A stretch of DNA of 64,000 nucleotides from Macrostomum lignano (lineage: Eukaryota), in the NCBI GenBank assembly GCA_002269645.1, contig NIVC01001291.1, positions 190,412 through 254,411 on the forward strand. Reading direction: 5' to 3'. Under the pieces are notes generated by a model. It ran no database searches and was not told where the DNA came from. It worked only from the letters and a program-made list of their open reading frames with translations. Position numbers and translations under genes: made by a program. Position 1 is the first letter of the stretch; the number at the start of each line of letters is the position of its first letter. Shown piece after piece: positions 1 to 64,000 of this stretch.

Positions 1-639
1 AGTTTGGAACGTCACCGCGTTTTTGCTGCTGGAATGCCAATTTGAATTCGCGCCGCGCAGAGAGGGGGTGAGAGCTTTGGATTGAGCAAAGCTTGTCTCG
101 GAGTTGAGGTGGCGGGGCTGGGTCGCGGGGGCTTCCTCGGGCCTCCGGGGGGAGAGGGGTAAGAGAATTTACCTGGCCTGCCTCTCTCTCCCCAGCCGCT
201 CATCTCATTGCACTCGGCGCAGCCCCCTGCCCTCCTGTCCCGCCCGGCCAACTGCGGACGCGAGTGCAGAGTGGCTGTGCGGGACAGAAGGGCGCGAAAG
301 AAACAAACTAGCGTTCATTGCGTTGCTATTGGCAACGAGAATGCACAGGTACTACTGTTGTACGAAGCTAAATAAGGCCGTACACTGCGCACTTAAATGA
401 GTATTTCTGCTCTAGCAGCTAGCGGTAGGTGTACGCTATAGTTTTCGGACTGATTTTTATCGCCTTATTAAAAAATCTTCCATAAAATCATTTTATCCTT
501 ATATTCCTATCATTTTTCAGACTACCCATACTACTTTCAAGAATATGCAGTGAAAACGCTGCTGGCTGCATGGAAGGCAAAAATTTAAGACAATAGTCTT
601 AGGCATTTTGTATACGTGACATCGATTCTTTAGACTGCA

Positions 640-3600
640 GACGCTGACACTGACATCACTGACACTGGCATCACTGACACTGGCATCACTCACACTGAAA
701 TCACTGACACTGAAACTGACATCGCTGACACTGACACTGACATCACTGACACTGGCATCACTCACACTGAAATCACTGACACTGAAATCACTGACACTGA
801 CATCACTGACACTGGCATCACTGACACTGGCATCACTCACACTGAAATCACTGACACTGACACTGACATCACTGACACTGGCATCACTGACACTGGCATC
901 ACTCACACTGAAATCACTGACACTGAAACTGACATCGCTGACACTGACACTGACATCACTGACACTGGCATCACTCACACTGACATCACTGACACTGAAA
1001 TCACTGACACTGACATCACTGACACTGGCATCACTGACACTGGCATCACTCACACTGAAATCACTGACACTGAAACTGACATCGCTGACACTGACACTGA
1101 CATCACTGACACTGGCATCACTCACACTGAAATCACTGACACTGAAATCACTGACACTGGCATCACTCACACTGAAATCACTGACACTGAAACTGACATC
1201 GCTGACACTGACACTGACATCACTGACACTGGCATCACTCACACTGAAATCACTGACACTGAAATCACTGACACTGAAATCACTGACACTGACATCACTG
1301 ACACTGGCATCACTCACACTGAAATCACTGACACTCTGACATCACTGAAAATGACATCGCTGACACTGACATCATTCACACTGAAATCACTGACACTGAC
1401 ACTGACATCACTGACAATGACATCACTGACACTGACATCACTGACACTGAAATCACTGACACTGACACTGACATCACTGACAATGACATCACTGACACTG
1501 ACATCACTGACACTGAAATCACTGACACTGACACTGACATCACTGACACTGACACTGACATCACTGACAATGACATCACTGACACTGACATCACTGACAC
1601 TGAAATCACTGACAATGACACTGACATCACTGATAATGACAACACTGACACTGACATCACTGACAATGACATCACTGACACTGACATCGCTGACACTGAC
1701 ATCACTGACACTGACATCGCTGACACTGACACTGACATCACTGACACTGACACTGACATCGCTGACACTGACACTGACATCACTGACACTGACACTGACA
1801 TCGCTGACACTGACACTGACATCACTGACACTGACACTGACATCACTGACACTGACATCACTGACACTGACATCACTGACACTGACATCACTGACACTGA
1901 CATCACTGACACTGACACTGACATCACTGACACTGACACTGACATCACTGACACTGGCATCACTCACACTGAAATCACTGACACTGAAATCACTGACACT
2001 GACATCACTGACACTGGCATCACTCACACTGAAATCACTGACACTCTGACATCACTGAAAATGACATCGCTGACACTGACATCATTCACACTGAAATCAC
2101 TGACACTGACACTGACATCACTGACAATGACATCACTGACACTGACATCACTGACACTGAAATCACTGACACTGACACTGACATCACTGACAATGACATC
2201 ACTGACACTGACATCACTGACACTGAAATCACTGACACTGACACTGACATCACTGACAATGACATCACTGACACTGACATCACTGACACTGAAATCACTG
2301 ACAATGACACTGACATCACTGATAATGACATCACTGACACTGACATCACTGACAATGACATCACTGACACTGACATCGCTGACACTGACATCACTGACAC
2401 TGACATCGCTGACACTGACACTGACATCACTGACACTGACACTGACATCGCTGACACTGACACTGACATCACTGACACTGACACTGACATCACTGACACT
2501 GACATCACTGACACTGACATCACTGACACTGACATCACTGACACTGACATCACTGACACTGACACTGACATCACTGACACTGACACTGACATCATTGACA
2601 CTGACATCGCTGACACTGACATCACTGACACTGACACTGACATCGCTGACACTGACATCACTGACACTGACATCGCTGACACTGACACTGACATCACTGA
2701 CACTGACACTGACATCGCTGACACTGACACTGACATCGCTGACACTGACACTGACATCGCTGACACTGACATCACTGACACTGACATCGCTGACACTGAC
2801 ACTGACATCACTGACACTGACATCGCTGACACTGACACTGACATCACTGACACTGACACTGACATCGCTGACACTGACACTGACATCACTGACACTGACA
2901 CTGACATCACTGACACTGACATCACTGACACTGACACTGACATCACTGACACTAACACTGACATCACTGACACTGGCATCACTGACACTGACACTGACAT
3001 CACTAACACTGACATCACTGACACTGAAATCACTAACACTGACATCACTGACACTGGCATCACTGACACTGACACTGACATCACTGACACTGACACTGAC
3101 ATCACTGACACTGACATCACTGACACTGACATCACTAACACTGACATCACTGACACTGACACTGACATCACTGACACTGACATCACTGACACTGACATCA
3201 CTAACACTGACATCACTGACACTGACATCACTGACACTGGCATCACTAACACTGACATCACTGACACTGAAATCACTGACACTGACACTGACATCACTAA
3301 CACTGACATCACTGACACTGGCATCACTGACACTGACACTGACATCACTGACACTGACACTGACATCACTGACACTGACATCACTGACACTGACATCACT
3401 GACACTGGCATCACTAACACTGACATCACTGACACTGACACTGACATCACTGACACTGACATCACTGACACTGACATCACTGACACTGACATCACTGACA
3501 CTGACATCACTGACACTGACATCACTGACACTGACACTGACATCACTGACACTGACACTGACATCATTGACACTGACATCGCTGACACTGACATCACTGA

Positions 3601-6600
3601 CACTGACACTGACATCGCTGACACTGACATCACTGACACTGACATCGCTGACACTGACACTGACATCACTGACACTGACACTGACATCGCTGACACTGAC
3701 ACTGACATCGCTGACACTGACACTGACATCGCTGACACTGACATCACTGACACTGACATCGCTGACACTGACACTGACATCACTGACACTGACATCGCTG
3801 ACACTGACACTGACATCACTGACACTGACACTGACATCGCTGACACTGACACTGACATCACTGACACTGACACTGACATCACTGACACTGACATCACTGA
3901 CACTGACACTGACATCACTGACACTAACACTGACATCACTGACACTGGCATCACTGACACTGACACTGACATCACTAACACTGACATCACTGACACTGAA
4001 ATCACTAACACTGACATCACTGACACTGGCATCACTGACACTGACACTGACATCACTGACACTGACACTGACATCACTGACACTGACATCACTGACACTG
4101 ACATCACTAACACTGACATCACTGACACTGACACTGACATCACTGACACTGACATCACTGACACTGACATCACTAACACTGACATCACTGACACTGACAT
4201 CACTGACACTGGCATCACTAACACTGACATCACTGACACTGAAATCACTGACACTGACACTGACATCACTAACACTGACATCACTGACACTGGCATCACT
4301 GACACTGACACTGACATCACTGACACTGACACTGACATCACTGACACTGACATCACTGACACTGACATCACTGACACTGGCATCACTAACACTGACATCA
4401 CTGACACTGACACTGACATCACTGACACTGACATCACTGACACTGACATCACTGACACTGACATCACTGACACTGACATCACTGACACTGACACTGACAT
4501 CACTGACACTGACACTGACATCATTGACACTGACATCGCTGACACTGACATCACTGACACTGACACTGACATCGCTGACACTGACATCACTGACACTGAC
4601 ATCGCTGACACTGACACTGACATCACTGACACTGACACTGACATCGCTGACACTGACACTGACATCGCTGACACTGACACTGACATCGCTGACACTGACA
4701 TCACTGACACTGACATCGCTGACACTGACACTGACATCACTGACACTGACATCGCTGACACTGACACTGACATCACTGACACTGACACTGACATCGCTGA
4801 CACTGACACTGACATCACTGACACTGACACTGACATCACTGACACTGACATCACTGACACTGACATCACTGACACTGACATCGCTGACACTGACATCACT
4901 GACACTGACATCGCTGACACTGACATCACTGACACTGACATCGCTGACACTGACACTGACATCACTGACACTAACACTGACATCGCTGACACTGACACTG
5001 ACATCACTGACACTGACACTGACATCGCTGACACTGACATCACTGACACTGACATCGCTGACACTGACACTGACATCACTGACACTGACACTGACATCGC
5101 TGACACTGACACTGACATCGCTGACACTGACACTGACATCGCTGACACTGACACTGAAATCGCTGACACTGACATCACTGACATCACTGACAATGACATC
5201 ACTGACACTGAAATCACTGACATTGACACTGACATCACTGACACTGACACTAACATCGCTGACACTGACATCACTGACAATGACATCACTGACACTGACA
5301 CTGACATCACTGACACTGACACTGACATCACTGACACTGACACTGACATCGCTGACACTGACACTGACATCGCTGACACTGACACTGACATCACTGACAC
5401 TGACACTGACATCGCTGACACTGACACTGACATCGCTGACACTGACATCACTGACACTGACACTGACATCGCTGACACTGACACTGACATCGCTGACACT
5501 GACTCTGACGTCACTGACACTGACACTGACATCACTGACACTGACATCACTGACACTGACACTGACATCGCTGACACTGACACTGACATCACTGACACTG
5601 ACACTGACATCGCTGACACTGACATCACTGACAATGACATCACTGACACTGACACTGACATCACTGACACTGACACTGACATCACTGACACTGACACTGA
5701 CATCGCTGACACTGACACTGACATCGCTGACACTGACACTGACATCACTGACACTGACACTGACATCGCTGACACTGACACTGACATCGCTGACACTGAC
5801 ACTGACATCACTGACACTGACACTGACATCGCTGACACTGACACTGACATCACTGACACTGACACTGACATCACTGACACTGACACTGACATCACTGACA
5901 CTGACATCACTGACACTGACACTGACATCGCTGACACTGACACTGACATCACTGACACTGACACTGACATCGCTGACACTGACACTGACATCACTGACAA
6001 TGACATCACTGACACTGACATCACTAACACTGACATCACTGACACTGACATCACTGACACTGACATCACTGACACTGGCATCACTAACACTGACATCACT
6101 GACACTGACATCACTGACACTGGCATCACTAACACTGACATCACTGACACTGACACTGACATCACTAACACTGACATCACTGACACTGACACTGACATCA
6201 CTAACACTGACATCACTGACACTGAAATCACTGACATTGACACTGGCATCACTAACACTGACATCACTGACACTGGCATCACTGACACTGACATCGCTGA
6301 CACTGACATCACTGACACTGGCATCACTGACACTGACACTGACATCACTAACACTGACATCACTGACACTGAAATCACTAACACTGACATCACTGACACT
6401 GGCATCACTGACACTGACACTGACATCACTGACACTGACACTGACATCACTGACACTGACATCACTGACACTGACATCACTAACACTGACATCACTGACA
6501 CTGACACTGACATCACTGACACTGACATCACTGACACTGACATCACTAACACTGACATCACTGACACTGACATCACTGACACTGGCATCACTAACACTGA

Positions 6601-6817
6601 CATCACTGACACTGAAATCACTGACACTGACACTGACATCACTAACACTGACATCACTGACACTGGCATCACTGACACTGACACTGACATCACTGACACT
6701 GACACTGACATCACTGACACTGACATCACTGACACTGACATCGCTGACACTGGCATCACTAACACTGACATCACTGACACTGACATCACTGACACTGACA
6801 CTGACATCACTGACACT
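640..6817. repeat. 6.2-kb satellite built from ACTGAC/ACATC sub-units (15-bp TGACATCACTGACAC and 21-bp variants) with higher-order blocks
   Basis: Continuous repeat. The marker ...ACACTCTGACATCACTGAAAATGACATCG recurs at ~1333 and ~2043 (710-bp period). The marker ATCATTGAC recurs at 2591, 3563 and 4520 (972 and 957 bp apart). The long TSLTL/SDVSV/MSVSV ORFs are translations of this repeat. Confidence 0.97.
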
Positions 6818-7299
6818 AGCAATCTCGGGCAAGAAGAATGCGTTAGAAAAAAATGTGAACAAAACAAAAATTTACGTGCAGTAGCTTCAACTGGATGCAC
6901 TTAAGTTGCGCATGAATTCAGACTGGAGTTAAACAAATGAAGCAGTTCAACTGAGCCCCAACTGATATTTTATATCAGCTGACTCTGTCCCTGCGCCCAC
7001 AAAAATGTGTGTCTTTTTGAAAAGAAACAGTTGGCAGTTTGCCAAACCCCAGCAGCTGAAAGTTTAGCTCAGAATTTATTGCCCAATTTTGAGCCGCCGG
7101 GGGGATTAGGCATGCACTGTATACTATGGCAAAGCCACTGACTGCTGCATGCTAGTTGTACATCAGCGTCATGCGCTCAATGCAGGGTGCACTTCTTCCT
7201 GTCGAGCGTCGAGTTCCAATCGAATCGATCTACAGGAATTGGGGAGTCGCGCAAGTTCCTGTCCTGACCTGCGGAGGAGAAATGCTATCATAAACTCAT

Positions 7300-7710
7300 T
7301 GGCGCAAAAATGGACTCATTAGTGCCGAAATGGAACCAATGGTGCTAAAATAGACTAAATGGCGCCAAAGCAGATCAATGGCGCTAAAATAGATCCAATG
7401 GTGCCAAAATTGATCCAATGGCGCCAAAAAAGATTCAATGACGCCAAAATAGAACCAATGACGCCAAAATAGGCCCAGTGGCGCCAAAGTACATCCAATG
7501 GCGCCAAAGAAGACCCAAAAGCGCCAAAACGGACCCAAGGGCGCCAAAATAGATTCTATGGCGCCAAAATAGATCCAATGGCGCTAAAATAGGCCCAGTG
7601 GCGCCAAAATACATCCAATGGCGCCAAAGAAGACCCAAAAGCGCCAAAATAGGCCAATGGCGACAAAATAGATCCAAAGGCGCCAAAGCAGATGAATGGC
7701 GCCAAAATAG
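7300..7710. repeat. ~20-bp minisatellite TGGCGCCAAAATAGATCCAA, about 20 degenerate copies
   Basis: GGCGCCAAA recurs every 19-21 bp; a ~60-bp block is duplicated at 7471 and 7591 (120 bp apart). Confidence 0.9.
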
Positions 7711-8865
7711 GCTTAACAAACGTAGCCGAGAACCCCAGTTTCAAACACTCCCACCCCCTGTTATCACACTTGGCAGTAAATCATGCAATCTGCTTCCTAT
7801 TTATCCACTGTCAGTTTTGCCGCCAGAGTCCAAAGCCGCTAAGACGGAATTTCCCAGAAAAGAATGATTTCGGATAATCGGCTTTCTATCCGACTTGCAG
7901 CGAGCAAGCGAGTAGATTCAGTGGAGACAGCCGTCTGGCTGTGCCAAAGCGGCATAGTGGAAAGAAGGACCGCTTAAGAATCTATAATGCAGGGCGAGAG
8001 AGGGAGAGAGAAATCAAACGGAGCACATAAAAAAGCAGAGAGATTGAGAAGAAGGCAGAGGCGGCGCTGCCAGATGAAATGCCAGTTAATCATTCGCCGT
8101 CACCCACCACTTGGCTGGGGTTGGAGGCAGTAATTTATCACGCGATGCCAGGAAAGCTCTGGGGCTCTCTGCTTTCTCACTCCTTCATGAGCTTTGGGAT
8201 TTTATTCCCCCCCACACACACACACACAGATTGGTGGCAGCCGGGCATCCGGATACACAGCAGAGGGGCGTCGCCATCCATTCCGCCAACCCCTGGCGAC
8301 CGCGGGCAGCTGCGGTGTCGCTCAGGGAGATCCGGTGCCCCTCCGGAGAGTCCAGGAGGTGGATGGTCGCTCACCGGTAGCCCTTAGGTAGCGGACGAGC
8401 TAGCAGGGGTTCTTGGGCCTGAAAACCTCGGAGAGGTCCGGGTTGGGCCGAGGTAGGTGAGTCTGTCCTGAGTAAAGGCGGGGCATTCACAGATAAAGTG
8501 CTCGCATTCTCAACACCGGAGAGGCAGAATTACGCATTCCTCGCTACCGGATTTTTCCCTAGAGGTAGCGATACCAAAAACACCCATGACCTGAGAAGAC
8601 CATGGCTCTGACATCGGTGCGGGGGGTGGCTGCCACGAGCAGGGGACCCGAGCATGCGAGTAACGGAGCTGGAGCAGTAAAGGATCATTGCGCTGCTGTT
8701 GTGTGTTGAGAGGCGATTGGTTGTGGCTTTCCCCAATCGCCCCTCCATCTCGCCCTGAGCGCCCCTCCCCCCCGATTGACATAGATGATTCTCCCTTGGT
8801 TGTAGCGGATCGGGAAGAGAGGGATGTGAATGGGGACAGGACAGGCTTTGCGATGGGAGCGGACG

Positions 8866-8867
<2 letters not shown>

Positions 8868-8912
<45 letters not shown>
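8868..8912. repeat. (GA)n microsatellite
   Basis: About 22 perfect GA units. Confidence 0.97.
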
Positions 8913-8914
<2 letters not shown>

Positions 8915-10052
8915 GAGCGGACGGAGGGCTATGGTATTGGGAGGGGCGAATTGTGAATCAGCCTGCAGCCGCTCTCTCCCCTTCATCCTCTCCCCCTGAC
9001 GTCTCCCTCCCCAGCGTACAAATACCAGCCGCTTGCTCTGCATGACTATAAAGTGTGCAAGCCAGCCGGGATGCAAGCCAAAGGCCCTCTCATTCGCTTA
9101 TAAACCTGGCCCTTCCCATCCCGACTATAACATTGCGCCCTTTCGCTTCCATAGCATCGAGATCCCCATAAATTTGCGTCGCGGCCGAGCCTCGAAGGAA
9201 TTTTTCCTTCCCAAACCATCTGCAGTTTCCTGTTCGAGGCTTATAAAAGTGTGTCTGTCCTGCAGGCCCGCGTCTTGTTGTGCCCGTCTGCCTGCCAGAG
9301 AGCAGCTGAGCCCAACCTGGGATAGCATTCATTATTAACACTAGTCTGCGCGCAGTTGGAGACAGACCGACTTCGGAATCCATCGCTGAGTCGGGTAAGT
9401 GCAGCGTCGTGTCTACTCGGTACTTTTGCCAGCAATTGGCGTGATATTTTGATGAGTTTGCCGTGCCTGTCAAAAAATCAGCCAGTTTGCTAATTGCTAT
9501 GCCATCCTCATATCTAAGCGTCATGTTTAAGCTGACCCGCAGTGCTCAGCACTTGACACTGTACTCTGCTCAGGACAATACAGACTTGAAATCTGGGTAT
9601 AGAAATAAAAAATCAATTCAATATGTCGAGAGCTTTGCTATCTTTCTATAGTCCACTCCGAGCCCAACAGTGTCTAGCGGCGCGGCCTATCGCAGCTAAT
9701 CCTCGTAAATCTCCTATCGCAGCTAATCCGGGAACATTTTCGGCAGAAAAGAATGCAATTTTTATAATTCCACTGCGGCAGAAAACGGCCGCGACAAAAG
9801 CTTGCGGTTTCGGCCAGCAATGGACCACCCTCGGATATCTACCCAGTCTATCCCGCCCTTATCTTTTTCTGTCAGGCTTTGCGGGAGAAAAAACCGAGGA
9901 ACAAAAAGAGAGAATAAAATCCGCTAGCAAATCCTCTTCACTTTGTTCTAAAGAAACACTGGCACTGCTCGTCTCCATGGCTACAGCAATGGATGAATGA
10001 CTTATGCAATAGCTGCTCTGAGAACCTTAGCTGACTCTGCTGCTGTAGTGCG

Positions 10053-10560
10053 CCTGCCCCTTCCATCACCCTGCCCCCTTCCATCACCCTGCCCCCTTCC
10101 ATCACCCTGCCCCCTTCCACCACCCTGCCCCCTTCCATCACCCTGCCCCATTCCACCACCCTGCCCCCTTCCACCACCCTGCCCCCTTCCATCACCCTGC
10201 CCCCTTCCACCACCCTGCCCCCTTCCACCACCCTGCCCCCTTCCATCACCCTGCCCCTTCCACCACCCTGCCCCTTCCACCACCCTGCCCCTTCCACCAC
10301 CCTGCCCCTTCCACCACCCTGCCCCCTTCCACCACCCTGCCCCTTCCACCACCCTGCCCCTTCCATCACCCTGCCCCTTCCATCACCCTGCCCCCTTCCA
10401 TCACCCTGCCCCCCTTACACCACCCTGCCCCCTTCCATCACCCGCCCCTTCCATCACCATGCCCCCTTCCATCACCCTGCCCCCTTCCATCACCCTGCCC
10501 CCTTCCATCACCATGCCCCTTCCACCACCCTGCCCCCTTCCACCACCCTGCCATCACCCT
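10053..10560. repeat. 17-18-bp C-rich minisatellite CCATCACCCTGCCCCCTT
   Basis: About 28 tandem copies with CAT/CAC variants; the PLPSPC ORF is its translation. Confidence 0.93.
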
Positions 10561-10595
10561 ACTTGTAACAGAATTGACTCTGATCTGGCGTCTTT

Positions 10596-11060
10596 TAGAA
10601 ACCCCTGTCACCTTCTAGACACCCCAGTCACCTTCCAGACACCCCAGCCACCTTCCAGACATCCCAGTCACCTTCTAGACACCCCAGTCACCTTCCAGCC
10701 ACCCCAGTCACCTTCTAGACATCCCAGCCACCTTCCAGACACCCCTGTCACCTTCTAGACACCCCTGTCACCTTGCAGACACCCCTGTCACCTTGCAGAC
10801 ACCCCTGTCACCTTCTAGACACCCCTGTCACCTTCCAGCCACCCCTGTCACCTTCTAGACACCCCTGTCACCTTCTAGACACCCCTGTCACCTTCTAGAC
10901 ACCCCTGTCACCTTCTAGACACCCCTGTCACCTTCTAGACACCCCTGTCACCTTGCAGACACCCCTGTCACCTTCTAGACACCCCTGTCACCTTGCAGAC
11001 ACCCCTGTCACCTTCTAGACACCCCAGCCACCTTCCAGACACCCCTGTCACCTTCCAGAC
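10596..11060. repeat. 20-bp minisatellite GACACCCCTGTCACCTTCTA
   Basis: About 23 tandem copies. Confidence 0.95.
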
Positions 11061-11919
11061 ATTGTCACAAAAGTCCACCAGAACAATTCTAAAAAAAGTG
11101 GCGCCATAAACATTCCATATTCCACGCCAACCATCTGTAAATTCCATCTCACAAGGCTTAATGCGATTATTGTTTTTCTCAGACCCCAGTTTTCCTCAAA
11201 TTTCATCTCAAGAAGTGGCACAATAATCAGTCTCGCTAGTGCAGCTCTGGCCCATTCGCTCAGCTGGCGAAGCGTGGAATGGGAAATCGCGACTTGCACC
11301 ATGCGGCCGAGAGGCGCCTCGCCTTGAAGCGCTGGCTGATTGAGTTCCCGGCAGGCACTGATACCGAATGCTCACAGCTGCAGGCCTTCTTGCCCTATCG
11401 CTATAGGAATTCCTTCTGGAGACTACTGGGCGAGGGGGCTGCCGCAGTGGCTCCCCTGTCTCTCTCTCCATCTCTCTCAGAGGCGGTCGATAGACTGACT
11501 GACTGACTGACTGCTCACTCAGAGATGAACTGGGTGGCTGGCTCGCTCAGCTAATCAGAAACTGTGTTAGCAACATCGGCTCAACAGCCCTAGCGTCGCT
11601 CAAATATCCTGTCTAGCAATAGCATAGTGAGTGTCCATTAGCTGGGCCCTGGTCGTAGCCGAGTAGCCCGGCAACGCGGCCGGCACAGAGGGAGTCTTTA
11701 TTAAATTATCCAGGAATATAAAAGAGGGACTTCCAACCCGGCTGAAGCGATGCGGGTAGGCTGATGGGATATGAGAGACTGGCTGGCGGATAGGGATCAA
11801 TCCTGAGGGATTAATTTATTCCGACAGAGGGCCAGAGAAGCTCAACGAAAGTGCGCTTTGTACTTCGGAATTACTATTAGCATATGGCCGAAAATAGTCT
11901 AGAAACCTCTGTCCGATCT

Positions 11920-14900
11920 GCCACCGTGTGATTTTGATTGGTTGTCAGGTGAGCCACAGCTTGTGATTTTGATTGGTTGTCAGGTGAGCCACAGTGTGTG
12001 ATTTTGATTGGTTGTCAGGTGAGCCACAGCTTGTGATTTTGATTGGTTGTCAGGTGAGCCACAGCTTGTGATTTTGATTGGTTGTCAGGTGAGCCACAGT
12101 GTGTGATTTTGATTGGTTGTCAGGTGAGCCACAGCTTGTGATTTTGATTGGTTGTCAGGTGAGCCACAGCTTGTGATTTTGATTGGTTGTCAGGTGAGCC
12201 ACAGCTTGTGATTTTGATTGGTTGTCAGGTGAGCCACAGCTTGTGATTTTGATTGGTTGTAAGGTTTGCCACAGTGTGTGATTTTGATTGGTTGTCAGGT
12301 GTGCCACAGCTTGTGATTTTGATTGGTTGTAAGGTTTGCCACAGTGTGTGATTTTGATTGGTTGTCAGGTGTGCCACAGTGTGTGATTTTGATTGGTTGT
12401 CAGGTGAGCCACAGCTTGTGATTTTGATTGGTTGTAAGGTTTGCCACAGTGTGTGATTTTGATTGGTTGTAAGGTTTGCCACAGTGTGTGATTTTGATTG
12501 GTTGTCAGGTGTGCCACAGCTTGTGATTTTGATTGGTTGTAAGGTTTGCCACAGTGTGTGATTTTGATTGGTTGTAAGGTTTGCCACAGTGTGTGATTTT
12601 GATTGGTTGTCAGGTGTGCCACAGCTTGTGATTTTGATTGGTTGTCAGGTGTGCCACAGTGTGTGATTTTGATTGGTTGTCAGGTGTGCCACAGCTTGTG
12701 ATTTTGATTGGTTGTAAGGTTTGCCACAGTGTGTGATTTTGATTGGTTGTAAGGTTTGCCACAGTGTGTGATTTTGATTGGTTGTCAGGTGAGCCACAGC
12801 TTGTGATTTTGATTGGTTGTCAGGTGAGCCACAGCTTGTGATTTTGATTGGTTGTCAGGTGAGCCACAGTGTGTGATTTTGATTGGTTGTCAGGTGAGCC
12901 ACAGCTTGTGATTTTGATTGGTTGTCAGGTGAGCCACAGCTTGTGATTTTGATTGGTTGTCAGGTGAGCCACAGCTTGTGATTTTGATTGGTTGTCAGGT
13001 GAGCCACAGCTTGTGATTTTGATTGGTTGTAAGGTTTGCCACAGTGTGTGATTTTGATTGGTTGTCAGGTGTGCCACAGCTTGTGATTTTGATTGGTTGT
13101 AAGGTTTGCCACAGTGTGTGATTTTGATTGGTTGTCAGGTGTGCCACAGTGTGTGATTTTGATTGGTTGTCAGGTGAGCCACAGCTTGTGATTTTGATTG
13201 GTTGTAAGGTTTGCCACAGTGTGTGATTTTGATTGGTTGTAAGGTTTGCCACAGTGTGTGATTTTGATTGGTTGTCAGGTGTGCCACAGCTTGTGATTTT
13301 GATTGGTTGTAAGGTTTGCCACAGTGTGTGATTTTGATTGGTTGTAAGGTTTGCCACAGTGTGTGATTTTGATTGGTTGTCAGGTGTGCCACAGCTTGTG
13401 ATTTTGATTGGTTGTCAGGTGTGCCACAGTGTGTGATTTTGATTGGTTGTCAGGTGTGCCACAGCTTGTGATTTTGATTGGTTGTAAGGTTTGCCACAGT
13501 GTGTGATTTTGATTGGTTGTAAGGTTTGCCACAGTGTGTGATTTTGATTGGTTGTCAGGTGTGCCACAGCTTGTGATTTTGATTGGTTGTAAGGTTTGCC
13601 ACAGTGTGTGATTTTGATTGGTTGTAAGGTTTGCCACAGTGTGTGATTTTGATTGGTTGTCAGGTGTGCCACAGCTTGTGATTTTGATTGGTTGTCAGGT
13701 GTGCCACAGTGTGTGATTTTGATTGGTTGTCAGGTGTGCCACAGCTTGTGATTTTGATTGGTTGTCAGGTGTGCCACAGCTTGTGATTTTGATTGGTTGT
13801 CAGGTGAGCCACAGCTTGTGATTTTGATTGGTTGTCAGGTGAGCCACAGCTTGTGATTTTGATCGGTTGTCAGGTGTGCCACAGCTTGTGATGTTGATTG
13901 ATTGTCAGGTGTGCCACAACTTGTGATATTGATTGATTTTCAGGTGTACCACAGCTTGTGATTTTGATTGGTTGTCAGGTGAGCCACAGCTTGTGATTTT
14001 GATTGGTTGTCAGGTGAGCCACAGTGTTTGATTTTGATTGGTTGTCAGGTGTGCCACAGTGTGTGATTTTGATTGGTTGTCAGGTGAGCCACAGCTTGTG
14101 ATTTTGATTGGTTGTCAGGTGAGCCACAGCTTGTGATTTTGATTGGTTGTCAGGTGAGCCACAGTGTGTGATTTTGATTGGTTGTAAGGTTTGCCACAGC
14201 TTGTGATTTTGATTGGTTGTCAGGTGAGCCACAGCTTGTGATTTTGATTGGTTGTCAGGTGTGCCACAGTGTGTGATTTTGATTGGTTGTAAGGTGAGCC
14301 ACAGCTTGTGATGTTGATTGGTTGTCAGGTGTGCCACAGCTTGTGATTTTGATTGGTTGTCAGGTGTGCCACAGCTTGTGATTTTGATTGGTTGTCAGGT
14401 GTGCCACAGCTTGTGATATTGATTGATTGTCAGGTGTGCCACAGCTTGTGATTTTGATTGGTTGTAAGGTGAGCCACAGTGTGTGATTTTGATTGGTTGT
14501 AAGGTGAGCCACAGCTTGTGATTTTGATTGGTTGTCAGGTGTGCCACAGCTTGTGATTTTGATTGATTGTCAGGTGTGCCACAACTTGTGATATTGATTG
14601 ATTTTCAGGTGTACCACAGCTTGTGATTTTGATTGGTTGTCAGGTGAGCCACAGTGTTTGATTTTGATTGGTTGTCAGGTGTGCCACAGTGTGTGATTTT
14701 GATTGGTTGTCAGGTGAGCCACAGCTTGTGATGTTGATTGGTTGTCAGGTGAGCCACAGCTTGTGATGTTGATTGATTGTCAGGTGTGCCACAACTTGTG
14801 ATATTGATTGATTTTCAGGTGTACCACAGCTTGTGATTTTGATTGGTTGTCAGGTGAGCCACAGTGTTTGATTTTGATTGGTTGTCAGGTGTGCCACAGT

Positions 14901-15628
14901 GTGTGATTTTGATTGGTTGTCAGGTGAGCCACAGATTGTGATTTTGATTGGTTGTCAGGTGAGCCACAGCTTGTGATGTTGATTGGTTGTCAGGTGAGCC
15001 ACAGTGTGTGATTTTGATTGGTTGTCAGGTGAGCCACAGCTTGTGATTTTGATTGGTTGTCAGGTGAGCCACAGCTTGTGATTTTGATTGGTTGTCAGGT
15101 GTGCCACAGCTTGTGATGTTGATTGGTTGTCAGGTGAGCCACAGTGTGTGATTTTGATTGGTTGTCAGGTGAGCCACAGCTTGTGATGTTGATTGATTGT
15201 CAGGTGAGCCACAGCTTGTGATGTTGATTGGTTGTCAGGTGTGCCACAGTGTGTGATTTTGATTGGTTGTCAGGTGAGCCACAGCTTGTGATTTTGATCG
15301 GTTGTCAGGTGAGCCACAGCTTGTGATTTTGATTGGTTGTCAGGTGTGCCACAGCTTGTGATGTTGATTTATTGTCAGGTGTGCCACAGCTTGTGATTTT
15401 GATTGGTTGTAAGGTGAGCCACAGCTTGTGATTTTGATTGGTTGTCAGGTGAGCCACAGTGTGTGATTTTGATTGGTTGTCAGGTGTGCCACAGTGTGTG
15501 ATTTTGATTGGTTGTCAGGTGTGCCACAGCTTGTGATATTGATTTATTGTCAGGTGTGCCACAGCTTGTGATTTTGATTGGTTGTCAGGTGAGCCACAGC
15601 TTGTGATTTTGATTGGTTGTCAGGTGTG
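11920..15628. repeat. 35-bp satellite GTGATTTTGATTGGTTGTCAGGTGAGCCACAGCTT, about 106 copies
   Basis: Exact 35-bp period with a few alternating variants (GAG/GTG/TTG, CAGCTT/CAGTGT). A 770-bp higher-order duplication is visible as identical ORFs at 12225 and 12995. Confidence 0.98.
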
Positions 15629-16389
15629 AAAGAATCGCTTGATCCCATTGCTTAAGAATCACTAGAAGTTTCTGAAATATTCACTCAAATGTGCTCTTCT
15701 TTGCGCAATGCGTTGGCAAGAGAGAAAGTGTGAAGTTTGCAGACCGCCACAATGGCACAGTGACTAAATCGACTCTATTTGAATAGCAGCCTAGAAAAGT
15801 TTCTCCAAAATTTTCTGTGCATTCTCTTTCTTCTCTTCCTGAGGTAGGGTGCCGTAATAGGGTGGCAGAGATGCAGGGGAGAGAGGGGTGACCACCCAGC
15901 AAGAGGTCGCAGGAGAGCGGGTCAGGGCAGGCGCCTATGCATGCGTGCAGACGGACAAAAAAAAGTTGGTACTGCACTTGGAAACTAACTCTCTCTCTCT
16001 CGCTTAGAGGTTTCACTTGGCTGAACATGCCAAATAGAACAGCTAGTCGTTATCGGGCGTATGCCCAGTCAGCCTTGGTCTCTGTTGCAATTTAAAGATA
16101 TTTATTGCAATGGCAAATAATCTATTATAATTTAGAAGTATGCGGCTTAGTAACCTCTGAGTCGGATGTGCTGGCAGCGACAAAGGAGAGGTTAGGGTCT
16201 AGACTCGGCTGGAAATGTAAGTTAACTTTAAGTGAGTTTTTCTGCTTTTAGCGTGAATGGCATGAATTAATTATGCATGTAGAAAATATACTTGAACAAT
16301 ACATCGTGATACTGACTCAGTTGGACAGGTGGATACAGGTAGACTAAAGTATGGAATAAAAGGGAGAGGTAGATAAAAAGGAAGAAGCA

Positions 16390-16590
16390 GAGTGAGAGGG
16401 AGGAGAAGGAGAGGGAGAGAGGGAGAGTGATGAGAGGAGAGGGAGAGAGAAAGGGAGAGGGAGAGGGAGAAGGTGAGTGGGAAGAGGAAGAGGGAGAGAG
16501 AGTGATGAGAGGGAGAGGGAGTGAGGTGAGCCAGAGGGAGAGGGAGAGGGAGAGGGAGAGGGGGAGAGAAAGGGAGAGAGAGGGAATGAA
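16390..16590. repeat. GA-rich polypurine low-complexity tract
   Basis: Almost pure G/A with GAGG/GGGAGA sub-repeats. Confidence 0.85.
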
Positions 16591-17286
16591 GGTGCAGAAG
16601 GTGCAGAAATTCCCTTTAAAATACCTTTAAAAGGAGGTGCAATTATTTGTGGAAAATTTCCAAGCCCAGTGTTAAGGACGCCAGCTCGCAGTCCAGTTGG
16701 TGAGCATAGCCAAAGCAGTTCTAAAGCAGGTCACCGAAACCACCAGGAGAAGCAGAGACCGAAGGCCGCAAGAAGAAGCCAAGCACGAGCGCGAGGTGCC
16801 AGCTTTGCCCAATAAAAAGACGAGAAACGATAAACGCAAATTGGCGACTGAATTCTCAAATTAGAAAATCCGCCGCCACTGGCTGGGAATGATAGAGGCT
16901 GGGAATGATGGAGGCTGGGAATGATGGAGGGGAAGCGGTGGTCCCCTCTGTCGCGCTAGGGAAATGCAAATTGCGAACTCCCTCCAGGGAGACTGGGGAG
17001 AAGAGAAGAGGAGGATGAGGAAACGCAATTTTCTGGGTCCCCTGCCGCAACGGAGTGCGGAGCGTCTGCTTTGGAGCCGAAAAGAGAACCGGGGTTGCCA
17101 GGCCGCGGAGCTCTGGGGCATGCAGCTGTGGAACTGCTATCAGCTGACTCATCCTGCCTGCGCGGTGTGCGAGATCGATGGCTGTTAGTGGAGTTGGAAG
17201 TATTGATCCTGGCATTATATCGGATTCCCAATGCCTGATGCCCGCCTAGGATAGACAGATCTCACCCTGATAGATTACTGGCCATG

Positions 17287-17729
<443 letters not shown>

Positions 17730-18253
17730 GTACATAGATAGCACTCCAAGCGAACTCAGACAGTCAGCACCAAGTCCCAAAACTGCACCCAAACCCCTTT
17801 TCCCGGCTTCCAGGGATTCTGCAGCCAGTCTTGACTACAGCACCGGCAGCGGCGGCGGCAGCGGCGGCGGCAGCGGCAGAGGCGAAAACAGGATATCCCT
17901 TTTCCAGGAATTCGGCGTTAACGACCCCCTCACCGTGGAGATGGATTCGGACACGGCCGCCTTTCTGTAAGCCCCAAGCACAGCCCCCGCGCTAATGCGC
18001 CACTAAAAGGCATAAAACCGCTGCCGGCCCCGGCAAACAGCAAATTGGTGCCACTCCAACCGGATCGAATTGCCCACCTGTGCAAACAAGCCGTTAAAGC
18101 TTTCCCTAATCCTGTTTTGCCAACCAACACTAATTGGAGAGTCCGATTGCGTTCCAACAGATTGATGGGCAGATATTGAAAACGGGGATGCTTGAAGAGG
18201 GAAATATTGGGCTTGCTGAATAAACAAAAGGTATGGGATAGCATCGACTGCTG

Positions 18254-19290
18254 CTTTTGGTAGACACTCTACCAATGCTGATTTGGGTAGACACTCTACC
18301 AATGCTGTTTCGGGTAGACACTTTACCAATGCTGATTTGGGTAGACACTCTACCAATGCTGATTTAGGTAGACACTCTACCAATGCTGATATGGGTAGAC
18401 ACTCTACCAATGCTGATTTGGGTAGACACTCTACCAATGCTGATTTGGGTAGACACTCTACCAATGCTGATTTGGGTAGACACTCTACCAATGCTGATAT
18501 GGGTAGACACTCTACCAATGCTGATTTAGGTAGACACTCTACCAATGCTGATATGGGTACTGGTAAACACTCTAACAACGCTGATTTAGGTAGAAACTCT
18601 ACCAATGCTGATTTGGGTAGACACTACTCTACCAATGCTGATTTGGGTAGACACTCTACCAATGCTGATTTGGGTACTGGTAAACACTCTACCAATGCTG
18701 ATTTGGGTACTGGTGGACACTCTACCAATGCTGATTTGGGTACTGGTAGACACTCTACCAATGCTGATTTGGGTAGACACTACTCTACCAATGCTGATTT
18801 GGGTAGACACTCTACCAATGCTGATTTGGGTAGACACTCTACCAATGCTGATTTGGGTAGACACTCTACCAATGCTGATTTGGGTAGACACTCTACCAAT
18901 GCTGATTTGGGTAGACACTCTACCAATGCTGATTTGGGTAGACACTGCTCTACCAATGCTGATTTGGGTAGACACTCTACCAATGCTGTTTCGGGTAGAC
19001 ACTCTACCAATGCTGTTTCGGGTAGACACTCTACCAATGCTGTTTCGGGTAGACACTCTACCAATGCTTTTTGGGTACTGGTAGACACTCTACCAATGCT
19101 GATTTGGGTAGACACTACTCTGCCAATGCTGTTTCGGGTAGACACTCTACCAATGCTGATTTGGGTAGACACTACTCTACCAATGCTGATTTGGGTAGAC
19201 ACTCTACCAATGCTGATTTGGGTAGACACTACTCTACCAATGCTGATTTGGGTAGACACTCTACCGATGCTGTTTTGGGTAGACACTCTA
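18254..19290. repeat. 27-bp minisatellite GGGTAGACACTCTACCAATGCTGATTT with 30- and 33-bp variants
   Basis: About 36 copies; insertions of ACT or GGTACT; each unit contains the inverted repeat GGTAG-ACACT-CTACC. Confidence 0.96.
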
Positions 19291-20068
19291 CTGTTCAGGC
19301 AAGTCAGGTCAGTAGGATTTCTATTTGTTCCAAAGAAGTTCAAAGCAAAACTGCCTGTCAGTCAACCGCCTGCGGATATTTGCAGTTCAGCTGAAAATTT
19401 TTGTTTTCTTTTTTAGCGAAAAGAAAACACTCGAAGAGGTGAAGAAAAGTCAAAGGGGATTTAAAAAGAGTGCCGAATGAGGCCACAGGAAGGAATTTGA
19501 CTACACAGCCGGCCAGCTTCCCAGTTTGGAATTGGGAGCCGCGCGAGGTGCCTGTCGCGAATTTCTTCGCCCTAGCAACAACTGCGGCAGTGCACTTTCC
19601 AGCCGTTTGCCGCTCGGTGAAACAGCTTCGAAATCGAAGCGAAGTGTACAGAACAGAGCCTCATCTCCCATCCCCCACCCCAGGCTTGGAATGCGGCCAT
19701 TCCATTCTGCTCCCCAATGCCTCCTGTCCTCCTTCCTCTTCAGTCTGAGACAATTGCGTCCACTTATGACTTTTTTCGTTCCTTTTTTGTGCCTGTTTCT
19801 GCCTGTCTAACCTGGCCGACCCGGCATAGCAACAGTTGCTGTGCGCTGTGCTGCGCAGATATTAGAGCCCCCCCCACCATGCCTAACTATTAGGAAAGTA
19901 AGCTGCAAGTATGCAAGCTGTATCCACTTGAACCTGGCTGCTCGGGTCTGATATTTATAGATATACAACAAATGGGATATTTAGTGGCGCTGATAAAACA
20001 GTGTTGGGGCTTCAAAACTGAGTTTGGGGTTCTAGTTTCACCGTCCTAAATGGAGCTGAAACACAAAT

Positions 20069-21190
20069 AGGCGGCCAACAACAGGAACTAGGTGGCCAAC
20101 AACAGGAACCAGGCTGTCAACAACAGGAACTGAGCAACCAACAACAGGAACTAGGCTGTCAACAACAGGAACTGAGCAACCAACAACAGGAACTAGACAA
20201 CCAACAACAGGAACTAGGCGGCCAACAACAGGAACTAGGCGGCCAACAACAGGAACTAGGCAACCAACACCAGGAACTAGGCAACCAACACCAGGAACTA
20301 GGCAGTCAACAACAGGAACTAGGCGGCCAAGAACAGGAACTAGGCTGTCAACAACAGGAACTGAGCAGCCAACAACAGGAACTGAGCAATCAACAACAGG
20401 AACTGAGCAGCCAACAACAGGAACCTGAGCAGCCAACAACAGGAACCTGAGCAATCAACAACAGGAACTAGGCAGCCAACAACAGGAACTGGGCAATCAA
20501 CAACAGGAACTAGGCAGCCAACAACAGGAACTAGGCAGCCAACAACAGGAACTAGGCAACCAACACCAGGAACTAGGCAACCAACAACAGGAACTAGGCA
20601 ACCAACAACAGGAACTAGGCAACCAACACCAGGAACTAGGCAACCAACAACAGGAACTAGGCAACCAACAACAGGAACTAGGCGGCCAACAACAGGAGCT
20701 AGGCAACCAACAACAGGAACTAAGCAACCAACAACAGGAACTAGGCAACCAACAACAGGAACTAGGCAGCCAACAACAGGAACTAGGCAACCAACAACAG
20801 GAACTAGGCAGCCAACAACAGGAACTAAGCAACCAACAACAGGAACTAGGCAGCCAACAACAGGAACTAGGCAACCAACACCAGGAACTAGGCAACCAAC
20901 AACAGGAACTAGGCAACCAACAACAGGAACTAGGCAACCAACACCAGGAACTAGGCAACCAACAACAGGAACTAGGCAACCAACAACAGGAACTAGGCGG
21001 CCAACAACAGGAGCTAGGCAACCAACAACAGGAACTAAGCAACCAACAACAGGAACTAGGCAACCAACAACAGGAACTAGGCAGCCAACAACAGGAACTA
21101 GGCAACCAACAACAGGAACTAGGCAGCCAACAACAGGAACTAGGCAACCAACAACAGGAACTAGGCAACCAACAACAGGAACTGGGCAAT
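20069..21190. repeat. 21-bp minisatellite CAACAACAGGAACTAGGCAAC, about 53 copies
   Basis: 21-bp period; two 22-bp units near 20421-20450. Confidence 0.96.
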
Positions 21191-22071
21191 CCCGATAAAC
21201 AGGCCCTAAAATTTTTTTTTGCGAGCGGCCCTGCGCTCCAGTCTTTAGTGCGGTGCAGACTCCAAAACGGGATGAACTGAACAAAATGTGTTATGAGCTG
21301 AAATCGAGGAAATGGAGAATTTCTGCAATCCGCCAGACTCTACACACTCATTAATATTCCGAAGCACCGATGGAGCACGAAAAGTACACACAAAAAACAT
21401 GCGCAGAGCCGCTGGCCTCTCTTGTTGACAATTAAAAAATCCCAAATATAGTCTTGGGACAGCTGAGTTTGCGGGCTGCCACATCCCAGTGAGAAGTTTT
21501 TCTTCTTCGCTGGGAAAAGTCCTGACGCGAAGGAAAACTGGTGCGCGAGCCTCCTGGGAGTTTGGGAGCGAGCTGCACCCAAAGTGGCCCAGAAACCTAT
21601 CAATCATGCGCCGCTGCCTGTTGAACAATATTGAGAAACTTTTTTCCTTGGAAACTTCTACTAGCTGCAGCTTTCGCTTTCCCGGTGAGCTTGCAGCTTG
21701 CAAGTTGCGCAATTAACTTTTTTTCAAGACAGTCTCAGGGTGCTCCAGAGCTGCTCTCAAAGCGACGCCTGCGAGAAAGGAAGCTTGCAGTTTCTTAGCA
21801 CTAAATTCACAATTTATTATCTTCTGGATTTCCGATTTGCAAATATCGGTGTTTTGTCTAAGGCGCACTCACAAGGCTCAAAATACAGTTCGGTTCCTCT
21901 TAAATGGATTTCGCAAAGATTTGCTTCAATTTGCCCGCTATTTCAAGTTTTTCGATAGTGTTAGAAAAATGTGAACTAATAAATATTCTCAGTTGCCTAC
22001 TGATAAGTCAATCAATTCGGTAGCATAGTTCGCATTTTAATTGAAAATATCGCCTACTATTTTCACCATAG

Positions 22072-23046
22072 AATTCAACGAGCCTGGCGACGGTACCGCG
22101 GCTACCGGGGTGTCAGCGGCGGCATCAGCGCGAGCAGCCGCTGCTGGCCGATCGATCAGGAGGCGGCCGAGGAGGAGGTGGCCCAGCGAACCCTGGCCAC
22201 TTCCGGCTACATGACCGCCAGCATCAGCAGCTGCTTCAGCAGCGACATCATGCGCAACTCCAACTCCTTCAGCGACTGGATGCGCGTCTCCGCCTCCAAC
22301 ACCGAGGACAACCTGGGCGGCGCTGCGGCCAGCGACGTTCCAACGGCGGCCTCGGCAACTCCGCTGCGCAGCCGCCGACTGGAACAGCTGAAAGAGGCTG
22401 ACTCGCTCTCCATCATGTCTGACTGCTCCGAGCTCATGGGCGAGGTCGGCAAGCTGATGAAGGAGCAGCTGGCCAGCCAGGACGCCCTGCTCCGGCCCAA
22501 GCTGCACCCCCAGCGTCGCCACCGACTCCGACGTCGTCGTGGACGCTGCAGCCGACGTCCTCGACGACTTCCTCGCCGCAGCGTCGAGCTCAACAGCCGG
22601 CGTCGTCGTTGCGCGGTGACGGCGGCGGCGGTGCCTCTCAGCCGGAAGACCCGCAGGAGGCGGCCGAGGAGGCCAGGCGGGAGGAGCGGAAGGCCAACCT
22701 GCTCAGCCTGGCGCAGGAGTTCGCCGAGCTGAAGCGGCGCAACGCCCGCGCCCTGCCGTTTAACCTGCACCGGCTGGGTTGCGCCGGCTCCGAGGATGAG
22801 GACGACGAGGATGATGAAGACGGCACCGCGGGCGATAAGGCTGGAGATGCTGAACAAGGTGAAGAAACGACTGGCGAGACCTACAGCCTGGTGCCGGTGC
22901 CGCTGACCATGCTGACTGCGCCGGAGGCTCGCGAGCAGCGGCAGCAGCGGCTGGCGGGTCTCTTCGCTGCCGGGCACGGCTCGCTAACTGCCGCGGCAGC
23001 TGGAGCTGCTGCCGATGGCGAGTCGGCAGCTGTGCCGCTGAGGAGG
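22072..23046 (+). CDS. IQ-motif-containing exon (IQCJ-like), probable upstream part of the SCHIP1 gene; one apparent 1-bp frameshift at the C5 run 22507-22511
   Basis: Acceptor TTTCACCATAG|22072 (phase 2). It reads IQRAWRRYRGYRG...EAAEEEVAQRTL...KEQLASQDALLRPKLH. Adding one C joins this to P/S/T-rich sequence and to ORF 22609-23082 (EEARREERKANLLSLAQEFAELKRR...RQQRLAGLF...VPLRR). A strong donor AGG|GTGAGT lies at 23047 (phase 0); without splicing the frame stops at TGA 23080-23082. Confidence 0.7.
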
Positions 23047-24399
23047 GTGAGTTCGGCGGAGAGCAGGCCTGGTGGGGACTGAGGAACTGGGGTCAATACT
23101 CATTTTAAAACCTATTTTCTTATGATACTACTGTTGCTTATTCCTACAGTAGTGCAAACTGGGATAAGCGTTTTCAACTATTTTAGGGAGATTTCTGTTT
23201 AAAGAAATTTTGCAATCAATAACTTCTCGGCTATTTTTGGTGCACTGAATCGACTATGGCAAGAATATTAATGAAAAATTTTCAACACAATTGGTTCTCA
23301 ACCGCCTGAGAAGCTTAGTAAATCTTTTCCTTCAAGCCTTGCCGACCGTGCTTGAACCCTAAAGTATAGACCCCCCCCCATGGGATCCGACTGTCTGAGT
23401 CGCTGTTGCATCTTCCAACTTGCGAAAAAATAGGGAATATTTTCGTCCCTCCAAGGACCGACGGAGCTGGAGAAGGAAGAGAATTTCTGAGCGCCCGTAC
23501 AGTTAACTGAATTGCTGCAATAGAAGAGGTTTGATCTATCTCTCCCACTATGGGGCGAGCTGCGATGGCATTTCCCTAGAAACTTTTTCTCAGCCTTGGT
23601 TCCCGTTGCAGCCGACGGGGCAAAAAAAAACTGAGACGGAGAAGGAAGCGACCAAGGACTGCAGATCCTCGCGCACACAAAATTGCATTGCGATATCCGA
23701 CAGGGCGGCTGCGCATGCCGCATCCGATGCCGCTGCTTTTTTGGCCCCTCCAAAGTTCCAGTGAGCCCGGAACTGTTTATCAATTCATAATCCGCAGCCG
23801 CTTCGCTTTCTGCACTGCTTCTTCTACTTATCTTATATTCTTTCTGCTTGGCAATATCTGGGAGTGTGAAGCCCAATGTCTGGATTTCTCTCTTCAGATT
23901 TCTCCATTCCGGATTCCAGGCCAAGAACTCCACGTCTCCCGCATTCATTTCTGTTGAATTCTTGTGGAACACTGAGCTACGGATGCCCAGTAAGCGCAAC
24001 AAGTTTCAACCATTTTTCCACTTCCCTAAAAAGTTCCAAGGAACCGACGAAACTTCCTAATCAGCATCGAAGGCTGGCCCAGACGCGGCCGCCATCAAGC
24101 GTGCATAAACTTCCCTCTCTCTCTAGGCCGCAACAACCGGCCTTCACCCGCTCCGCTCCCCTCATTCAGTTTCGTTAGCAAACTCGTCTTTCTCCCCAAT
24201 AATAATCTCGACCCCTGATCCCCATGCTCTTTCTCTTCTCCGCCCGCCGAATCCCCGGCCGGCCAAGCTGCTCCTCCCCTCCAAATCTCCCCGATCGCTG
24301 CGACAGACATAAAAGTAGCAGCAGGATGCGCGGCTTGGCCAGCTTTCCCTCCGACCGGCCGCCCGCCCGCCTGTCCGCTCGCTGCCTGGGCTGCCTGCC

Positions 24400-24540
24400 A
24401 TGCAGCTGGACCCGCGCAGAGCAGGCGGCATCAACAGCGGCTACGGGTTCTTGGCCGCCATTGGCGAGCTGTGGCTCGGACCGGCCGACATGCTCGGACT
24501 GAGCAGCGTGCGATGGATCTACGCGCCGGAGCAGAGCCAG
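24400..24540 (+). CDS. Candidate alternative first coding exon of SCHIP1 (MQLDPRR...YAPEQSQ)
   Basis: GCCTGCCATG start context; phase-0 donor CAG|GTAGGC at 24541, compatible with the phase-0 acceptor at 26670. No homology recognised. Confidence 0.35.
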
Positions 24541-24649
24541 GTAGGCCAACCAAGCCGCGGCGTTGACAGGTGTCTGCTCAGCGACGACAGCGACTCGAGA
24601 ACGAGCTCTGATTAAACATTGCTGACGAAAGTTGATTACAAAATCGGCT

Positions 24650-24985
24650 GTCATTAGGCTGGGCAACTCAAGCCACATTGAAGAGCCCCCAAAGCGTGCC
24701 TACTGGTCATTAGGCTGGGCAACTCAAGCCGCATTGAAGAGCCCCCAAAGCGTGCCTACTGGTCATTAGGCTGGGCAACTCAAGCCGCATTGAAGAGCCC
24801 CCAAAGCGTGCCTACTGTTCATTAGGCTGGGCAACTCAAGCCGCATTGAAGAGCCCCCAAAGCGTGCCTACTGGTCATTAGGCTGGGCAACTCAAGCCGC
24901 ATTGAAGAGCCCCCAAAGCGTGCCTACTGGTCATTAGGCTGGGCAACTCAAGCCGCATTGAAGAGCCCCCAAAGCGTGCCTACTG
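24650..24985. repeat. 56-bp tandem repeat, six near-perfect copies
   Basis: TCATTAGGCTGGGCAACTCAAGCC starts at 24651, 24707, 24763, 24819, 24875 and 24931; no spacers. Confidence 0.97.
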
Positions 24986-26669
24986 TATGCGCGAGTGCGT
25001 GACTGCGTACTCGTCCGCGTGCACCCGCATGCTCGGGGGTGGCGGAATGGGCAAAACCCCTTGCTTCTATTCTGGCTGCGGATCGACTGTCGTTTTGAAG
25101 TGCGTCGAAGAGTATAATTTAAAGACAAGAGACAAGAATTACAGAGCTCTTGAGGAGAGAAAAATTATGCGAAAATTGCCCGGCTGAGCGAAGGAATTAT
25201 AATTTTTCTTGTCGGCTGTTCTCGGAAACAACTTTTTGCATCTCATATCAAATATTGTTGAAGTGAGGTTAGGATCCGGGGCATAAAAGTATAACAGATA
25301 TTTGCACAAAAGGGTGCACCCTGGCGCAACACCTTCAGTGACATGGTCACACAACCAGCGATGCGGCAATTCTTTCGACTGCGACGACTTTCCAATCGTC
25401 AGTCATGTACATTTTCTGTGCCTCGGGGGTTGGCCCTCATGGTAGTGTGAATCGCACGATAACGTCCAGCTCGGTACTTCTAACAAGGCTCAGGTCAGTT
25501 TCCGCGTATCGAGCGTATCGAAACTTAGACGCCTGCTGTAGCACTTGGCTCTACAAAAAATTCCTGTCACAGCCTCTGACTACTCAGAATGCAAAGTGCC
25601 GTCTGTCAGGATCGATTGATCGTCACTAAAGACGATTTTTATGAGTCGCGATGAAGTTGGATGAAGCACGGACGCTTGGATCGGGCGAGGAAGGGAAGCT
25701 GGCGTATAAAGATGAAGGAGAGAGGACCGGGAGTGAGCGGCTGTCTTGAACAAAGCTACCATCGTCAAGTTGAAGTGCCATTTGCTATACCCAACTGGCG
25801 TGACGGATGGAGCAGCAATGAAGAACTCTTCACTCAGCTTAGGAGAAGTCCTGAGAAGCAGCCGCGCATCCCACTCTGCCACTACGAGCTACCAGTCTTC
25901 TCCCTCGTCTGCCTTCTCTTTAAATCTCTCAACTCAAGTTAATTCAAGCACGAGGGCTCATTTTATTTGCTCTGGAAGTTTGTGTGTGTTTTTCAGTAAA
26001 ATAGAATAGCAGCAAAAGTGTTCCTGAATCCTCACTGAGCTTCAAGGAAAGAAAAGAACTGAGAATCGGGACCGCCTGAACGCTAATGAGTGAAAAGTCA
26101 AGTCAAGCCTAGCTAAGCCAAGCTGGCGTGAAAAAGTAGTCTGCTTGAAGCTCATTTTGGCTCCTCCGTTCCTCTGTTAATTACGCAGCTCTTTCGCTTT
26201 TTGCGAAGTAAATTTCATTTGCTTCATCAACGCCTTTTCGGCCTGTGATAATTTTCAACCATGCAGATCTCCCATCCTAGTTTAATATTGCAATGACGGT
26301 TCTGCATGAATTCTTGACATAAAATCGACCAAAATTTTCTAAAATTTTATTTCAATCGATTCGAAAAAAGTCAGAAAGAGTCTGTTTGGTTCATGTACTT
26401 TAACGCACACAAAAACGATGGCGTGAAATTGACAAAAGAGAAGATGATCGAGAGCTTAGACCCAAGAAGCTAAATATGGCAGACGCTGTGTACATCAATG
26501 TACGCAAAACAAGGGGGCAGGGTGTAAATTGGGGGGTTGGTTTGGAAAGAAGGGCCTAGGGGGACGACAGATTGACTGCTTTATGTACATTCAGTGTACG
26601 GTGTGGGAGAGAGGGAGAGAGAAGTCTGTACAATGAATTCAAAAGCAATTAACCCACCCCATAACCCAG

Positions 26670-27068
26670 ACTGCCGGCCTCTCGGAGCGGGAACGCGTGC
26701 TGCAGGCACTGAGCATGTCAGTCGAAGATGACGATGTGGACAGCGGCTTGGCTTCAACTTCGGCGGCCGTAGCCGGTTGCTTTGGCAACGGCGGTCCCGG
26801 CTGCGTCGGCCTGTCCTCGTCAACGGCCACCACCGCGTCATCATCGGCCACGGCAACCATGGCGGGCTCCGGCCTGGCGCTGGCACCGGCGCAGTCGAAC
26901 GGCATGGAGATGTGCTTCCGCAACGACGCCGCCTCGGACTCGGACTGCTCGGAGGAGGCCGCCAGCCCGGCCGACGGGCCAGACGGTGTTGAAAATCATG
27001 GCGCAGCGATTGACAGCGAGCAGAGCTTCAGGCCGCAGCAAAAAAGGCGGCGAGCACAGGTGTCGCAG
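26670..27068 (+). CDS. SCHIP1: SCHIP1 homologue exon A
   Basis: Acceptor TTAAC...ACCCAG|ACT (phase 0). LSERERVLQALSMSVEDD and SNGMEMCFRNDAASDSD resemble SCHIP1 NERESIRQKLALGSFFDD and QSGMNLQICFVNDSGSDKD (human sequence recalled from memory). The donor is either 27060 or 27069, both phase 0. Confidence 0.75.
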
Positions 27069-27298
27069 GTGAAGAAACCATTCGCAGTAGAACTGGGTTA
27101 AGTAATCACAAGCATAGGCTTATCCCATAGATTAGTCAAACCTGCTGGAAGAGTAAGCATCGTTAAAACGGAGTTTTTCGTTGCCATGGTAACCTAAATT
27201 TTTTAATTATTGTTGAAAACACTCTGGAAGTTTAACAACAGAACTTGAGGTTAAATAACCATGCTAACAACTCAACTCACTTTGAAATCCCCCATAAG

Positions 27299-27484
27299 GC
27301 TGCTGCTCCCATGCAGCTTTGCTTCATCAGCGATCTCACCAGCGACGAAGAGGACGGCGACTGCGCCACTGCCGACGGAGCCCGCCAAGACGACGCGGCC
27401 GACACCGATGATTCAACAGCCGCCAGCGCCAATTCGTCCACGCTGGTCTCCGACTCCGGAATCTGCGATGCCTACAAATCCGAG
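27299..27484 (+). CDS. SCHIP1: SCHIP1 homologue exon B
   Basis: AAAPMQLCFISDLTSDEEDGD...CDAYKSE; acceptor CCATAAG (weak AAG) and donor GAG|GTGAGA, both phase 0. Confidence 0.6.
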
Positions 27485-27630
27485 GTGAGAGATGGAGAAC
27501 TCGCATCCTTGCGGGATGCTGTCATCATATTTGATTCTTAGAAAGTCTTCCTTGAGTCTTAGAAAGTCTTTTACGATTTTATTAGAAGTTTTATGATCAT
27601 TAGATAAGCCTCAAAGTCTGAATCCGACAG

Positions 27631-27864
27631 CTTCAGCCGCTGAACCCATCGGGAGCATCGGACAGTCAAATTACTGGCGTATCTACCGCCGCAGCTACCA
27701 GTTGCTGCAGTACCAGCAGCCTGTCCGGTTCTGCATCCGGTTCCGCATCTGCTGTTACCGCTGGCGCCGCCGCTTCGGCCGGCACCTGCTGCTCGGAAGC
27801 CAGCGATGGCCTGCTGACTCGGCAGGCGCAACTGCAGGCCGAAGCTCAGCTGGCCCTGGCACAA
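27631..27864 (+). CDS. SCHIP1: SCHIP1 homologue exon C
   Basis: Acceptor CCGACAG|, donor CAA|GTGAGT. Ends DGLLTRQAQLQAEAQLALAQ, matching SCHIP1 DFLTRQKKLQAEAKMALAM. Confidence 0.88.
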
Positions 27865-27980
27865 GTGAGTTCTCTTCTGTCCTTAAAAATCCAAGATTAA
27901 TTTATGGTGTACCAGACAGCCGGGTCCCATCGTAGAAAGTTCAATTCGCTACTCTTGACTTGCATCTCACTTTCTCTTCA

Positions 27981-28404
27981 CCACCTCACTTCGCACACAC
28001 ACCTCACTCCTCACCCCCACCTCACTCCGCACACCCACCTCACTCCACACGCCCACCTCACTCCGCACACCCACCTCACTCCTCACGCCCACCTCACTCC
28101 ACACGCCCACCTCACTCCGCACACCCACCTCACTCCACACGCCCACCTCACTCCGCACACGCACCTCACTCCGCACACCCACCTCACTCCACACGCCCAC
28201 CTCACTCTACACACCCACCTCACTCCGCACACCCACCTCACTCCACACGCCCACCTCACTCTACACACCCACCTCACTCCGCACACCCACCTCACTCCAC
28301 ACGCCCACCTCACTCCGCACACCCACCTCACTCCTTACGCCCACCTCATTCCACACACCCACCTCACTCCGCACACCTACCTCACTCCACACACCCACCT
28401 CACT
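27981..28404. repeat. 18-bp intronic minisatellite CACCTCACTCCGCACACC
   Basis: About 23 copies inside the intron between SCHIP1 exons C and D. Confidence 0.95.
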
Positions 28405-28448
28405 AAGCTCCAATATGCAACCTAACAAACCAACCAACCGACCTCCAG

Positions 28449-28641
28449 GCCCGACCAATGGCCCGCATGCAGCTGGAGGTGGAACGCCACGAGCAGCGCA
28501 GCCGCGCCAGCCGCGATCTCGTTGCCGAGTTGATGGGCGTCAGCCCAGCCGCAGCACGCCGTTTCCACCGGGCCCACCTGCAGCAGCTGAGCCTCGGGGC
28601 CCTGCAAGTCATTCACAATGACCTGCTGTGCCGCATTGAGA
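28449..28641 (+). CDS. SCHIP1: SCHIP1 homologue exon D
   Basis: Acceptor CCTCCAG|GCC, donor GAG A|GTGAGT (phase 1). ARPMARMQLEVERH...LQQLSLGALQVIHNDLLCRIE matches AKPMAKMQVEVEKQ...[21 protein letters not shown]. Confidence 0.92.
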
Positions 28642-30077
28642 GTGAGTGTATACACACCTAGTTTCTTCCTCGCAGATTAGCCCGAACTATTCGAGCTACA
28701 TTGCTATTCAGCGCCATTTTGGACAGCTCATTAGGCCCCTCCCATCGGTAGCTTGAGGCGACTTGTCCCGTCCTGTTTTAGGCTGTAAAACAGCACCTGC
28801 ACATCAGTTTTAACGAGCGCACCTGCTATTGCTTATTATCATCCGTTATTATTATGACTATATAGATGGTGAGCGTAGGAAAAATATAACGAAAAGCGCC
28901 AGCCAGCAATGGCAGTAAAGATCGACTGGGCCATCATAAAGCTTCGCTGGTGGGCTGGTGTAGAGTCCTCATTCTGACCATATAAGCGGCCGCTAGCGAG
29001 CTGCACTATTTCCTAGAATTCCAGGGGGGGAGAAGAGGGTCGCGCCGCATCGTCGAGACTGCGGCCCAGAAGATAATGACGTCCGACTTTTAGCAGCTGC
29101 TCCTGCATCGCCTCGGCCAGAAAGTTTGTCCCGTCCCGTCCCGTTCGACATCGAAAGGAATCGATCGGGGTCCCCTATTTCCCATGCCGTGGAACTGGCA
29201 TATGGAATTGGCCATGATATTCTGCAGTATGGAGAGATTTGGGAGGCCCAGTAGCTGCGCAAGCGTCCGTGGGCGTTCGGGTATTCGGCTGCCCGGAACG
29301 TAGAGAATCACTGCAGAGAAAGTGAAAACGGGAAGCCTCCATCGGCCTTTCCCCCAGTCTGCCAGGATGCAGTAATGCACAAAAGTGTATACAGTTCTAT
29401 TTGGCGAATATGGGAGCAGTATAGTGGGAACTATAATGGGGGAAATACGGGTAATTCTTCAGGGCAAGGAAAAATATGTTGGGAAGAAAATGAAGCATTG
29501 GCGCTGTCCGTCTGCCCGGCTGCGTGTGTGTTTTCTCTCCATTTTGGCCTTCAACGGGACCCGTGGCGAGCCGTCTTGAATTCCGGGCAGCCCTCGGGCC
29601 TCGGGACCAAAACACTCGCCGCCGTCATCCATTATCTGCGCCCGCCTGAAGCCCCGCGAGCCTCTCCAAAGGCGAAGGCGAGGCTTCGCGCGCGCGTCTT
29701 TCCGCTGTTCGCTCTCCCCCTTTTTCGCCTCTTAGCCTCGAATTTTTGGACCTCCAGCACAGCCTCCAGGCTTAAAGCATTGCTTTGCTGCATCTGACAG
29801 CTCCAGAGGCTGAAAGAGAGCCTCTATAGGAGCGACTCTATAGAGATGATCCATTAGTGGCTGGCATTCATTTTCTCAGCGAAAGAAAATTAGGCCAGAA
29901 TAGGACATCGGTCACTTCGCTAGCTTAACCAGACGATGGACGCACAAACAAAGCGAGAGCCTTTATCGCTTTTATCTTTCGGGGATTTTGGCCACTAAGA
30001 CCTAACAAGCTAATTTAAACAAATCGGTTCACTAAATAAACAAACGCTTCAAACCCGCCTCTCACCCATTCGCGCAG

Positions 30078-30171
30078 CGCACAACGAGGACCTGGTTAAA
30101 AGCCTAATTGAACGGGACGATCTGCACATGGAGCAGGACTCTATGCTGGTGGAGGTTGAAGATCTCACCAG
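30078..30171 (+). CDS. SCHIP1: SCHIP1 homologue exon E (C-terminal coiled coil)
   Basis: Acceptor CGCGCAG| (phase 1), donor AG|GTAGGT (phase 2). THNEDLVKSLIERDDLHMEQDSMLVEVEDLTR matches [32 protein letters not shown]. Confidence 0.93.
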
Positions 30172-31031
30172 GTAGGTTTCTGCAACATCCGATTTTTTGT
30201 TGGAGGCAGAAGGGCTGTGTCCATTATTGCCCCTTCCACCGACTCCCCTGAGCAGGAAGTACACAAGCGCGCGGATACGTACGCAGTCATACGCCCATTG
30301 AAAACGATACCGTGACAAAAAATCACTAAAAAGTCGTTGCAAACAGCTGACTAGTGACTCTAGGGACTCTGGGTCGACTTTCGGGACAGGAGAGTGTACA
30401 GCGGGCTTAACTTTATTTATCGTTAGACTTGTACACTTCACTGGACCTTGGAGGTTGGCCCTCAAGGGCGTTAATTGCACGAGCAGAGCCAAGCCGAGAT
30501 TCCAATTTAGCCCCAAATTAATTTGGCTACACTTGGAATCGAGCCTGGGCTTGCGCTAGACCACTAGGCTACGGGCCTCCCCTGTAACATCAAATTTCTG
30601 AGAAGCTGTTATGCACCTAAATGTAGCTTTTGAGTGCAATGCATTCTCTATTCACTCGTGCGCACTTCCTTTGAAGTTTTGATTTACAATCCAAATGGTT
30701 TACGGGGGGGCGGCCCCAGGCTGCTTAACATGTAATTCCGGAATTCCAATTCATCCCGGACCACTTCGGAAGTGATCTGCACAGGAAAGAGTTGCAGCCG
30801 GGGGTGGGTCCAGAATGACAGCATTGGGCCGGCTGCAATTTGCCCAATAAAATATCTAATAGGGCTTGATGCAGCTGCGTAGACTGGAAGGCTGCAGATT
30901 TCAACTGGCAGTTCAGCGCAAAGGTCGAATGCGTATTTCTCTTTTAATCTGGGGTCAAATCAAGCTGAGGTCATCAAACTGAGGGCTTCCATACTGCACC
31001 GTTCTTGAATCCAAGCACGCATTGATTCCAG

Positions 31032-31227
31032 GCGCGCTCAAGAGGTTGCCAATCGACTTCAGGAGGCACCAAAGCAGCAACAGTCGGCGGCGGGTGCCGC
31101 AGCATCGGCTGCAAAGTCGACGGCTGCCGCGGCAACCTCTCCGGTGCGCAGAAAGATGTCTTCGTTGACGTCGCGGCTGAAGCCAAACAAGCTGGTGTCG
31201 CTGTTCACCGGAGGCGGCGGCAACTGA
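31032..31227 (+). CDS. SCHIP1: SCHIP1 homologue terminal exon F
   Basis: Acceptor TGATTCCAG| (phase 2, completing AGG). RAQEVANRLQEAPKQQQ...LVSLFTGGGGN ends at TGA 31225-31227. Confidence 0.75.
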
Positions 31228-32490
31228 GCTGAGCACCTGGTTTACTGGCTTCCTTCGCTTCCTTCGTCACACGGTCATCCTTGCCTAGCTTTGCCTCGGA
31301 TCAGCGCGCCCCGACCAAGGCGCGATCGGATTTGTACAGAAGCTCATGATAAGCGCCGTTCTGCATTTTCTCACCTCGCTTGCTCTTAAGAAACAAAAAC
31401 ATCGATTTAATTGAAGGATCGACTGAGCTTAACATTTATAATGAGATTAATAATATATGCCTGTCATGCGCTTAGCATACTACTTACTATTCATAGAGTT
31501 TTCCCGTATAAAAAAATTTGTTCGTTTCCTCATTGCAGCCGAGCTAGTTTCGCCCTCCCTTCTCCGTTGTTGCTAGAAAAATATGGCACAAGCCAGTAAT
31601 AAATTATCCTAACCAACTAAAAATGTATTAATCCGCTTTCACCGCCTAAACAGTATTTACCGTAATTTCTGCTTGAGACTTGTAGCTTTACTTACGTAAG
31701 CTTGACGCATTTTTTATTGCGCTTAAAAACGCATACTCACTGGCGAAACCCCGACATGAAAGTTGAAGCTATAAAAGTAAATTGCAACCCCCGGACTACC
31801 AGAACCTCACGAGTCTAAAACTTGTTCTGAGTTTAACATCAGGTACTTCGTTATTAACTATATAGCACTGGGCCAAAAGTACTCCAGGCCACCAGGTTGT
31901 TCACGCGGGCAAACAGTAATATGAAATTAACAATCAGCTCTGGGTGAAACAGTAAACTCACAGATTAAACAAAATATCGGCCATTTACTGTTTATTTTAG
32001 ATTTCCAATAGCTAAAGGGCAAGGAGAGCACTTCAAACACTGTATCCGATTCGTCTATTGCCGATTCCCTATTAGGCCCCTTGTAAAATCGTTATCGAAA
32101 TCCCCACAAAATCCTAGTAAGGAAATGGGACAAGCACGCAGGCGCAGATTAATCAATGCTTGTTGCCATGGCGATCGAAAGTTGACTACAGCCTCGAAGC
32201 GTCCCCCGCAGCGGGACAAGAACAGCATGTTTGCTCACGAGCTGCGGAGATCGGCACAGGGCCCGGGCAGAATTATTCAAAATAGGAGGCACGCGGTTAG
32301 AGAGCGCCCACTCAGCGAATCCTCCAACAACACTGTTCCATAGGGATAGGAAGACTGAATCAGCAATTGCTCCGTGAGCACTTCTGTCATATATTAGGTA
32401 TAGTTGGTATAGTTATTCTTCAGGAGACAGACTGCAGCTCGTCTTCTGACGCAGCAGCTAAAAAGTTCAAGATATAGCCGTCAATCATTT

Positions 32491-34404
32491 ATGCTTTCTA
32501 ACACACGAAGCATGGAATCGGCAGAAGCGGCGCTGGCTGCTCTGGTCGATGACGACCCTGACGCCTTCATGCGAGCTTTGAAGCCGGACCTGTCGGGAAG
32601 GCTCGCCCAGCCTCTGGTCGACGTGACCGAAAGCCACGAGATCCGGTGTCGCTTGCCGAGAAGTCGCCGAAAGTGGGGCTTCGTCAGTCTGCAGTTCGGA
32701 TACGCGATCCACCTGGCGATTCTGCTGCAGTCCGTGCGAGTGTTCGAGGCTCTGTTGGAAGACAGCTCCGAGCACGCGGCTCAGCTCGAGCTCGACGGCA
32801 GCACCGTTGTACACAGTCTGGCTCGCTGCCAGATGTACGCGCCGAGGTTCAAGCGAGCCAAGCGTCTGGAGACGGCGCTCCTCTCGACGCTGAGTAGAGA
32901 GCCTCGTCTGCTAGACAGGCTGGTCACTCAGGAGGACTCGAGCGGTCTCCGACCTCTGGAGGCGTGCGTGAAGTTCGCTGCATTCCGACTGGCCCGCAAG
33001 ATGTTGCACCTGCCGAACTACCTGTTGAAATCGGAGACTCGATCCGGCGGCTGGGCCGTCTGTCTCTACGACCTCACCGACTACGACCTGTGTCACGGGA
33101 GCCGGTGCAACTCGAGTCCTCTGCACCTGCTCACCTATGTAGCGTCGAGTCAGGTCGAGTCGCTCAAGAAGTCCAAGCTGATGGAGGACCCTCTCATCCG
33201 ACAGTGGCTTCGGTTGACTAACCGTCAGACTCGAGCGATCACATTTCTGAGGCTGCTGGTGATGAGCGTTCCAACATCGGTATTTCTTCTTACAGCCGTG
33301 AACGAATCAATCATGCTGACGGTGGCCTGTTTTGGCAACCTCATTCACTGCAACCGAGCAACATTTTCTGCTGCAAAATCATTAGGATACAATGCGAGCG
33401 TTTTGAGCAATTTAACCATTTATTTTACGTTCTTTTATCAGCAAAAAATAAAGTCAAAAAGCTGTGCAGAATTTCTTCAATCCATCGACATAAACTTTCT
33501 GGTGATTAGTCTCGTGACTGCCTTCATGTGCGTCACTGCGGCTCTGAAGACTGGATTCTCTGCGCTTGAACACGAAAATAAGAAAAAAATATTGACTGCG
33601 GACAACTGGTCGCTGCTTGACAGATTTGTTCGACGGGCCATCTTTGATTTTTATCACTTTGTTGCAATCGCGAGTGGCATCTGCTTTCTAGTTGTCGCGA
33701 CGTTCCTGAGGTCCGATAATTTCTATGAAAATTTGTATCCAAGCGACCAGAGCAACGGTAGAGCTGTGGAGCAACTGTTCATTGGGTCCAACACTCTCTT
33801 CATCGCGTTCACGCTGCTACACTTTGCGCAGTACATGGAGATCGTGACGAAGTCGGTCGGGAAGCTCTTCTTCACCTTCCACTGCATGCTGTCCAGCTTC
33901 CTGGCCGCGCTGCCGCTGCTGTTCTACTGGATCATTCTCTTCAGCCTGGACTTCTTCATCTTGGTTGACTCGCCCGACTTCGAGACCGGCCTGTTGTCGC
34001 TCTACTCGTCGGTCAAGGTCATCCTCAACATGATCACCTTCAGCTTGGACAGCGTGATGGTTCTCATCATCCACGTGCTGTTCTTCGTGTTTGTGGGCCT
34101 CAACCTGCTGAACTTTCTCATCGCGTTCGTCACGGAGACGTTCCAGCGGTGCATCAGTGACTTCGATGTGGCCTTCGACCTGCTGCGACTTCTGACAGCG
34201 TTGAAGACGTTTCGGTACTTCGGGTTCGTGTTTCGGTGCAAGCACTGGCTCGAGGTGAGGTCTCACGGCAGCTGTAGACGGCGGGTTATCGTTGAGGTTG
34301 TTCAACCGGTGTTCAAGAGGCTGTACTCGAAAAGTGAATTCAAGCGGAAGCAGCAAAATTTTAGATCCTGTAGTCGAGAAATGGAATCTTTGCCGGATAT
34401 TTAA
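32491..34404 (+). CDS. TRPV-like cation channel, type A copy 1 (intact, 637 aa)
   Basis: Degenerate ankyrin repeats (DGSTVVHSLA; DSSGLRPLEAC), TRPV linker LYDLTDYD, six hydrophobic segments, pore helix ending ILNM, and S6 LNLLNFLIAFVTETF typical of TRPV LNMLIALMGET. Confidence 0.85.
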   Translation: MLSNTRSMESAEAALAALVDDDPDAFMRALKPDLSGRLAQPLVDVTESHEIRCRLPRSRRKWGFVSLQFGYAIHLAILLQSVRVFEALLEDSSEHAAQLELDGSTVVHSLARCQMYAPRFKRAKRLETALLSTLSREPRLLDRLVTQEDSSGLRPLEACVKFAAFRLARKMLHLPNYLLKSETRSGGWAVCLYDLTDYDLCHGSRCNSSPLHLLTYVASSQVESLKKSKLMEDPLIRQWLRLTNRQTRAITFLRLLVMSVPTSVFLLTAVNESIMLTVACFGNLIHCNRATFSAAKSLGYNASVLSNLTIYFTFFYQQKIKSKSCAEFLQSIDINFLVISLVTAFMCVTAALKTGFSALEHENKKKILTADNWSLLDRFVRRAIFDFYHFVAIASGICFLVVATFLRSDNFYENLYPSDQSNGRAVEQLFIGSNTLFIAFTLLHFAQYMEIVTKSVGKLFFTFHCMLSSFLAALPLLFYWIILFSLDFFILVDSPDFETGLLSLYSSVKVILNMITFSLDSVMVLIIHVLFFVFVGLNLLNFLIAFVTETFQRCISDFDVAFDLLRLLTALKTFRYFGFVFRCKHWLEVRSHGSCRRRVIVEVVQPVFKRLYSKSEFKRKQQNFRSCSREMESLPDI

Positions 34405-34614
34405 TGCATTCTTTTAGAGATTTTCGACGACTTTCTGAACGTTGTGCCCGTGCGCTTGCCCTGCCAAAGTGCACTCTGCTCCGTATTTGTTTTTGGTGTG
34501 ATAGGCTCGGCGGTGTAAGCCGCTTAGCCCTTTGGGTTGTCTGCGCGCTGGTTGGCTGGGCCGCCCTTTTCTTTTTGGCCTTCCTCCCGGGCTGGCCTCC
34601 CCCAGCTGCGCCGT

Positions 34615-34720
34615 GATTGGCCGGTGGGTGGCTGGGCCGGGGGTGGGGCGGGGGTGGGGCGGGGGGGAGCCCCCGGCTCCGGGAGGGTCGTGGCATTTTA
34701 AGGCGCGGCCGGGGCGGGTG
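34615..34720. other. GC-rich island with a CCAAT box, GC boxes and a G-quadruplex-type G-run cluster (also at ~41978-42085 and ~49342-49445)
   Basis: GATTGG at 34615-34620; G5-T-G4-C-G5-T-G4-C-G7 at 34639-34667; AATAAA at 34821 suggests it lies in the A-gene 3' UTR. Confidence 0.6.
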
Positions 34721-36045
34721 GCTGTCGGCCCGTGGTTGTGTTGGTTTGCCGCACTCTACAACGCAGGCCCAGAGCGCCGATTACAGCGTCTTTAGACCGT
34801 CCTTCCCCTAACACATACGCAATAAACGTTTACCATCGGGTCCGCCAGCCGCGAGCAGACCTCAGCTACGATTTATTGACCGCACGCGCAAGGGCGAGCT
34901 ATCCGCGAAGTAAGTCACTGCCTTGTCTCTTCATTTCGGGAGCTGTAGCAGGGACAGTCCGTGTGACCTGACGCCGACTCAGAGGGGACTAGGCCAGGTA
35001 GTCAGCTACGGGCCACCCTGTACTGTAAGCCCGCTGTACATAGACGCCAGTTTGTGCGCCCTGACGCCCTGCTAAAGGTGATCGACATCACAGCGTCCCT
35101 ACGCGTGTGCCGGCCACTTGGGTGCGTCCTGACGCCCCAGACCTAGGGTCCCGTGCGGACACTCGCGTCCCGACGCAGGCCAGCACGGGCCCGCGTACTC
35201 TGACCCTCGTAGGTGCACCATTCCTGAGAGTCGCGAGTACAACATGAACCTTAGAGCGCAAAACAATATTGCAGTTTCATATTTATGCGTCATTCGTTTT
35301 GCAATATTTTCCTTTGCAAAAGTCCCATCCCATATCTCTTTCAAATGTGTTTTCTTAAAGTTTTTCTGGAAACCTTTTAAATCTTGGATTAACTTCTCTG
35401 CTGCTTTGAAGTGGCCCTTATTGTACTACGTGTAATTCCTTTACAATCGGTAAATTATTGTACAAGCGTCGTAATCTACTATAAAAATTCTAAGCGCGAT
35501 TCTGTGATAAGCATCCAAGAGTCGCTAGGAGCAAGTGCTAATTTCATCATTTAGTATTTCGGTACAACCTTTAATTGATTGCTATAAACTGCCAATAAAT
35601 ATTGAACGTCCCAGCCTTTTATCTAACCTTCATTTGTAACCTTCCAAATTGGTCGGTACGTACGCTCGTAGCAATAGCTGCTGAACATTCGCCTTCCAGG
35701 GTTTATAATGAAGCTGGTTTCACTCACGGGTGAAAACTACTCGTAGTACTCAACAGAAACTTACGATTAAATAGTTGAATATACGAGCGTATGTTGGCTC
35801 AAAGTACGTTTTATTCGTGAATGCAAAATATTCAAGCAGTGTACTCGTAGATGTACGGACTGAGACGGGAGAAAACCAAGGTAAACGACACAGCATTCTG
35901 CGCAATGACTAAGCAGTATGGAGAAATATTAGGAAAGCTGAATCGCCTGCCTCTAATCAAGTTAATCCAGCTAAACATCGCGAATCAAGCTTCCAAACAA
36001 AGGATTTTGCCACGAAGGTATTCGCAGGTTTAGACGATTAGGACA

Positions 36046-37984
36046 TTATTGCCTTTTAAAAGCCGGTTGAACAACTTCAACGACCACCCGACGTCTGCAG
36101 ATGCCATGAGATCTCACTTCTAGCCAGTGATTGCACCGGGGTACAAACTTAAAGTACCGAAACGTCTTCAGCGCTGCCAGAAGCCGCAGCAGGTCGAACG
36201 CCACGTCGAAATCGCTGATGCACCGCTGGAACGTCTCTGTGACAGACGCTATGAGAAAGTTCAACAGGTTGATGCTGACAAACATAAAGAATGCGAAATG
36301 AATAATGAGAACGATGGAACTGTCTAGGTTGAAGTTGATCATGTTCAGTATGACTCTCACGGATGAATACAAAGATAGAGAACCAGTGCTAAAGTCTTGC
36401 GTGTCAACCAGGATGAAGAAAATCAAGCTAAACAAAATTATCCAAAAGTAAAGCAGAGGCATGGAAGCCAGGAAACTTGTCATCATGCTGTGAAATATGA
36501 AAAACAGTTTCCCAATGCCTCTTGATACAATCTCCAAATACTGGGAATACTGCAAGAGAACGGATGCGATAAATAAAGCATTCGAGCCGAGAAACAGCTG
36601 CTCAGTGACCCAGTGACCGCTGGTTGATGGGGAGCAGTGTCCGGTACCACCCTGAGTAGTTCGCCCAAAAGTTGGTGAACAGAACAACTAGGAAGCAGGA
36701 GCTGCTGCCAATAGTTACTGCCAGGTAAACGTCGAACATGGTTCTACGGACGAATCGGTGCGTGGGTCGCCAGTTGTCGGCTGTGAGAAGCTTCATCCGC
36801 TGACTCCGCTCCAGGAGCCGCAGAACAATCTTCACGCAGGCTACGATGACTTTGAAGACCAGAACCGCAAAAATCACACAGGTGTTTACAAATATTGCCT
36901 CGCCGATTCTTGAGCACTTAGTCTGCTTAACTGTCTGATCATTAAACACTTTCCAAAAGAGGGTTGAGTTCAACAACACGGTCTCATTGAAGCCTAGCTT
37001 CTCTGCGGCTGTGAAGGTGGCTTGATTACAGTGAATCAGCAAACCAAAACTTGATACAAGTAGCATTACATATTGGCTAAACACCGTCAACAAAAATGCT
37101 GCTGGCGGTATGCCCATCACCAACAGCCTCAGAAATGTGATCGCTCGAGTCTGACGGTACGTCAACCGAAGCCACTGTCGGATGAGAGGGTCCTCCATCA
37201 GCTTGGACTTCTTGAGTGACTCGACCTGACTCGACGCTACATAGGTGAGCAGGTGCAGAGGACTCGAGTTGCACCGGCTCCCGTGACACAGGTCGTAGTC
37301 GGAGAGGTCGTAGAGACGGACGGCCCAGCCGCCGGATCGAGTCTCCGATTTCAACAGATAGTTCGGCAGGTGCAACATCTTGCGGGCCAGTCGGAATGCA
37401 GCGAACTTCACGCACGCCTCCAGAGGTCGGAGACCGCTCGAGTCCTCCTGAGTGACCAGCCTGTCTAGCAGACGAGGCTCTCTACTCAGCGTCGAGAGGA
37501 GCGCCGTCTCCAGACGCTTGGCTCGCTTGAACCTCGGCGCGTACATCTGGCAGCGAGCCAGACTGTGTAAAACGGTGCTGCCGTCGAGCTCGAGCTGAGC
37601 CGCGTGCTCGGAGCTGTCTTCCAACAGAGCCTCGAACACTCGCACGGACTGCAGCAGAATCGCCAGGTGGATCGCGTATCCGAACTGCAGACTGACGAAG
37701 CCCCACTTTCGGCGACTTCTCGGCAAGCGACACCGGATCTCGTGGCTTTCGGTCACGTCGACCAGAGGCTGGGCGAGCCTTCCCGACAGGTCCGGCTTCA
37801 AAGCTCGCATGAAGGCGTCAGGGTCGTCATCGACCAGAGCAGCCAGCGCCGCTTCTGCCGATTCCATGCTTTGTTTCCGTTCCCGAATCATGTTTGCACT
37901 TTTTGGTGCCTTCTGCTGCGTTTCGATTTGCTTTAAAATTTCTCGCATACCGAAGTCAGCCAGAAGTGTTTTATCTGCGTCCAC
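36046..37984 (-). pseudogene. TRPV-like channel type B copy 1, frameshifted (net -2 bp near 36613)
   Basis: Split into ORFs 36602-37984 and 36046-36687. It has CCCAGTGACCGC where intact B2/B3 have CCCAGCCAGACCGC. Confidence 0.8.
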
Positions 37985-38755
37985 TATATTTGCCTTTCCA
38001 CTTTGAAACAGTGTAAGAGAATAAGAGTCATGGTCTATGAGAACCGCTCCCTGGCCTTCAGCCCGTCTGTCAGTAGCCCAGCTGACTTCCCAAACGGCTC
38101 TGAATGCAGTGCTCCCCTGAATTCCTGGGCAACCCCTGGGCGTTGTCTTCCTATTTAGACTTGAGTTTAGCAGCTGTCCTCTCAGGCGCTCCAGTTGAAC
38201 GGGTCCGATATTCAGTTTTAAACTCGTATTAGTCTCGAGCTATTGAATGAGTTCGTTTTCAAATTTAAAGTAGAATTTACCACTAACACACATCGGCTTC
38301 GTCGAAAGTTACTAGGATCTGGAGACAGAAATACAATATGCTTTATCACTCAATCGAAAGTGTTGTATTGATGGTTGTCTCGGGGTGGTTTGGTAGGTCT
38401 TCAGAATCCCATCGCTGCCACCAATGTTGTACCTGTGCTACCTACTCGGACAGCGCCAGCACAGTTAAATTGACTTTTCGTCCTTTTGATCGGGAGTCTT
38501 CAATCGTAGCGTAGCTAGTGCTGCCACCAGTTCCTTCAGGTCTCGGCTTTCGATGAGGTGGGCTTCCCGTCGGAACAAAATAAACAAGTAAACGAACTCA
38601 GCACCGCGTGCAGATTTGAAGATTAACGAACAAGGCGTCTGGTCAGCAGATCCAGCTGGGCCCAGTGGGTGGTTGGGAAGGCGATGTAGGCCTCCTTTAG
38701 ACTTGGGCGTCTATGTTTAGTCAGGCGTATTACAGACGGAAACATGGTAGCAGAA

Positions 38756-38962
38756 GAACTGAAACTGAAAGTGAAATCCTTGACGGAAACAAGGGTGAGG
38801 GGGCCCCGTACATATATGCTGGGAATCCCCATTGCACCATTGTGCGCCAGATAGCGTGACTCAGTATCTATTTTTAGAACTGACGTCACCTCCCGCCTTT
38901 GAGAAGGCCGGGGTCGTGATCCCCGTAAACACAGGCCAGCGAGTGTAGTAAACATGTTTACT
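38756..38962. promoter_or_regulatory. Motif cluster at the centre of the divergent B1/A2 spacer (IRF-, kB-, AP-1-, CRE- and Forkhead-type)
   Basis: GAAACTGAAAGTGAAA 38761-38776; GGGAATCCCC 38821-38830; TGACTCA 38857-38863; TGACGTCA 38881-38888; GTAAACA 38925-38931; palindrome AGTAAACATGTTTACT 38947-38962. Function is inferred from motif matches only. Confidence 0.5.
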
Positions 38963-39755
38963 CCAGGACTCCAGGACTTTTGGACTCCAGGAAAACACGG
39001 CTTTTCATGTGACTTGCTCAAATGACAGAGGAAAACAGGACCACCAATAGTGACCTCAAGACTGGAGTAAAAGGAAGAGCAGACCACAGCACAGATGTCC
39101 ATGGCTGCAAACACGGCTTGGAGATTGGAGCTCGTAGACAAGTTTTCGTCGGTTTTTAAAACAGTCAAGAAATTTGTTGCTAGACTTGAGCTATTGCCAG
39201 TTCCCTTGATTGAATCTTGATTATCGAGATTTAAACTTAAATTTGCATGCTAAAAAGCTCAAATACGGAGATGCCTTTCTGGAACCGGATCGTTACTCAA
39301 TTCAACGGCTAAAAAATTCAACCATAGTTTTTAATATCATATACGTGCAAATTTTTGCTGGAGAGCCGTTGCTTTTCAGACTGGCTCCCAAAAAAGTTCC
39401 ACTGCAATAGAGACTCAGGCTATGCAGAAATGAGTTACATAGCACTATTGGGCTACTTTCTTCGTCAAATCAATTCATTTGATAATGTTGTTTGCTCTGC
39501 GCCCTCGAGACCATACCAAGGACAACTAAGGACCATACTTGCCTGACTGTATCGCCAGAACTGACTCTAGTTCAGTGGCCTTTGTTTGTTCAGGCTGGTC
39601 AAATGTTTTGGAGAAAAATGTACACTTGTGACCAGCGATTCCCTGTATATTGATTTGCTGGCAGCTATACTTTGCAAAGCTCATAAAAGCAGCGCACCAG
39701 AAAACTAACAGAGATCGGACTGATTCTGCGGCAAACTGTTCAGCTGCACAAAGTA

Positions 39756-41773
39756 ATGGGCGAAGGGATCCCGGCTACTAACGACTTTATCAGAGTTCGC
39801 TCCAGCAACAGAATTTCACTTCTTGCAGGTAATCGGGTGCTGCCGAGTCAGAACGATACAAACTTGAAAGAGTTGTTCAACATGGAATCAGCAGAGGCGG
39901 CGCTGGCTGCTCTGGTCGATGACGACCCTGACGCCTTCATGCGAGCTTTGAAGCCGGACCTGTCGGGAAGGCTCGCCCAGCCTCTGGTCGACGTGACCGA
40001 AAGCCACGAGATCCGGTGTCGCTTGCCGAGAAGTCGCCGAAAGTGGGGCTTCGTCAGTCTGCAGTTCGGATACGCGATCCACCTGGCGATTCTGCTGCAG
40101 TCTGTGCGAGTGTTCGAGGCTCTGTTGGAAGACAGCTCCGAGCACGCGGCTCAGCTCGAGCTCGACGGCAGCACCGTTGTACACAGTCTGGCTCGCTGCC
40201 AGATGTACGCGCCGAGGTTCAAGCGAGCCAAGCGTCTGGAGACGGCGCTCCTCTCGACGCTGAGTAGAGAGCCTCGTCTGCTAGACAGGCTGGTCACTCA
40301 GGAGGACTCGAGCGGTCTCCGACCTCTGGAGGCGTGCGTGAAGTTCGCTGCATTCCGACTGGCCCGCAAGATGTTGCACCTGCCGAACTATCTGTTGAAA
40401 TCGGAGACTCGATCCGGCGGCTGGGCCGTCCGTCTCTACGACCTCACCGACTACGACCTGTGTCACGGGAGCCGGTGCAACTCGAGTCCTCTGCACCTGC
40501 TCACCTATGTAGCGTCGAGTCAGGTCGAGTCGCTCAAGAAGTCCAAGCTGATGGAGGACCCTCTCATCCGACAGTGGCTTCGGTTGACGTACCGTCAGAC
40601 TCGAGCGATCACATTTCTGAGGCTGTTGGTAATGAGCGTTCCAACATCGGTATTTCTTCTCACAGCCGTGAACGAATCAATCATGCTGACGGTGGCCTGT
40701 TTTGGCAACCTCATTCACTGCAACCGAGCAACATTTTCTGCTGCAAAATCATTAGGATTCAATGCCAGCGTTTTGAGCAATTTAACCATTTATTTTAAGT
40801 TTTTTTATCAGCAAAAAATAAAGTCAAAAAGCTGTGCAGAATTTCTTGAATCCGTCGACATAAACTTTCTGGTGATTAGTCTCGTGACTGCCTTCATGTG
40901 CGTCACTGCGGCTCTGAAGACTGGATTCTCTGCGCTTGAACACAAAAATAAGAAAAAATATTGACTGCGGACAACTGGTCGCTGCTTGACAGATTTGTTC
41001 GACGGGCCATCTTTGATTTTTATCACTTTGTTGCAATCGCGAGTGGCATCTGCTTTCTAGTTGTCGCGACGTTCCTGAGGTCCGATAATTTCTATGAAAA
41101 TTTGTATCCAAGCGACCAAAGCAACGGTAGAGCTGTGGAGCAACTGTTCATTGGGTCCAACACTCTCTTCATCGCGTTCACACTGCTGCACTTTGCGCAG
41201 TACATGGAGATCGTGACGAAGTCGGTCGGGAAGCTCTTCTTCACCTTCCACTGCATGCTGTCCAGCTTCCTGGCCGCGCTGCCGCTGCTGTTCTACTGGA
41301 TCATTCTCTTCAGCCTGGACTTCTTCATCTTGGTCGACTCGCCCGACTTCGAGACCGGCCTGTTGTCGCTCTACTCGTCGGTCAAGGTCATCCTCAACAT
41401 GATCACCTTCAGCTTGGACAGCGTAATGGTTCTCATCATCCACGTGCTGTTCTTCGTGTTTGTGGGCCTCAACCTGCTGAACTTTCTCATCGCGTTCGTC
41501 ACGGAGACGTTCCAGCGGTGCATCAGCGACTTCGATGTGGCCTTCGACCTGCTGCGACTTCTGACAGCGTTGAAGACGTTTCGGTACTTCGGGTTCGTGT
41601 TTCGGTGCAAGCACTGGCTCGAGGTGAGGTCTCACGGCAGCTGTAGACGTCGGGTTATCGTTGATGTTGTTCAACCGGTGTTCAAGAGGCTGTACTCGAA
41701 AAGTGAATTCAGGCGGAAGCAGCGAAATTTTAGATCCTGTAGTCGAGAGATGGAATCTTTGCCGGATATTTAA
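39756..41773 (+). pseudogene. TRPV-like channel type A copy 2, 1-bp frameshift in an A-run
   Basis: A6 at 40953-40958 versus A7 at 33583-33589 in A1; split into ORFs 39756-40964 and 40961-41773. Confidence 0.78.
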
Positions 41774-43408
41774 TGCATTCTTTTAGAGATTTTCGACGAC
41801 TTTCTAAATTTTGTGCCCGTGCGCTTGCCCTGCCAAAGTGCACTCTGCTCCGTATTTGTTTTTGATGTGATAGGCTCAGCGGTGTAAGCCGCTTAGCCCT
41901 TGGGTTGTCTGCGCGCTGGTTGGCTGGGCCGCCCTGTTTGGCCCTCCTCCCGGGCTGCCCTCCCCCAGCTGCGCCGTGATTGGCCGGTGGGTGGCTGGGC
42001 CGGGGGTGGGGCGGGGGTTGGGGCGGGGGGGAGCCCCCGGCCCCGGGGGGTCGTGGCCTTTTAAGGCGCGGCCGGGGCGGGTGGCTGTCGGCCCGTGGTT
42101 GTGTTGGTTTGCCGCACTCTACAACGCAGGCCCAGAGCGCCGATTACAGCGTCTTTAGACCGTCCTTCCCCTAACACATACGCAATAAACGTTGACCATC
42201 GGGTCCGCCAGCCGCGAGCAGACCTCAGCTACGATTTATTGACCGCACGCGCAAGGGCGAGCTATCCGCGAAGTAAGTCACTGCCTTGTCTCTTCATTTC
42301 GGGAGCTGTAGCAGGGACATTCCGTGTGTCCTGACGCCGACTCAGGGTGGACTAGGTCAGGTAGTCAGCTAGGGGCCACCCTGTACTGTAAGCCCGCTGT
42401 ACATAGACGCCAGCTTGTGTGCCCTGACGCCCTGCTAAAGGTGATCGACATCACAGCGTCCCTAAGCGTGTGCCGGCCACTTGGGTGCGCCCTGACGCCC
42501 CAGACCTAGGGTCCCGTGCGGACACTCGCGCCCCGACGCAGGCCAGCACGGGCCCGCGTACTCTGACCCTCGTAGGTGCACCCTTCCTGAGAGTCGCGAG
42601 TACAACATGAACCTTAGAGCGCAAAACAACATTGCAGTTTCATATTTATGCGTCATTCGTTTTACACTATTTTCCTTTGCAAAAGTCCCATCCCATATCT
42701 CTTTCAAATGTGCTTTCTTAAAGTTTTTCTGGAAACCTTTTAAATCTTGGATTAACTTCTCTGCTGCTTTGAAGTGGCCCTTATTGTACTACGTGTAATT
42801 CCTTTACAATCGGTAAATTATTGTACAAGCGTCGTAATCTACTATAAAAATTCTAAGCGCGATTCTGTGATAAGCATCCAAGAGTCGCTAGGAGCAAGTG
42901 CTAATTTCGTCATTTAGTATTTCGGTACAACCTTTAATTGATTGCTATAAACTGCCAATAAATATTGAACGTCTCAGCCTTTTATCTAACCTTCATTTGT
43001 AACCTTCCAAATTGGTCGGTACGTACGCTCGTAGCAATAGCTGCTGAACACTCGCCTTCCAGGGTTTATAATGAAGCTGATTTCACTCGCGGGTGAAAAC
43101 TACTCGTAGTACTCAACAGAAACTTACGATTAAATAGTTGAATATACGAGCGTATGTTGGCTCAAAGTACGTTTTATTCGTGAATGCAAAATATTCAAGC
43201 AGTGTACTCGTAGATGTACGGACTGAGACGGGAGAAAACCGAGGTAAACGACACAACATTCTGCGCAATGACTAAGCAGTATGGAGAAATATTAGGAAAG
43301 CTGAATCGCCTGCCTCTAATCAAGTTAATTCAGCTAAACATCGCGAATCAAGCTTCTAAACAAAGGATTTTGCCATGAAGGTGTTCGCTGGTTTAGACGA
43401 TTAGGACA

Positions 43409-45349
43409 TTATTGCCTTTTAAAAGCCGGTTGAACAACTTCAACGACCACCCGACGTCTGCAGATGCCATGAGATCTCACTTCTAGCCAGTGATTGCACC
43501 GGGGTACAAACTTAAAGTACCGAAACGTCTTCAGCGCTGCCAGAAGCCGCAGCAGGTCGAACGCCACGTCGAAATCGCTGATGCACCGCTGGAACGTCTC
43601 CGTGACAGACGCTATGAGAAAGTTCAACAGGTTGATGCTGACAAACATAAAGAATGCGAAATGAATAATGAGAACGATGGAACTGTCTAGGTTGAAGTTG
43701 ATCATGTTCAGTATGACTCTCACGGATGAATACAAAGATAGAGAACCAGTGCTAAAGTCTTGCGTGTCAACCAGGATGAAGAAAATCAAGCTAAACAAAA
43801 TTATCCAAAAGTAAAGCAGAGGCATGGAAGCCAGGAAACTTGTCATCATGCTGTGAAATATGAAAAACAGTTTCCCAATGCCTCTTGATACAATCTCCAA
43901 ATACTGGGAATACTGCAAGAGAACGGATGCGATAAATAAAGCATTCGAGCCGAGAAACAGCTGCTCGGTGACCCAGCCAGACCGCTGGTTGATGGGGAGC
44001 AGTGTCCGGTACCACCCTGAGTAGTTCGCCCAAAAGTTGGTGAACAGAACAACTAGGAAGCAGGAGCTGCTGCCAATAGTTACTGCCAGGTAAACGTCGA
44101 ACATTGTTATACGGACGAATCGGTGCGTGGGTCGCCAGTTGTCGGCTGTGAGAAGCTTCATCCGCTGACTCCGCTCCAGGAGCCACAGAACAATCTTCAC
44201 GCAGGCTACGATGACTTTGAAGACCAGAACCGCAAAAATCACACAGGTGTTTACAAATATTGCCTCGCCGATTCTTGAGCACTTAGTCTGCTTAACTGTC
44301 TGATCATTAAACACTTTCCAAAAGAGGGTTGAGTTCAACAACACGGTCTCATTGAAGCCTAGCTTCTCTGCGGCTGTGAAGGTGGCTTGATTACAGTGAA
44401 TCAGCAAACCAAAACTTGATACAAGTAGCATTACATATTGGCTAAACACCGTCAACAAAAATGCTGCTGGCGGTATGCCCATCACCAACAGCCTCAGAAA
44501 TGTGATCGCTCGAGTCTGACGGTACGTCAACCGAAGCCACTGTCGGATGAGAGGGTCCTCCATCAGCTTGGACTTCTTGAGTGACTCGACCTGACTCGAC
44601 GCTACATAGGTGAGCAGGTGCAGAGGACTCGAGTTGCACCGGCTCCCGTGACACAGGTCGTAGTCGGAGAGGTCGTAGAGACGGACGGCCCAGCCGCCGG
44701 ATCGAGTCTCCGATTTCAACAGATAGTTCGGCAGGTGCAACATCTTGCGGGCCAGTCGGAATGCAGCGAACTTCACGCACGCCTCCAGAGGTCGGAGACC
44801 GCTCGAGTCCTCCTGAGTGACCAGCCTGTCTAGCAGACGAGGCTCTCTACTCAGCGTCGAGAGGAGCGCCGTCTCCAGACGCTTGGCTCGCTTGAACCTC
44901 GGCGCGTACATCTGGCAGCGAGCCAGACTGTGTAAAACGGTGCTGCCGTCGAGCTCGAGCTGAGCCGCGTGCTCGGAGCTGTCTTCCAACAGAGCCTCGA
45001 ACACTCGCACGGACTGCAGCAGAATCGCCAGGTGGATCGCGTATCCGAACTGCAGACTGACGAAGCCCCACTTTCGGCGACTTCTCGGCAAGCGACACCG
45101 GATCTCGTGGCTTTCGGTCACGTCGACCAGAGGCTGGGCGAGCCTTCCCGACAGGTCCGGCTTCAAAGCTCGCATGAAGGCGTCAGGGTCGTCATCGACC
45201 AGAGCAGCCAGCGCCGCTTCTGCCGATTCCATGCTTTGTTTCCGTTCCCGAATCATGTTTGCACTTTTTGGTGCCTTCTGCTGCGTTTCGATTTGCTTTA
45301 AAATTTCTCGCATACCGAAGTCAGCCAGAAGTGTTTTATCTGCGTCCAC
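43409..45349 (-). CDS. TRPV-like cation channel, type B copy 2 (intact)
   Basis: 646-aa ORF; same N-terminal block as type A, diverged TM region, S6 INLLNFLIASVTETF. First ATG near 45313; a pyrimidine-rich acceptor-like site lies just upstream. Confidence 0.85.
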   Translation of the reverse strand: MDADKTLLADFGMREILKQIETQQKAPKSANMIRERKQSMESAEAALAALVDDDPDAFMRALKPDLSGRLAQPLVDVTESHEIRCRLPRSRRKWGFVSLQFGYAIHLAILLQSVRVFEALLEDSSEHAAQLELDGSTVLHSLARCQMYAPRFKRAKRLETALLSTLSREPRLLDRLVTQEDSSGLRPLEACVKFAAFRLARKMLHLPNYLLKSETRSGGWAVRLYDLSDYDLCHGSRCNSSPLHLLTYVASSQVESLKKSKLMEDPLIRQWLRLTYRQTRAITFLRLLVMGIPPAAFLLTVFSQYVMLLVSSFGLLIHCNQATFTAAEKLGFNETVLLNSTLFWKVFNDQTVKQTKCSRIGEAIFVNTCVIFAVLVFKVIVACVKIVLWLLERSQRMKLLTADNWRPTHRFVRITMFDVYLAVTIGSSSCFLVVLFTNFWANYSGWYRTLLPINQRSGWVTEQLFLGSNALFIASVLLQYSQYLEIVSRGIGKLFFIFHSMMTSFLASMPLLYFWIILFSLIFFILVDTQDFSTGSLSLYSSVRVILNMINFNLDSSIVLIIHFAFFMFVSINLLNFLIASVTETFQRCISDFDVAFDLLRLLAALKTFRYFKFVPRCNHWLEVRSHGICRRRVVVEVVQPAFKRQ

Positions 45350-46120
45350 TATATTTGCCTTTCCACTTTGAAACAGTGTAAGAGAATAAGAGTCATGGTC
45401 TATGAGAACCGCTCCCTGGCCTTCAGCCCGTCTGTCAGTAGCCCAGCTGACTTCCCAAACGGCTCTGAATGCAGTGCTCCCCTGAATTCCTGGGCAACCC
45501 CTGGGCGTTGTCTTCCTATTTAGACTTGAGTTTAGCAGCTGTCCTCTCAGGCGCTCCAGTTGAACGGGTCCGATATTCAGTTTTAAACTCGTATTAGTCT
45601 CGAGCTATTGAATGAGTTCGTTTTCAAATTTAAAGTAGAATTTACCACTAACACACATCGGCTTCGTCGAAAGTTACTAGGATCTGGAGACAGAAATACA
45701 ATATGCTTTATCACTCAATCGAAAGTGTTGTATTGATGGTTGTCTCGGGGTGGTTTGGTAGGTCTTCAGAATCCCATCGCTGCCACCAATGTTGTACCTG
45801 TGCTACCTACTCGGACAGCGCCAGCACAGTTAAATTGACTTTTCGTCCTTTTGATCGGGAGTCTTCAATCGTAGCGTAGCTAGTGCTGCCACCAGTTCCT
45901 TCAGGTCTCGGCTTTCGATGAGGTGGGCTTCCCGTCGGAACAAAATAAACAAGTAAACGAACTCAGCACCGCGTGCAGATTTGAAGATTAACGAACAAGG
46001 CGTCTGGTCAGCAGATCCAGCTGGGCCCAGTGGGTGGTTGGGAAGGCGATGTAGGCCTCCTTTAGACTTGGGCGTCTATGTTTAGTCAGGCGTATTACAG
46101 ACGGAAACATGGTAGCAGAA

Positions 46121-46327
46121 GAACTGAAACTGAAAGTGAAATCCTTGACGGAAACAAGGGTGAGGGGGCCCCGTACATATATGCTGGGAATCCCCATTGC
46201 ACCATTGTGCGCCAGATAGCGTGACTCAGTATCTATTTTTAGAACTGACGTCACCTCCCGCCTTTGAGAAGGCCGGGGTCGTGATCCCCGTAAACACAGG
46301 CCAGCGAGTGTAGTAAACATGTTTACT
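46121..46327. promoter_or_regulatory. Second copy of the divergent-spacer motif cluster
   Basis: Same motifs at a +7365 offset (for example TGACGTCA at 46246). Confidence 0.5.
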
Positions 46328-47120
46328 CCAGGACTCCAGGACTTTTGGACTCCAGGAAAACACGGCTTTTCATGTGACTTGCTCAAATGACAGAGGAAAA
46401 CAGGACCACCAATAGTGACCTCAAGACTGGAGTAAAAGGAAGAGCAGACCACAGCACAGATGTCCATGGCTGCAAACACGGCTTGGAGATTGGAGCTCGT
46501 AGACAAGTTTTCGTCGGTTTTTAAAACAGTCAAGAAATTTGTTGCTAGACTTGAGCTATTGCCAGTTCCCTTGATTGAATCTTGATTATCGAGATTTAAA
46601 CTTAAATTTGCATGCTAAAAAGCTCAAATACGGAGATGCCTTTCTGGAACCGGATCGTTACTCAATTCAACGGCTAAAAAATTCAACCATAGTTTTTAAT
46701 ATCATATACGTGCAAATTTTTGCTGGAGAGCCGTTGCTTTTCAGACTGGCTCCCAAAAAAGTTCCACTGCAATAGAGACTCAGGCTATGCAGAAATGAGT
46801 TACATAGCACTATTGGGCTACTTTCTTCGTCAAATCAATTCATTTGATAATGTTGTTTGCTCTGCGCCCTCGAGACCATACCAAGGACAACTAAGGACCA
46901 TACTTGCCTGACTGTATCGCCAGAACTGACTCTAGTTCAGTGGCCTTTGTTTGTTCAGGCTGGTCAAATGTTTTGGAGAAAAATGTACACTTGTGACCAG
47001 CGATTCCCTGTATATTGATTTGCTGGCAGCTATACTTTGCAAAGCTCATAAAAGCAGCGCACCAGAAAACTAACAGAGATCGGACTGATTCTGCGGCAAA
47101 CTGTTCAGCTGCACAAAGTA

Positions 47121-49138
47121 ATGGGCGAAGGGATCCCGGCTACTAACGACTTTATCAGAGTTCGCTCCAGCAACAGAATTTCACTTCTTGCAGGTAATCG
47201 GGTGCTGCCGAGTCAGAACGATACAAACTTGAAAGAGTTGTTCAACATGGAATCAGCAGAGGCGGCGCTGGCTGCTCTGGTCGATGACGACCCTGACGCC
47301 TTCATGCGAGCTTTGAAGCCGGACCTGTCGGGAAGGCTCGCCCAGCCTCTGGTCGACGTGACCGAAAGCCACGAGATCCGGTGTCGCTTGCCGAGAAGTC
47401 GCCGAAAGTGGGGCTTCGTCAGTCTGCAGTTCGGATACGCGATCCACCTGGCGATTCTGCTGCAGTCTGTGCGAGTGTTCGAGGCTCTGTTGGAAGACAG
47501 CTCCGAGCACGCGGCTCAGCTCGAGCTCGACGGCAGCACCGTTGTACACAGTCTGGCTCGCTGCCAGATGTACGCGCCGAGGTTCAAGCGAGCCAAGCGT
47601 CTGGAGACGGCGCTCCTCTCGACGCTGAGTAGAGAGCCTCGTCTGCTAGACAGGCTGGTCACTCAGGAGGACTCGAGCGGTCTCCGACCTCTGGAGGCGT
47701 GCGTGAAGTTCGCTGCATTCCGACTGGCCCGCAAGATGTTGCACCTGCCGAACTACCTGTTGAAATCGGAGACTCGATCCGGCGGCTGGGCCGTCTGTCT
47801 CTACGACCTCACCGACTACGACCTGTGTCACGGGAGCCGGTGCAACTCGAGTCCTCTGCACCTGCTCACCTATGTAGCGTCGAGTCAGGTCGAGTCGCTC
47901 AAGAAGTCCAAGCTGATGGAGGACCCTCTCATCCGACAGTGGCTTCGGTTGACGTACCGTCAGACTCGAGCGATCACATTTCTGAGGCTGTTGGTAATGA
48001 GCGTTCCAACATCGGTATTTCTTCTCACAGCCGTGAACGAATCAATCATGCTGACGGTGGCCTGTTTTGGCAACCTCATTCACTGCAACCGAGCAACATT
48101 TTCTGCTGCAAAATCATTAGGATTCAATGCCAGCGTTTTGAGCAATTTAACCATTTATTTTAAGTTTTTTTATCAGCAAAAAATAAAGTCAAAAAGCTGT
48201 GCAGAATTTCTTGAATCCGTCGACATAAACTTTCTGGTGATTAGTCTCGTGACTGCCTTCATGTGCGTCACTGCGGCTCTGAAGACTGGATTCTCTGCGC
48301 TTGAACACAAAAATAAGAAAAAATATTGACTGCGGACAACTGGTCGCTGCTTGACAGATTTGTTCGACGGGCCATCTTTGATTTTTATCACTTTGTTGCA
48401 ATCGCGAGTGGCATCTGCTTTCTAGTTGTCGCGACGTTCCTGAGGTCCGATAATTTCTATGAAAATTTGTATCCAAGCGACCAAAGCAACGGTAGAGCTG
48501 TGGAGCAACTGTTCATTGGGTCCAACACTCTCTTCATCGCGTTCACACTGCTGCACTTTGCGCAGTACATGGAGATCGTGACGAAGTCGGTCGGGAAGCT
48601 CTTCTTCACCTTCCACTGCATGCTGTCCAGCTTCCTGGCCGCGCTGCCGCTGCTGTTCTACTGGATCATTCTCTTCAGCCTGGACTTCTTCATCTTGGTC
48701 GACTCGCCCGACTTCGAGACCGGCCTGTTGTCGCTCTACTCGTCGGTCAAGGTCATCCTCAACATGATCACCTTCAGCTTGGACAGCGTAATGGTTCTCA
48801 TCATCCACGTGCTGTTCTTCGTGTTTGTGGGCCTCAACCTGCTGAACTTTCTCATCGCGTTCGTCACGGAGACGTTCCAGCGGTGCATCAGCGACTTCGA
48901 TGTGGCCTTCGACCTGCTGCGACTTCTGACAGCGTTGAAGACGTTTCGGTACTTCGGGTTCGTGTTTCGGTGCAAGCACTGGCTCGAGGTGAGGTCTCAC
49001 GGCAGCTGTAGACGTCGGGTTATCGTTGATGTTGTTCAACCGGTGTTCAAGAGGCTGTACTCGAAAAGTGAATTCAGGCGGAAGCAGCGAAATTTTAGAT
49101 CCTGTAGTCGAGAGATGGAATCTTTGCCGGATATTTAA
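47121..49138 (+). pseudogene. TRPV-like channel type A copy 3, same 1-bp frameshift as copy 2
   Basis: A6 at 48318-48323; split into ORFs 47121-48329 and 48326-49138. Confidence 0.78.
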
Positions 49139-50773
49139 TGCATTCTTTTAGAGATTTTCGACGACTTTCTAAATTTTGTGCCCGTGCGCTTGCCCTGCCA
49201 AAGTGCACTCTGCTCCGTATTTGTTTTTGATGTGATAGGCTCAGCGGTGTAAGCCGCTTAGCCCTTGGGTTGTCTGCGCGCTGGTTGGCTGGGCCGCCCT
49301 GTTTGGCCCTCCTCCCGGGCTGCCCTCCCCAGCTGCGCCGTGATTGGCCGGTGGGTGGCTGGGCCGGGGGTGGGGCGGGGGTTGGGGCGGGGGGGAGCCC
49401 CCGGCCCCGGGGGGGTCGTGGCCTTTTAAGGCGCGGCCGGGGCGGGTGGCTGTCGGCCCGTGGTTGTGTTGGTTTGCCGCACTCTACAACGCAGGCCCAG
49501 AGCGCCGATTACAGCGTCTTTAGACCGTCCTTCCCCTAACACATACGCAATAAACGTTGACCATCGGGTCCGCCAGCCGCGAGCAGACCTCAGCTACGAT
49601 TTATTGACCGCACGCGCAAGGGCGAGCTATCCGCGAAGTAAGTCACTGCCTTGTCTCTTCATTTCGGGAGCTGTAGCAGGGACATTCCGTGTGTCCTGAC
49701 GCCGACTCAGGGTGGACTAGGTCAGGTAGTCAGCTAGGGGCCACCCTGTACTGTAAGCCCGCTGTACATAGACGCCAGCTTGTGTGCCCTGACGCCCTGC
49801 TAAAGGTGATCGACATCACAGCGTCCCTAAGCGTGTGCCGGCCACTTGGGTGCGCCCTGACGCCCCAGACCTAGGGTCCCGTGCGGACACTCGCGCCCCG
49901 ACGCAGGCCAGCACGGGCCCGCGTACTCTGACCCTCGTAGGTGCACCCTTCCTGAGAGTCGCGAGTACAACATGAACCTTAGAGCGCAAAACAACATTGC
50001 AGTTTCATATTTATGCGTCATTCGTTTTACACTATTTTCCTTTGCAAAAGTCCCATCCCATATCTCTTTCAAATGTGCTTTCTTAAAGTTTTTCTGGAAA
50101 CCTTTTAAATCTTGGATTAACTTCTCTGCTGCTTTGAAGTGGCCCTTATTGTACTACGTGTAATTCCTTTACAATCGGTAAATTATTGTACAAGCGTCGT
50201 AATCTACTATAAAAATTCTAAGCGCGATTCTGTGATAAGCATCCAAGAGTCGCTAGGAGCAAGTGCTAATTTCATCATTTAGTATTTCGGTACAACCTTT
50301 AATTGATTGCTATAAACTGCCAATAAATATTGAACGTCTCAGCCTTTTATCTAACCTTCATTTGTAACCTTCCAAATTGGTCGGTACGTACGCTCGTAGC
50401 AATAGCTGCTGAACACTCGCCTTCCAGGGTTTATAATGAAGCTGATTTCACTCGCGGGTGAAAACTACTCGTAGTACTCAACAGAAACTTACGATTAAAT
50501 AGTTGAATATACGAGCGTATGTTGGCTCAAAGTACGTTTTATTCGTGAATGCAAAATATTCAAGCAGTGTACTCGTAGATGTACGGACTGAGACGGGAGA
50601 AAACCGAGGTAAACGACACAACATTCTGCGCAATGACTAAGCAGTATGGAGAAATATTAGGAAAGCTGAATCGCCTGCCTCTAATCAAGTTAATTCAGCT
50701 AAACATCGCGAATCAAGCTTCTAAACAAAGGATTTTGCCATGAAGGTGTTCGCTGGTTTAGACGATTAGGACA

Positions 50774-52816
50774 TTATTGCCTTTTAAAAGCCGGTTGAAC
50801 AACTTCAACGACCACCCGACGTCTGCAGATGCCATGAGATCTCACTTCTAGCCAGTGATTGCACCGGGGTACAAACTTAAAGTACCGAAACGTCTTCAGC
50901 GCTGCCAGAAGCCGCAGCAGGTCGAACGCCACGTCGAAATCGCTGATGCACCGCTGGAACGTCTCCGTGACAGACGCTATGAGAAAGTTCAACAGGTTGA
51001 TGCTGACAAACATAAAGAATGCGAAATGAATAATGAGAACGATGGAACTGTCTAGGTTGAAGTTGATCATGTTCAGTATGACTCTCACGGATGAATACAA
51101 AGATAGAGAACCAGTGCTAAAGTCTTGCGTGTCAACCAGGATGAAGAAAATCAAGCTAAACAAAATTATCCAAAAGTAAAGCAGAGGCATGGAAGCCAGG
51201 AAACTTGTCATCATGCTGTGAAATATGAAAAACAGTTTCCCAATGCCTCTTGATACAATCTCCAAATACTGGGAATACTGCAAGAGAACGGATGCGATAA
51301 ATAAAGCATTCGAGCCGAGAAACAGCTGCTCGGTGACCCAGCCAGACCGCTGGTTGATGGGGAGCAGTGTCCGGTACCACCCTGAGTAGTTCGCCCAAAA
51401 GTTGGTGAACAGAACAACTAGGAAGCAGGAGCTGCTGCCAATAGTTACTGCCAGGTAAACGTCGAACATTGTTATACGGACGAATCGGTGCGTGGGTCGC
51501 CAGTTGTCGGCTGTGAGAAGCTTCATCCGCTGACTCCGCTCCAGGAGCCACAGAACAATCTTCACGCAGGCTACGATGACTTTGAAGACCAGAACCGCAA
51601 AAATCACACAAGTGTTTACAAATATTGCCTCGCCGATTCTTGAGCACTTAGTCTGCTTAACTGTCTGATCATTAAACACTTTCCAAAAGAGGGTTGAGTT
51701 CAACAACACGGTCTCATTGAAGCCTAGCTTCTCTGCGGCTGTGAAGGTGGCTTGATTACAGTGAATCAGCAAACCAAAACTTGATACAAGTAGCATTACA
51801 TATTGGCTAAACACCGTCAACAAAAATGCTGCTGGTGGTATGCCCATCACCAACAGCCTTAGAAATGTGATCGCTCGAGTCTGACGGTACGTCAACCGAA
51901 GCCACTGTCGGATGAGAGGGTCCTCCATCAGCTTAGACTTCTTGAGCAACTCGACCTGACTCGACGCTACATAGGTGAGCAGGTGCAGAGGACTCGAGTT
52001 GCACCGGCTCCCGTGACACAGGTCGTAGTCGGTGAGGTCGTAGAGACGGACGGCCCAGCCGCCGGATCGAGTCTCCGATTTCAACAGATAGTTCGGCAGG
52101 TGCAACATCTTGCGGGCCAGTCGGAATGCAGCGAACTTCACGCACGCCTCCAGAGGTCGGAGACCGCTCGAGTCCTCCTGAGTGACCAGCCTGTCTAGCA
52201 GACGAGGCTCTCTACTCAGCGTCGAGAGGAGCGCCGTCTCCAGACGCTTGGCTCGCTTGAACCTCGGCGCGTACATCTGACAGCGAGCCAGACTGTGTAC
52301 AACGGTGCTGCCGTCGAGCTCGAGCTGAGCCGCGTGCTCGGAGCTGTCTTCCAACAGAGCCTCGAACACTCGCACGGACTGCAGCAGAATCGCCAGGTGG
52401 ATCGCGTATCCGAACTGCAGACTGACGAAGCCCCACTTTCGGCGACTTCTCGGCAAGCGACACCGGATCTCGTGGCTTTCGGTCACGTCGACCAGAGGCT
52501 GGGCGAGCCTTCCCGACAGGTCCGGCTTCAAAGCTCGCATGAAGGCGTCAGGGTCGTCATCGACCAGAGCAGCCAGCGCCGCTTCTGCCGATTCCATGCT
52601 TTGCTTCCTTTCCCGAATCATGTTTGCACTTTTTGGCTCTTTCTGCTGCGTTTCGATTTGCTTTAAAATTTCTCGCATACCGAAGTCAGCCAGAAGTGTT
52701 TTATCTGCGTCCACTATATTTGCCTTTCCACTTTGAAACAGTGTAAGAGAATAAGAGTCATGGTCTATGAGAACCGCTCCCTGGCAGACAGACAGAAATA
52801 CAATATGCTTTATCAC
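50774..52816 (-). CDS. TRPV-like cation channel, type B copy 3 (intact)
   Basis: 680-aa ORF. The extra N-terminal 34 aa arise from a deletion in the spacer and are probably not the true start. The body is nearly identical to B2. Confidence 0.85.
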   Translation of the reverse strand: MIKHIVFLSVCQGAVLIDHDSYSLTLFQSGKANIVDADKTLLADFGMREILKQIETQQKEPKSANMIRERKQSMESAEAALAALVDDDPDAFMRALKPDLSGRLAQPLVDVTESHEIRCRLPRSRRKWGFVSLQFGYAIHLAILLQSVRVFEALLEDSSEHAAQLELDGSTVVHSLARCQMYAPRFKRAKRLETALLSTLSREPRLLDRLVTQEDSSGLRPLEACVKFAAFRLARKMLHLPNYLLKSETRSGGWAVRLYDLTDYDLCHGSRCNSSPLHLLTYVASSQVELLKKSKLMEDPLIRQWLRLTYRQTRAITFLRLLVMGIPPAAFLLTVFSQYVMLLVSSFGLLIHCNQATFTAAEKLGFNETVLLNSTLFWKVFNDQTVKQTKCSRIGEAIFVNTCVIFAVLVFKVIVACVKIVLWLLERSQRMKLLTADNWRPTHRFVRITMFDVYLAVTIGSSSCFLVVLFTNFWANYSGWYRTLLPINQRSGWVTEQLFLGSNALFIASVLLQYSQYLEIVSRGIGKLFFIFHSMMTSFLASMPLLYFWIILFSLIFFILVDTQDFSTGSLSLYSSVRVILNMINFNLDSSIVLIIHFAFFMFVSINLLNFLIASVTETFQRCISDFDVAFDLLRLLAALKTFRYFKFVPRCNHWLEVRSHGICRRRVVVEVVQPAFKRQ

Positions 52817-53222
52817 TCAATCGAAAGTGTTGTATTGATGGTTGTCTCGGGGTGGTTTGGTAGGTCTTCAGAATCCCATCGCTGCCACCAATGTTGTACC
52901 TGTGCTACCTACTCGGACAGCGCCAGCACAGTTAAATTGACTTTTCGTCCTTTTGATCGGGAGTCTTCAATCGTAGCGTAGCTAGTGCTGCCACCAGTTC
53001 CTTCAGGTCTCGGCTTTCGATGAGGTGGGCTTCCCGTCGGAACAAAATAAACAAGTAAACGAACTCAGCACCGCGTGCAGATTTGAAGATTAACGAACAA
53101 GGCGTCTGGTCAGCAGATCCAGCTGGGCCCAGTGGGTGGTTGGGAAGGCGATGTAGGCCTCCTTTAGACTTGGGCGTCTATGTTTAGTCAGGCGTATTAC
53201 AGACGGAAACATGGTAGCAGAA

Positions 53223-53429
53223 GAACTGAAACTGAAAGTGAAATCCTTGACGGAAACAAGGGTGAGGGGGGCCCGTACATATATGCTGGGAATCCCCATT
53301 GCACCATTGTGCGCCAGATAGCGTGACTCAGTATCTATTTTTAGAACTGACGTCACCTCCCGCCTTTGAGAAGGCCGGGGTCGTGGTCCCCGTAAACACA
53401 GGCCAGCGAGTGTAGTAAACATGTTTACT
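53223..53429. promoter_or_regulatory. Third copy of the divergent-spacer motif cluster
   Basis: TGACGTCA 53348-53355 and palindrome 53414-53429; all motifs intact. Confidence 0.5.
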
Positions 53430-54198
53430 CCAGGACTCCAGGACTTTTGGACTCCAGGAAAACACGGCTTTTCATGTGACTTGCTCAAATGACAGAGGAA
53501 AACAGGACCACCAATAGTGACCTCAAGACTGGAGTAAAAGGAAGAGCAGACCACAGCACAGATGTCCATGGCTGCAAACACGGCTTGGAGATTGGAGCTC
53601 GTAGACAAGTTTTCGTCGGTTTTTAAAACAGTCAAGAAATTTGTTGCTAGACTTGAGCTATTGCCAGTTCCCTTGATTGAATCTTGATTATCGAGATTTA
53701 AACTTAAATTTGCATGCTAAAAAGCTCAAATACGGAGATGCCTTTCTGGAACCGGATCGTTACTCAATTCAACGGCTAAAAAATTCAACCATAGTTTTTA
53801 ATATCAATATATGAGCACCTTTTTGCTGGAGAGCCGTTGCTCTTCAGAGTGGCTCCCAAAAAGTTTCGCTGCAATAAACTCAGGCTATGCAGAAATAAGT
53901 TACATAGCATTATTAGGCTACTTTCTTCGCCAAATCAATTCATTTGATAATGTTGTTTGCTCTGCGCCATCGAGACCATACCTGCCTGACTTTATCGCTA
54001 GAACTGACTCTAGTTCAGTGGCCTTTGTTTGTTCAGGCTGGTCAAATGTTTTGGAGAAAAATGTACACTTGTGACCAGCGATTCCCTGTATATTGATTTG
54101 CTGGCAGCTATACTTTGCAAAGCTCATAAAAGCAGCGCACCAGAAAACTAACAGAGATCGGACTGATTCTGCGGCAAACTGTTCAGCTGCACAAAGTA

Positions 54199-56121
54199 AT
54201 GGGCGAAGGGATCCCGGCTACTAACGACTTTATCAGAGTTCGCTCCAGCAACAGAATTTCACTTCTTGCAGGTAATCGGGTGCTGCCGAGTCAGAACGAT
54301 ACAAACTTGAAAGAGTTGTTCAACATGGAATCAGCAGAGGCGGCGCTGGCTGCTCTGGTCGATGACGACCCTGACGCCTTCATGCGAGCTTTGAAGCCGG
54401 ACCTGTCGGGAAGGCTCGCCCAGCCTCTGGTCGACGTGACCGAAAGCCACGAGATCCGGTGTCGCTTGCCGAGAAGTCGCCGAAAGTGGGGCTTCGTCAG
54501 TCTGCAGTTCGGATACGCGATCCACCTGGCGATTCTGCTGCAGTCCGTGCGAGTGTTCGAGGCTCTGTTGGAAGACAGCTCCGAGCACGCGGCTCAGCTC
54601 GAGCTCGACGGCAGCACCGTTGTACACAGTCTGGCTCGCTGCCAGATGTACGCGCCGAGGTTCAAGCGAGCCAAGCGTCTGGAGACGGCGCTCCTCTCGA
54701 CGCTGAGTAGAGAGCCTCGTCTGCTAGACAGGCTGGTCACTCAGGAGGACTCGAGCGGTCTCCGACCTCTGGAGGCGTGCGTGAAGTTCGCTGCATTCCG
54801 ACTGGCCCGCAAGATGTTGCACCTGCCGAACTATCTGTTGAAATCGGAGACTCGATCCGGCGGCTGGGCCGTCTGTCTCTACGACCTCACCGACTACGAC
54901 CTGTGTCACGGGAGCCGGTGCAACTCGAGTCCTCTGCACCTGCTCACCTATGTAGCGTCGAGTCAGGTCGAGTCACTCAAGAAGTCCAAGCTGATGGAGG
55001 ACCCTCTCATCCGACAGTGGCTTCGGTTGACGTACCGTCAGACTCGAGCGATCACATTTCTGAGGCTGCTGGTGATGAGCGTTCCAACATCGGTATTTCT
55101 TCTCACAGCTGTGAACGAATCAATCATGCTGACGGTGGCCTGTTTTGGCAACCTCATTCACTGCAACCGAGCAACCTTTGCCGCCGCTTTTCGGGCAGGC
55201 TACAACACATCGTCTCTTTCCAACACGACGCTGTACCATGAGATTTTTAACAGCCAGTCGGTAAAGAATTATAGTTGCGGTGAATTATTTGACTCGATGC
55301 TTTTGAGCTATTTAATGATAACATTTGTCTCCGTGTTTCATATGGTCATTATGCTCATCAAGTTGGTGCTCTATTTTGTTGAGTGCCAGCGAAAGATAAG
55401 GACTGTGGCGCCCATCGACAGCTCAACTGGGCGCTTTGTGCGCCGCTCGACTTTTGATTTCTATCAGGCGGTGGCTTTCGTAAGCGGCATCAGCTTTTTT
55501 ATATTCGCTTCAGCACTGCAACTAAAAAATTTTTATGAATACTTTGAGCCAAGAGGTGTAATGGAACAGCTTTTAATTGGGTCCAACACTCTCTTCATCG
55601 CGTTCACGCTGCTGCACTTTGCGCAGTACATGGAGATCGTGACGAAGTCGGTCGGGAAGCTCTTCTTCACCTTCCACTGCATGCTGTCCAGCTTCCTGGC
55701 CGCGCTGCCGCTGCTGTTCTACTGGATCATTCTCTTCAGCCTGGACTTCTTCATCTTGGTCGACTCGCCCGACTTCGAGACCGGCCTGTTGTCGCTCTAC
55801 TCGTCGGTCAAGGTCATCCTCAACATGATCACCTTCAGCTTGGACAGCGTGATGGTTCTCATCATCCACGTGCTGTTCTTCGTGTTTGTGGGCCTCAACC
55901 TGCTGAACTATCTCATCGCGTTCGTCACAGAGACGTTCCAGCGGTGCATCAGCGACTTCGATGTGGCCTTCGACCTGCTGCGACTTCTGACAGCATTGAA
56001 GACGTTTCGGTACTTCGGGTTCGTGTTTCGGTGCAAGCACTGGCTCGAGGTGAGGTCTCACGGCAGCTGTAGACGTCGAGTGGTCGTCGAGGTTACTCAT
56101 CCGGTTTTCAAGAAGTTTTAA
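54199..56121 (+). CDS. TRPV-like cation channel, type C (intact, 640 aa): A-like N-terminus and S5-S6, unique S1-S4 segment and tail
   Basis: Near-identical to type A up to ~55171 and from ~55577 to ~56077; distinct sequence in between and a short B-length C-terminus (THPVFKKF*). Confidence 0.87.
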   Translation: MGEGIPATNDFIRVRSSNRISLLAGNRVLPSQNDTNLKELFNMESAEAALAALVDDDPDAFMRALKPDLSGRLAQPLVDVTESHEIRCRLPRSRRKWGFVSLQFGYAIHLAILLQSVRVFEALLEDSSEHAAQLELDGSTVVHSLARCQMYAPRFKRAKRLETALLSTLSREPRLLDRLVTQEDSSGLRPLEACVKFAAFRLARKMLHLPNYLLKSETRSGGWAVCLYDLTDYDLCHGSRCNSSPLHLLTYVASSQVESLKKSKLMEDPLIRQWLRLTYRQTRAITFLRLLVMSVPTSVFLLTAVNESIMLTVACFGNLIHCNRATFAAAFRAGYNTSSLSNTTLYHEIFNSQSVKNYSCGELFDSMLLSYLMITFVSVFHMVIMLIKLVLYFVECQRKIRTVAPIDSSTGRFVRRSTFDFYQAVAFVSGISFFIFASALQLKNFYEYFEPRGVMEQLLIGSNTLFIAFTLLHFAQYMEIVTKSVGKLFFTFHCMLSSFLAALPLLFYWIILFSLDFFILVDSPDFETGLLSLYSSVKVILNMITFSLDSVMVLIIHVLFFVFVGLNLLNYLIAFVTETFQRCISDFDVAFDLLRLLTALKTFRYFGFVFRCKHWLEVRSHGSCRRRVVVEVTHPVFKKF

Positions 56122-57268
56122 ATGGTTAAAAGCATGCGGATAGATCTGCCGTAAAAATATTTGACAGGTTTTTTTTGCAAATAAAAGGTTTATGTATCGA
56201 TTTAAAGGTCCCCTTGAAATTCTATACCGTTATGTGCATCTAAAAAACGTTGTGATACTTTGTGAACCTCGTCACACCTCAATCAAAGAAGTCCAAATTC
56301 CGTGTCATAATGCAGCTTATATTTCGTCGTTAATTACATATCAGTCGTGTAATTTGATGGCTGATGGCTTAAAAATAATTGGATGCTGTGTGAACGAGTA
56401 TTTACAATCAATGGACTTTTTTTTCTTTTACTACTCGACAAAGGATTAAAAGATGTTTATTAACTAATTTGAAGAGACTAATAAGTCTCGGAACGTTCTT
56501 CAATGTCATGTCAAAAAATCCATGTGAAAATGGACGTGTACGCAATTGCGCAATGCACGACCACCATGACTTGTTTTCCTAAGTAAAAAGTCAATTAGCT
56601 CGTCGCTGATGTCACACAAAGTGTGTACATTTCCTATTCTGATTTGTAGGACTGTCAGACTTATTGTATTTGAAGAGCCTGCCATGGAGCTGCATCACTA
56701 GTACAAGGACAACTGAAGTTACGTTATATATAGGACGCGACACTCAGCTTTCGTGGAAATTTTTTTGGAGGCCCGTAAGCCGTATAAAGTTCTACGTACA
56801 TAAGCCTAGGATTCGACCGCTACAAATAGAGCACAGGACTGTGTGTGTTGTTATAAACCATTCAGGTTTTCATTTCTTACTAAACTTGATAAGCTGACTT
56901 CACCTACTAATTAAAATAATTATATCACGTTCCTTTAATGGCCAATGACATTATGCATTTTTTTGTTTGGATTTGTGAAATACTGGTTTTCTTGTTTTCT
57001 TTTTTGCTGACAAACATGGTTTCTTTATATTACAATTGTCAACAAGAGACCAAGAGACCAAGACAACAAAGCAAAAATTTTATACTTATTATAGCTGTAG
57101 GTTGCTTACTTACATTTTAACGAAGAACAAAATTCTGGACCTAACACCGAAAGAATTAGCTTTCTACGTGCAACTAGTCGCGAATTACATATTTGTGAAG
57201 ACCATGCCTCCAATAAAAATTACACGATACGCGAGTGTTGCGTCCTACTACTTAAGTTGTCCTTGCAC

Positions 57269-59173
57269 GGGATAGCGACGTTTGCCTGCGGGACGTTTGC
57301 CAGCCGACGTTTGCCTGCGGGAAGTTTGCCAGTCGACGTTTGCCAGCCGACGTTTGCCAGCCGACGTTTGCCTGCGGGACGTTTGCCAGCCGACGTTTGC
57401 CTGCGGGACGTTTGCCTGCGGGACGTTTGCCAGCCGACGTTAGCCAGCCGACATTTGCCAGCCGACGTTTGCCAGCCGATGTTTGCCAGCCGACGTTTAC
57501 CAGCCGAAGTTTGCCTGCGGGACGTTTGCCTGCAGGACGTTTGCCTGCAGGACGTTTGCCTGCAGGACGTTTGCCAGCCGACGTTTGCCAGCCGACGTTT
57601 GCCTGCGGGACGTTTGCCTGCAGGACGTTTGCCTGCAGGACGTTTGCCAGCCGACGTTTGCCAGCCGACGTTTGCCAGCCGACGTTTGCCTGCGGGACGT
57701 TTGCCTGCAGGACGTTTGCCTGCAGGACGTTTGCCTGCAGGACGTTTGCCAGCCGACATTTGCCAGCCAACTGCTATATATTTAGCTATATATATTTATG
57801 CTATATTTAGCAGTTGTAACATTATAAAAACTAAATATATACTCGTAAAAAGTTTCGTGTATGCCCCACCATTTTCAGCTGAGTGGCGAAATAATATTTT
57901 ATTGATTGCGAATAAAAATAAAACACCAACATTAGGAGTTTTGAGTAGTGCGTAATAATTTGAAAATTTGAATTCGGTGTTTGTGTTTGTGTTCGGTGTC
58001 TGGTTCTGTTCCCAGAACCAGAACCAATTTGTGAAGTATAACTTTTTGTCTCCATAACTAGAGGGAGATACATGCTATAAAGTTTTTATTATTGAATGAC
58101 AATCGCCAAGAAGAAAGTGAAAAATAGTGCTAAGTGAGGTTGTTAAGGCAGTCAAACATTCAACAGAATTAAATAGGCCCTAGTTATACTACTGTTTTTC
58201 TTGGAAGATCCGAACCAATTCTAATTCTGGAATTGGTAATAGGCCTATGAAAAGCCTCTATGATCCGGCCTGAAGCCTCTTCACATTACCAATTCCAGAA
58301 CCAGAATCGGTTCGCATCTTCTAGAAAAACAGCTGTATAGGTCTAAATTTTTAACCCTGGTGTAGGCCTAAGCCTAATGAATCATGAATTATGTCAATTT
58401 TAACTTTTTTGCATGTCATGGCTAAGCCTACATATATGTAGATTGTAGAACAATGTCACTGACTTTATTGTCAGTGACGCTTTGGTTCTGCTAGTTCTGC
58501 TAGTTTTGGTTACATCAGTTGCTTTGGTACATACATGCATGTTACTAAAACCTACCTAAAATATCAATAAGACGAAGAGCGTTCTAAGTTCTAAGTAGTT
58601 TGTTACGAGCGTAGTAACCTGTATATTTAATAGCAGTTAGTAGGCAGCGAAGTGGAATTATTAGTGCTATGTCCACAGTTTTCAAATGCAAGTTGTAAGC
58701 CTAGAGAGGGCATACTTCTTTAACCAATTGCCGCCTGCGACTGTCCGGCTGGCAAACGTCCCGCAGGCAAATGTCGGCTGGCAAACGTCGGCTGGCAAAC
58801 GTCCCGCTGGCAAACGTCGGCTGGCAAACGTCCCGCTGGCAAACGTCGGCTGGCAAACGTCCCGCTGGCAAACGTCGGCTGGCAAACTTCCCGCAGGCAA
58901 ACGTCCCGCAGGCAAACGTCGACAGGCAAACGTCCCGCAGGCAAACGTCGGCTGGCAAACGTCCCGCTGGCAAACGTCGGCTGGCAAACGTCCCGCAGGC
59001 AAACGTCGGCTGGCAAACGTCCCGCTGGCCAACGTCGGCTGGCAAACGTCGGCTGGCAAACGTCCCGCTGGCCAACGTCGGCTGGCAAACGTCGGCTGGC
59101 AAACGTCGGCTGGCAAACGTCCCGCAGGCAAACGTCGGCTGGTAAACGTCCGGCAGGCAAACATCGTAGACCC
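57269..59173. mobile_element. Non-autonomous foldback-type DNA transposon with tandemly repeated terminal inverted arms
   Basis: Left arm 57269-57770 (GACGTTTGCCTGCGG/GACGTTTGCCAGCC units) and right arm ~58747-59173 are reverse complements. The termini read GGG-N4-CGAYGTTTGCC. Flanking direct repeat (C)CTTGCAC at 57261-57268 and 59173-59180. No transposase ORF. Confidence 0.8.
58185..58339. repeat. Nested inverted repeat (~55-bp arms, 44-bp loop) inside the foldback element
   Basis: TATACTACTGTTTTTCTTGGAAGATCCGAACCAATTCTAATTCTGGAATTGGTAAT pairs with ATTACCAATTCCAGAACCAGAATCGGTTCGCATCTTCTAGAAAAACAGCTGTATA. Confidence 0.85.
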
Positions 59174-61087
59174 CTTGCACTCGTATTGAAAAGACTTGTT
59201 TGCACCTGGGTCGAGCCGAGTGCAGATCCAACATTGCAAAGGCGATTTAAGCGAGTTAAACGCAATGGGTTGCGTCTGTTCCTGTTTGAGAAGTCGAGCA
59301 GCAAAGTTGATACGAGCTACGGATGCTTTTTTTAGCGAAGAAACCAGACAGCAAGCTGGGAACAGCAGCGTCATCCACTGCTGAGGGCATTCAGAAGATT
59401 ACTAAACTCAAGCCTGGGAGAAGTCATCGCAGAAATCATTGAAAGCCCCGACGATTCGTACTCGGTGTCAGGACAGTCTCGTGACAGAGCCTACGAAGAT
59501 GCCAAGTATAATCGAGATGCAAAGCCGACACAACTGTTGAAATTTTAAGGTGCCCGTTTGAAAAAGTGTGTCAAAACACAATGGCTTTGCATAGCAGTGT
59601 CAGAGTGGCAGCGATAGTCTATGGCCAGCCCTGCTGACAAAGACAGCAGAAGCGGATTTTTTCATGCTTCGGCGTGAAGGAGATCTATTAGCACCATCTA
59701 GTCAGTGAAAAAAATATAAACCAGTTTAGACTGGGCATACATTGTCGGCTGATTTTCCATGCAAGAATGGCATTCTTGCACTCTTTTGCGTGCAGGAATG
59801 GATGTCTATGGTAAAATCTCACTGAAAAAGCATTAGGCGCAGAAATGCATTCCTGCACGGTTTTGTGCATTCCTGCACGATGAATCATCCGACAATGGAA
59901 TTCCTTCACGTTCACTCGTGCGTGAAGGACATCGTGCACTCGTGCGCTAGCGCGCACTCGCTTGGTCAGAATAAACTTCAGGGATTGCCGTCAGGACTTC
60001 AAGCTGGTGGGTATAATTCTCGACAGGAAAAGCTCTGTACAACTCAGACTGACTCATTTATAAATTACAAAAATATATCAGCTACCAGCGGCTAAGGCTT
60101 TTAGTCACAGCGAGCTTGAGATAGACAAATACTGCGGTTATCTATAGTAGTGCCATCAAGAAGTCTCTGGCCGCGAGAGTTTCACTAGGATTATAAGATG
60201 CGTAGTCTTTATCAGAACTTCAGAAGCATATGTCAGAATGCGAGCCACCAGCTGGATATCCGTGAGCCCCACAGTGAGCCTCATGGGTGTTCTAAACCTG
60301 TGAAAAGTCTCGTCCAGCTGGTGGCTGTTTTCAATGCTCGTTAATCGGTAAAATGTCATATCATTTTGTTTTAATCACCAGATATCATTTTTACGGAGCG
60401 GAAACTCGCTTTTCAAATCAAAAGACCTTTTTATATACTGTATTGAATAATTGGCCAGCCTTTAAAACGCAGTTTATTTATCTTCATATCACGGTTTTCA
60501 ATGAAGCCAACACTCTTGTTGCGTAACAGCTGAAAATCTAAATGGTGATTTAGCCACCTGCTATTACTGATGTTGTTATTTAGATAACTTAATCTTCGCA
60601 CAGCGGGGTAAAACGACTTTATTCATAGCAAAAGAATCTCGAAAATTATATAGATAAGATGATGAAATGAAAACAATAAAAATCTTACAACAGTTCATGC
60701 TTTCGGATGCAGTGATCGATGAAAAATGGCAGAAGACTAAATCCGGCGATAGAAAAAAATAGCAAACTTTTGTAACTTGACGCAGCTATCAAAAATATAA
60801 ATATTTACGGATTTTTATGACTACCTTGCTTAAATGAAGCATATGCTTCTGAGATTCTAAGAGCTCTTGTTTACAAAGTATGCTAAGACCTTTATGACTG
60901 GTATTGTCACCACCCCCCTTGTCCTCATCATCAAACTCTCAAACTATTTTCTTGCTTTATCAGAATCAAAATATATGCTAAAAAATTTTTCGATTTTCAC
61001 TAGCCAGTCTACTAGTAGTAGTAGCAAAATAAGAGTTTTTATTCTACAAAAGCATAATTAACTATGATCTGCATAGGAAACTGTAAG

Positions 61088-63311
61088 CTACAGGTCGGTG
61101 GACACAACCCGCCGGCGACGATAAAACGGCGGCTGCCGCTGCTTTGATTGTGGCGCATCGCCCACGACTTCGCCGACTGAACTTGCTGGTTCCTCAGGCG
61201 CAACGGCGACGGCGAGAGGCACCCATTCGAGTTCCGGCTCGCGGTCGGGCGCCAGGCGGCACGTAAACGCCCGCCCGGTGGCCCTGTCGGTGGGGTAGAC
61301 CACGGCTGGCAGGAACGGCGCCCCGGTCTCCGCGTAGGCGACGAGCCGCTCTCGTAGCTGCGGAAACTGGCGGTGAAGGCTGACGCCGCGCTCGCGCAGC
61401 AATCGCTCCACCCGCGACAAGTAGGCCCAGCGGCGCCGGCGGTCCGCGTCTGCGTCCTCCTCGGTTGTATCCGCGTCTGATTTTGTCCTCGCCGACAGAC
61501 GGAGTTTCGCCCACTTGACGCCGGTGCCAACGACAACGCAGACAACAAAGGCGGTGTCCGGATTGCAGGATTTGCTCGCGTCGGCCAGGTCGCCGGAGAG
61601 AGTTGACAGGTCGAGCAGCGCCGGAGGGCGCATCAGCCCTTCTTTGCCATCGGTTGTTACGAATTGGGCAGCCGCGGCTGAATCGCGAAGTGCCAACAGG
61701 AGACATCCGCGCCAACAAAAGCTCCGAGAGGAGGCGCGGGCCAGACGCGAGAGTAGCGCCACTGCAGGTGAAGTGTCGGCAAGAAGGCAGCCAGCGATGA
61801 CCCTCTTGCAGGCGTCCACTCTTCGATTCCAGCAGCAGGAGCGGCCGTGTGCGCTAGCATGATCGGAGCGGCATTTTTGGCTGCAGTAAAATGTGCGGCA
61901 CTCTCGACAGGAATGGAAGCCGTTAGCAAGACGTCTGTCAAGGTCACAGCGACGAGCGCAAGACGGGTTGGCGCACTCCAATAAGTAGTGCTGACCTTCT
62001 CGTATCACGCCATGGCAGGCCTCGGCCAGACTTCTCTGAGGCTGCTGCAACTTCCGCTCTCTAGTTCCGCTGAGGGCCACGAGGACACGAGAAAGTTTGC
62101 TGGAGGCCTCATAGTCACCCAGCGCCTGCAAGACGTCATCGTCAGCTAGCGAAGGAGACTCCGGACGACGATCGGCACGGTCAGGCCCCCCGCTGTTGAC
62201 GCGAAAGTAGCGCAGCACTTCATCATTGACGGCCAGCAGCTCCTCTTGATGTGCGGTTGTTGGTCGACCTTCGGCGGCATCGTTCTGCCACTCGGCAAGT
62301 CTGCTGCGTTGACGCTCGATCTGAGCCTCAGCAAGCTTCAACAGCTTCGGTGCCGTCATCAGATCGTTCTCGGTCGATGGTCCTGTCGGGTCTACCTGGC
62401 ACGCTAGAAGCCCCGGCAGCAGCTCGGCATCCGAGTGTTGCGTCACTGGTCCGTGATTAACAGTGGGATGCAGGACTCGAGTGTGCACCTGCACTATTGA
62501 CGTCTGAACTACTGTGGACTCCTCTGTCTTCTCTGCTGCTTCCGAATCTCCTGTCTCGCTACTAGTCGACGCAGACGATGACTGAAAATTTGAGGATGTC
62601 GACGTCGTTGATGACGAGGATGTCAGCGAGGCCATAGAAGCGCCCGAGTCCTGCTTTTGAGCTGCTGATGCGTCGGAGCTGCTCATTGGTTGAATCTCCT
62701 CCGGCATAGTTTGAGCCCGAGATTTCGGTTGGAAATCTTCAGGCGTCAGAGTCACGGGCAACAGTGGCGGCCGGTGCAATCTGGCCGCGAGCTCTGAGAG
62801 TGTTGGCGGCCTTGGCTGAGCGGCCGCTGCCTGACGCACCTGCCGGCTGAGACTGCTCTCTGTAAAGAAGCGAGCTCGGTTGCTGATGCTGCCATCGAGT
62901 CGATCGGTCCCTGCACTTGTCTGCTTGATCCTTAAATTTCCATCAGTGCTACTGGCTTTTCCATGATCTGAGCTTCGATTGGTTTGCTTGGACAGGCGCA
63001 TTGGTAAGCTGAGACTGCCGTGTATCGGACGCGTTTTCCAAGTAATCTCATCGACGCTGCCCTTTATCAATGACGATGGCTCGATTGATGTAGCTGACGG
63101 TCTCCATGAGTTCCGGTTCTCCTTGACTCGGAGAGACGTATCTAGTGGTCCCGGTGCGTCTTTAGCAAGGTTATCCAGCCAGACTGGAGCTTCCAGTCGA
63201 GTCAGAGAACGGCAGATGCTCCGCTCGCGCTCTGAATTCGCTCTCTGCTCCAACCACTCAAAGAACAAGCTGGCGCTTCTAACTTTGGCTTGATCGGCGG
63301 CGGCCCGACGG
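61088..63311 (-). CDS. AJM1: Apical junction molecule AJM1/ajm-1 homologue, large terminal exon
   Basis: MYND-like Cys cluster (CANPSC...CRECRTFYCSQKCRSDHASAHGRSC) followed by the family-type tail ERGVSLHRQFPQLRERLVAYAETGAPFLPAVVYPTDRATGRAFTC. Proposed acceptor TTGCCCTCTAG| at 63312 pairs in frame with donor CAG|GTAGCA at 63431 (120-nt intron). Confidence 0.78.
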
Positions 63312-63431
63312 CTAGAGGGCAATTTTAGTCTTTTAAGGCTTTGCTTCAAGGACTCTTAGAAGTTAATGTGTTGACATTGTCGGTTTCCAACAGAGAAGCG
63401 CATGAATGCGACACATCAGCATCGATGCTAC

Positions 63432-64000
63432 CTGTTTCCGACGTCTGAATCCAACAGGTCAGACAGGGACACCGACTTCGGAGCAGTTACTGATGGCTGC
63501 GAGCGCTGCTGAAGCTCTCGACTTTGCTGTTGATCCACCACCAGTCCATCCGTCATCGAATGGGAGGCGTAAACAGCCTCATCGTCACCAGTAACCGTCG
63601 AAGCTGGCGAAGGCTGCCAGAACTCGTGCTGACGTCACTCCAACGCTGATGATTTACCACTGAAGTGGCGCCAGCCGCTCCATTGCTGACGGAATTGCTC
63701 AGACGGGGCAGCGATAGACTTGGTCGGGGCCTCGCGGGTACCGTTTTCACGGCAGCGTAGGCATCTCGAGCAGCCTGCAGCCTGCGCTGGTCAGCCTGCA
63801 GCGAATTCGGACCAGGCAACCGTCCTCTCTGCTGCTGCTGCTGCTGCTCTTGCTGTTGACCTGGTGTCGCCTGCAGAAGCGCTGACTGTTGTTGCGAGCG
63901 CGAACTCGCTGTGGATTTTCCTCCACGTCCGGAGTCGTGAGCCAGGCTCGCTGTCCGATATGATACGTGAACTCAACATCGCCGGCCCCAGTTACAGCCA
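63432..64000 (-). CDS. Probable upstream exon of the AJM1-like gene (low complexity, Q/S-rich), with apparent 1-bp frameshifts; runs off the window
   Basis: Coding-like pieces (QQQEQQQQQQRGRLPGPNSLQ...; SPASTVTGDDEAVY...LLDSDVGN) in successive frames, each joinable by restoring one base (for example near 63613). Confidence 0.45.

Follow-up and report, generated by a model that had tools for sequence, protein, structure and literature searches.

An exon with an IQ-like motif and the SCHIP1 core belong to one gene in the flatworm Macrostomum lignano

Current nomenclature divides the vertebrate IQCJ-SCHIP1 locus into two genes and a read-through gene, and a 2018 paper has already suggested that human IQCJ-SCHIP1 is a single gene (Abascal et al.). 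The question raised by the flatworm DNA examined here is whether an exon that opens with an IQ motif is spliced to the SCHIP1 exons downstream of it, as one gene. The sequence, a 64,000-nucleotide stretch that we call the window, is 100 % identical to contig NIVC01001291.1 of assembly Mlig_3_7 (GCA_002269645.1, Macrostomum lignano). Positions 17941-31227 (+) very probably constitute one copy of the M. lignano orthologue of SCHIP1 / IQCJ-SCHIP1 (GenBank gene BOX15_Mlig007663g2), and the exon at 22072-23046 comes second among the coding exons of its long isoform, the one with the IQ motif. The first-pass annotation, made from the nucleotides alone, proved correct in all its statements on the sequence, each at the coordinates it gave, and its interpretation is supported. 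Public databases, however, already contain both the protein (from a sister copy) and the architecture (from many invertebrates).

Four copies of the locus are present in the assembly, 98-99 % identical to each other and, at that level of identity, hard to tell apart by RNA-seq. The assembly was built from PacBio reads with Canu and polished with Pilon using Illumina and RNA-seq reads, contains 180 Mb of duplicate blocks that are each at least 95 % identical, and has GenBank gene models built on RNA-seq data and assembled transcriptomes (PMC5730564). For the window copy GenBank gives one model only, PAA69799.1 (P0002), which is short and 5'-partial. A sister copy approximately 98.5 % identical to the window copy, on contig NIVC01002491.1 (BOX15_Mlig007663g3), encodes the 767-aa protein PAA57421.1 (P0010; UniProt A0A267E772), which represents the same gene, with identical exon structure, the start MDSDTAAFL-IQRAWRRYRG and the junction PLRR/TAGLSERERV (slashes mark exon borders throughout). 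Its database record labels a SCHIP-1_C domain only, and the IQ motif has been named by no one. Membership in the SCHIP1 family is evident from the scores of P0002 (136.1 bits) and P0010 (134.9 bits) against SCHIP-1_C (PF10148, cut-off 23.5 bits); window exon 6 by itself scores 42.7 bits.

All eight exons of the window gene model have GT-AG borders (Table 1). With one C restored, the model encodes 767 residues, six of which differ from PAA57421.1, and the corresponding short-isoform model differs from PAA46232.1 at two. Exon 1 matches the N-terminus of PAA57421.1 and recurs at 99.3 % identity in L004 and L005, two of the sister copies. The gene end annotated in L002 falls at 31227 in window coordinates. 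Exon 2 encodes, in order, (L)IQRAWRRYRGYRG, TLATSGYM…SSCF, SIMSDCSELMG, LLSLAQEFAELKRRNARALPFNLH and EQRQQRLAGLF…PLRR.

Table 1. Coding features of the SCHIP1 locus in the window
Feature	Position	Strand	Sequence and evidence
Exon 1, coding part, long isoform	17941..17966	+	ATG GAT TCG GAC ACG GCC GCC TTT CT/gtaagc = MDSDTAAF + first two bases of Leu; phase-2 intron
Exon 2, 'IQ exon', 975 nt	22072..23046	+	acceptor ag/A (phase 2), donor AGG/GTGAGT (phase 0)
C5 run, one base short in window copy relative to three sister copies	22507..22511	+	four-copy alignment
Alternative first coding exon, short IQ-less isoform	24400..24540	+	MQLDPRRAGG…APEQSQ/gtaggc, phase 0; inside long-isoform intron 2
Exon 3, first exon common to both isoforms	26670..27068	+	TAGLSERERVLQALS…MEMCFRNDAASDSD…RRRAQVSQ; identical to P0002
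Exon 4	27299..27484	+	AAAPMQLCFISDLTSDEED…DAYKSE
Exon 5, Ser/Ala-rich linker and SCHIP-1_C start (LLTRQAQLQAEAQLALAQ)	27631..27864	+	Pfam PF10148 E = 1.6e-4, exon alone
Exon 6, SCHIP-1_C core, ARPMARMQLEVERH…LQVIHNDLLCRIE, phase-1 donor	28449..28641	+	Pfam PF10148 E = 7.6e-11
Exon 7, (T)HNEDLVKSLIERDDLHMEQDSMLVEVEDLT	30078..30171	+	gene model
Exon 8, last coding, RRAQEVANRLQ…LVSLFTGGGGN, stop TGA 31225-31227	31032..31227	+	gene model

As first annotated, exon 2 opens behind its acceptor (22071/22072) with a single A and then ATT CAA CGA GCC TGG CGA CGG TAC CGC, encoding IQRAWRRYR, and its donor (23046/23047) fits the phase-0 acceptor cccag/ACT at 26669/26670. The splice from 23046 to 26670 that was proposed on this basis recurs as the same junction, …AVPLRR/TAGLSERERV…, in the transcript-based model PAA57421.1, which also contains the frame repair (…KLHPPASPPTPTSS…) and so carries an IQ-like motif and SCHIP-1_C on one mRNA; the window exons encode this protein, apart from the six residues, once one base is restored. 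The deposited model of the sister copy thus supports the predicted splice as real. The paralogue PAA63315.1 has a homologous exon with a similar donor (RKRR/GTGAGA), joined to its own core exons. The annotation had also allowed for a stand-alone IQ isoform, in which read-through of the 23046 donor would let exon 2 also end a separate, IQCJ-like transcript. An in-frame stop does lie 36 nt beyond the donor (VSSAESRPGGD, then stop) and vertebrates have a stand-alone IQCJ product, but the isoform itself found no support: the gene lists of the four copies contain no such model, the donor is a strong consensus site, and in other animals the N-terminal SCHIP1 blocks of this exon always precede SCHIP-1_C. 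We regard such a transcript as improbable.

Alternative 5' exons very probably give the gene two isoforms. The long one, which has 767 aa in the sister copy, runs from exon 1 (MDSDTAAF) into exon 2, which begins with the IQ-like motif IQRAWRRY followed by conserved N-terminal SCHIP1 blocks, and on through six common exons to the SCHIP-1_C coiled coil. The short isoform of 480 aa begins at the internal exon 24400-24540, the start of both P0009 (PAA46232.1/PAA71799.1, 480 aa) and P0002, and has neither the N-terminal blocks nor an IQ motif. Vertebrates likewise have shorter IQ-less isoforms from internal starts.

In the window as assembled, the long ORF is frameshifted and runs into a stop codon at 22727-22729, so that its product has 228 aa. 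The IQ frame (22073 mod 3) is protein-like up to about 22510, and conserved protein resumes in the -1 frame (22075 mod 3) until the donor. The C suspected to be missing from the run is indeed absent from the window copy alone in the four-copy alignment (window CTGCA-CCCCCAGC; L004 CTGCACCCCCCAGC; L005 and L006 CTGCATCCCCCAGC), where it is the sole indel in 1.1 kb. The three other copies read CACCCCCCA or CATCCCCCA at the homopolymer, the six-base run being CACCCCCC; the copy encoding PAA57421.1 reads CACCCCCCA against CACCCCCA in the window, and its frame is therefore intact. Most probably, though with only modest confidence, the gap is a homopolymer error left over in the PacBio assembly, at a locus that occurs there four times. 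Runs of C are typical places for deletions to persist in a PacBio consensus, and polishing loses power when reads can be placed at several loci, as with four copies this similar. Window-specific variants include 22127 A, 22761 T, 22824 C, 22829 C and 22837 A. No further disabling change accompanies the gap: splice sites are all intact, and the substitutions in exon 2 that only the window copy carries, 3 non-synonymous and 3 synonymous (our own count from alignment and translations), give no sign of decay. Against an assembly error, polishing with Illumina and RNA-seq data should have cleared many homopolymer errors. A real one-base deletion is a less probable but credible alternative, which would disable the long isoform of the window copy and leave either an NMD substrate or a 228-aa IQ protein whose out-of-frame tail is rich in Arg; it is plausible to the same lesser degree that the window copy then makes the short isoform only, with the three other copies supplying the IQ-SCHIP1 protein. 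The restriction of the gap to one of four copies is consistent with this, the annotation of the window copy with nothing but the short 5'-partial PAA69799.1 is likewise what a real frameshift could produce, and the loss of an isoform from one copy would cost little because the four are redundant.

Whether the motif is an IQ motif in the strict sense can be judged against the PF00612 consensus, [FILV]Qxxx[RK]Gxxx[RK]xx[FILVWY]. The window sequence IQRAWRRYRGYRGV has the IQxxxR core and a hydrophobic residue at position 14, and departs from IQxxxRGxxxR in having R for G at position 7 and the second basic residue moved to position 12. It scores 11.9 bits against PF00612 (cut-off 20.3) and 11.9 bits against PF15157, 'Fusion protein IQCJ-SCHIP1 with IQ-like motif' (cut-off 28), aligning with profile positions 44-95 only; positions 1-43 of the profile are unmatched, since the flatworm protein has just 9 residues ahead of the IQ. 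By its sequence, the flatworm motif is 'IQ-like', as in vertebrate IQCJ, and the IIQRAWREY that the first-pass annotation gave for human IQCJ was found in a vertebrate-type representative (P0033) as KVKIIQRAWREYLQRQ.

A motif under both Pfam thresholds could be a chance hexapeptide IQRAWR in a GC-rich ORF, with the exon unrelated to IQCJ-SCHIP1, and BLASTP of the short IQ segment by itself returned no significant alignment. We nevertheless reject this explanation as almost certainly wrong. IQRxWRxY is invariant in five aligned invertebrate sequences, occupies the same position relative to three more conserved blocks, and lies within the deposited 767-aa SCHIP-1_C protein. An intron of the same phase precedes it in three genomes, the phase-2 intron falling directly before the I of IQ in M. 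lignano (CT/A ATT CAA), in Dimorphilus (AA/A ATT CAA) and in contig L001 (ag/A ATC CAA), which is probably molluscan. The four blocks of exon 2 are collinear with invertebrate and vertebrate IQCJ-SCHIP1 (P0005, P0006, P0008, P0040, P0078, P0033), the conserved blocks SDxSE, LSLAQEFAxLK…ALPF and (MDW)…LE..LAGL-type lying between IQ and core (alignments A1, A3). The LSLAQEFAELK…ALPF.LH block alone matches an invertebrate mRNA-derived protein at E = 9e-12 (BLASTP), and profile comparison of the LSLAQEFAELK block gives E = 3.5e-11; the MDW block is degenerate in the window gene, a gap bridged by QWRALEQRLAEL of the paralogue. The IQ motif is absent from the M. lignano paralogue and from a millipede model, indicating that it can be lost.

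The same combination is widespread. The annelid Dimorphilus (DgyrCDS4324) has Pfam IQ, PF15157 and PF10148 together, two uninterrupted mRNA-like contigs (P0005, P0006) have the IQ motif on SCHIP1, and single RefSeq proteins with an IQ-like motif and SCHIP-1_C are found in Haliotis (XP_071086652.1), Patella, Ylistrum (XP_060063913.1), Tubulanus (XP_074657986.1), Lingula (XP_013392216.1), Saccoglossus (XP_006811401), Asterias (XP_033637751.1), Lytechinus, Anneissia, Apostichopus and Branchiostoma (XP_066266423.1). Annotated proteins with both features come from molluscs, annelids, a nemertean, a brachiopod, echinoderms, a hemichordate and amphioxus, and some are already titled "IQCJ-SCHIP1 readthrough transcript protein-like"; the annelids Paralvinella (a 432-aa model that ends before SCHIP-1_C) and Helobdella also have an IQ-like motif. 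The members listed with accessions share IQRAWR.Y, SDYSE, LSLAQEFA…ALPF and SCHIP-1_C within one protein with the flatworm. Dimorphilus further resembles it in having the IQ, behind its phase-2 intron, fused to a large N-terminal exon, and scallop in its very short N-terminus (METNS-IQRAWRSY) and its IQ+ and IQ- isoforms. Most other invertebrate proteins, by contrast, have a second, canonical IQ (PF00612) and EEGELL…NHKLE upstream, both missing from M. lignano, and 8 of 9 tested pass or narrowly miss PF15157, which the flatworm fails (28.3-50.3 bits in those passing; 26.3 in Apostichopus; no match in Lytechinus).

In vertebrate IQCJ-SCHIP1 (P0007 from Candoia aspera; the 563-aa P0033) the elements follow the flatworm order: IQ-like (KVKIIQRAWREY), acidic Ser-rich, (L)SLAQE-like, MDWEALEKHLAGL, ERE.IRQKLA, M.LQICFVND and the SCHIP-1_C coiled coil. 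In the vertebrate proteins approximately 50 residues matching PF15157 come ahead of the IQ, compared with only 9 residues in M. lignano. Further differences on the flatworm side are the score below the PF15157 threshold, the duplication of the M.xCFxND block (exons 3 and 4) and the long inserts rich in Ala, Ser and Thr.

If vertebrate IQCJ-SCHIP1 and Drosophila Schip1 are a guide, the flatworm protein may be a cytoskeleton- or membrane-associated scaffold. Interaction of the SCHIP1 C-terminus with FERM proteins (merlin/Expanded) or ankyrins is known from vertebrate and Drosophila work only; in the flatworm, the C-terminal coiled coil would oligomerise and bind such partners, the acidic Ser-rich blocks (SDxSE, CFxNDxxSDxD/E) resemble CK2-type phosphorylation sites, and the N-terminal IQ-like motif would put the long isoform under calmodulin regulation. 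Calmodulin binding and all partner interactions are putative here, argued from these relatives. Drosophila Schip1, compared with the flatworm gene at the level of SCHIP1 family membership, is an Expanded/Tao-1 adaptor in Hippo signalling and the one invertebrate member for which we found published functional data (review PMC5882220). Its Hippo-pathway function is not transferable to the flatworm without experiment.

The suggestion that a protein combining IQ and SCHIP1 is the ancestral bilaterian gene gains from these comparisons. The IQ motif on SCHIP1 across invertebrate groups supports a single IQ+SCHIP1 gene as the ancestral state of bilaterians, rather than a peculiarity of flatworms.

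The window holds a SCHIP1 gene for which a protein query made of its predicted conserved regions matched the deposited model PAA69799.1 ('hypothetical protein BOX15_Mlig007663g2, partial'). The locus of that model, NIVC01001291.1:204769-231638 of GCA_002269645.1 (Mlig_3_7), is 100% identical to positions 14358-41227 of the window. The first-pass annotation, made from the sequence alone, had joined to this gene an upstream exon opening with an IQ motif, by an in-frame splice from 23046 to 26670 and the restoration of one missing C. The sites it relied on are present: an acceptor ag ends at 22071, the A at 22072 completes a split codon, and the exon then reads ATT CAA CGA GCC TGG CGA CGG TAC CGC (IQRAWRRYR) and closes at an AGG/GTGAGT donor (23046/23047), past which translation meets a stop after 36 nt. 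The following exon begins in phase 0 at cccag/ACT (26669/26670). Between these borders the IQ frame is protein-like to approximately 22510, and from there the -1 frame is protein-like up to the donor, also as proposed. The complete eight-exon model of the long isoform has GT-AG borders at all introns (see table). Its last exon reads HNEDLV…RDDLH, and was therefore missed by a regular expression for LNEEL or RDELH; it was located by tblastn with PAA57421.1, the protein of a sister copy of the locus. The SCHIP-1_C domain (Pfam PF10148) lies in the exons downstream of exon 2, while Pfam searches of exon 2's two reading frames, each alone, returned nothing useful.

Features of the window (window coordinates)
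Feature	Position	Strand	Remarks
PAA69799.1 locus	14358-41227		
Exon E1	17941-17966	+	coding part only; MDSDTAAF + CT
Exon E2	22072-23046	+	IQ exon
Exon E3	26670-27068	+	first shared exon
Exon E4	27299-27484	+	
Exon E5	27631-27864	+	
Exon E6	28449-28641	+	
Exon E7	30078-30171	+	
Exon E8	31032-31227	+	stop codon included
C run	22507-22511		site of frame change
Window-specific variant	22127		A
Window-specific variant	22761		T
Window-specific variant	22824		C
Window-specific variant	22829		C
Window-specific variant	22837		A
Acidic Ser-rich block	26900-26960		in E3
Acidic Ser-rich block	27308-27360		in E4
ORF, 235 aa	23301-24005	-	in SCHIP1 intron 2
ORF, 755 aa	61091-63355	-	
Repeated ORFs	32413-56118	alternating	~7 copies
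Satellite array	640-6817		
Satellite array	7300-7710		
Satellite array	10053-11061		
Satellite array	11927-15628		
Satellite array	17287-17741		
Satellite array	18249-19291		
Satellite array	20068-21189		
Satellite array	24650-24985		
Satellite array	27981-28404		

Both the predicted splice and the repaired frame are contained in PAA57421.1 (BOX15_Mlig007663g3, 767 aa), encoded on contig NIVC01002491.1, which reads MDSDTAAFL-IQRAWRRYRGYRG … LRPKLHPPASPPTPTSS … AAVPLRR-TAGLSERERVLQAL … and ends with SCHIP-1_C. GenBank models of the Mlig_3_7 assembly were made by merging StringTie/TACO RNA-seq assemblies with a de novo transcriptome and predicting ORFs in the result with TransDecoder (PMC5730564), so the junction has transcript support, at the level of a deposited model. 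This protein was recovered by listing the members of a 90% identity cluster; a first database search with the mended exon had given a single weak metagenome match, because the sister protein was hidden in that cluster under a shorter representative, PAA69799.1. The 8000-candidate list of that search may in addition have been filled up with low-complexity words.

The assembly contains four collinear copies of the locus, and over the ~1.1 kb around exon 2 the three sister copies are 98.3-98.5% identical to the window with a single indel: the window reads CTGCA-CCCCCAGC, one sister CTGCACCCCCCAGC and the other two CTGCATCCCCCAGC. The six-base form of the C run is CACCCCCC; the window copy has five, and among the four it alone has a broken frame, with the break inside a homopolymer. 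Two other accounts of the frame change, a path of two indels through a protein-like middle frame (SVATDSDVVVDAAADVLDDFL) and a small intron, were rejected since the length difference from the sister copies is exactly one base. Inserting one C yields a product of 767 aa that differs from PAA57421.1 at 6 residues; without it the long-isoform ORF is 228 aa, with a stop at 22727-22729. Mlig_3_7 is a Pilon-polished PacBio/Canu assembly in which 180 Mb lie in duplicated blocks of at least 95% identity (PMC5730564), and short-read polishing works poorly in such regions. We consider an assembly error somewhat the better explanation of the missing C. A real, recent frameshift confined to this copy is a possibility to which we give appreciably lower credence; by our count the window-specific substitutions in exon 2 comprise 3 non-synonymous and 3 synonymous changes, and the splice sites are all intact. 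It is for want of this one base that GenBank lacks the long IQ isoform on this contig.

A short, IQ-less isoform starts inside intron 2, where a first coding exon (MQLDPRRAGG…) runs from an ATG at 24400 to a donor after 24540 and is spliced to E3; its product in the window differs at two residues from PAA46232.1/PAA71799.1 (480 aa), and PAA69799.1, the model that GenBank places on the window copy, is this isoform in 5'-partial form. The flatworm gene thus produces IQ-containing and IQ-less isoforms from alternative 5' exons, as does the scallop Ylistrum, whose IQ-containing form begins METNS-IQRAWRSY….

Exon 2 is the entire N-terminal half of long SCHIP1 and more than 'an IQ exon'. Four blocks are collinear with the proteins of other animals: IQRAWRRY, whose IQRxWRxY pattern is invariant in our alignment of invertebrate IQ-SCHIP1 sequences; SIMSDCSELMG, the counterpart of S[IV][VL]SDYSE; LLSLAQEFAELKRRNARALPFNLH, the LSLAQEFAELK block (E = 9e-12 by BLASTP, 3.5e-11 by profile comparison); and EQRQQRLAGL, in the position of MDW..LE..LAGL. 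The first-pass comparison of RQQRLAGLF with the human LEKHLAGLQF was thus rightly placed, and QWRALEQRLAEL from an M. lignano paralogue bridges the two forms. The IQ block and the LSLAQEFAELK block are read in the first and the second frame respectively, which, even leaving PAA57421.1 aside, would show both frames to encode one protein. The protein belongs to the SCHIP-1_C family. Its IQ region scores 11.9 bits against both the IQ motif PF00612 (cut-off 20.3) and the IQCJ-SCHIP1 N-terminus PF15157 (cut-off 28), below threshold in each case; only nine residues precede the IQ, and the consensus IQxxxRGxxxR is imperfectly matched. The motif is best described as IQ-like and orthologous to that of IQCJ, and it may bind calmodulin.

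An acidic Ser-rich block (M-x-[ML]-CF-x-[NS]-D), occurs once in other animals but is present as two copies in M. lignano (MEMCFRNDAASDSD and MQLCFISDLTSDEED), and likewise in the paralogue BOX15_Mlig000873g2. The latter (positions 12838-13214 of its locus on NIVC01001856.1) has a shortened exon 2 that starts TEESLRHWP, is without the IQ motif, SDxSE and LSLAQEFAELK blocks, and retains TLATSGYM…SSCF and QWRALEQRLAEL.

Intron positions are shared beyond the flatworm. A phase-2 intron lies just before the I of IQ in M. lignano (CT/A ATT CAA), in the annelid Dimorphilus gyrociliatus (AA/gtgagt…tttag/A ATT CAA) and in a 664 kb eukaryotic contig of a metagenome assembly (ENA ERZ25071447, ctg87012; tgtag/A ATC CAA), which is probably from a gastropod, its MTVLTPEENQ resembling Physella MTLLTPEENQ. 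In this contig the IQ occupies its own mini-exon (RIQRGWRAYLKRK), with ~800 bp between it and the large SCHIP1 N-terminal exon downstream, whereas the two are fused in Dimorphilus and M. lignano. In both the contig and the flatworm the large exon ends at a phase-0 donor ~10 residues before the ERE.IR..LA block.

The wider distribution was taken from an exhaustive HMMER search, in which a profile built from four IQ-SCHIP1 proteins was run against 1.84 billion representatives. This search replaced a block-profile search that returned only fragments without species names, did not recover its own members and gave no taxonomic information. There were 1263 matches, and among the best 150 the IQ signature occurs in 16. 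The first-pass expectation of an IQ motif on other invertebrate SCHIP1 proteins is borne out in several phyla: molluscs (Haliotis cracherodii, H. rufescens, Ylistrum balloti, Patella vulgata), annelids (Dimorphilus; Helobdella, IQQAWRRYRE; Paralvinella, a 432-aa model stopping before SCHIP-1_C), a nemertean (Tubulanus polymorphus), a brachiopod (Lingula anatina), echinoderms (Asterias, Lytechinus, Anneissia, Apostichopus), a hemichordate (Saccoglossus kowalevskii) and a cephalochordate (Branchiostoma lanceolatum). NCBI models in Branchiostoma, both Haliotis species and Ylistrum are named 'IQCJ-SCHIP1 readthrough transcript protein-like'. Most named species have PF15157 together with PF10148 (Pfam), often preceded by an additional canonical IQ motif. 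Two further invertebrate proteins (690 and 668 aa) are uninterrupted ORFs on contigs of ~2.9 kb; a JGI sample supplied one contig (2976 bp) and run SRR23076769, as assembled by Logan, the other. Both contigs are mRNA-like, which places IQ and SCHIP-1_C on one transcript there too. The IQ motif is absent from the M. lignano paralogue and from one millipede model.

Elsewhere in the window, an ORF of ~660-730 aa (MESAEAALAALVDDDPDAF…) occurs ~7 times, with some copies split by frameshifts, in a region where ~7.4 kb blocks recur at 98-99% identity; the ORF has no match in Pfam or among PDB sequences, and may represent a mobile element or a gene family specific to the lineage. Two minus-strand ORFs likewise have no Pfam match. 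Minisatellite and microsatellite arrays have periods of 4 to 60 bp, and several lie inside SCHIP1 introns 1, 2 and 5; upstream 50-aa gene calls on two of the sister copies are translated 21-bp minisatellite and were rejected as genes. The GC-rich exons and many minisatellites are explained by flatworm origin.

Taken together, we think it likely that the last common bilaterian ancestor had one gene in which SCHIP-1_C was joined to the IQ-like motif and the acidic blocks of the N-terminus, with IQ-containing and IQ-less isoforms from alternative 5' exons and with the IQ directly preceded by a phase-2 intron. In that case the vertebrate description as 'IQCJ', 'SCHIP1' and their 'read-through fusion' would be an annotation artefact, and stand-alone IQCJ a derived by-product. 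Abascal et al. hint at the single-gene idea for human IQCJ-SCHIP1, and IQCJ-SCHIP1 appears in the list of transcription-derived gene fusions of at least one study (PMC6764479); in the literature searched we found no paper setting out the comparative case. GenBank already has the protein, under the title of a hypothetical protein, and the architecture has a Pfam family and annotations across bilaterians, so the first-pass finding reads the sequence correctly and usefully mends the annotation, but is not a discovery. For annotation, the window gene model should be extended by the first two exons of the long isoform. To the biology little is added, since this protein and its relatives, as well as the single-gene idea, had already been made public. 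For nomenclature, the flatworm is one more phylum in the pattern of IQ plus SCHIP1 as a single ancient gene, which makes the vertebrate label 'read-through fusion' misleading; because of that label, genome-wide studies such as the one cited discard the product or count it as a recent gene fusion.

Follow-up and report, generated by a model that had tools for sequence, protein, structure and literature searches.

We studied a 64-kb stretch of DNA (the window) with a tandem gene array and assign a probability of roughly 0.6 to the following joint reading: the genes encode divergent TRPV channels with a glycosylated, probably disulfide-closed S1-S2 cap, and the array retains three old versions of the S1-S4 region amid gene conversion. 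The array consists of seven intronless copies of three types (A1-A3, B1-B3, C1), arranged in tandem with alternating orientations and a period of 7365 bp. The encoded channels comprise about 600 aa. The copies are listed below, where "loop" denotes the S1-S2 segment from its first to its second conserved cysteine (Cys1, Cys2).

32512-34404, + strand: gene A1; intact and intronless, 630 aa from MESAEAAL (open reading frame and homology)
36046-37867, - strand: gene B1; frameshifted by a 2-nt deletion; loop 36914-37030
39882-41773, + strand: gene A2; frameshifted by a 1-nt deletion in an A-run near 40958; loop 40719-40835
43409-45232, - strand: gene B2; intact; loop 44279-44395
47247-49138, + strand: gene A3; same frameshift as A2; loop 48084-48200
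50774-52597, - strand: gene B3; intact; loop 51644-51760
54325-56121, + strand: gene C1; intact; loop 55162-55278, with an extra NYS sequon at +35

A1 has a second in-frame ATG at 32491, i.e., 7 codons upstream of the MESAEAAL start; homology to the paralogues begins at the MESAEAAL ATG (32512). Three of the seven copies are frameshifted (B1, A2, A3) and each type keeps at least one intact copy. Compared with the intact copies, the frame breaks amount to the loss of 1 or 2 nt, which rules out an intron or alternative exon as their cause. Rfam and tRNA scans of the 64-kb window returned nothing. Within A1, we distinguish the following parts.

32512-33256, + strand: N-terminal cytoplasmic part with a short ankyrin-type region, beta-hairpin linker and pre-S1; homogenised across A/B/C
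33232-33348, + strand: S1 helix and its hydrophobic extension, aa 241-279 (AF2 helix 227-278, hydropathy, family alignment)
33349-33465, + strand: S1-S2 extracellular linker, Cys280 to Cys318, C-x37-C (translation)
33391-33399, + strand: sequon N294-A-S at +14 (translation); lineage-specific
33409-33417, + strand: sequon N300-L-T at +20 (translation); family-wide
33362-33783, + strand: block that diverges between A and C (DNA alignment); the loop after CNRATF, S2, S2-S3 linker, S3 and S3-S4 loop
33709-33771, + strand: S3-S4 extracellular loop; length varies by type, and type B has an NYS sequon here

The S1 extension ends immediately before Cys1, whose codon occupies 33349-33351 (Cys2: 33463-33465). 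The initial annotation was placed on 33349-33780. Since this interval starts with the first base of the Cys1 codon and stops at the end of the S3-S4 loop, it spans the S1-S2 loop, S2, the S2-S3 linker, S3 and the S3-S4 loop, and it coincides with the A-versus-C divergent block at 33362-33783.

The assignment to the TRPV subfamily had been proposed from the letters and holds, by a family profile match and a fold match. Direct searches with the A/B/C proteins were empty: Pfam yields no family even at E-values up to 1, phmmer finds no PDB sequence at E up to 10, a word-index protein collection has no match for a single protein or for a 38-sequence alignment, and a metagenome scan finds no relative. 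However, phmmer retrieves 171 distant relatives (best E 1.2e-18) that match over the N-terminal and membrane parts. These are uncharacterised proteins of 550-700 aa in which ankyrin and Ion_trans signals are weak; with a cutoff of E 0.01, Ion_trans is found in 15/38 and Ank_2 in 9/38 aligned members. Their identity to the array proteins is 17-22% over the A2 alignment and about 25% in the phmmer-matched stretches. One of them is a protein of the nemertean Lineus longissimus, annotated only as 'uncharacterized'. Another relative (P0002) is a lone intronless open reading frame on an ENA contig.

A profile of 38 sequences including A/B/C matches TRPV6 (E 8e-48), TRPV5 (2e-41) and TRPV3/4 (about 1e-37). 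The AF2 model was computed from the family alignment (pLDDT 77.9, pTM 0.76), while a model with only the four window paralogues aligned was unusable (pLDDT 37.5). The top 50 Foldseek matches of the former are all TRPV1/2/3/5/6 (probability 1.00, TM 0.54-0.61, about 630 columns), led by TRPV6/5/3/1 with TM about 0.6 at 13-16% identity. The model provides helices for S1-S6, a pore helix (493-504), a hairpin (172-187) and a C-terminal strand (592-599). About 240 aa precede S1, with some 3-4 modelled helix pairs at residues 65-165. The S6 motif LLNxLIA aligns to TRPV6 'LMLNLLIAMM', and its N534, L536, I537 and A538 are (near-)invariant in the family. The Trp of the TRP helix is absent: in a transitive alignment, TRPV6 W583 corresponds to 'l' in the family and to F555 in the array proteins. 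This Trp closes the 12-residue TRP fingerprint, of which at least 9 residues are kept by 95% of TRPs (PMC9242649). Since the array proteins alone match nothing in Pfam or PDB, the case for TRPV membership depends on a profile in which relatives dominate and on a model that was computed from their alignment. On these grounds, we take the array proteins to be highly divergent TRPV-type channels, where 'TRPV-type' spans TRPVL and TRPV proper. The searches thus uncover a TRPV-type gene family that is missed by direct queries of Pfam, PDB sequences and a word index.

Among solved structures, TRPV5/6 are the best-scoring relatives and the top fold matches, and like the array proteins they have a long S1-S2 linker that harbours an N-glycosylation site. 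That is, the linker of TRPV5/6 carries N358/N357 and touches the pore region of the neighbouring subunit (PMC5972805; bioRxiv 10.1101/434902). The earlier statement that canonical TRPVs have a short S1-S2 loop is correct for TRPV1-4 but not for TRPV5/6 with their extended N-glycosylated linker (PMC5972805; bioRxiv 10.1101/434902). The contact of the TRPV5/6 linker with the neighbour's S5-pore loop lies where a turret Cys of the family aligns. The similarity has limits: with about 25-30 aa, the linker of TRPV5/6 is shorter, and it lacks the Cys pair; the TRPV6 sequon is about 6 residues off the family's sequon column; and the full set of six ankyrin repeats preceded by an N-terminal helix, as in TRPV5/6, is not matched, the profile aligning only from about TRPV6 residue 164. 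In the filter, TRPV6 'FLTIID' aligns with 'mlNmvd' in the family, 'ILNMIT' in A/C and 'ILNMIN' in B, such that the Ca2+-selectivity Asp541 (rat D541) is replaced by T in A/C and N in B (transitive alignment). The uncharacterised relatives share the S1-S2 sequon and Cys with the array proteins, and we compare them to invertebrate TRPV-like channels (TRPVL, invertebrate TRPV subfamilies), which are treated by Morini et al. 2022 (PMC9664204) and in the nomenclature of Himmel & Cox.

Next, we consider the loop sequences. The translated A1 loop (33349-33465) reads CNRATFSAAKSLGYNASVLSNLTIYFTFFYQQKIKSKSC; those of A2/A3 differ from it by Y13F and T26K only. The B1-B3 loops are identical in all three copies and read CNQATFTAAEKLGFNETVLLNSTLFWKVFNDQTVKQTKC, and the C1 loop is CNRATFAAAFRAGYNTSSLSNTTLYHEIFNSQSVKNYSC. 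The reported spacing of 38 residues between the two Cys is true for all translated copies (7/7), and all of them likewise show the sequons at +14 (NAS/NET/NTS) and +20 (NLT/NST/NTT). Identities of 18/39 (A-B) and 22/39 (A-C), counting both Cys, agree with the 17/38 and 21/38 given before. Across A/B/C, 16/39 loop columns are invariant, and the chance that random placement renders all five scaffold positions invariant is 0.008 (a post hoc figure). The variable positions cluster between the conserved scaffold residues (+9-11, +25-27, +29-30, +35-37). Depending on the boundaries, the linker measures 38 residues (Cys to Cys) or about 60 (alignment) and contains 2-4 sequons. In types A and C, the hydrophobic S1 extension contributes a third Cys (C273). 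The S3-S4 loop indeed differs between types in both sequence and length, with 3 additional residues in B and 5 fewer in C.

The profile match to TRPV6/5 and the full-length superposition on TRPVs identify the loop as the extracellular S1-S2 linker, as had been proposed, and its hydropathy stays below the level of a membrane span. A membrane-embedded or re-entrant loop is unlikely given 19-residue hydropathy means below about 1.0 between the two Cys. Within the family, the sequon density per 100 aa is 3.77 in the S1-S2 loop (1.40 expected from its composition) versus 0.42 in the cytoplasmic N-terminus; a 9-fold enrichment of this kind cannot be reconciled with a loop that is buried or cytosolic. 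N-glycosylation of the S1-S2 loop is thus very likely, judging from sequon statistics. A sequon is present at the +20 column in 87/115 relatives and at the +14 column in 7/115. By this alignment, the +20 sequon and Cys2 are old family features, i.e., inherited from wider invertebrate TRPV-like channels rather than invented at the array locus, and only Cys1 and the +14 sequon are specific to the array lineage. This also marks the N-glycosylated S1-S2 linker known from TRPV5/6 as ancient and broadly distributed.

Model confidence is lowest in the linker (pLDDT 46-68), with short low-confidence helices at 283-290, 295-298 and 301-310. The arrangement we propose for this N-glycosylated extracellular cap is as follows. 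Cys280 would be located where S1 ends on the outer side and Cys318 within the initial turn of S2; a disulfide between the two most likely seals, at its base, a 37-residue hairpin composed of short helices. Both conserved sequons would come to lie at the hairpin tip, the sole stretch that is at least about 12-14 residues away from both helices. According to the Nilsson-von Heijne distance rule, only this tip should be reachable by the oligosaccharyltransferase, which would explain the fixed sequon positions.

Indirect support for a disulfide-pinned loop, as suggested by the initial annotation, comes from Cys parity and covariation among 115 relatives. Here, the Cys2 column holds a Cys in 102/115 proteins and a column in the pore turret in 94/115, such that most relatives show a single linker Cys matched by one S5-pore turret Cys. 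If the turret Cys is present, the number of linker Cys is odd in 81 proteins and even in 13; if it is absent, odd and even numbers occur in 6 and 13 proteins, respectively (Fisher p 3e-6, uncorrected for phylogeny, with 19/113 proteins breaking the rule). That is, lineages without turret Cys, including the array lineage, usually carry either two linker Cys or none, and they occur in several separate clades. The turret column aligns between rat TRPV6 P516 and D517 and thereby adjoins TRPV5 Q513/T514, which are the residues contacting the S1-S2 loop (bioRxiv 10.1101/434902). We read the parity pattern as a switch of the disulfide partner: the array lineage would have lost the turret Cys and gained Cys1, which moves the bond into the linker. 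Many invertebrate TRPV-like channels may hence possess an inter-subunit linker-turret disulfide, and an intra-linker bond may have taken its place several times.

Two other views of these cysteines deserve weighing. Cys1 and Cys2 might not be bonded to each other but serve as free redox-sensing thiols or find their partner in C273 or in the equivalent Cys of an adjacent subunit. The three Cys between S1 and S2 of types A/C would allow for this, with C273 as the true partner of one of them, as would the poor modelling of the linker and the observation that Cys2 of most relatives seems to pair outside the linker, namely with the turret Cys. Yet the S1-S2 region of type B contains just two Cys, and type B lacks the turret Cys. 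In A/B/C, the S3-S4, turret and post-filter loops provide no further extracellular Cys, and exactly two linker Cys flank the sequon in several independent turret-less lineages. Free thiols are furthermore uncommon in oxidising extracellular loops. We thus regard unpaired or differently paired cysteines as quite improbable. An extension of the partner switch is also conceivable, in which the S1-S2 linker of most relatives is tied to the neighbour's turret by disulfides (four staples per tetramer), and in which the array lineage, by breaking this tie, freed its S1-S4 versions from the pore, such that A, B and C, with assembly and pore parts held identical by conversion, could co-assemble as combinatorial sensors. 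We consider this chain of events unlikely as a whole.

We then compared the types along the gene. The N-terminal ~740 nt show 97-100% DNA identity among A/B/C (dS 0.01-0.03, GC3 0.76), and their 15 variable sites are distributed reticulately; e.g., columns 9 and 510 feature all four allele combinations. Between A and C, the divergent block has sharp breakpoints at both of its edges in the DNA alignment: pS is 0.72-0.87 within the block, 0-0.06 in the adjacent S1, S4-S5/S5, pore and S6, and 0.23 in the transitional S4. GC3 follows the same partition (0.46-0.54 in the A and C block, 0.76-0.86 in the homogenised parts). These data show that A, B and C represent three ancient versions of the S1-S4 block and that gene conversion keeps the N-terminus of all three types, as well as the pore half of A and C, near-identical. 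It is thus not the loop that forms the variable unit, as had been assumed; the types differ in the whole S1-S4 block.

Concerted evolution with conversion-resistant segments is general in tandem gene families, e.g., MHC and opsin arrays. The array resembles such cases in its near-identical flanking coding sequence, sharp breakpoints, reticulate variants and raised GC3 in converted parts. To our knowledge, no conversion-resistant sensor block of a TRP channel has been described, and literature searches, which were aimed at other questions, were also empty in this respect. Conversion can apparently homogenise the parts for assembly and pore yet spare an S1-S4 sensor block as distinct old versions. 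Since the whole block differs, any functional differences between types most likely reside in the whole S1-S4 bundle, which in TRPVs holds 'top' and 'base' ligand pockets (PMC9149226). The main roles of the linker itself may be in folding, in surface expression and in contacting the pore vestibule. If true, the array would provide natural 'block-swap' chimeras for mapping S1-S4 sensing.

With this, the observations of the initial annotation stand, and its interpretation is supported in part, namely for TRPV identity, extracellular location, glycans and, indirectly, the disulfide, while the short canonical loop is restricted to TRPV1-4 and the diversification is not supported. It had described the loop as a small ligand-recognition domain under diversification. 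Such a process cannot be shown here, because synonymous sites are saturated (pS 0.75-1.0 over the whole block, 0.83-0.85 in the loop), which prevents a dN/dS estimate across the block. Nor is pN raised in the loop: it amounts to 0.31-0.39 compared to 0.47-0.54 in S2, 0.37-0.51 in the S2-S3 linker and 0.36-0.55 in the S3-S4 loop, which ranks the S1-S2 loop with the least diverged segments of the block. We find no evidence for active diversification of the loop itself, and an actively diversifying receptor domain is not what the finding shows.

The stronger version of this idea, namely positive selection on the variable sites that provides A, B and C with different ligand specificities, can point to the grouping of these sites between conserved scaffold residues and to known roles of the linker: in mouse TRPV3, the S1-S2 loop fills the top pocket of S1-S4 and is displaced by 2-APB, and D363 of the TRPV6 loop helps to recruit cations (PMC9149226). 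It can also draw on A1 versus A2, where the replacement:silent ratio is 5:2 in aa 280-360 and 5:15 elsewhere (p 0.065), with 4 replacement changes within or beside the loop. However, A2 and A3 are frameshifted, such that this cluster leans either to the diversification idea or to decay of A2. Further counterarguments are the saturation, a loop pN that is below the S2 values and does not exceed the ranges of the two other linkers, the absence of any change within the loops of B1/B2/B3, and two bulky glycans at the tip, which would shield much of the 37-residue hairpin. Selected ligand specificities are thus unlikely in our view. A neutral history, in which A, B and C are plain old paralogues with a block too diverged to pair for conversion, functionless differences and a partly decaying array, deserves some weight but remains doubtful. 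It accounts for the frameshifts in 3/7 copies and for S2, whose identity between types (22-25%) is about the level of any two hydrophobic helices; since conversion requires near-identity, a diverged core would protect itself without selection. On the other hand, scaffold residues are kept, pN is well below pS throughout the block, and A, B and C each retain intact copies. Where dS is still measurable (pore, S6 and C-terminus, A vs. B), omega values of 0.09-0.23 indicate genes under purifying selection, and an A-C block with sharp edges flanked by near-identity is easier to keep if its replacement is selected against.

Finally, we related the glycosylated cap to other TRP subfamilies. In the TRPM8 pore loop (Cys929-N934-Cys940), the glycan is flanked by a disulfide; like the array loop, it thus presents an extracellular N-glycan between two Cys, although in another subfamily and another loop, with no homology implied. 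TRPA1 and TRPC3/6 share an N-glycosylated first extracellular linker with the array proteins, again in other subfamilies and with no homology of the loops implied; there, this linker affects gating and trafficking, and the TRPA1 case is reported in PMC5281607. The polycystin/mucolipin domain of TRPP2/TRPML likewise forms a folded, glycosylated and disulfide-containing S1-S2 cap, but it comprises about 200 aa with a beta-sheet core, in contrast to the insert of 38-63 aa in the array, which is helical in the model. A polycystin-like ectodomain is ruled out by size and fold, in accordance with the fold search, which returns TRPVs rather than PKD2 or TRPML.

Between 32.5 and 56.1 kb lie seven intronless ORFs, each about 600 codons long, which alternate in orientation and form a tandem array with a period of 7365 bp. 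They encode TRPV-like channels of three types (A, B, C), as follows:

32512-34404, + strand: A1, ORF
36046-37867, - strand: B1, ORF with a 2-nt deletion (~36620), frame shifted
39882-41773, + strand: A2, ORF with a 1-nt deletion in an A-run (~40958), frame shifted
43409-45232, - strand: B2, ORF
47247-49138, + strand: A3, ORF with A2's 1-nt deletion (48323), frame shifted
50774-52597, - strand: B3, ORF
54325-56121, + strand: C1, ORF

Homology between the copies begins at the ATG of MESAEAAL, and tblastn found no further gene copies in the window. The A7 run that is intact in A1 (~33581-33587) is 1 nt shorter in A2 and A3, which leads to a stop after HKNKKKY. The frame breaks of A2, A3 and B1 could mark true pseudogenes or stem from assembly errors in homopolymers. 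Each repeat unit also contains, between its B and A genes, one 181-aa ORF (38623-39168, 45988-46533 and 53090-53635, - strand); it has no Pfam match and is probably not a gene.

The loop pattern described in the initial annotation is real and not due to chance. Translation places two Cys 38 residues apart (C-x37-C; Cys280 and Cys318 in A1) in the S1-S2 linker of 7/7 copies, and all copies carry N-x-S/T sequons at offsets +14 (NAS, NET, NTS) and +20 (NLT, NST, NTT) from the first Cys. Counted with both Cys, the A and B loops share 18/39 residues and the A and C loops 22/39, the same as the earlier 17/38 and 21/38, and the S3-S4 loop indeed varies between types in both sequence and length. Additional sequons are found at +35 of the type C loop (NYS), where S1 exits in types A and C (NES), and within the S3-S4 loop of type B (NYS). 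The annotated interval starts at 33349, the first base of the Cys280 codon, spans the S1-S2 loop, S2, the S2-S3 linker, S3 and the S3-S4 loop, and ends with the latter.

In our view, the main feature of the locus is its mosaic structure. The first ~740 nt of the CDS are 97-100% identical across A, B and C (dS 0.01-0.03). From S4 on, A and C are again 97-100% identical up to S6, followed by 78-92% in the C-terminal tail. Type B is saturated with respect to A and C from S1 through the pore and still strongly diverged in S6 and the C-terminus (dS 0.7-0.9). The A-C breakpoints are sharp, namely 33362 (four codons past the first Cys) and 33783 (S4 start), such that the annotated interval coincides exactly with the block in which A and C diverge; between A and B, the 5' breakpoint is located at ~33256-33266. 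Within the homogenised part, just 15 sites vary among the seven copies and their sharing is reticulate. That is, A1 has B-type bases at sites 9 and 15, B3 has A/C-type bases at sites 298 and 565, A2 and A3 are identical except at 510 and 550, at which A2 equals B, and all four combinations of alleles occur at sites 9 and 510. The homogenised N-terminal part (32512-33256 and equivalents) has a GC3 of 0.76 and the A/C pore half one of 0.86, compared to 0.46-0.54 for the A and C blocks and 0.60-0.65 for the unshared parts of B, a contrast that fits what GC-biased gene conversion would yield. These are the marks of ongoing gene conversion between direct and inverted copies, which halts at the S1-S4 block. 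A channel gene array with a sensor block spared by gene conversion is a modest but real novelty.

The loop had been read as a disulfide-pinned ligand-recognition domain under diversification. We compared pN and pS per segment based on Nei-Gojobori counts, and the computed values give this reading no support. For the loop, pS is 0.83-0.85 (whole block 0.71-1.0), i.e., saturated. Its pN of 0.31-0.39 is lower than in S2 (0.47-0.54) and does not rise above the ranges found for the S2-S3 linker (0.37-0.51) or the S3-S4 loop (0.36-0.55). The loop thus belongs to the better preserved segments of a block that is very old and divergent; furthermore, it is identical in B1, B2 and B3. Four replacement changes within or adjacent to the loop separate A1 from A2/A3, and for residues 280-360 we count 5 replacement to 2 silent changes versus 5 to 15 elsewhere (p 0.065). 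Since A2 and A3 are frameshifted, this excess of replacements may be decay. Taken together, the data lean against diversification of the loop.

Window proteins gave no match in Pfam, among PDB sequences or in a word-indexed protein collection. We searched 1.84 billion representatives exhaustively with phmmer (E up to 1e-3), which yielded 171 relatives of comparable length (best E 1.2e-18, ~25% identity in matched stretches), with matches covering the N-terminal and membrane halves alike. Some relatives show weak ankyrin and Ion_trans Pfam matches, and the sole named one, from the nemertean Lineus longissimus, is labelled 'uncharacterized protein'. A family profile built from A, B, C and 35 relatives matches TRPV6 (8e-48), TRPV5 (2e-41) and TRPV3/4 (~1e-37). 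Based on the family-profile alignment, AF2 produced a model with pLDDT 77.9 and pTM 0.76. When this model was compared to the PDB with Foldseek, each of the 50 best hits was a TRPV1/2/3/5/6 structure (~630 columns, TM 0.54-0.61). The label 'TRPV-like' therefore holds, i.e., the window proteins are very divergent TRPV-like channels, belonging either to TRPV proper or to a 'TRPVL' sister family. By transitive alignment, the filter Asp of TRPV6 is replaced by T (A/C) or N (B) and the TRP-helix Trp of TRPVs by F; just ~240 residues precede S1. A TRPV-like clade unseen by Pfam, PDB-sequence and word-index searches is likewise new, to a modest but real extent. One distant relative (P0002) is encoded by a single unbroken ORF (L001 3030-5009, a contig of ENA ERZ25069853), thus intronless genes may be common in the family. 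Among the precomputed Pfam matches at that locus is YVC1_C, which represents the C-terminal domain of Yvc1, a fungal TRP channel.

Judged by the family alignment, the loop scaffold is mostly inherited. The second Cys is present in 102/115 members and the +20 sequon in 87/115; the first Cys is found in 3/115, window proteins only, and the +14 sequon in 7/115. The supposed shortness of the S1-S2 loop in canonical TRPVs applies to TRPV1-4 only and not to TRPV5 and TRPV6, whose extended linker (with N358/N357) touches the adjacent subunit at its pore region (PMC5972805; bioRxiv 10.1101/434902). In rat TRPV6, linker residue D363 and E518 of the S5-pore loop help to form a cation recruitment site (PMC9149226). 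TRPV5/6 are thus a close precedent.

The N-terminus of TRPVs is cytoplasmic, so the S1-S2 linker faces outward. In the AF2 model, S1 extends to residue 278, directly followed by Cys280, and Cys318 occupies the first turn of S2, which begins at 314; the loop in between holds three short helices (283-290, 295-298, 301-310) with a pLDDT of just 46-68. Hydropathy from Cys to Cys is below ~1.0, versus 1.5-2.9 in membrane helices. Among 113 family members (window clade counted once), the loop shows 3.77 N-x-S/T per 100 aa, where 1.40 are expected from its own composition; the same members show 0.42 in the cytoplasmic N-terminus and 0.1-0.7 elsewhere. This is strong indirect evidence that the loop is lumenal/extracellular and the glycosylation site of the family. 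According to the Nilsson-von Heijne rule, oligosaccharyltransferase needs a distance of 12-14 or more residues from the helix. Only residues ~292-302 are at least 12-14 residues away from both the S1 end (278) and the S2 start (314), and both conserved sequons (294, 300) are inside this reachable stretch, which would offer a simple explanation for the constancy of their positions. In A1, the hydrophobic segment that follows pre-S1 (residues 241-279, 33232-33348) comprises ~38 residues, ~15 beyond a membrane span; the extra 16 residues NESIMLTVACFGNLIH are loop according to the family alignment and a continuation of the S1 helix according to the model.

A Cys in the S5-pore turret is present in 94/115 family members and absent from A, B and C. 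By far the commonest pattern (64 proteins) combines one linker Cys with one turret Cys, and a clade with three linker Cys retains the turret Cys. Turret-less proteins mostly have two linker Cys or zero. Of the proteins with the turret Cys, 81 have an odd and 13 an even number of linker Cys; of those that lack it, 6 have an odd and 13 an even number (Fisher p 3e-6, no phylogenetic correction). In a rough NJ tree that leaves out loop and turret columns, the turret Cys was lost in several separate clades; where this happened, the linker Cys either disappeared too or was joined by a second. Two-Cys relatives usually have a sequon between the Cys, which are spaced by 8 to 33 residues; the x37 spacing is thus fixed only among the close paralogues of the window. 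The turret Cys aligns between P516 and D517 of rat TRPV6, three residues from the position of TRPV5 Q513/T514, which touch the S1-S2 loop of the neighbour (bioRxiv 10.1101/434902). We infer that, for most family members, the Cys of the linker would be bonded to the turret Cys of the neighbouring subunit. In the window lineage, Cys280 would have taken over as partner, and the bond would lie within the linker, where it joins S1 and S2 at their outer ends; this C280-C318 pairing is to be read with the caveat that C273 is also present in types A and C. Such a switch of disulfide partner is probable and, as a novelty, modest but real.

The analysis establishes a TRPV-type fold, an outward sequon-rich loop, and concerted evolution around an S1-S4 block that is old and divergent. 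The linker most likely forms a glycosylated hairpin closed by C280-C318 and serves folding, surface expression and the interface to the pore vestibule. The TRPV S1-S4 bundle offers small molecules a 'top' pocket (S1, S1-S2 loop, S2, S3) and a 'base' pocket (S1-S4) (PMC9149226). If A, B and C differ in function at all, the differences most likely reside in the S1-S4 bundle as a whole. More speculatively, the types could co-assemble via their identical N-terminal parts and, for A and C, their pore parts.

On the minus strand, 61088-63349 contains a 753-aa ORF without Pfam match at E up to 0.01; its middle is Ser-rich and of low complexity, and a Cys/His-rich block (CANPSC...CRECRTFYCSQKCRSDHASAHGRSCC) resembles a MYND/HIT-type zinc finger. 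Just downstream of C1, a 14/29-nt unit CGACGTTTGCCAGC forms two arrays in opposite orientation about 1 kb apart (57276-57768 and 58746-59166), which yield spurious Cys/Arg/Pro-rich ORFs. Tandem repeats make up about one third of the window. The very large minisatellite at 640-6817 consists of ~410 copies of the 15-nt unit CTGACACTGACATCA, with 21- and 36-nt periods also readable; it shows strong GC and AT skew and is open in several frames, resulting in spurious ORFs of ~1600 aa. Further arrays are:

7290-7710: minisatellite, 20/40/60-nt
10053-10552: minisatellite, 18-nt
10592-11061: minisatellite, 20-nt
11927-15628: minisatellite, 35-nt x106
17287-17741: (TAGA)n
18249-19291: minisatellite, 27-nt
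20068-21189: minisatellite, 21-nt
24650-24985: minisatellite, 56-nt
27981-28404: minisatellite, 18-nt

Follow-up and report, generated by a model that had tools for sequence, protein, structure and literature searches.

Tandem gene clusters and inverted repeats offer several precedents for exchange of sequence among related copies. The opsin and globin clusters are tandem arrays with chimeric junction genes built by non-allelic homologous recombination (NAHR), and in the palindromes of the human Y chromosome gene conversion runs from arm to arm of inverted repeats. In teleosts (fugu and zebrafish), the clustered protocadherin genes undergo regional gene conversion, according to one report (PMC1852091, citing Noonan et al. 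2004). Among TRP channels, TRPV, TRPVL, and TRPA1 form a clade within group I, and TRPVL is known from cnidarians and annelids (PMC9242649). Regional gene conversion in tandem families is already known, and the locus described here is a new case, in an uncharacterised invertebrate family of TRPV-like genes. It lies in a 64-kb window, by which we mean the whole stretch of 64,000 nucleotides of Macrostomum lignano DNA that was analysed. The first 753 coding bases of its three gene types, judged from their sequences, are probably held in concerted evolution by ectopic homologous recombination.

Three Types of TRPV-Like Channel Genes

The locus consists of three anciently diverged types (A, B, and C) of intronless TRPV-like cation-channel genes, in seven copies of which three (A2, A3, and B1) are disrupted and may be pseudogenes:

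32512..34404, + strand: gene A1, intact, putative TRPV-like channel of 630 aa from MESAE
36046..37867, − strand: gene B1, disrupted near 36614 by the loss of 2 bp
39882..41773, + strand: gene A2, frame broken near 40952-40964, where an A7 homopolymer has become A6 through either a true mutation or a sequencing error
43409..45232, − strand: gene B2, intact, 607 aa
47247..49138, + strand: gene A3, homopolymer frameshift as in A2
50774..52597, − strand: gene B3, intact
54325..56121, + strand: gene C, intact mosaic

Gene C is the same as A except for a divergent cassette from the S1-S2 loop to S3 (about 55180-55561) and the C-terminal tail.

The family was recognised only through an exhaustive profile search followed by a profile of 40 sequences. 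Protein A1 had no match among PDB sequences or in a word-indexed search of 5.8 billion proteins, and the window proteins themselves matched no Pfam model at threshold; their relatives matched Ion_trans and PKD_channel. A search of some 15 billion proteins through their 1.84 billion cluster representatives found no close relative; its best hit had an E of 2.9e-15 and an identity of about 20%. The named relatives are uncharacterised proteins of the nemertean Lineus longissimus and the annelid Ridgeia piscesae. The 40-sequence profile matched TRPV6 with an E of 1.1e-42 over chain residues 164-613, and TRPV5, TRPV3, TRPV2, and TRPV1 as well, over almost the full length; from residue 164 it aligned with the ankyrin repeats of TRPV6, and also with designed ankyrin-repeat proteins. 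An AF2 model built from the 40 sequences (pLDDT 79.5; a model from four paralogues alone reached 33.7 and was not used) had TRPV6, TRPV1, TRPV3, and TRPV5 as its top Foldseek matches (TM 0.5-0.6). In the model, helix pairs occupy 65-165, a beta-hairpin lies at 172-187, and a further helix spans 227-262; the predicted fold begins with ankyrin repeats, continues through a beta-hairpin linker, pre-S1, and S1-S6, and closes with a TRP-like helix followed by a C-terminal beta-strand. The alignment pairs the helix following S6 with the TRP helix of TRPV6, and the corresponding stretch, FDVAFDLLRLL, lacks a tryptophan; in the published fingerprint table TRPVL has A, not W, at the last fingerprint position (PMC9242649). 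Profile and model together indicate that the genes encode TRPV-like channels.

A Near-Identical 5′ Block with Sharp Borders

The first 251 codons of these genes form a block of 753 bp that occurs in seven copies, four on the + strand (A1-A3 and C) and three on the − strand (B1-B3), about 99% identical to one another. Searching with tblastn revealed no further copies of it within the 64-kb window:

32512..33264, + strand: block copy A1, codons 1-251, covering the predicted ankyrin repeats, beta-hairpin/linker, pre-S1, and first ~10 residues of S1
37867..37115, − strand: block copy B1, inverted, paired with A2 as a 753-bp inverted repeat whose spacer is 2014 bp long
39882..40634, + strand: block copy A2, a chimera, C-like at sites 9 and 15 and A-like from site 510 on (510 and 550 themselves in the B state)
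45232..44480, − strand: block copy B2, identical to B1
47247..47999, + strand: block copy A3
52597..51845, − strand: block copy B3, with four private substitutions
54325..55077, + strand: block copy C, its identity with A continuing to 55179 (codon ~285, end of S1)

The first-pass annotation of this DNA, made from the letters alone, had marked the interval 32508-33264, which starts four bases 5′ of the MESAE ATG (32512) and ends on the final base of codon 251 (..RLLVM), and both its coordinates and its content are correct. Its claim that A, B, and C are nearly identical over some 753 bp from MESAE is likewise borne out: the seven copies align without gaps, only 16 sites vary, pairwise differences range from 0 to 10, and no structure by type exists inside the block. 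Distances within types (about 2-9) are not smaller than those between types (5-10), and none of the 753 positions carries a fixed difference between + and − copies.

The borders are abrupt. Fixed differences between the strands number 45 in the 90 bases directly upstream of the block, and at the codon after RLLVM, where A and B had been said to part suddenly, they rise from 0/753 to 37 in the next 90 bases. The maximum chi-square breakpoint between A1 and B2 falls exactly at nucleotide 753 (chi2 333), and in the comparison of A with B the 3′ boundary is the same to the base in all copies. On the 5′ side, three mutually unrelated upstream sequences occur, one in A1, one in A2/A3/C, and one in B (24-27% ungapped identity). 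A uniform dS along the gene had been named beforehand as the outcome that would speak against gene conversion; dS is about 0.02 in the block and saturated beyond it (A1-B2: dS 0.021 vs. pS 0.757 in the rest of the gene; C-B2 alike). The family profile alignment and the predicted structure place the end of the block ~10 residues into the first transmembrane helix, in S1 as proposed. As a common end for all types, this point stands for A against B and fails for C against A, which remain identical for about another 100 bp (to 33366 and 55179, respectively). The variable sites cluster toward the edges of the block (KS p 0.02-0.03), and pN/pS of the variation within it is about 0.15, so the encoded protein is constrained.

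Other accounts of the borders were considered and rejected. A shared splice acceptor at the 5′ border is contradicted by the bases before the ATG (AAGC in A1 and B, CAAC in A2/A3/C, with no common AG), and a mobile element by flanks that lack inverted repeats. For A-B, a Sawyer-type test based on the longest run of concordant polymorphic sites carried little information (p 0.07), since few polymorphic sites of the condensed alignment come from the block; maximum chi-square is the appropriate test here.

The 753-bp block is not the only homogenised stretch:

33767..34318, + strand: second homogenised block, common to A and C only, from S4 to the TRP helix; partner 55562-56113

Thirteen of its 19 A-C mismatches lie at the two edges, the same edge pattern as in the 753-bp block, and a partly decayed A-B block is present at the TRP helix. 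GC3 is 0.76 in the 753-bp tract vs. 0.46-0.56 in S1-S4, a comparison confounded by the contrast between a soluble and a membrane region of the protein. Free of that confounding are the codons of the second block that specify the same amino acid, where GC3 is 0.85 in A and 0.87 in C vs. 0.58 in B (p 9e-7). Raised GC3 and variation piled up at the edges are consistent with gene conversion, possibly biased.

A Tandem Array Built Through the Block

The genes lie in a tandem array whose edges coincide with the block or nearly so:

32511..55179, no strand: tandem array with units of 7365-7370 bp
32511-39880, 39881-47245, 47246-54323, and from 54324: units U1, U2, U3, and partial U4
44185..44246, no strand: breakpoint interval of a second unequal crossover, inside the body of B2 and outside the block

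The left edge (32511) is the start of the block in A1, and the right edge (55179) lies just beyond the block in C. A2, A3, and C have a common upstream region (97.9%), that of A1 being unique; A2 and A3 combine the upstream region of C and the C states at sites 9 and 15 with the body of A. From this arrangement, the 7.37-kb array appears to have been founded by unequal crossover between direct A and C block copies, which would account for the promoter side of C joined to the body of A in A2 and A3. U2 equals U3 to the left of the second breakpoint interval and U1 to the right of it. Pfam searches of spacer and flank ORFs returned nothing relevant.

Patchwork Variation Inside the Block

The patchwork of single-base differences reported by the first-pass annotation recurs in the alignment in each particular: TCG GCA GAA is present in A1 and all B copies (sites 9 and 15), TAC-CTG in A1 and A3 only (site 510), VRLY in A2 and B with VCLY in A1, A3, and C (site 550), TCA in C, B1, and B2 (site 651), and TVVH and DLTD in B3 and all + copies (sites 298 and 565). 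The four-gamete test is failed by 15 of 45 informative site pairs (Rm = 3), and even the best of all 945 trees for the seven copies requires four extra steps (homoplasies). In simulations, the probability of four or more double hits was 4e-5 under uniform rates and about 0.003-0.007 with tenfold CpG hypermutability. CpG transitions make up 4 of the 10 informative block sites; as the full source of the patchwork, CpG hypermutability was rejected, given a locus CpG o/e of 0.98 and the probability of at most 0.003-0.007 for four double hits.

Much of the patchwork has other origins than conversion. Twelve of the 16 variable sites are consistent with the tree of unit history. Sites 9 and 15 are marks of the unequal crossover between direct A and C block copies, with no need of conversion, and sites 298/565 (in B1 and B2) and 222/750 (in A2 and A3) reflect ordinary mutation along the lineages of the units. 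With the unequal crossover and a patch in A2 allowed for, two conflicting sites are left, 651 and 745, which are ambiguous between further conversion events and homoplasies; for site 651, a CpG transition, CpG hypermutability is a possible source. The patch in A2 is of another kind:

40391..40431, + strand: minimal putative conversion patch in A2, sites 510 and 550 in the B state

The unit halves of A2 and A3 differ at five of 4388 aligned columns, and two of these are sites 510 and 550, 41 bp apart. They are the sole substitutions that separate A2 from A3 within the A gene, and at both A2 carries the B state. By sequence, a recent short conversion is a convincing reading of this patch, and it would mean that exchange took place after the latest duplication. 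The annotation's view of the patchwork as the signature of repeated ectopic conversion is therefore upheld as to non-reciprocal exchange and the recent A2 patch, and loses sites 9/15, 298/565, and 222/750. With only two conflicts left, the alignment gives moderate support for many conversion events. Between-type divergence in the block (about 0.8-1.3%) is similar to divergence among array units (1-1.7%) and not significantly below it, so that "repeated" conversion is likely rather than proven. An apparent excess of tract variation between B2 and B3 (7 vs. 2 differences) was rejected as a real signal, since the unit crossover breakpoint accounts for it, only the 5′ 1 kb of B2 belonging to the other unit type.

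Proposed Mechanism and Alternative Explanations

Non-reciprocal homologous exchange among paralogues, inverted ones included, is the only good explanation of the block itself. In the mechanism we propose, a double-strand break in one copy would be repaired from another copy 2-22 kb away, direct or inverted, with short non-reciprocal tracts of tens to a few hundred bp being copied. Spread of the exchange would be halted at two homology cliffs, one at the ATG, where the 5′ flanks are unrelated, and one beyond codon 251, where the S1-S4 region has diverged; because exchange could not pass these cliffs, the block boundaries would be self-maintaining, and they are perhaps reinforced by selection for differing sensor domains. 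The block would have doubled as a crossover substrate, with an A x C unequal crossover producing the 7.37-kb tandem array and a later unequal crossover within the unit producing the third unit. The outcome would be a single cytoplasmic N-terminal domain (ankyrin repeats, linker, and pre-S1) joined to different S1-S4 regions in all types.

Tracts with random ends alone would not give a shared, base-sharp 3′ boundary. One homogenising episode near the founding of the array and one later patch could explain most of the data.

The sameness of the N-terminus could either be selected, e.g., for co-assembly or a common partner, or be a neutral by-product; the first-pass annotation had suggested that homogenisation could keep an assembly surface compatible for heteromers. 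One elaboration of the selective case, which we regard as quite improbable, is a cluster of constant module and variable sensor: selection would use recombination to hold the N-terminal domain identical, together with the conserved TRP helix and C-terminal strand that are expected to dock there, subunits with different S1-S4 cassettes would co-assemble as mixed tetramers and so multiply sensory specificities, and the head-to-head inverted repeats could swap both promoters by inverting the 2-kb spacer.

The main competing account is a single recent event, in which the N-terminal module was copied once into all three types, by one or two long conversions or a chimeric duplication, near the time of array formation and has diverged since; the patchwork would then combine traces of the unequal crossover with mutations along lineages, a single isolated patch, and two or so mutations that recurred. 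It draws support from a between-type block divergence of 6-10 in 753 that equals the divergence between units, from a 3′ boundary identical to the base in every copy, from the fit of the unit-history tree to those 12 sites, and from the conversion-free origins of sites 9/15, 298/565, and 222/750. We nevertheless hold it to be fairly unlikely. It requires a coincidence, an event timed just at the origin of the array in genes whose age, from their saturated dS, exceeds that of the block by a factor of at least about 50-100; moreover, the A2 patch postdates the latest duplication, the gathering of variation at the edges and the raised GC3, both seen in two separate blocks, are suggestive of many events, and the second A-C block and the partly decayed A-B block at the TRP helix amount to exchange at several places and times.

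Errors of assembly or polishing are a different kind of concern: the block would be truly repeated, but the mosaic differences, and perhaps the number of units, would come from read mixing of near-identical copies in the consensus. Seven copies about 99% identical within 7.4-kb tandem units are indeed hard to polish, and the frameshift of A2 and A3 is a homopolymer-length change typical of sequencing error. Such an artefact is very unlikely, however, as outside the block the units differ in an orderly way and their recombinant breakpoints are clean, most differences in the tract track unit history, the disruption of B1 is a complex 2-bp change and no homopolymer slip, and an identical block beside a saturated remainder, on both strands and between unrelated flanks, is beyond what polishing can produce. 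A further alternative, extreme purifying selection acting on the N-terminal region at the nucleotide level, e.g., through an overlapping RNA or DNA element and with no exchange at all, is scarcely credible. Nothing specific favours it beyond the constraint on the protein (pN/pS about 0.15), across the 251 codons synonymous sites are no more variable than non-synonymous ones (dS 0.02 vs. saturation next door), Rfam gave no match, and the mosaic differences and chimeric A2 and A3 speak for physical exchange. Ectopic exchange among the copies is our preferred reading of the locus.

Significance and Comparison with Known Systems

Small and clean, the locus exemplifies how recombination can divide a gene family into modules, one homogenised and the others free to diverge. 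The borders are sharp to the base and fall at structural landmarks, namely the start codon, the middle of S1, and the beginning of S4, and one homogenised segment would also have been the crossover substrate building the tandem array. It flags an uncharacterised lophotrochozoan TRPV-like family whose paralogues differ almost only in S1-S4. In known TRPV channels, the S1-S4 region holds the ligand- and lipid-binding pockets; with their differences almost all in the same region, A, B, and C would be natural chimeras for sensor mapping and co-assembly tests. In phylogenies and orthology calls for these genes, the homogenised blocks must be left out.

As channels, the window proteins resemble TRPV and TRPVL in their near-full-length profile match and in the order of the predicted fold. 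They differ in being only ~15-20% identical to any database protein, in a shorter N-terminus with fewer ankyrin repeats than TRPV, and in the tryptophan-free stretch at the TRP helix. As in opsin and globin NAHR, the array unit spans the interval from one direct repeat to the next, the copies at the junctions (A2 and A3) are chimeric (C upstream, A body), and a later unequal crossover gave a recombinant middle unit; unlike there, the mediating repeat is itself the conversion-homogenised segment of otherwise dissimilar genes. Each B(n) pairs with A(n+1) as an inverted repeat of 753 bp around a 2-kb spacer, and, as in the Y palindromes, intrachromatid non-reciprocal exchange would hold inverted copies a few kb apart at an identity of about 99% or more. 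Each arm here, however, is only part of a gene that otherwise differs from its partner, the arms stop at homology cliffs in coding sequence, and direct copies are involved too.

Set against the protocadherin clusters, the present genes encode a putative TRPV-like ion channel instead of an adhesion receptor, and homogenisation affects their 5′ end, which specifies the cytoplasmic N-terminus. Some copies are inverted, and the array is tiny (seven copies, three disrupted), without constant exons and without splicing. The likeness lies in tandem paralogues in which a region more than 99% identical adjoins a strongly divergent one and synonymous sites are homogenised, in a GC3 that is higher in the homogenised part, and in the pairing of a constant part with a variable recognition or sensor part (PMC1852091).

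Seven clustered genes for TRPV-like channels

The window appears eukaryotic in character: it holds numerous minisatellites and long ORFs without introns, and an Rfam search of it gave no match. Seven paralogous ORFs of three types (A, B and C) lie in its 32.5-56.1 kb interval:

32512-34404, + strand, gene A1
36046-37867, - strand, gene B1
39882-41773, + strand, gene A2
43409-45232, - strand, gene B2
47247-49138, + strand, gene A3
50774-52597, - strand, gene B3
54325-56121, + strand, gene C

Disruptions affect three of these genes, A2, A3 and B1. A homopolymer change from A7 to A6 causes a frameshift common to A2 (40952-40964) and A3 (48317-48329), which may either mark them as pseudogenes or be an error of sequencing. 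B1 carries a 2-bp deletion with adjoining substitutions (36604-36633). Upstream of the shared MESAE methionine, a candidate start, each gene type has a different in-frame ATG or ORF extension (32491-32511; 37868-37984; 39756-39881) of 7, about 8-39 and 42 codons.

Direct searches with the A1 protein found no match. An exhaustive profile search retrieved 128 remote relatives of similar length, some with Pfam Ion_trans, PKD_channel and ankyrin matches; those named are uncharacterised proteins from the nemertean Lineus longissimus and the annelid Ridgeia piscesae. A 40-sequence profile matched TRPV6 and TRPV5 almost end to end (E 1e-42), with TRPV3, TRPV2 and TRPV1 next, and an AlphaFold2 model from the 40-sequence alignment (pLDDT 79.5, pTM 0.79) had TRPV6/1/3/5 as its closest structures (TM 0.5-0.6). 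These profile and structural matches identify the genes as coding for TRPV-like channels, assigned here to the level of the TRPV/TRPVL/TRPA1 clade (PMC9242649).

An N-terminal block with a sharp border

The first-pass annotation had proposed that 32508-33264, which begins 4 bases 5' of the A1 MESAE start codon and ends with codon 251 (..RLLVM), is a conversion tract homogenising the N-terminus and stopping in S1. The end point was placed correctly: the first hydrophobic segment (residues 242-275, AITFLRLLVM/SVPTSVFLL..., the slash marking the block's end) aligns with S1 of TRPV6, and the block therefore codes for the ankyrin repeats, the beta-hairpin linker, the pre-S1 helix and approximately the first ten S1 residues.

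Over these 753 bp (codons 1-251) the seven copies align without gaps, with 16 variable sites and 0-10 pairwise differences. Their 5' flanks are of three unrelated kinds (A1; A2, A3 and C; B), with ungapped identity of 24-27%. Fixed differences between + and - copies number 45 in the 90 bp upstream, zero within the block and 37 in the 90 bp directly after it. In a maximum chi-square scan, the breakpoint between A1 and B2 fell exactly on nt 753 (chi2 333), and that between A1 and C on nt 851. Between A and B, synonymous divergence (Nei-Gojobori) is dS 0.021 in the block versus a saturated pS of 0.757 in the remainder, so the uniform dS that the first-pass annotation had listed as counting against conversion is not what the gene has. 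Distances within types (A1-A2 9, A1-A3 7, B1-B3 7) are none smaller than those between types (5-10), and type signal is absent inside the block. The lack of fixed strand differences and the dS contrast uphold the claim that the block is a product of ectopic non-reciprocal exchange, inverted paralogues included. Variation in the block has a pN/pS of ~0.15, indicating that the N-terminal domain is under ordinary purifying selection.

The common, base-sharp 3' border is best explained, we infer, by a homology cliff. Since exchange would require near-identity and the adjoining S1-S4 region has already diverged, such a border would maintain itself; selection for distinct sensor domains may strengthen it. 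Variable sites crowd the block edges (KS p 0.02-0.03): of the 16, 11 fall within the final 250 bp and 2 within the initial 15 bp, as expected if tracts must begin and finish inside homology.

History of the tandem array

Self-comparison revealed a tandem array with a period of 7365-7370 bp and one A gene plus one inverted B gene per unit:

32511-39880, unit U1
39881-47245, unit U2
47246-54323, unit U3
partial fourth unit, ending at 55179

On its left the array begins with the block's first base in A1; on its right it ends just beyond the block in C. The 1.5 kb upstream is common to A2, A3 and C (97.9%), while that of A1 is unique. Within the block, A2 and A3 match C at sites 9 and 15 (numbered from the block's first nucleotide) and A from site 510 onward. 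Together these features are what would be produced if an unequal crossover between direct A and C block copies, with the switch somewhere between sites 15 and 510, had founded the array.

Differences between U1 and U2 are confined to columns 9-4327 (4328-7389 are identical), whereas U2 and U3 are almost identical through column 4387 and different beyond. U2 is thus a recombinant, formed when two units later crossed over unequally, an event from which the third unit arose; left of the breakpoint U2 is identical to U3, right of it to U1. This breakpoint (44185-44246; U1 equivalent 36820-36881) falls in the B gene body, outside the block. After the first duplication, A stayed intact in one unit and B in the other.

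Head-to-head spacers of ~2 kb (37868-39881, 45233-47246 and 52598-54324) separate the inverted block copies of each B gene and the following A or C gene. Crossover between the arms would flip a spacer, exchanging both upstream regions; all three share one orientation. The B3-C spacer has 267-bp and 22-bp deletions relative to the others.

Patchwork sites and a recent patch in A2

Every motif distribution described in the first-pass annotation was recovered in the alignment of the seven copies, and each variable site could be read against the array history.

Variable sites of the block, their distribution and their reading
Sites 9, 15: TCG GCA GAA in A1 and all B, versus A2, A3 and C; founding crossover, not conversion
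Sites 298, 565: TVVH and DLTD in B3 and all + copies, altered only in B1 and B2; ordinary unit-lineage mutations
Sites 222, 750: only A2 and A3; ordinary unit-lineage mutations
Sites 318, 650, 663, 738: only B3; private changes
Sites 708, 709: only A1; private changes
Site 510: TAC-CTG restricted to A1 and A3, A2 unlike A3; conversion patch
Site 550: VRLY in A2 and B, VCLY in A1, A3 and C; conversion patch
Site 651: TCA in C, B1 and B2; CpG transition
Site 745: cytosine in A1 and gene C, thymine in A2, A3 and B

The four-gamete test is violated by 15 of the 45 pairs of informative sites (Rm = 3), and the best of all 945 trees requires four extra steps. The probability of at least four double hits is 4e-5 under uniform rates, and 0.003 or 0.007 under tenfold or twentyfold CpG hypermutability; CpG o/e at the locus is 0.98, that is, without CpG depletion.

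Sites 510 and 550, 41 bp apart, are the sole A2/A3 substitutions within the A gene; across the 4388 columns of the surrounding unit halves, the only other differences are two indels and one substitution. A2 shows the state of all B copies at 510 and 550 alike, a pattern with an estimated chance probability of about 0.001-0.003. This makes a convincing case for a short conversion patch younger than the latest duplication, most parsimoniously donated by an inverted B copy; flanking markers place its length between a minimum of 41 bp and a maximum of about 266-330 bp. The patchwork had been taken as a whole for a conversion signature. That reading holds for this patch, but not for sites 9 and 15, which go back to the array-founding crossover, nor for 298/565 and 222/750, which are lineage mutations; 651 and 745 are either further exchanges or recurrent mutations.

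Exchange signatures outside the block

A second homogenised block, in A and C only, runs from S4 to the TRP helix:

33767-34318 versus 55562-56113, + strand, A-C comparison
41136-41687 and 48501-49052, + strand, the same block in the other A copies

A and C differ there by 19 mismatches, 13 of them at the two edges (96.6% identity overall; core 98.8%, or 1.2% divergent). C is also A-like elsewhere, outside its C-terminal tail and a ~400-bp cassette from the S1-S2 loop to S3 (dS saturated, dN 0.5-0.7). GC3 in the second block is 0.85-0.98 versus 0.54-0.68 in B. For the N-terminal tract it is 0.76 versus 0.46-0.56 in S1-S4, a comparison confounded by membrane and soluble protein regions. Second-block codons at which A and B encode an identical amino acid avoid this confound, and give GC3 of 0.85 in A, 0.87 in C and 0.58 in B (p 9e-7; strong/weak differences 44 vs 7). 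The GC3 criterion has likewise been applied to protocadherin clusters (PMC1852091). At the S6 end and TRP helix (~34084-34220 compared with the B copies, e.g., ~43600-43740 on the - strand), A and B share 86-92% nucleotide identity and 73-83% third-position identity, versus 30-50% elsewhere, which suggests an older, decayed conversion tract or may reflect codon-level constraint.

Surroundings of the cluster

The first 28 kb of the window consists mostly of long mini- and microsatellite arrays, with strong strand-composition skews and spurious ORFs in every frame. Examples are (TAGA)114, some 106 copies of a 35-bp unit, and a 15/21/36-bp unit CTGACACTGACATCA spanning 6 kb.

640-6817, 7290-7710, 10053-11061, 11927-15628, 17287-17741, satellite arrays
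18249-19291, 20068-21189, 24650-24985, 27981-28404, satellite arrays
57276-57768 and 58746-59166, arrays of a 14/29-bp unit (CGACGTTTGCCAGC) in opposite orientations
61088-63349, - strand, 753-aa ORF with low-complexity Ser/Ala-rich regions

The CGACGTTTGCCAGC arrays bracket about 980 bp just 3' of gene C as a large imperfect inverted repeat. The 753-aa ORF matches a MYND zinc finger only weakly and below threshold (E 0.048) and is probably an unrelated neighbouring gene.

Probable repeated conversion and its possible role

The proposal that conversion was repeated is likely correct. It draws on one strong event (the A2 patch), two weak ones (651 and 745) and the indirect signatures. A single homogenising episode followed by one later patch is an improbable history, though one that fits the similar divergence of the block between types (0.8-1.3%) and of array units (1-1.7%); because of that similarity, ongoing homogenisation after array formation is not demonstrable from divergence alone. 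That some mosaic SNPs are polishing artefacts is improbable given the orderly unit history, and the main signal could not be produced in this way.

One cytoplasmic N-terminal domain is common to all types, and the S1-S4 regions joined to it differ strongly; the pore is semi-conserved across types, and the TRP helix and C-terminal strand are conserved. In solved TRPV channels, inter-subunit contacts are formed by the ankyrin domain and the linker/C-terminal beta-sheet. By analogy, it is reasonable to suppose that homogenisation could keep subunits compatible for heteromers. The data are accounted for equally well if recombination among neighbouring repeats made the N-termini alike as a neutral side effect. 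Regional gene conversion with concerted evolution is familiar from tandem gene families, fish protocadherin clusters among them, and the locus is a case of it in an uncharacterised invertebrate TRPV-like family.

Follow-up and report, generated by a model that had tools for sequence, protein, structure and literature searches.

What role, if any, is played by a dense cluster of transcription factor consensus sites that lies between two ion-channel genes of the flatworm Macrostomum lignano? The window analysed here, a 64,000-nucleotide stretch of contig NIVC01001291.1, contains such a cluster in a block of 207 bp (copy 1, 38756-38962), midway between two back-to-back TRPV-like ion-channel genes. 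The original prediction, made from the sequence, described the block as an enhanceosome-like cluster at the midpoint of a bidirectional promoter, written in the innate-immune grammar of vertebrate enhancers, and suggested that the two channels are co-induced by infection, wounding or stress. Our analysis indicates that the cluster is real, unusually dense and rightly placed for a shared control region, and that the block is probably an ordinary region of this kind; the immune reading fared less well.

Reading of the sequence between 37700 and 40100, combined with a regex scan, recovered every motif that had been listed. The triplet GAAACTGAAAGTGAAA (38761-38776, + strand) carries three GAAA cores in a 6-bp phase (38761, 38767 and 38773) and is of the ISRE/IRF type, while being near a PRDM1-type site too; the pattern GAAANNGAAA has just two further matches in the window outside the block copies. 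The kappaB-type decamer GGGAATCCCC at 38821, which fits GGGRNNYYCC and is confined in the window to the three block copies, abuts the imperfect C/EBP-like string ATTGCACCAT at 38831, which by manual count agrees with the C/EBP palindrome ATTGCGCAAT in 8 of its 10 positions (38821-38840 together, + strand, regex scan). The TRE/AP-1 site TGACTCA (38857-38863) and the CRE TGACGTCA (38881-38888) lie in the left and right arms, respectively, of an imperfect inverted repeat, GTGACTCAGT-N13-ACTGACGTCAC (38856-38889), with an AT-rich loop, ATCTATTTTTAGA, and arms that pair in the computed fold. Because they are the arms of a single inverted repeat, these two sites constitute one structural unit and are not independent. 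A Forkhead core, GTAAACA, was found by the regex scan at 38925-38931 (+ strand), and two opposed Forkhead cores (GTAAACA at 38948 and TGTTTAC at 38955) form the perfect 16-bp palindrome AGTAAACATGTTTACT (38947-38962). Immediately 3' of this palindrome there is a short direct repeat that was absent from the original list, ACTCCAGG, present three times on the + strand (38960-38991, with starts at 38960, 38968 and 38984) and again at the equivalent places of block copies 2 and 3 (46325-46356 and 53427-53458). One extra copy occurs at 31881, 630 bp upstream of the first gene of the array, and the repeat unit is one mismatch away from a STAT-type TTCCNGGAA site.

The block belongs to a tandem array with a period of 7365 bp, in which seven gene copies are spread over 32.5-56.1 kb, with three head-to-head spacers among them. 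Two inverted arms, 36926-37868 and 39881-40823, bear ORFs on opposite strands and represent head-to-head genes; the divergent ORFs are intronless, about 610 codons long, and complementary to each other at 91% over the first 943 nt. The family has 163 distant relatives at 22-30% identity, and no close relatives were found in protein collections by exact look-ups of two ORFs or by a word-indexed protein search. The family profile matched TRPV6 with E=1.5e-39 (profile positions 86-562), and an AlphaFold model (pLDDT 76.6) aligned over its full length with TRPV6, TRPV5, TRPV3 and TRPV1 in Foldseek (TM 0.55-0.61). The flanking genes combine an ankyrin-repeat N-terminus with a six-helix pore domain in the TRPV fold, and the earlier designation of the pair as channels is borne out by both profile and model. 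Free-living flatworms, M. lignano among them, are known to have TRPV homologues (PMC5196486).

Of the seven channel copies, three are broken by frameshifts. These include both genes around block copy 1, namely the - strand gene at 36046-37867, which has an intact counterpart at 43409-45235, and the + strand gene at 39882-41773, which has intact copies at 32512-34404 and 54325-56121; the third is the + strand copy at 47247-49138. Both split + strand copies break at the same A-run (...KNKKKY*). The frameshifted copies could be either pseudogenes or homopolymer assembly errors. On a second contig, NIVC01003797.1, the channel ORFs (19006-24080) carry no gene call in the GenBank record, and the family appears to be unannotated. 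Given the missing gene call, the absence from protein collections and the frameshifts, there is no sign of channel expression under standard conditions, which is compatible both with genes that are silent until induced and with genes that are not functional. The seven ORFs (32512-56121) share a near-identical N-terminal stretch of 315 codons and differ in having three different S1-S4 regions and two pore types. The picture resembles a homogenised ankyrin part combined with a modularly varied transmembrane part.

Each of the three head-to-head spacers contains exactly one block, and the block occurs nowhere else within the 64-kb window. Spacer 1 extends between two start codons from 37868 to 39881 (2012 bp excluding the flanking bases, 37869-39880), and spacers 2 and 3 occupy 45234-47245 and 52599-54323. 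Block copy 2 (46121-46327) is 100% identical to copy 1, and units 1 and 2 are 99.8% identical over 7365 bp. Block copy 3 (53223-53429) has two substitutions, equivalent to 38804 C>G and 38919 A>G, neither of which touches a named motif, and these are the only two changes in the central 1 kb of its spacer; otherwise this spacer departs from spacer copy 1 mainly by one diverged patch and by deletions of 267 bp and 22 bp. Across the array, identity between the window and the Mlig_3_7 contig NIVC01003797.1 is about 99%; the contig has a spacer of the long form, in which the block shows both substitutions of copy 3. The 267-bp segment (38056-38322), which spacer copies 1 and 2 share with the Mlig_3_7 contig and copy 3 lacks, represents an insertion or deletion polymorphism between repeat units. 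As the block copies are 99-100% identical and reflect one evolutionary event, they say nothing about conservation. That both variant sites miss the motifs is expected by chance in about 4 of 10 cases, since by our own tally about one third of the block bases lie in named motifs, a figure that applies to near-identical copies only. Paralogue footprinting was rejected because the copies are too similar to inform. Upstream of gene 1, which is intact (32512-34404), we found no older, diverged version of the block, and this upstream region is unrelated. Within the window and NIVC01003797.1, the block is thus a component of the head-to-head spacers and not a common dispersed repeat.

Elsewhere in the window, satellite DNA occupies about one third of the sequence, within 640-21189, where GC skew is strong; it comprises a 15-bp unit repeated 410 times (640-6817), a 35-bp unit repeated 106 times (11927-15628), (TAGA)n at 17287-17741, and 27-bp and 21-bp arrays. 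Two 14/29-bp minisatellite arrays (CGACGTTTGCCAGC; 57276-57768 and 58746-59166) are inverted around about 1 kb of unique DNA, an arrangement that resembles a Foldback-type element (57276-59166). An ORF at 61088-63349 (- strand), with a cysteine-rich MYND-like zinc-finger stretch, is 97% identical to the M. lignano protein BOX15_Mlig007662g1.

The placement of the block between the two genes supports part of the bidirectional-promoter proposal. The midpoint of the two MESAE start codons, 37867 (- strand) and 39882 (+ strand), is at 38874.5, and the CRE centre is only 10 bp off, confirming its predicted central location. This centrality is not a by-product of spacer symmetry, as the spacer has no internal inverted repeat and is not itself palindromic. 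In copy 3, the deletions shift the CRE to 113 bp from the midpoint; the central position therefore holds in copies 1 and 2 only and is not a preserved feature. Head-to-head genes around a shared region are present as proposed, but the ATGs are 2012 bp apart (1725 bp in copy 3), and block copy 1 lies 889 bp from the ATG of the - strand gene and 920 bp from that of the + strand gene, separated from them by leaders that hold 6 and 12 ATGs. Given these distances and the ATG-filled leaders, the block looks like an upstream module rather than a core promoter. Metazoan bidirectional promoters have divergent TSSs less than 1 kb apart; the flatworm locus shares with them the divergent gene orientation and the common intergenic region, and differs in the distance between the ATGs, the roughly 0.9 kb from the block to each of them, and the abundance of ATGs in the leaders.

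To estimate whether the motif cluster exceeds what random sequence would yield, we scored 207-bp windows for the five main classes, GAAANNGAAA, GGGRNNYYCC, TGASTCA, TGACGTCA and GTAAACA. All other 207-bp windows of the 64 kb have two classes or fewer, and no window in 400 Markov-3 simulations of 30 kb exceeded three. Because this five-class scan is post hoc by construction, we also scored a library of 75 textbook consensus sites, with weights set by how rarely each class occurs in simulated sequence; this library, too, was written after the motifs had been seen. With overlaps allowed, the block scored 16.9, which was reached in 0 of 400 simulations; the simulated maxima had a mean of 9.6 (SD 1.4). 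When only one hit per class was counted, with no overlaps and capped weights, the block scored 12.86, which was reached in 3 of 1000 Markov-3 simulations of 30 kb, whereas the next-best real window scored 9.2. Of 1000 simulations, 4 had seven classes within one window. For a 31-site library made up of classic sites, the block scored 12.78, and 0 of 1000 simulations reached this value. Motif density is thus above the Markov-3 background, as measured with a library composed post hoc and after a first-stage scan that is a selection step in itself. The second-best motif windows are GC-rich patches at 34473, 41902 and 49265, in the tail-to-tail spacers between gene 3' ends, which carry kappaB-like, GC-box, CCAAT and CArG-like strings. 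Perfect-palindrome density, an annotation-free count, was ordinary and showed no excess. Within the 2-kb spacer, folding z-scores were negative for both strands only in the block region, 38637-39084 (-1.5 to -3.0), as is typical of short-looped dyads at the DNA level and not of strand-specific RNA.

These statistics bear on one alternative, namely that neutral intergenic DNA happened to contain several short consensus strings and was tripled by a very recent tandem duplication. Single sites are only 7-10 bp long, and a reader who looks for such strings will notice them where they occur. The number of independent events is closer to five than to eight, counting the TRE/CRE inverted repeat and the Forkhead palindrome once each; the corrected p of about 0.003 per 30 kb comes from a library composed after the fact; palindrome density is ordinary; the three block copies count as one event; and the flanking ORFs show no sign of expression. 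Against coincidence speak the 31-site library score, which no simulation attained, and the large distance to the next-best real window. In addition, of about 30 kb of unique sequence, the block falls into the 2 kb where a control region would be expected, and the dyad-symmetry signal coincides with it. Owing to the post-hoc library, the selection step and the near identity of the copies, we regard a chance cluster as still plausible, with perhaps a quarter of the weight on its side. A different origin is conceivable if the block is what remains of a mobile-element promoter or LTR, or if it drives an unannotated transcript within the spacer, having been captured before the array expanded and not regulating the channels. 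Promoters of mobile elements tend to be dense in motifs, the genome of M. lignano is rich in repeats, with satellites taking up a third of the window, a 267-bp indel separates the spacer copies, and an ORF of 181 codons (38623-39168, - strand) spans the block. We consider such an origin unlikely, as the copies are confined to head-to-head spacers in the 64-kb window and NIVC01003797.1, no terminal repeats or target-site duplications surround the block, and the motif arrangement had 0 matches in viral and metagenome contigs. The spanning ORF starts at TTG, and both variant sites alter its amino acids; on these grounds a coding sequence over the block was rejected altogether. A known RNA family was likewise dismissed, as no Rfam match was obtained across the whole window, and the block is not an RNA gene because its hairpins measure 5-10 bp and are equal on both strands.

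The position of the block, its motif excess and its dyad symmetry make a shared upstream cis-regulatory module of the head-to-head, intronless TRPV-like pair the best reading. Those three properties, the presence of the motifs and the identity of the flanking genes are established directly; factor binding, co-regulation and any inducibility at the block are what we infer. The block is kept in all three gene pairs and in the Mlig_3_7 assembly, which favors a module, and the frameshifts in three of the seven gene copies and the intact gene 1 that has no block upstream argue against it; on the sequence evidence we put the chances of a shared module at about even. According to this model, a string of short, dyad-symmetric candidate binding sites located about 0.9 kb from each start codon would serve both genes. 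Dimers of bZIP proteins (CREB/ATF, Jun/Fos) would occupy the TRE/CRE inverted repeat, and Forkhead proteins the three GTAAACA cores. These two families, which to our knowledge are universal in animals, are the most credible occupants of the predicted sites. If the flatworm possesses such factors, a diverged IRF might make use of the triple GAAA, and a divergent Rel-homology protein or NFAT5 of the kappaB-type decamer. One central module could then switch on both genes jointly, as would be fitting if they encode subunits of the same tetrameric channel.

The distance to the start codons could be accommodated by a shared module in two ways: either each gene would have its own proximal core promoter, with the block acting as an upstream enhancer, or the leaders would be removed by splicing. 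A polypyrimidine-AG at 39829, shortly before the + strand ATG, would be compatible with an acceptor site. SL trans-splicing has been described in M. lignano (PMC8629364), and in this species regions of no more than 2 kb upstream of the TSS were enough to obtain faithful tissue-specific reporters (PMC5730564).

Shared central control regions of divergent gene pairs are a familiar kind of feature, as exemplified by the yeast GAL1-GAL10 UAS and the histone H2A-H2B intergenic regions. As in those systems, the flatworm spacer separates a head-to-head pair, in this case paralogues that might assemble into one channel, and has one cluster of candidate activator sites near the intergenic middle, several of the candidate sites being dyad-symmetric and hence orientation-neutral. 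Unlike those systems, the spacer measures 2 kb rather than a few hundred bp, and the pair is tandemly triplicated. If our reading holds, the block would represent a new example of this familiar class.

A more specific function was implied by the original prediction, in which the block acts as a vertebrate-type IRF, NF-kB and ATF/AP-1 innate-immune enhancer that co-induces both channels after infection, wounding or stress. The IFN-beta enhanceosome consists of PRDIV, bound by ATF-2/c-Jun, PRDIII-I, bound by IRFs, and PRDII, bound by NF-kB, as contiguous overlapping sites within about 55 bp that are strictly conserved. The resemblance lies in the co-occurrence of tandem GAAA repeats (38761-38776), a perfect kappaB decamer (38821-38830) and bZIP sites of the TRE (38857-38863) and CRE (38881-38888) type. 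In the flatworm block, however, the sites are non-contiguous and dispersed, with centres 25-57 bp apart over a total span of 207 bp, their order (ISRE, kappaB, TRE, CRE, Fox) differs from that of the IFN-beta enhanceosome, and three Forkhead cores are added. The term enhanceosome-like is therefore not supported, and the arrangement resembles a loose billboard more than an enhanceosome.

The label of innate-immune grammar suits the host poorly as well. In Platyhelminthes, p50/p105 NF-kB is reported to be absent (PMC11432056), and flatworms, with M. lignano among the species checked, have lost several upstream components of the NF-kB pathway (PMC4894443). Planarians retain TBK1, which drives a transcriptional response to wounding or injection, probably through other factors, along with a diverged IRF3/4, seven long-branch proteins with Rel-homology domains and a well-conserved NFAT5, but no clear NF-kB or IRF3 homologue is present, and knock-down left the studied TBK1-dependent response unaffected (PMC13563047). 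Literature directly addressing NF-kB or IRF in Macrostomum was not found. The retained planarian proteins leave some room for an immune function, and the dispersed sites and the missing pathway parts weigh against it; overall, a vertebrate-type immune enhancer seems very improbable. It may be that divergent factors recognise the kappaB-type and GAAA sites, or that nothing does, and induction of the channels by infection or wounding is purely inferential. A variant adapted to the flatworm would be a shared enhancer responsive to stress, wounding or infection, in which a diverged IRF and a long-branch Rel-homology factor or NFAT5 cooperate with bZIP and Forkhead proteins to co-induce two TRPV-like subunits; to this we attach the smallest probability of all. 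If true, it would mean that an IRF-Rel-bZIP combination is used in a phylum that lost canonical NF-kB, and that it is tied to sensory or osmotic channels instead of cytokines.

Stable transgenesis is established in M. lignano, a free-living flatworm (PMC5730564), so a compact module of about 200 bp in a 2-kb divergent spacer is directly testable. An inactive block would caution that vertebrate motif grammar cannot be read by eye off invertebrate DNA. An active block could be used as a small bidirectional or inducible promoter tool, and would offer a first view of the factor families that recognise IRF- and kappaB-type sites in a phylum where canonical NF-kB is missing.
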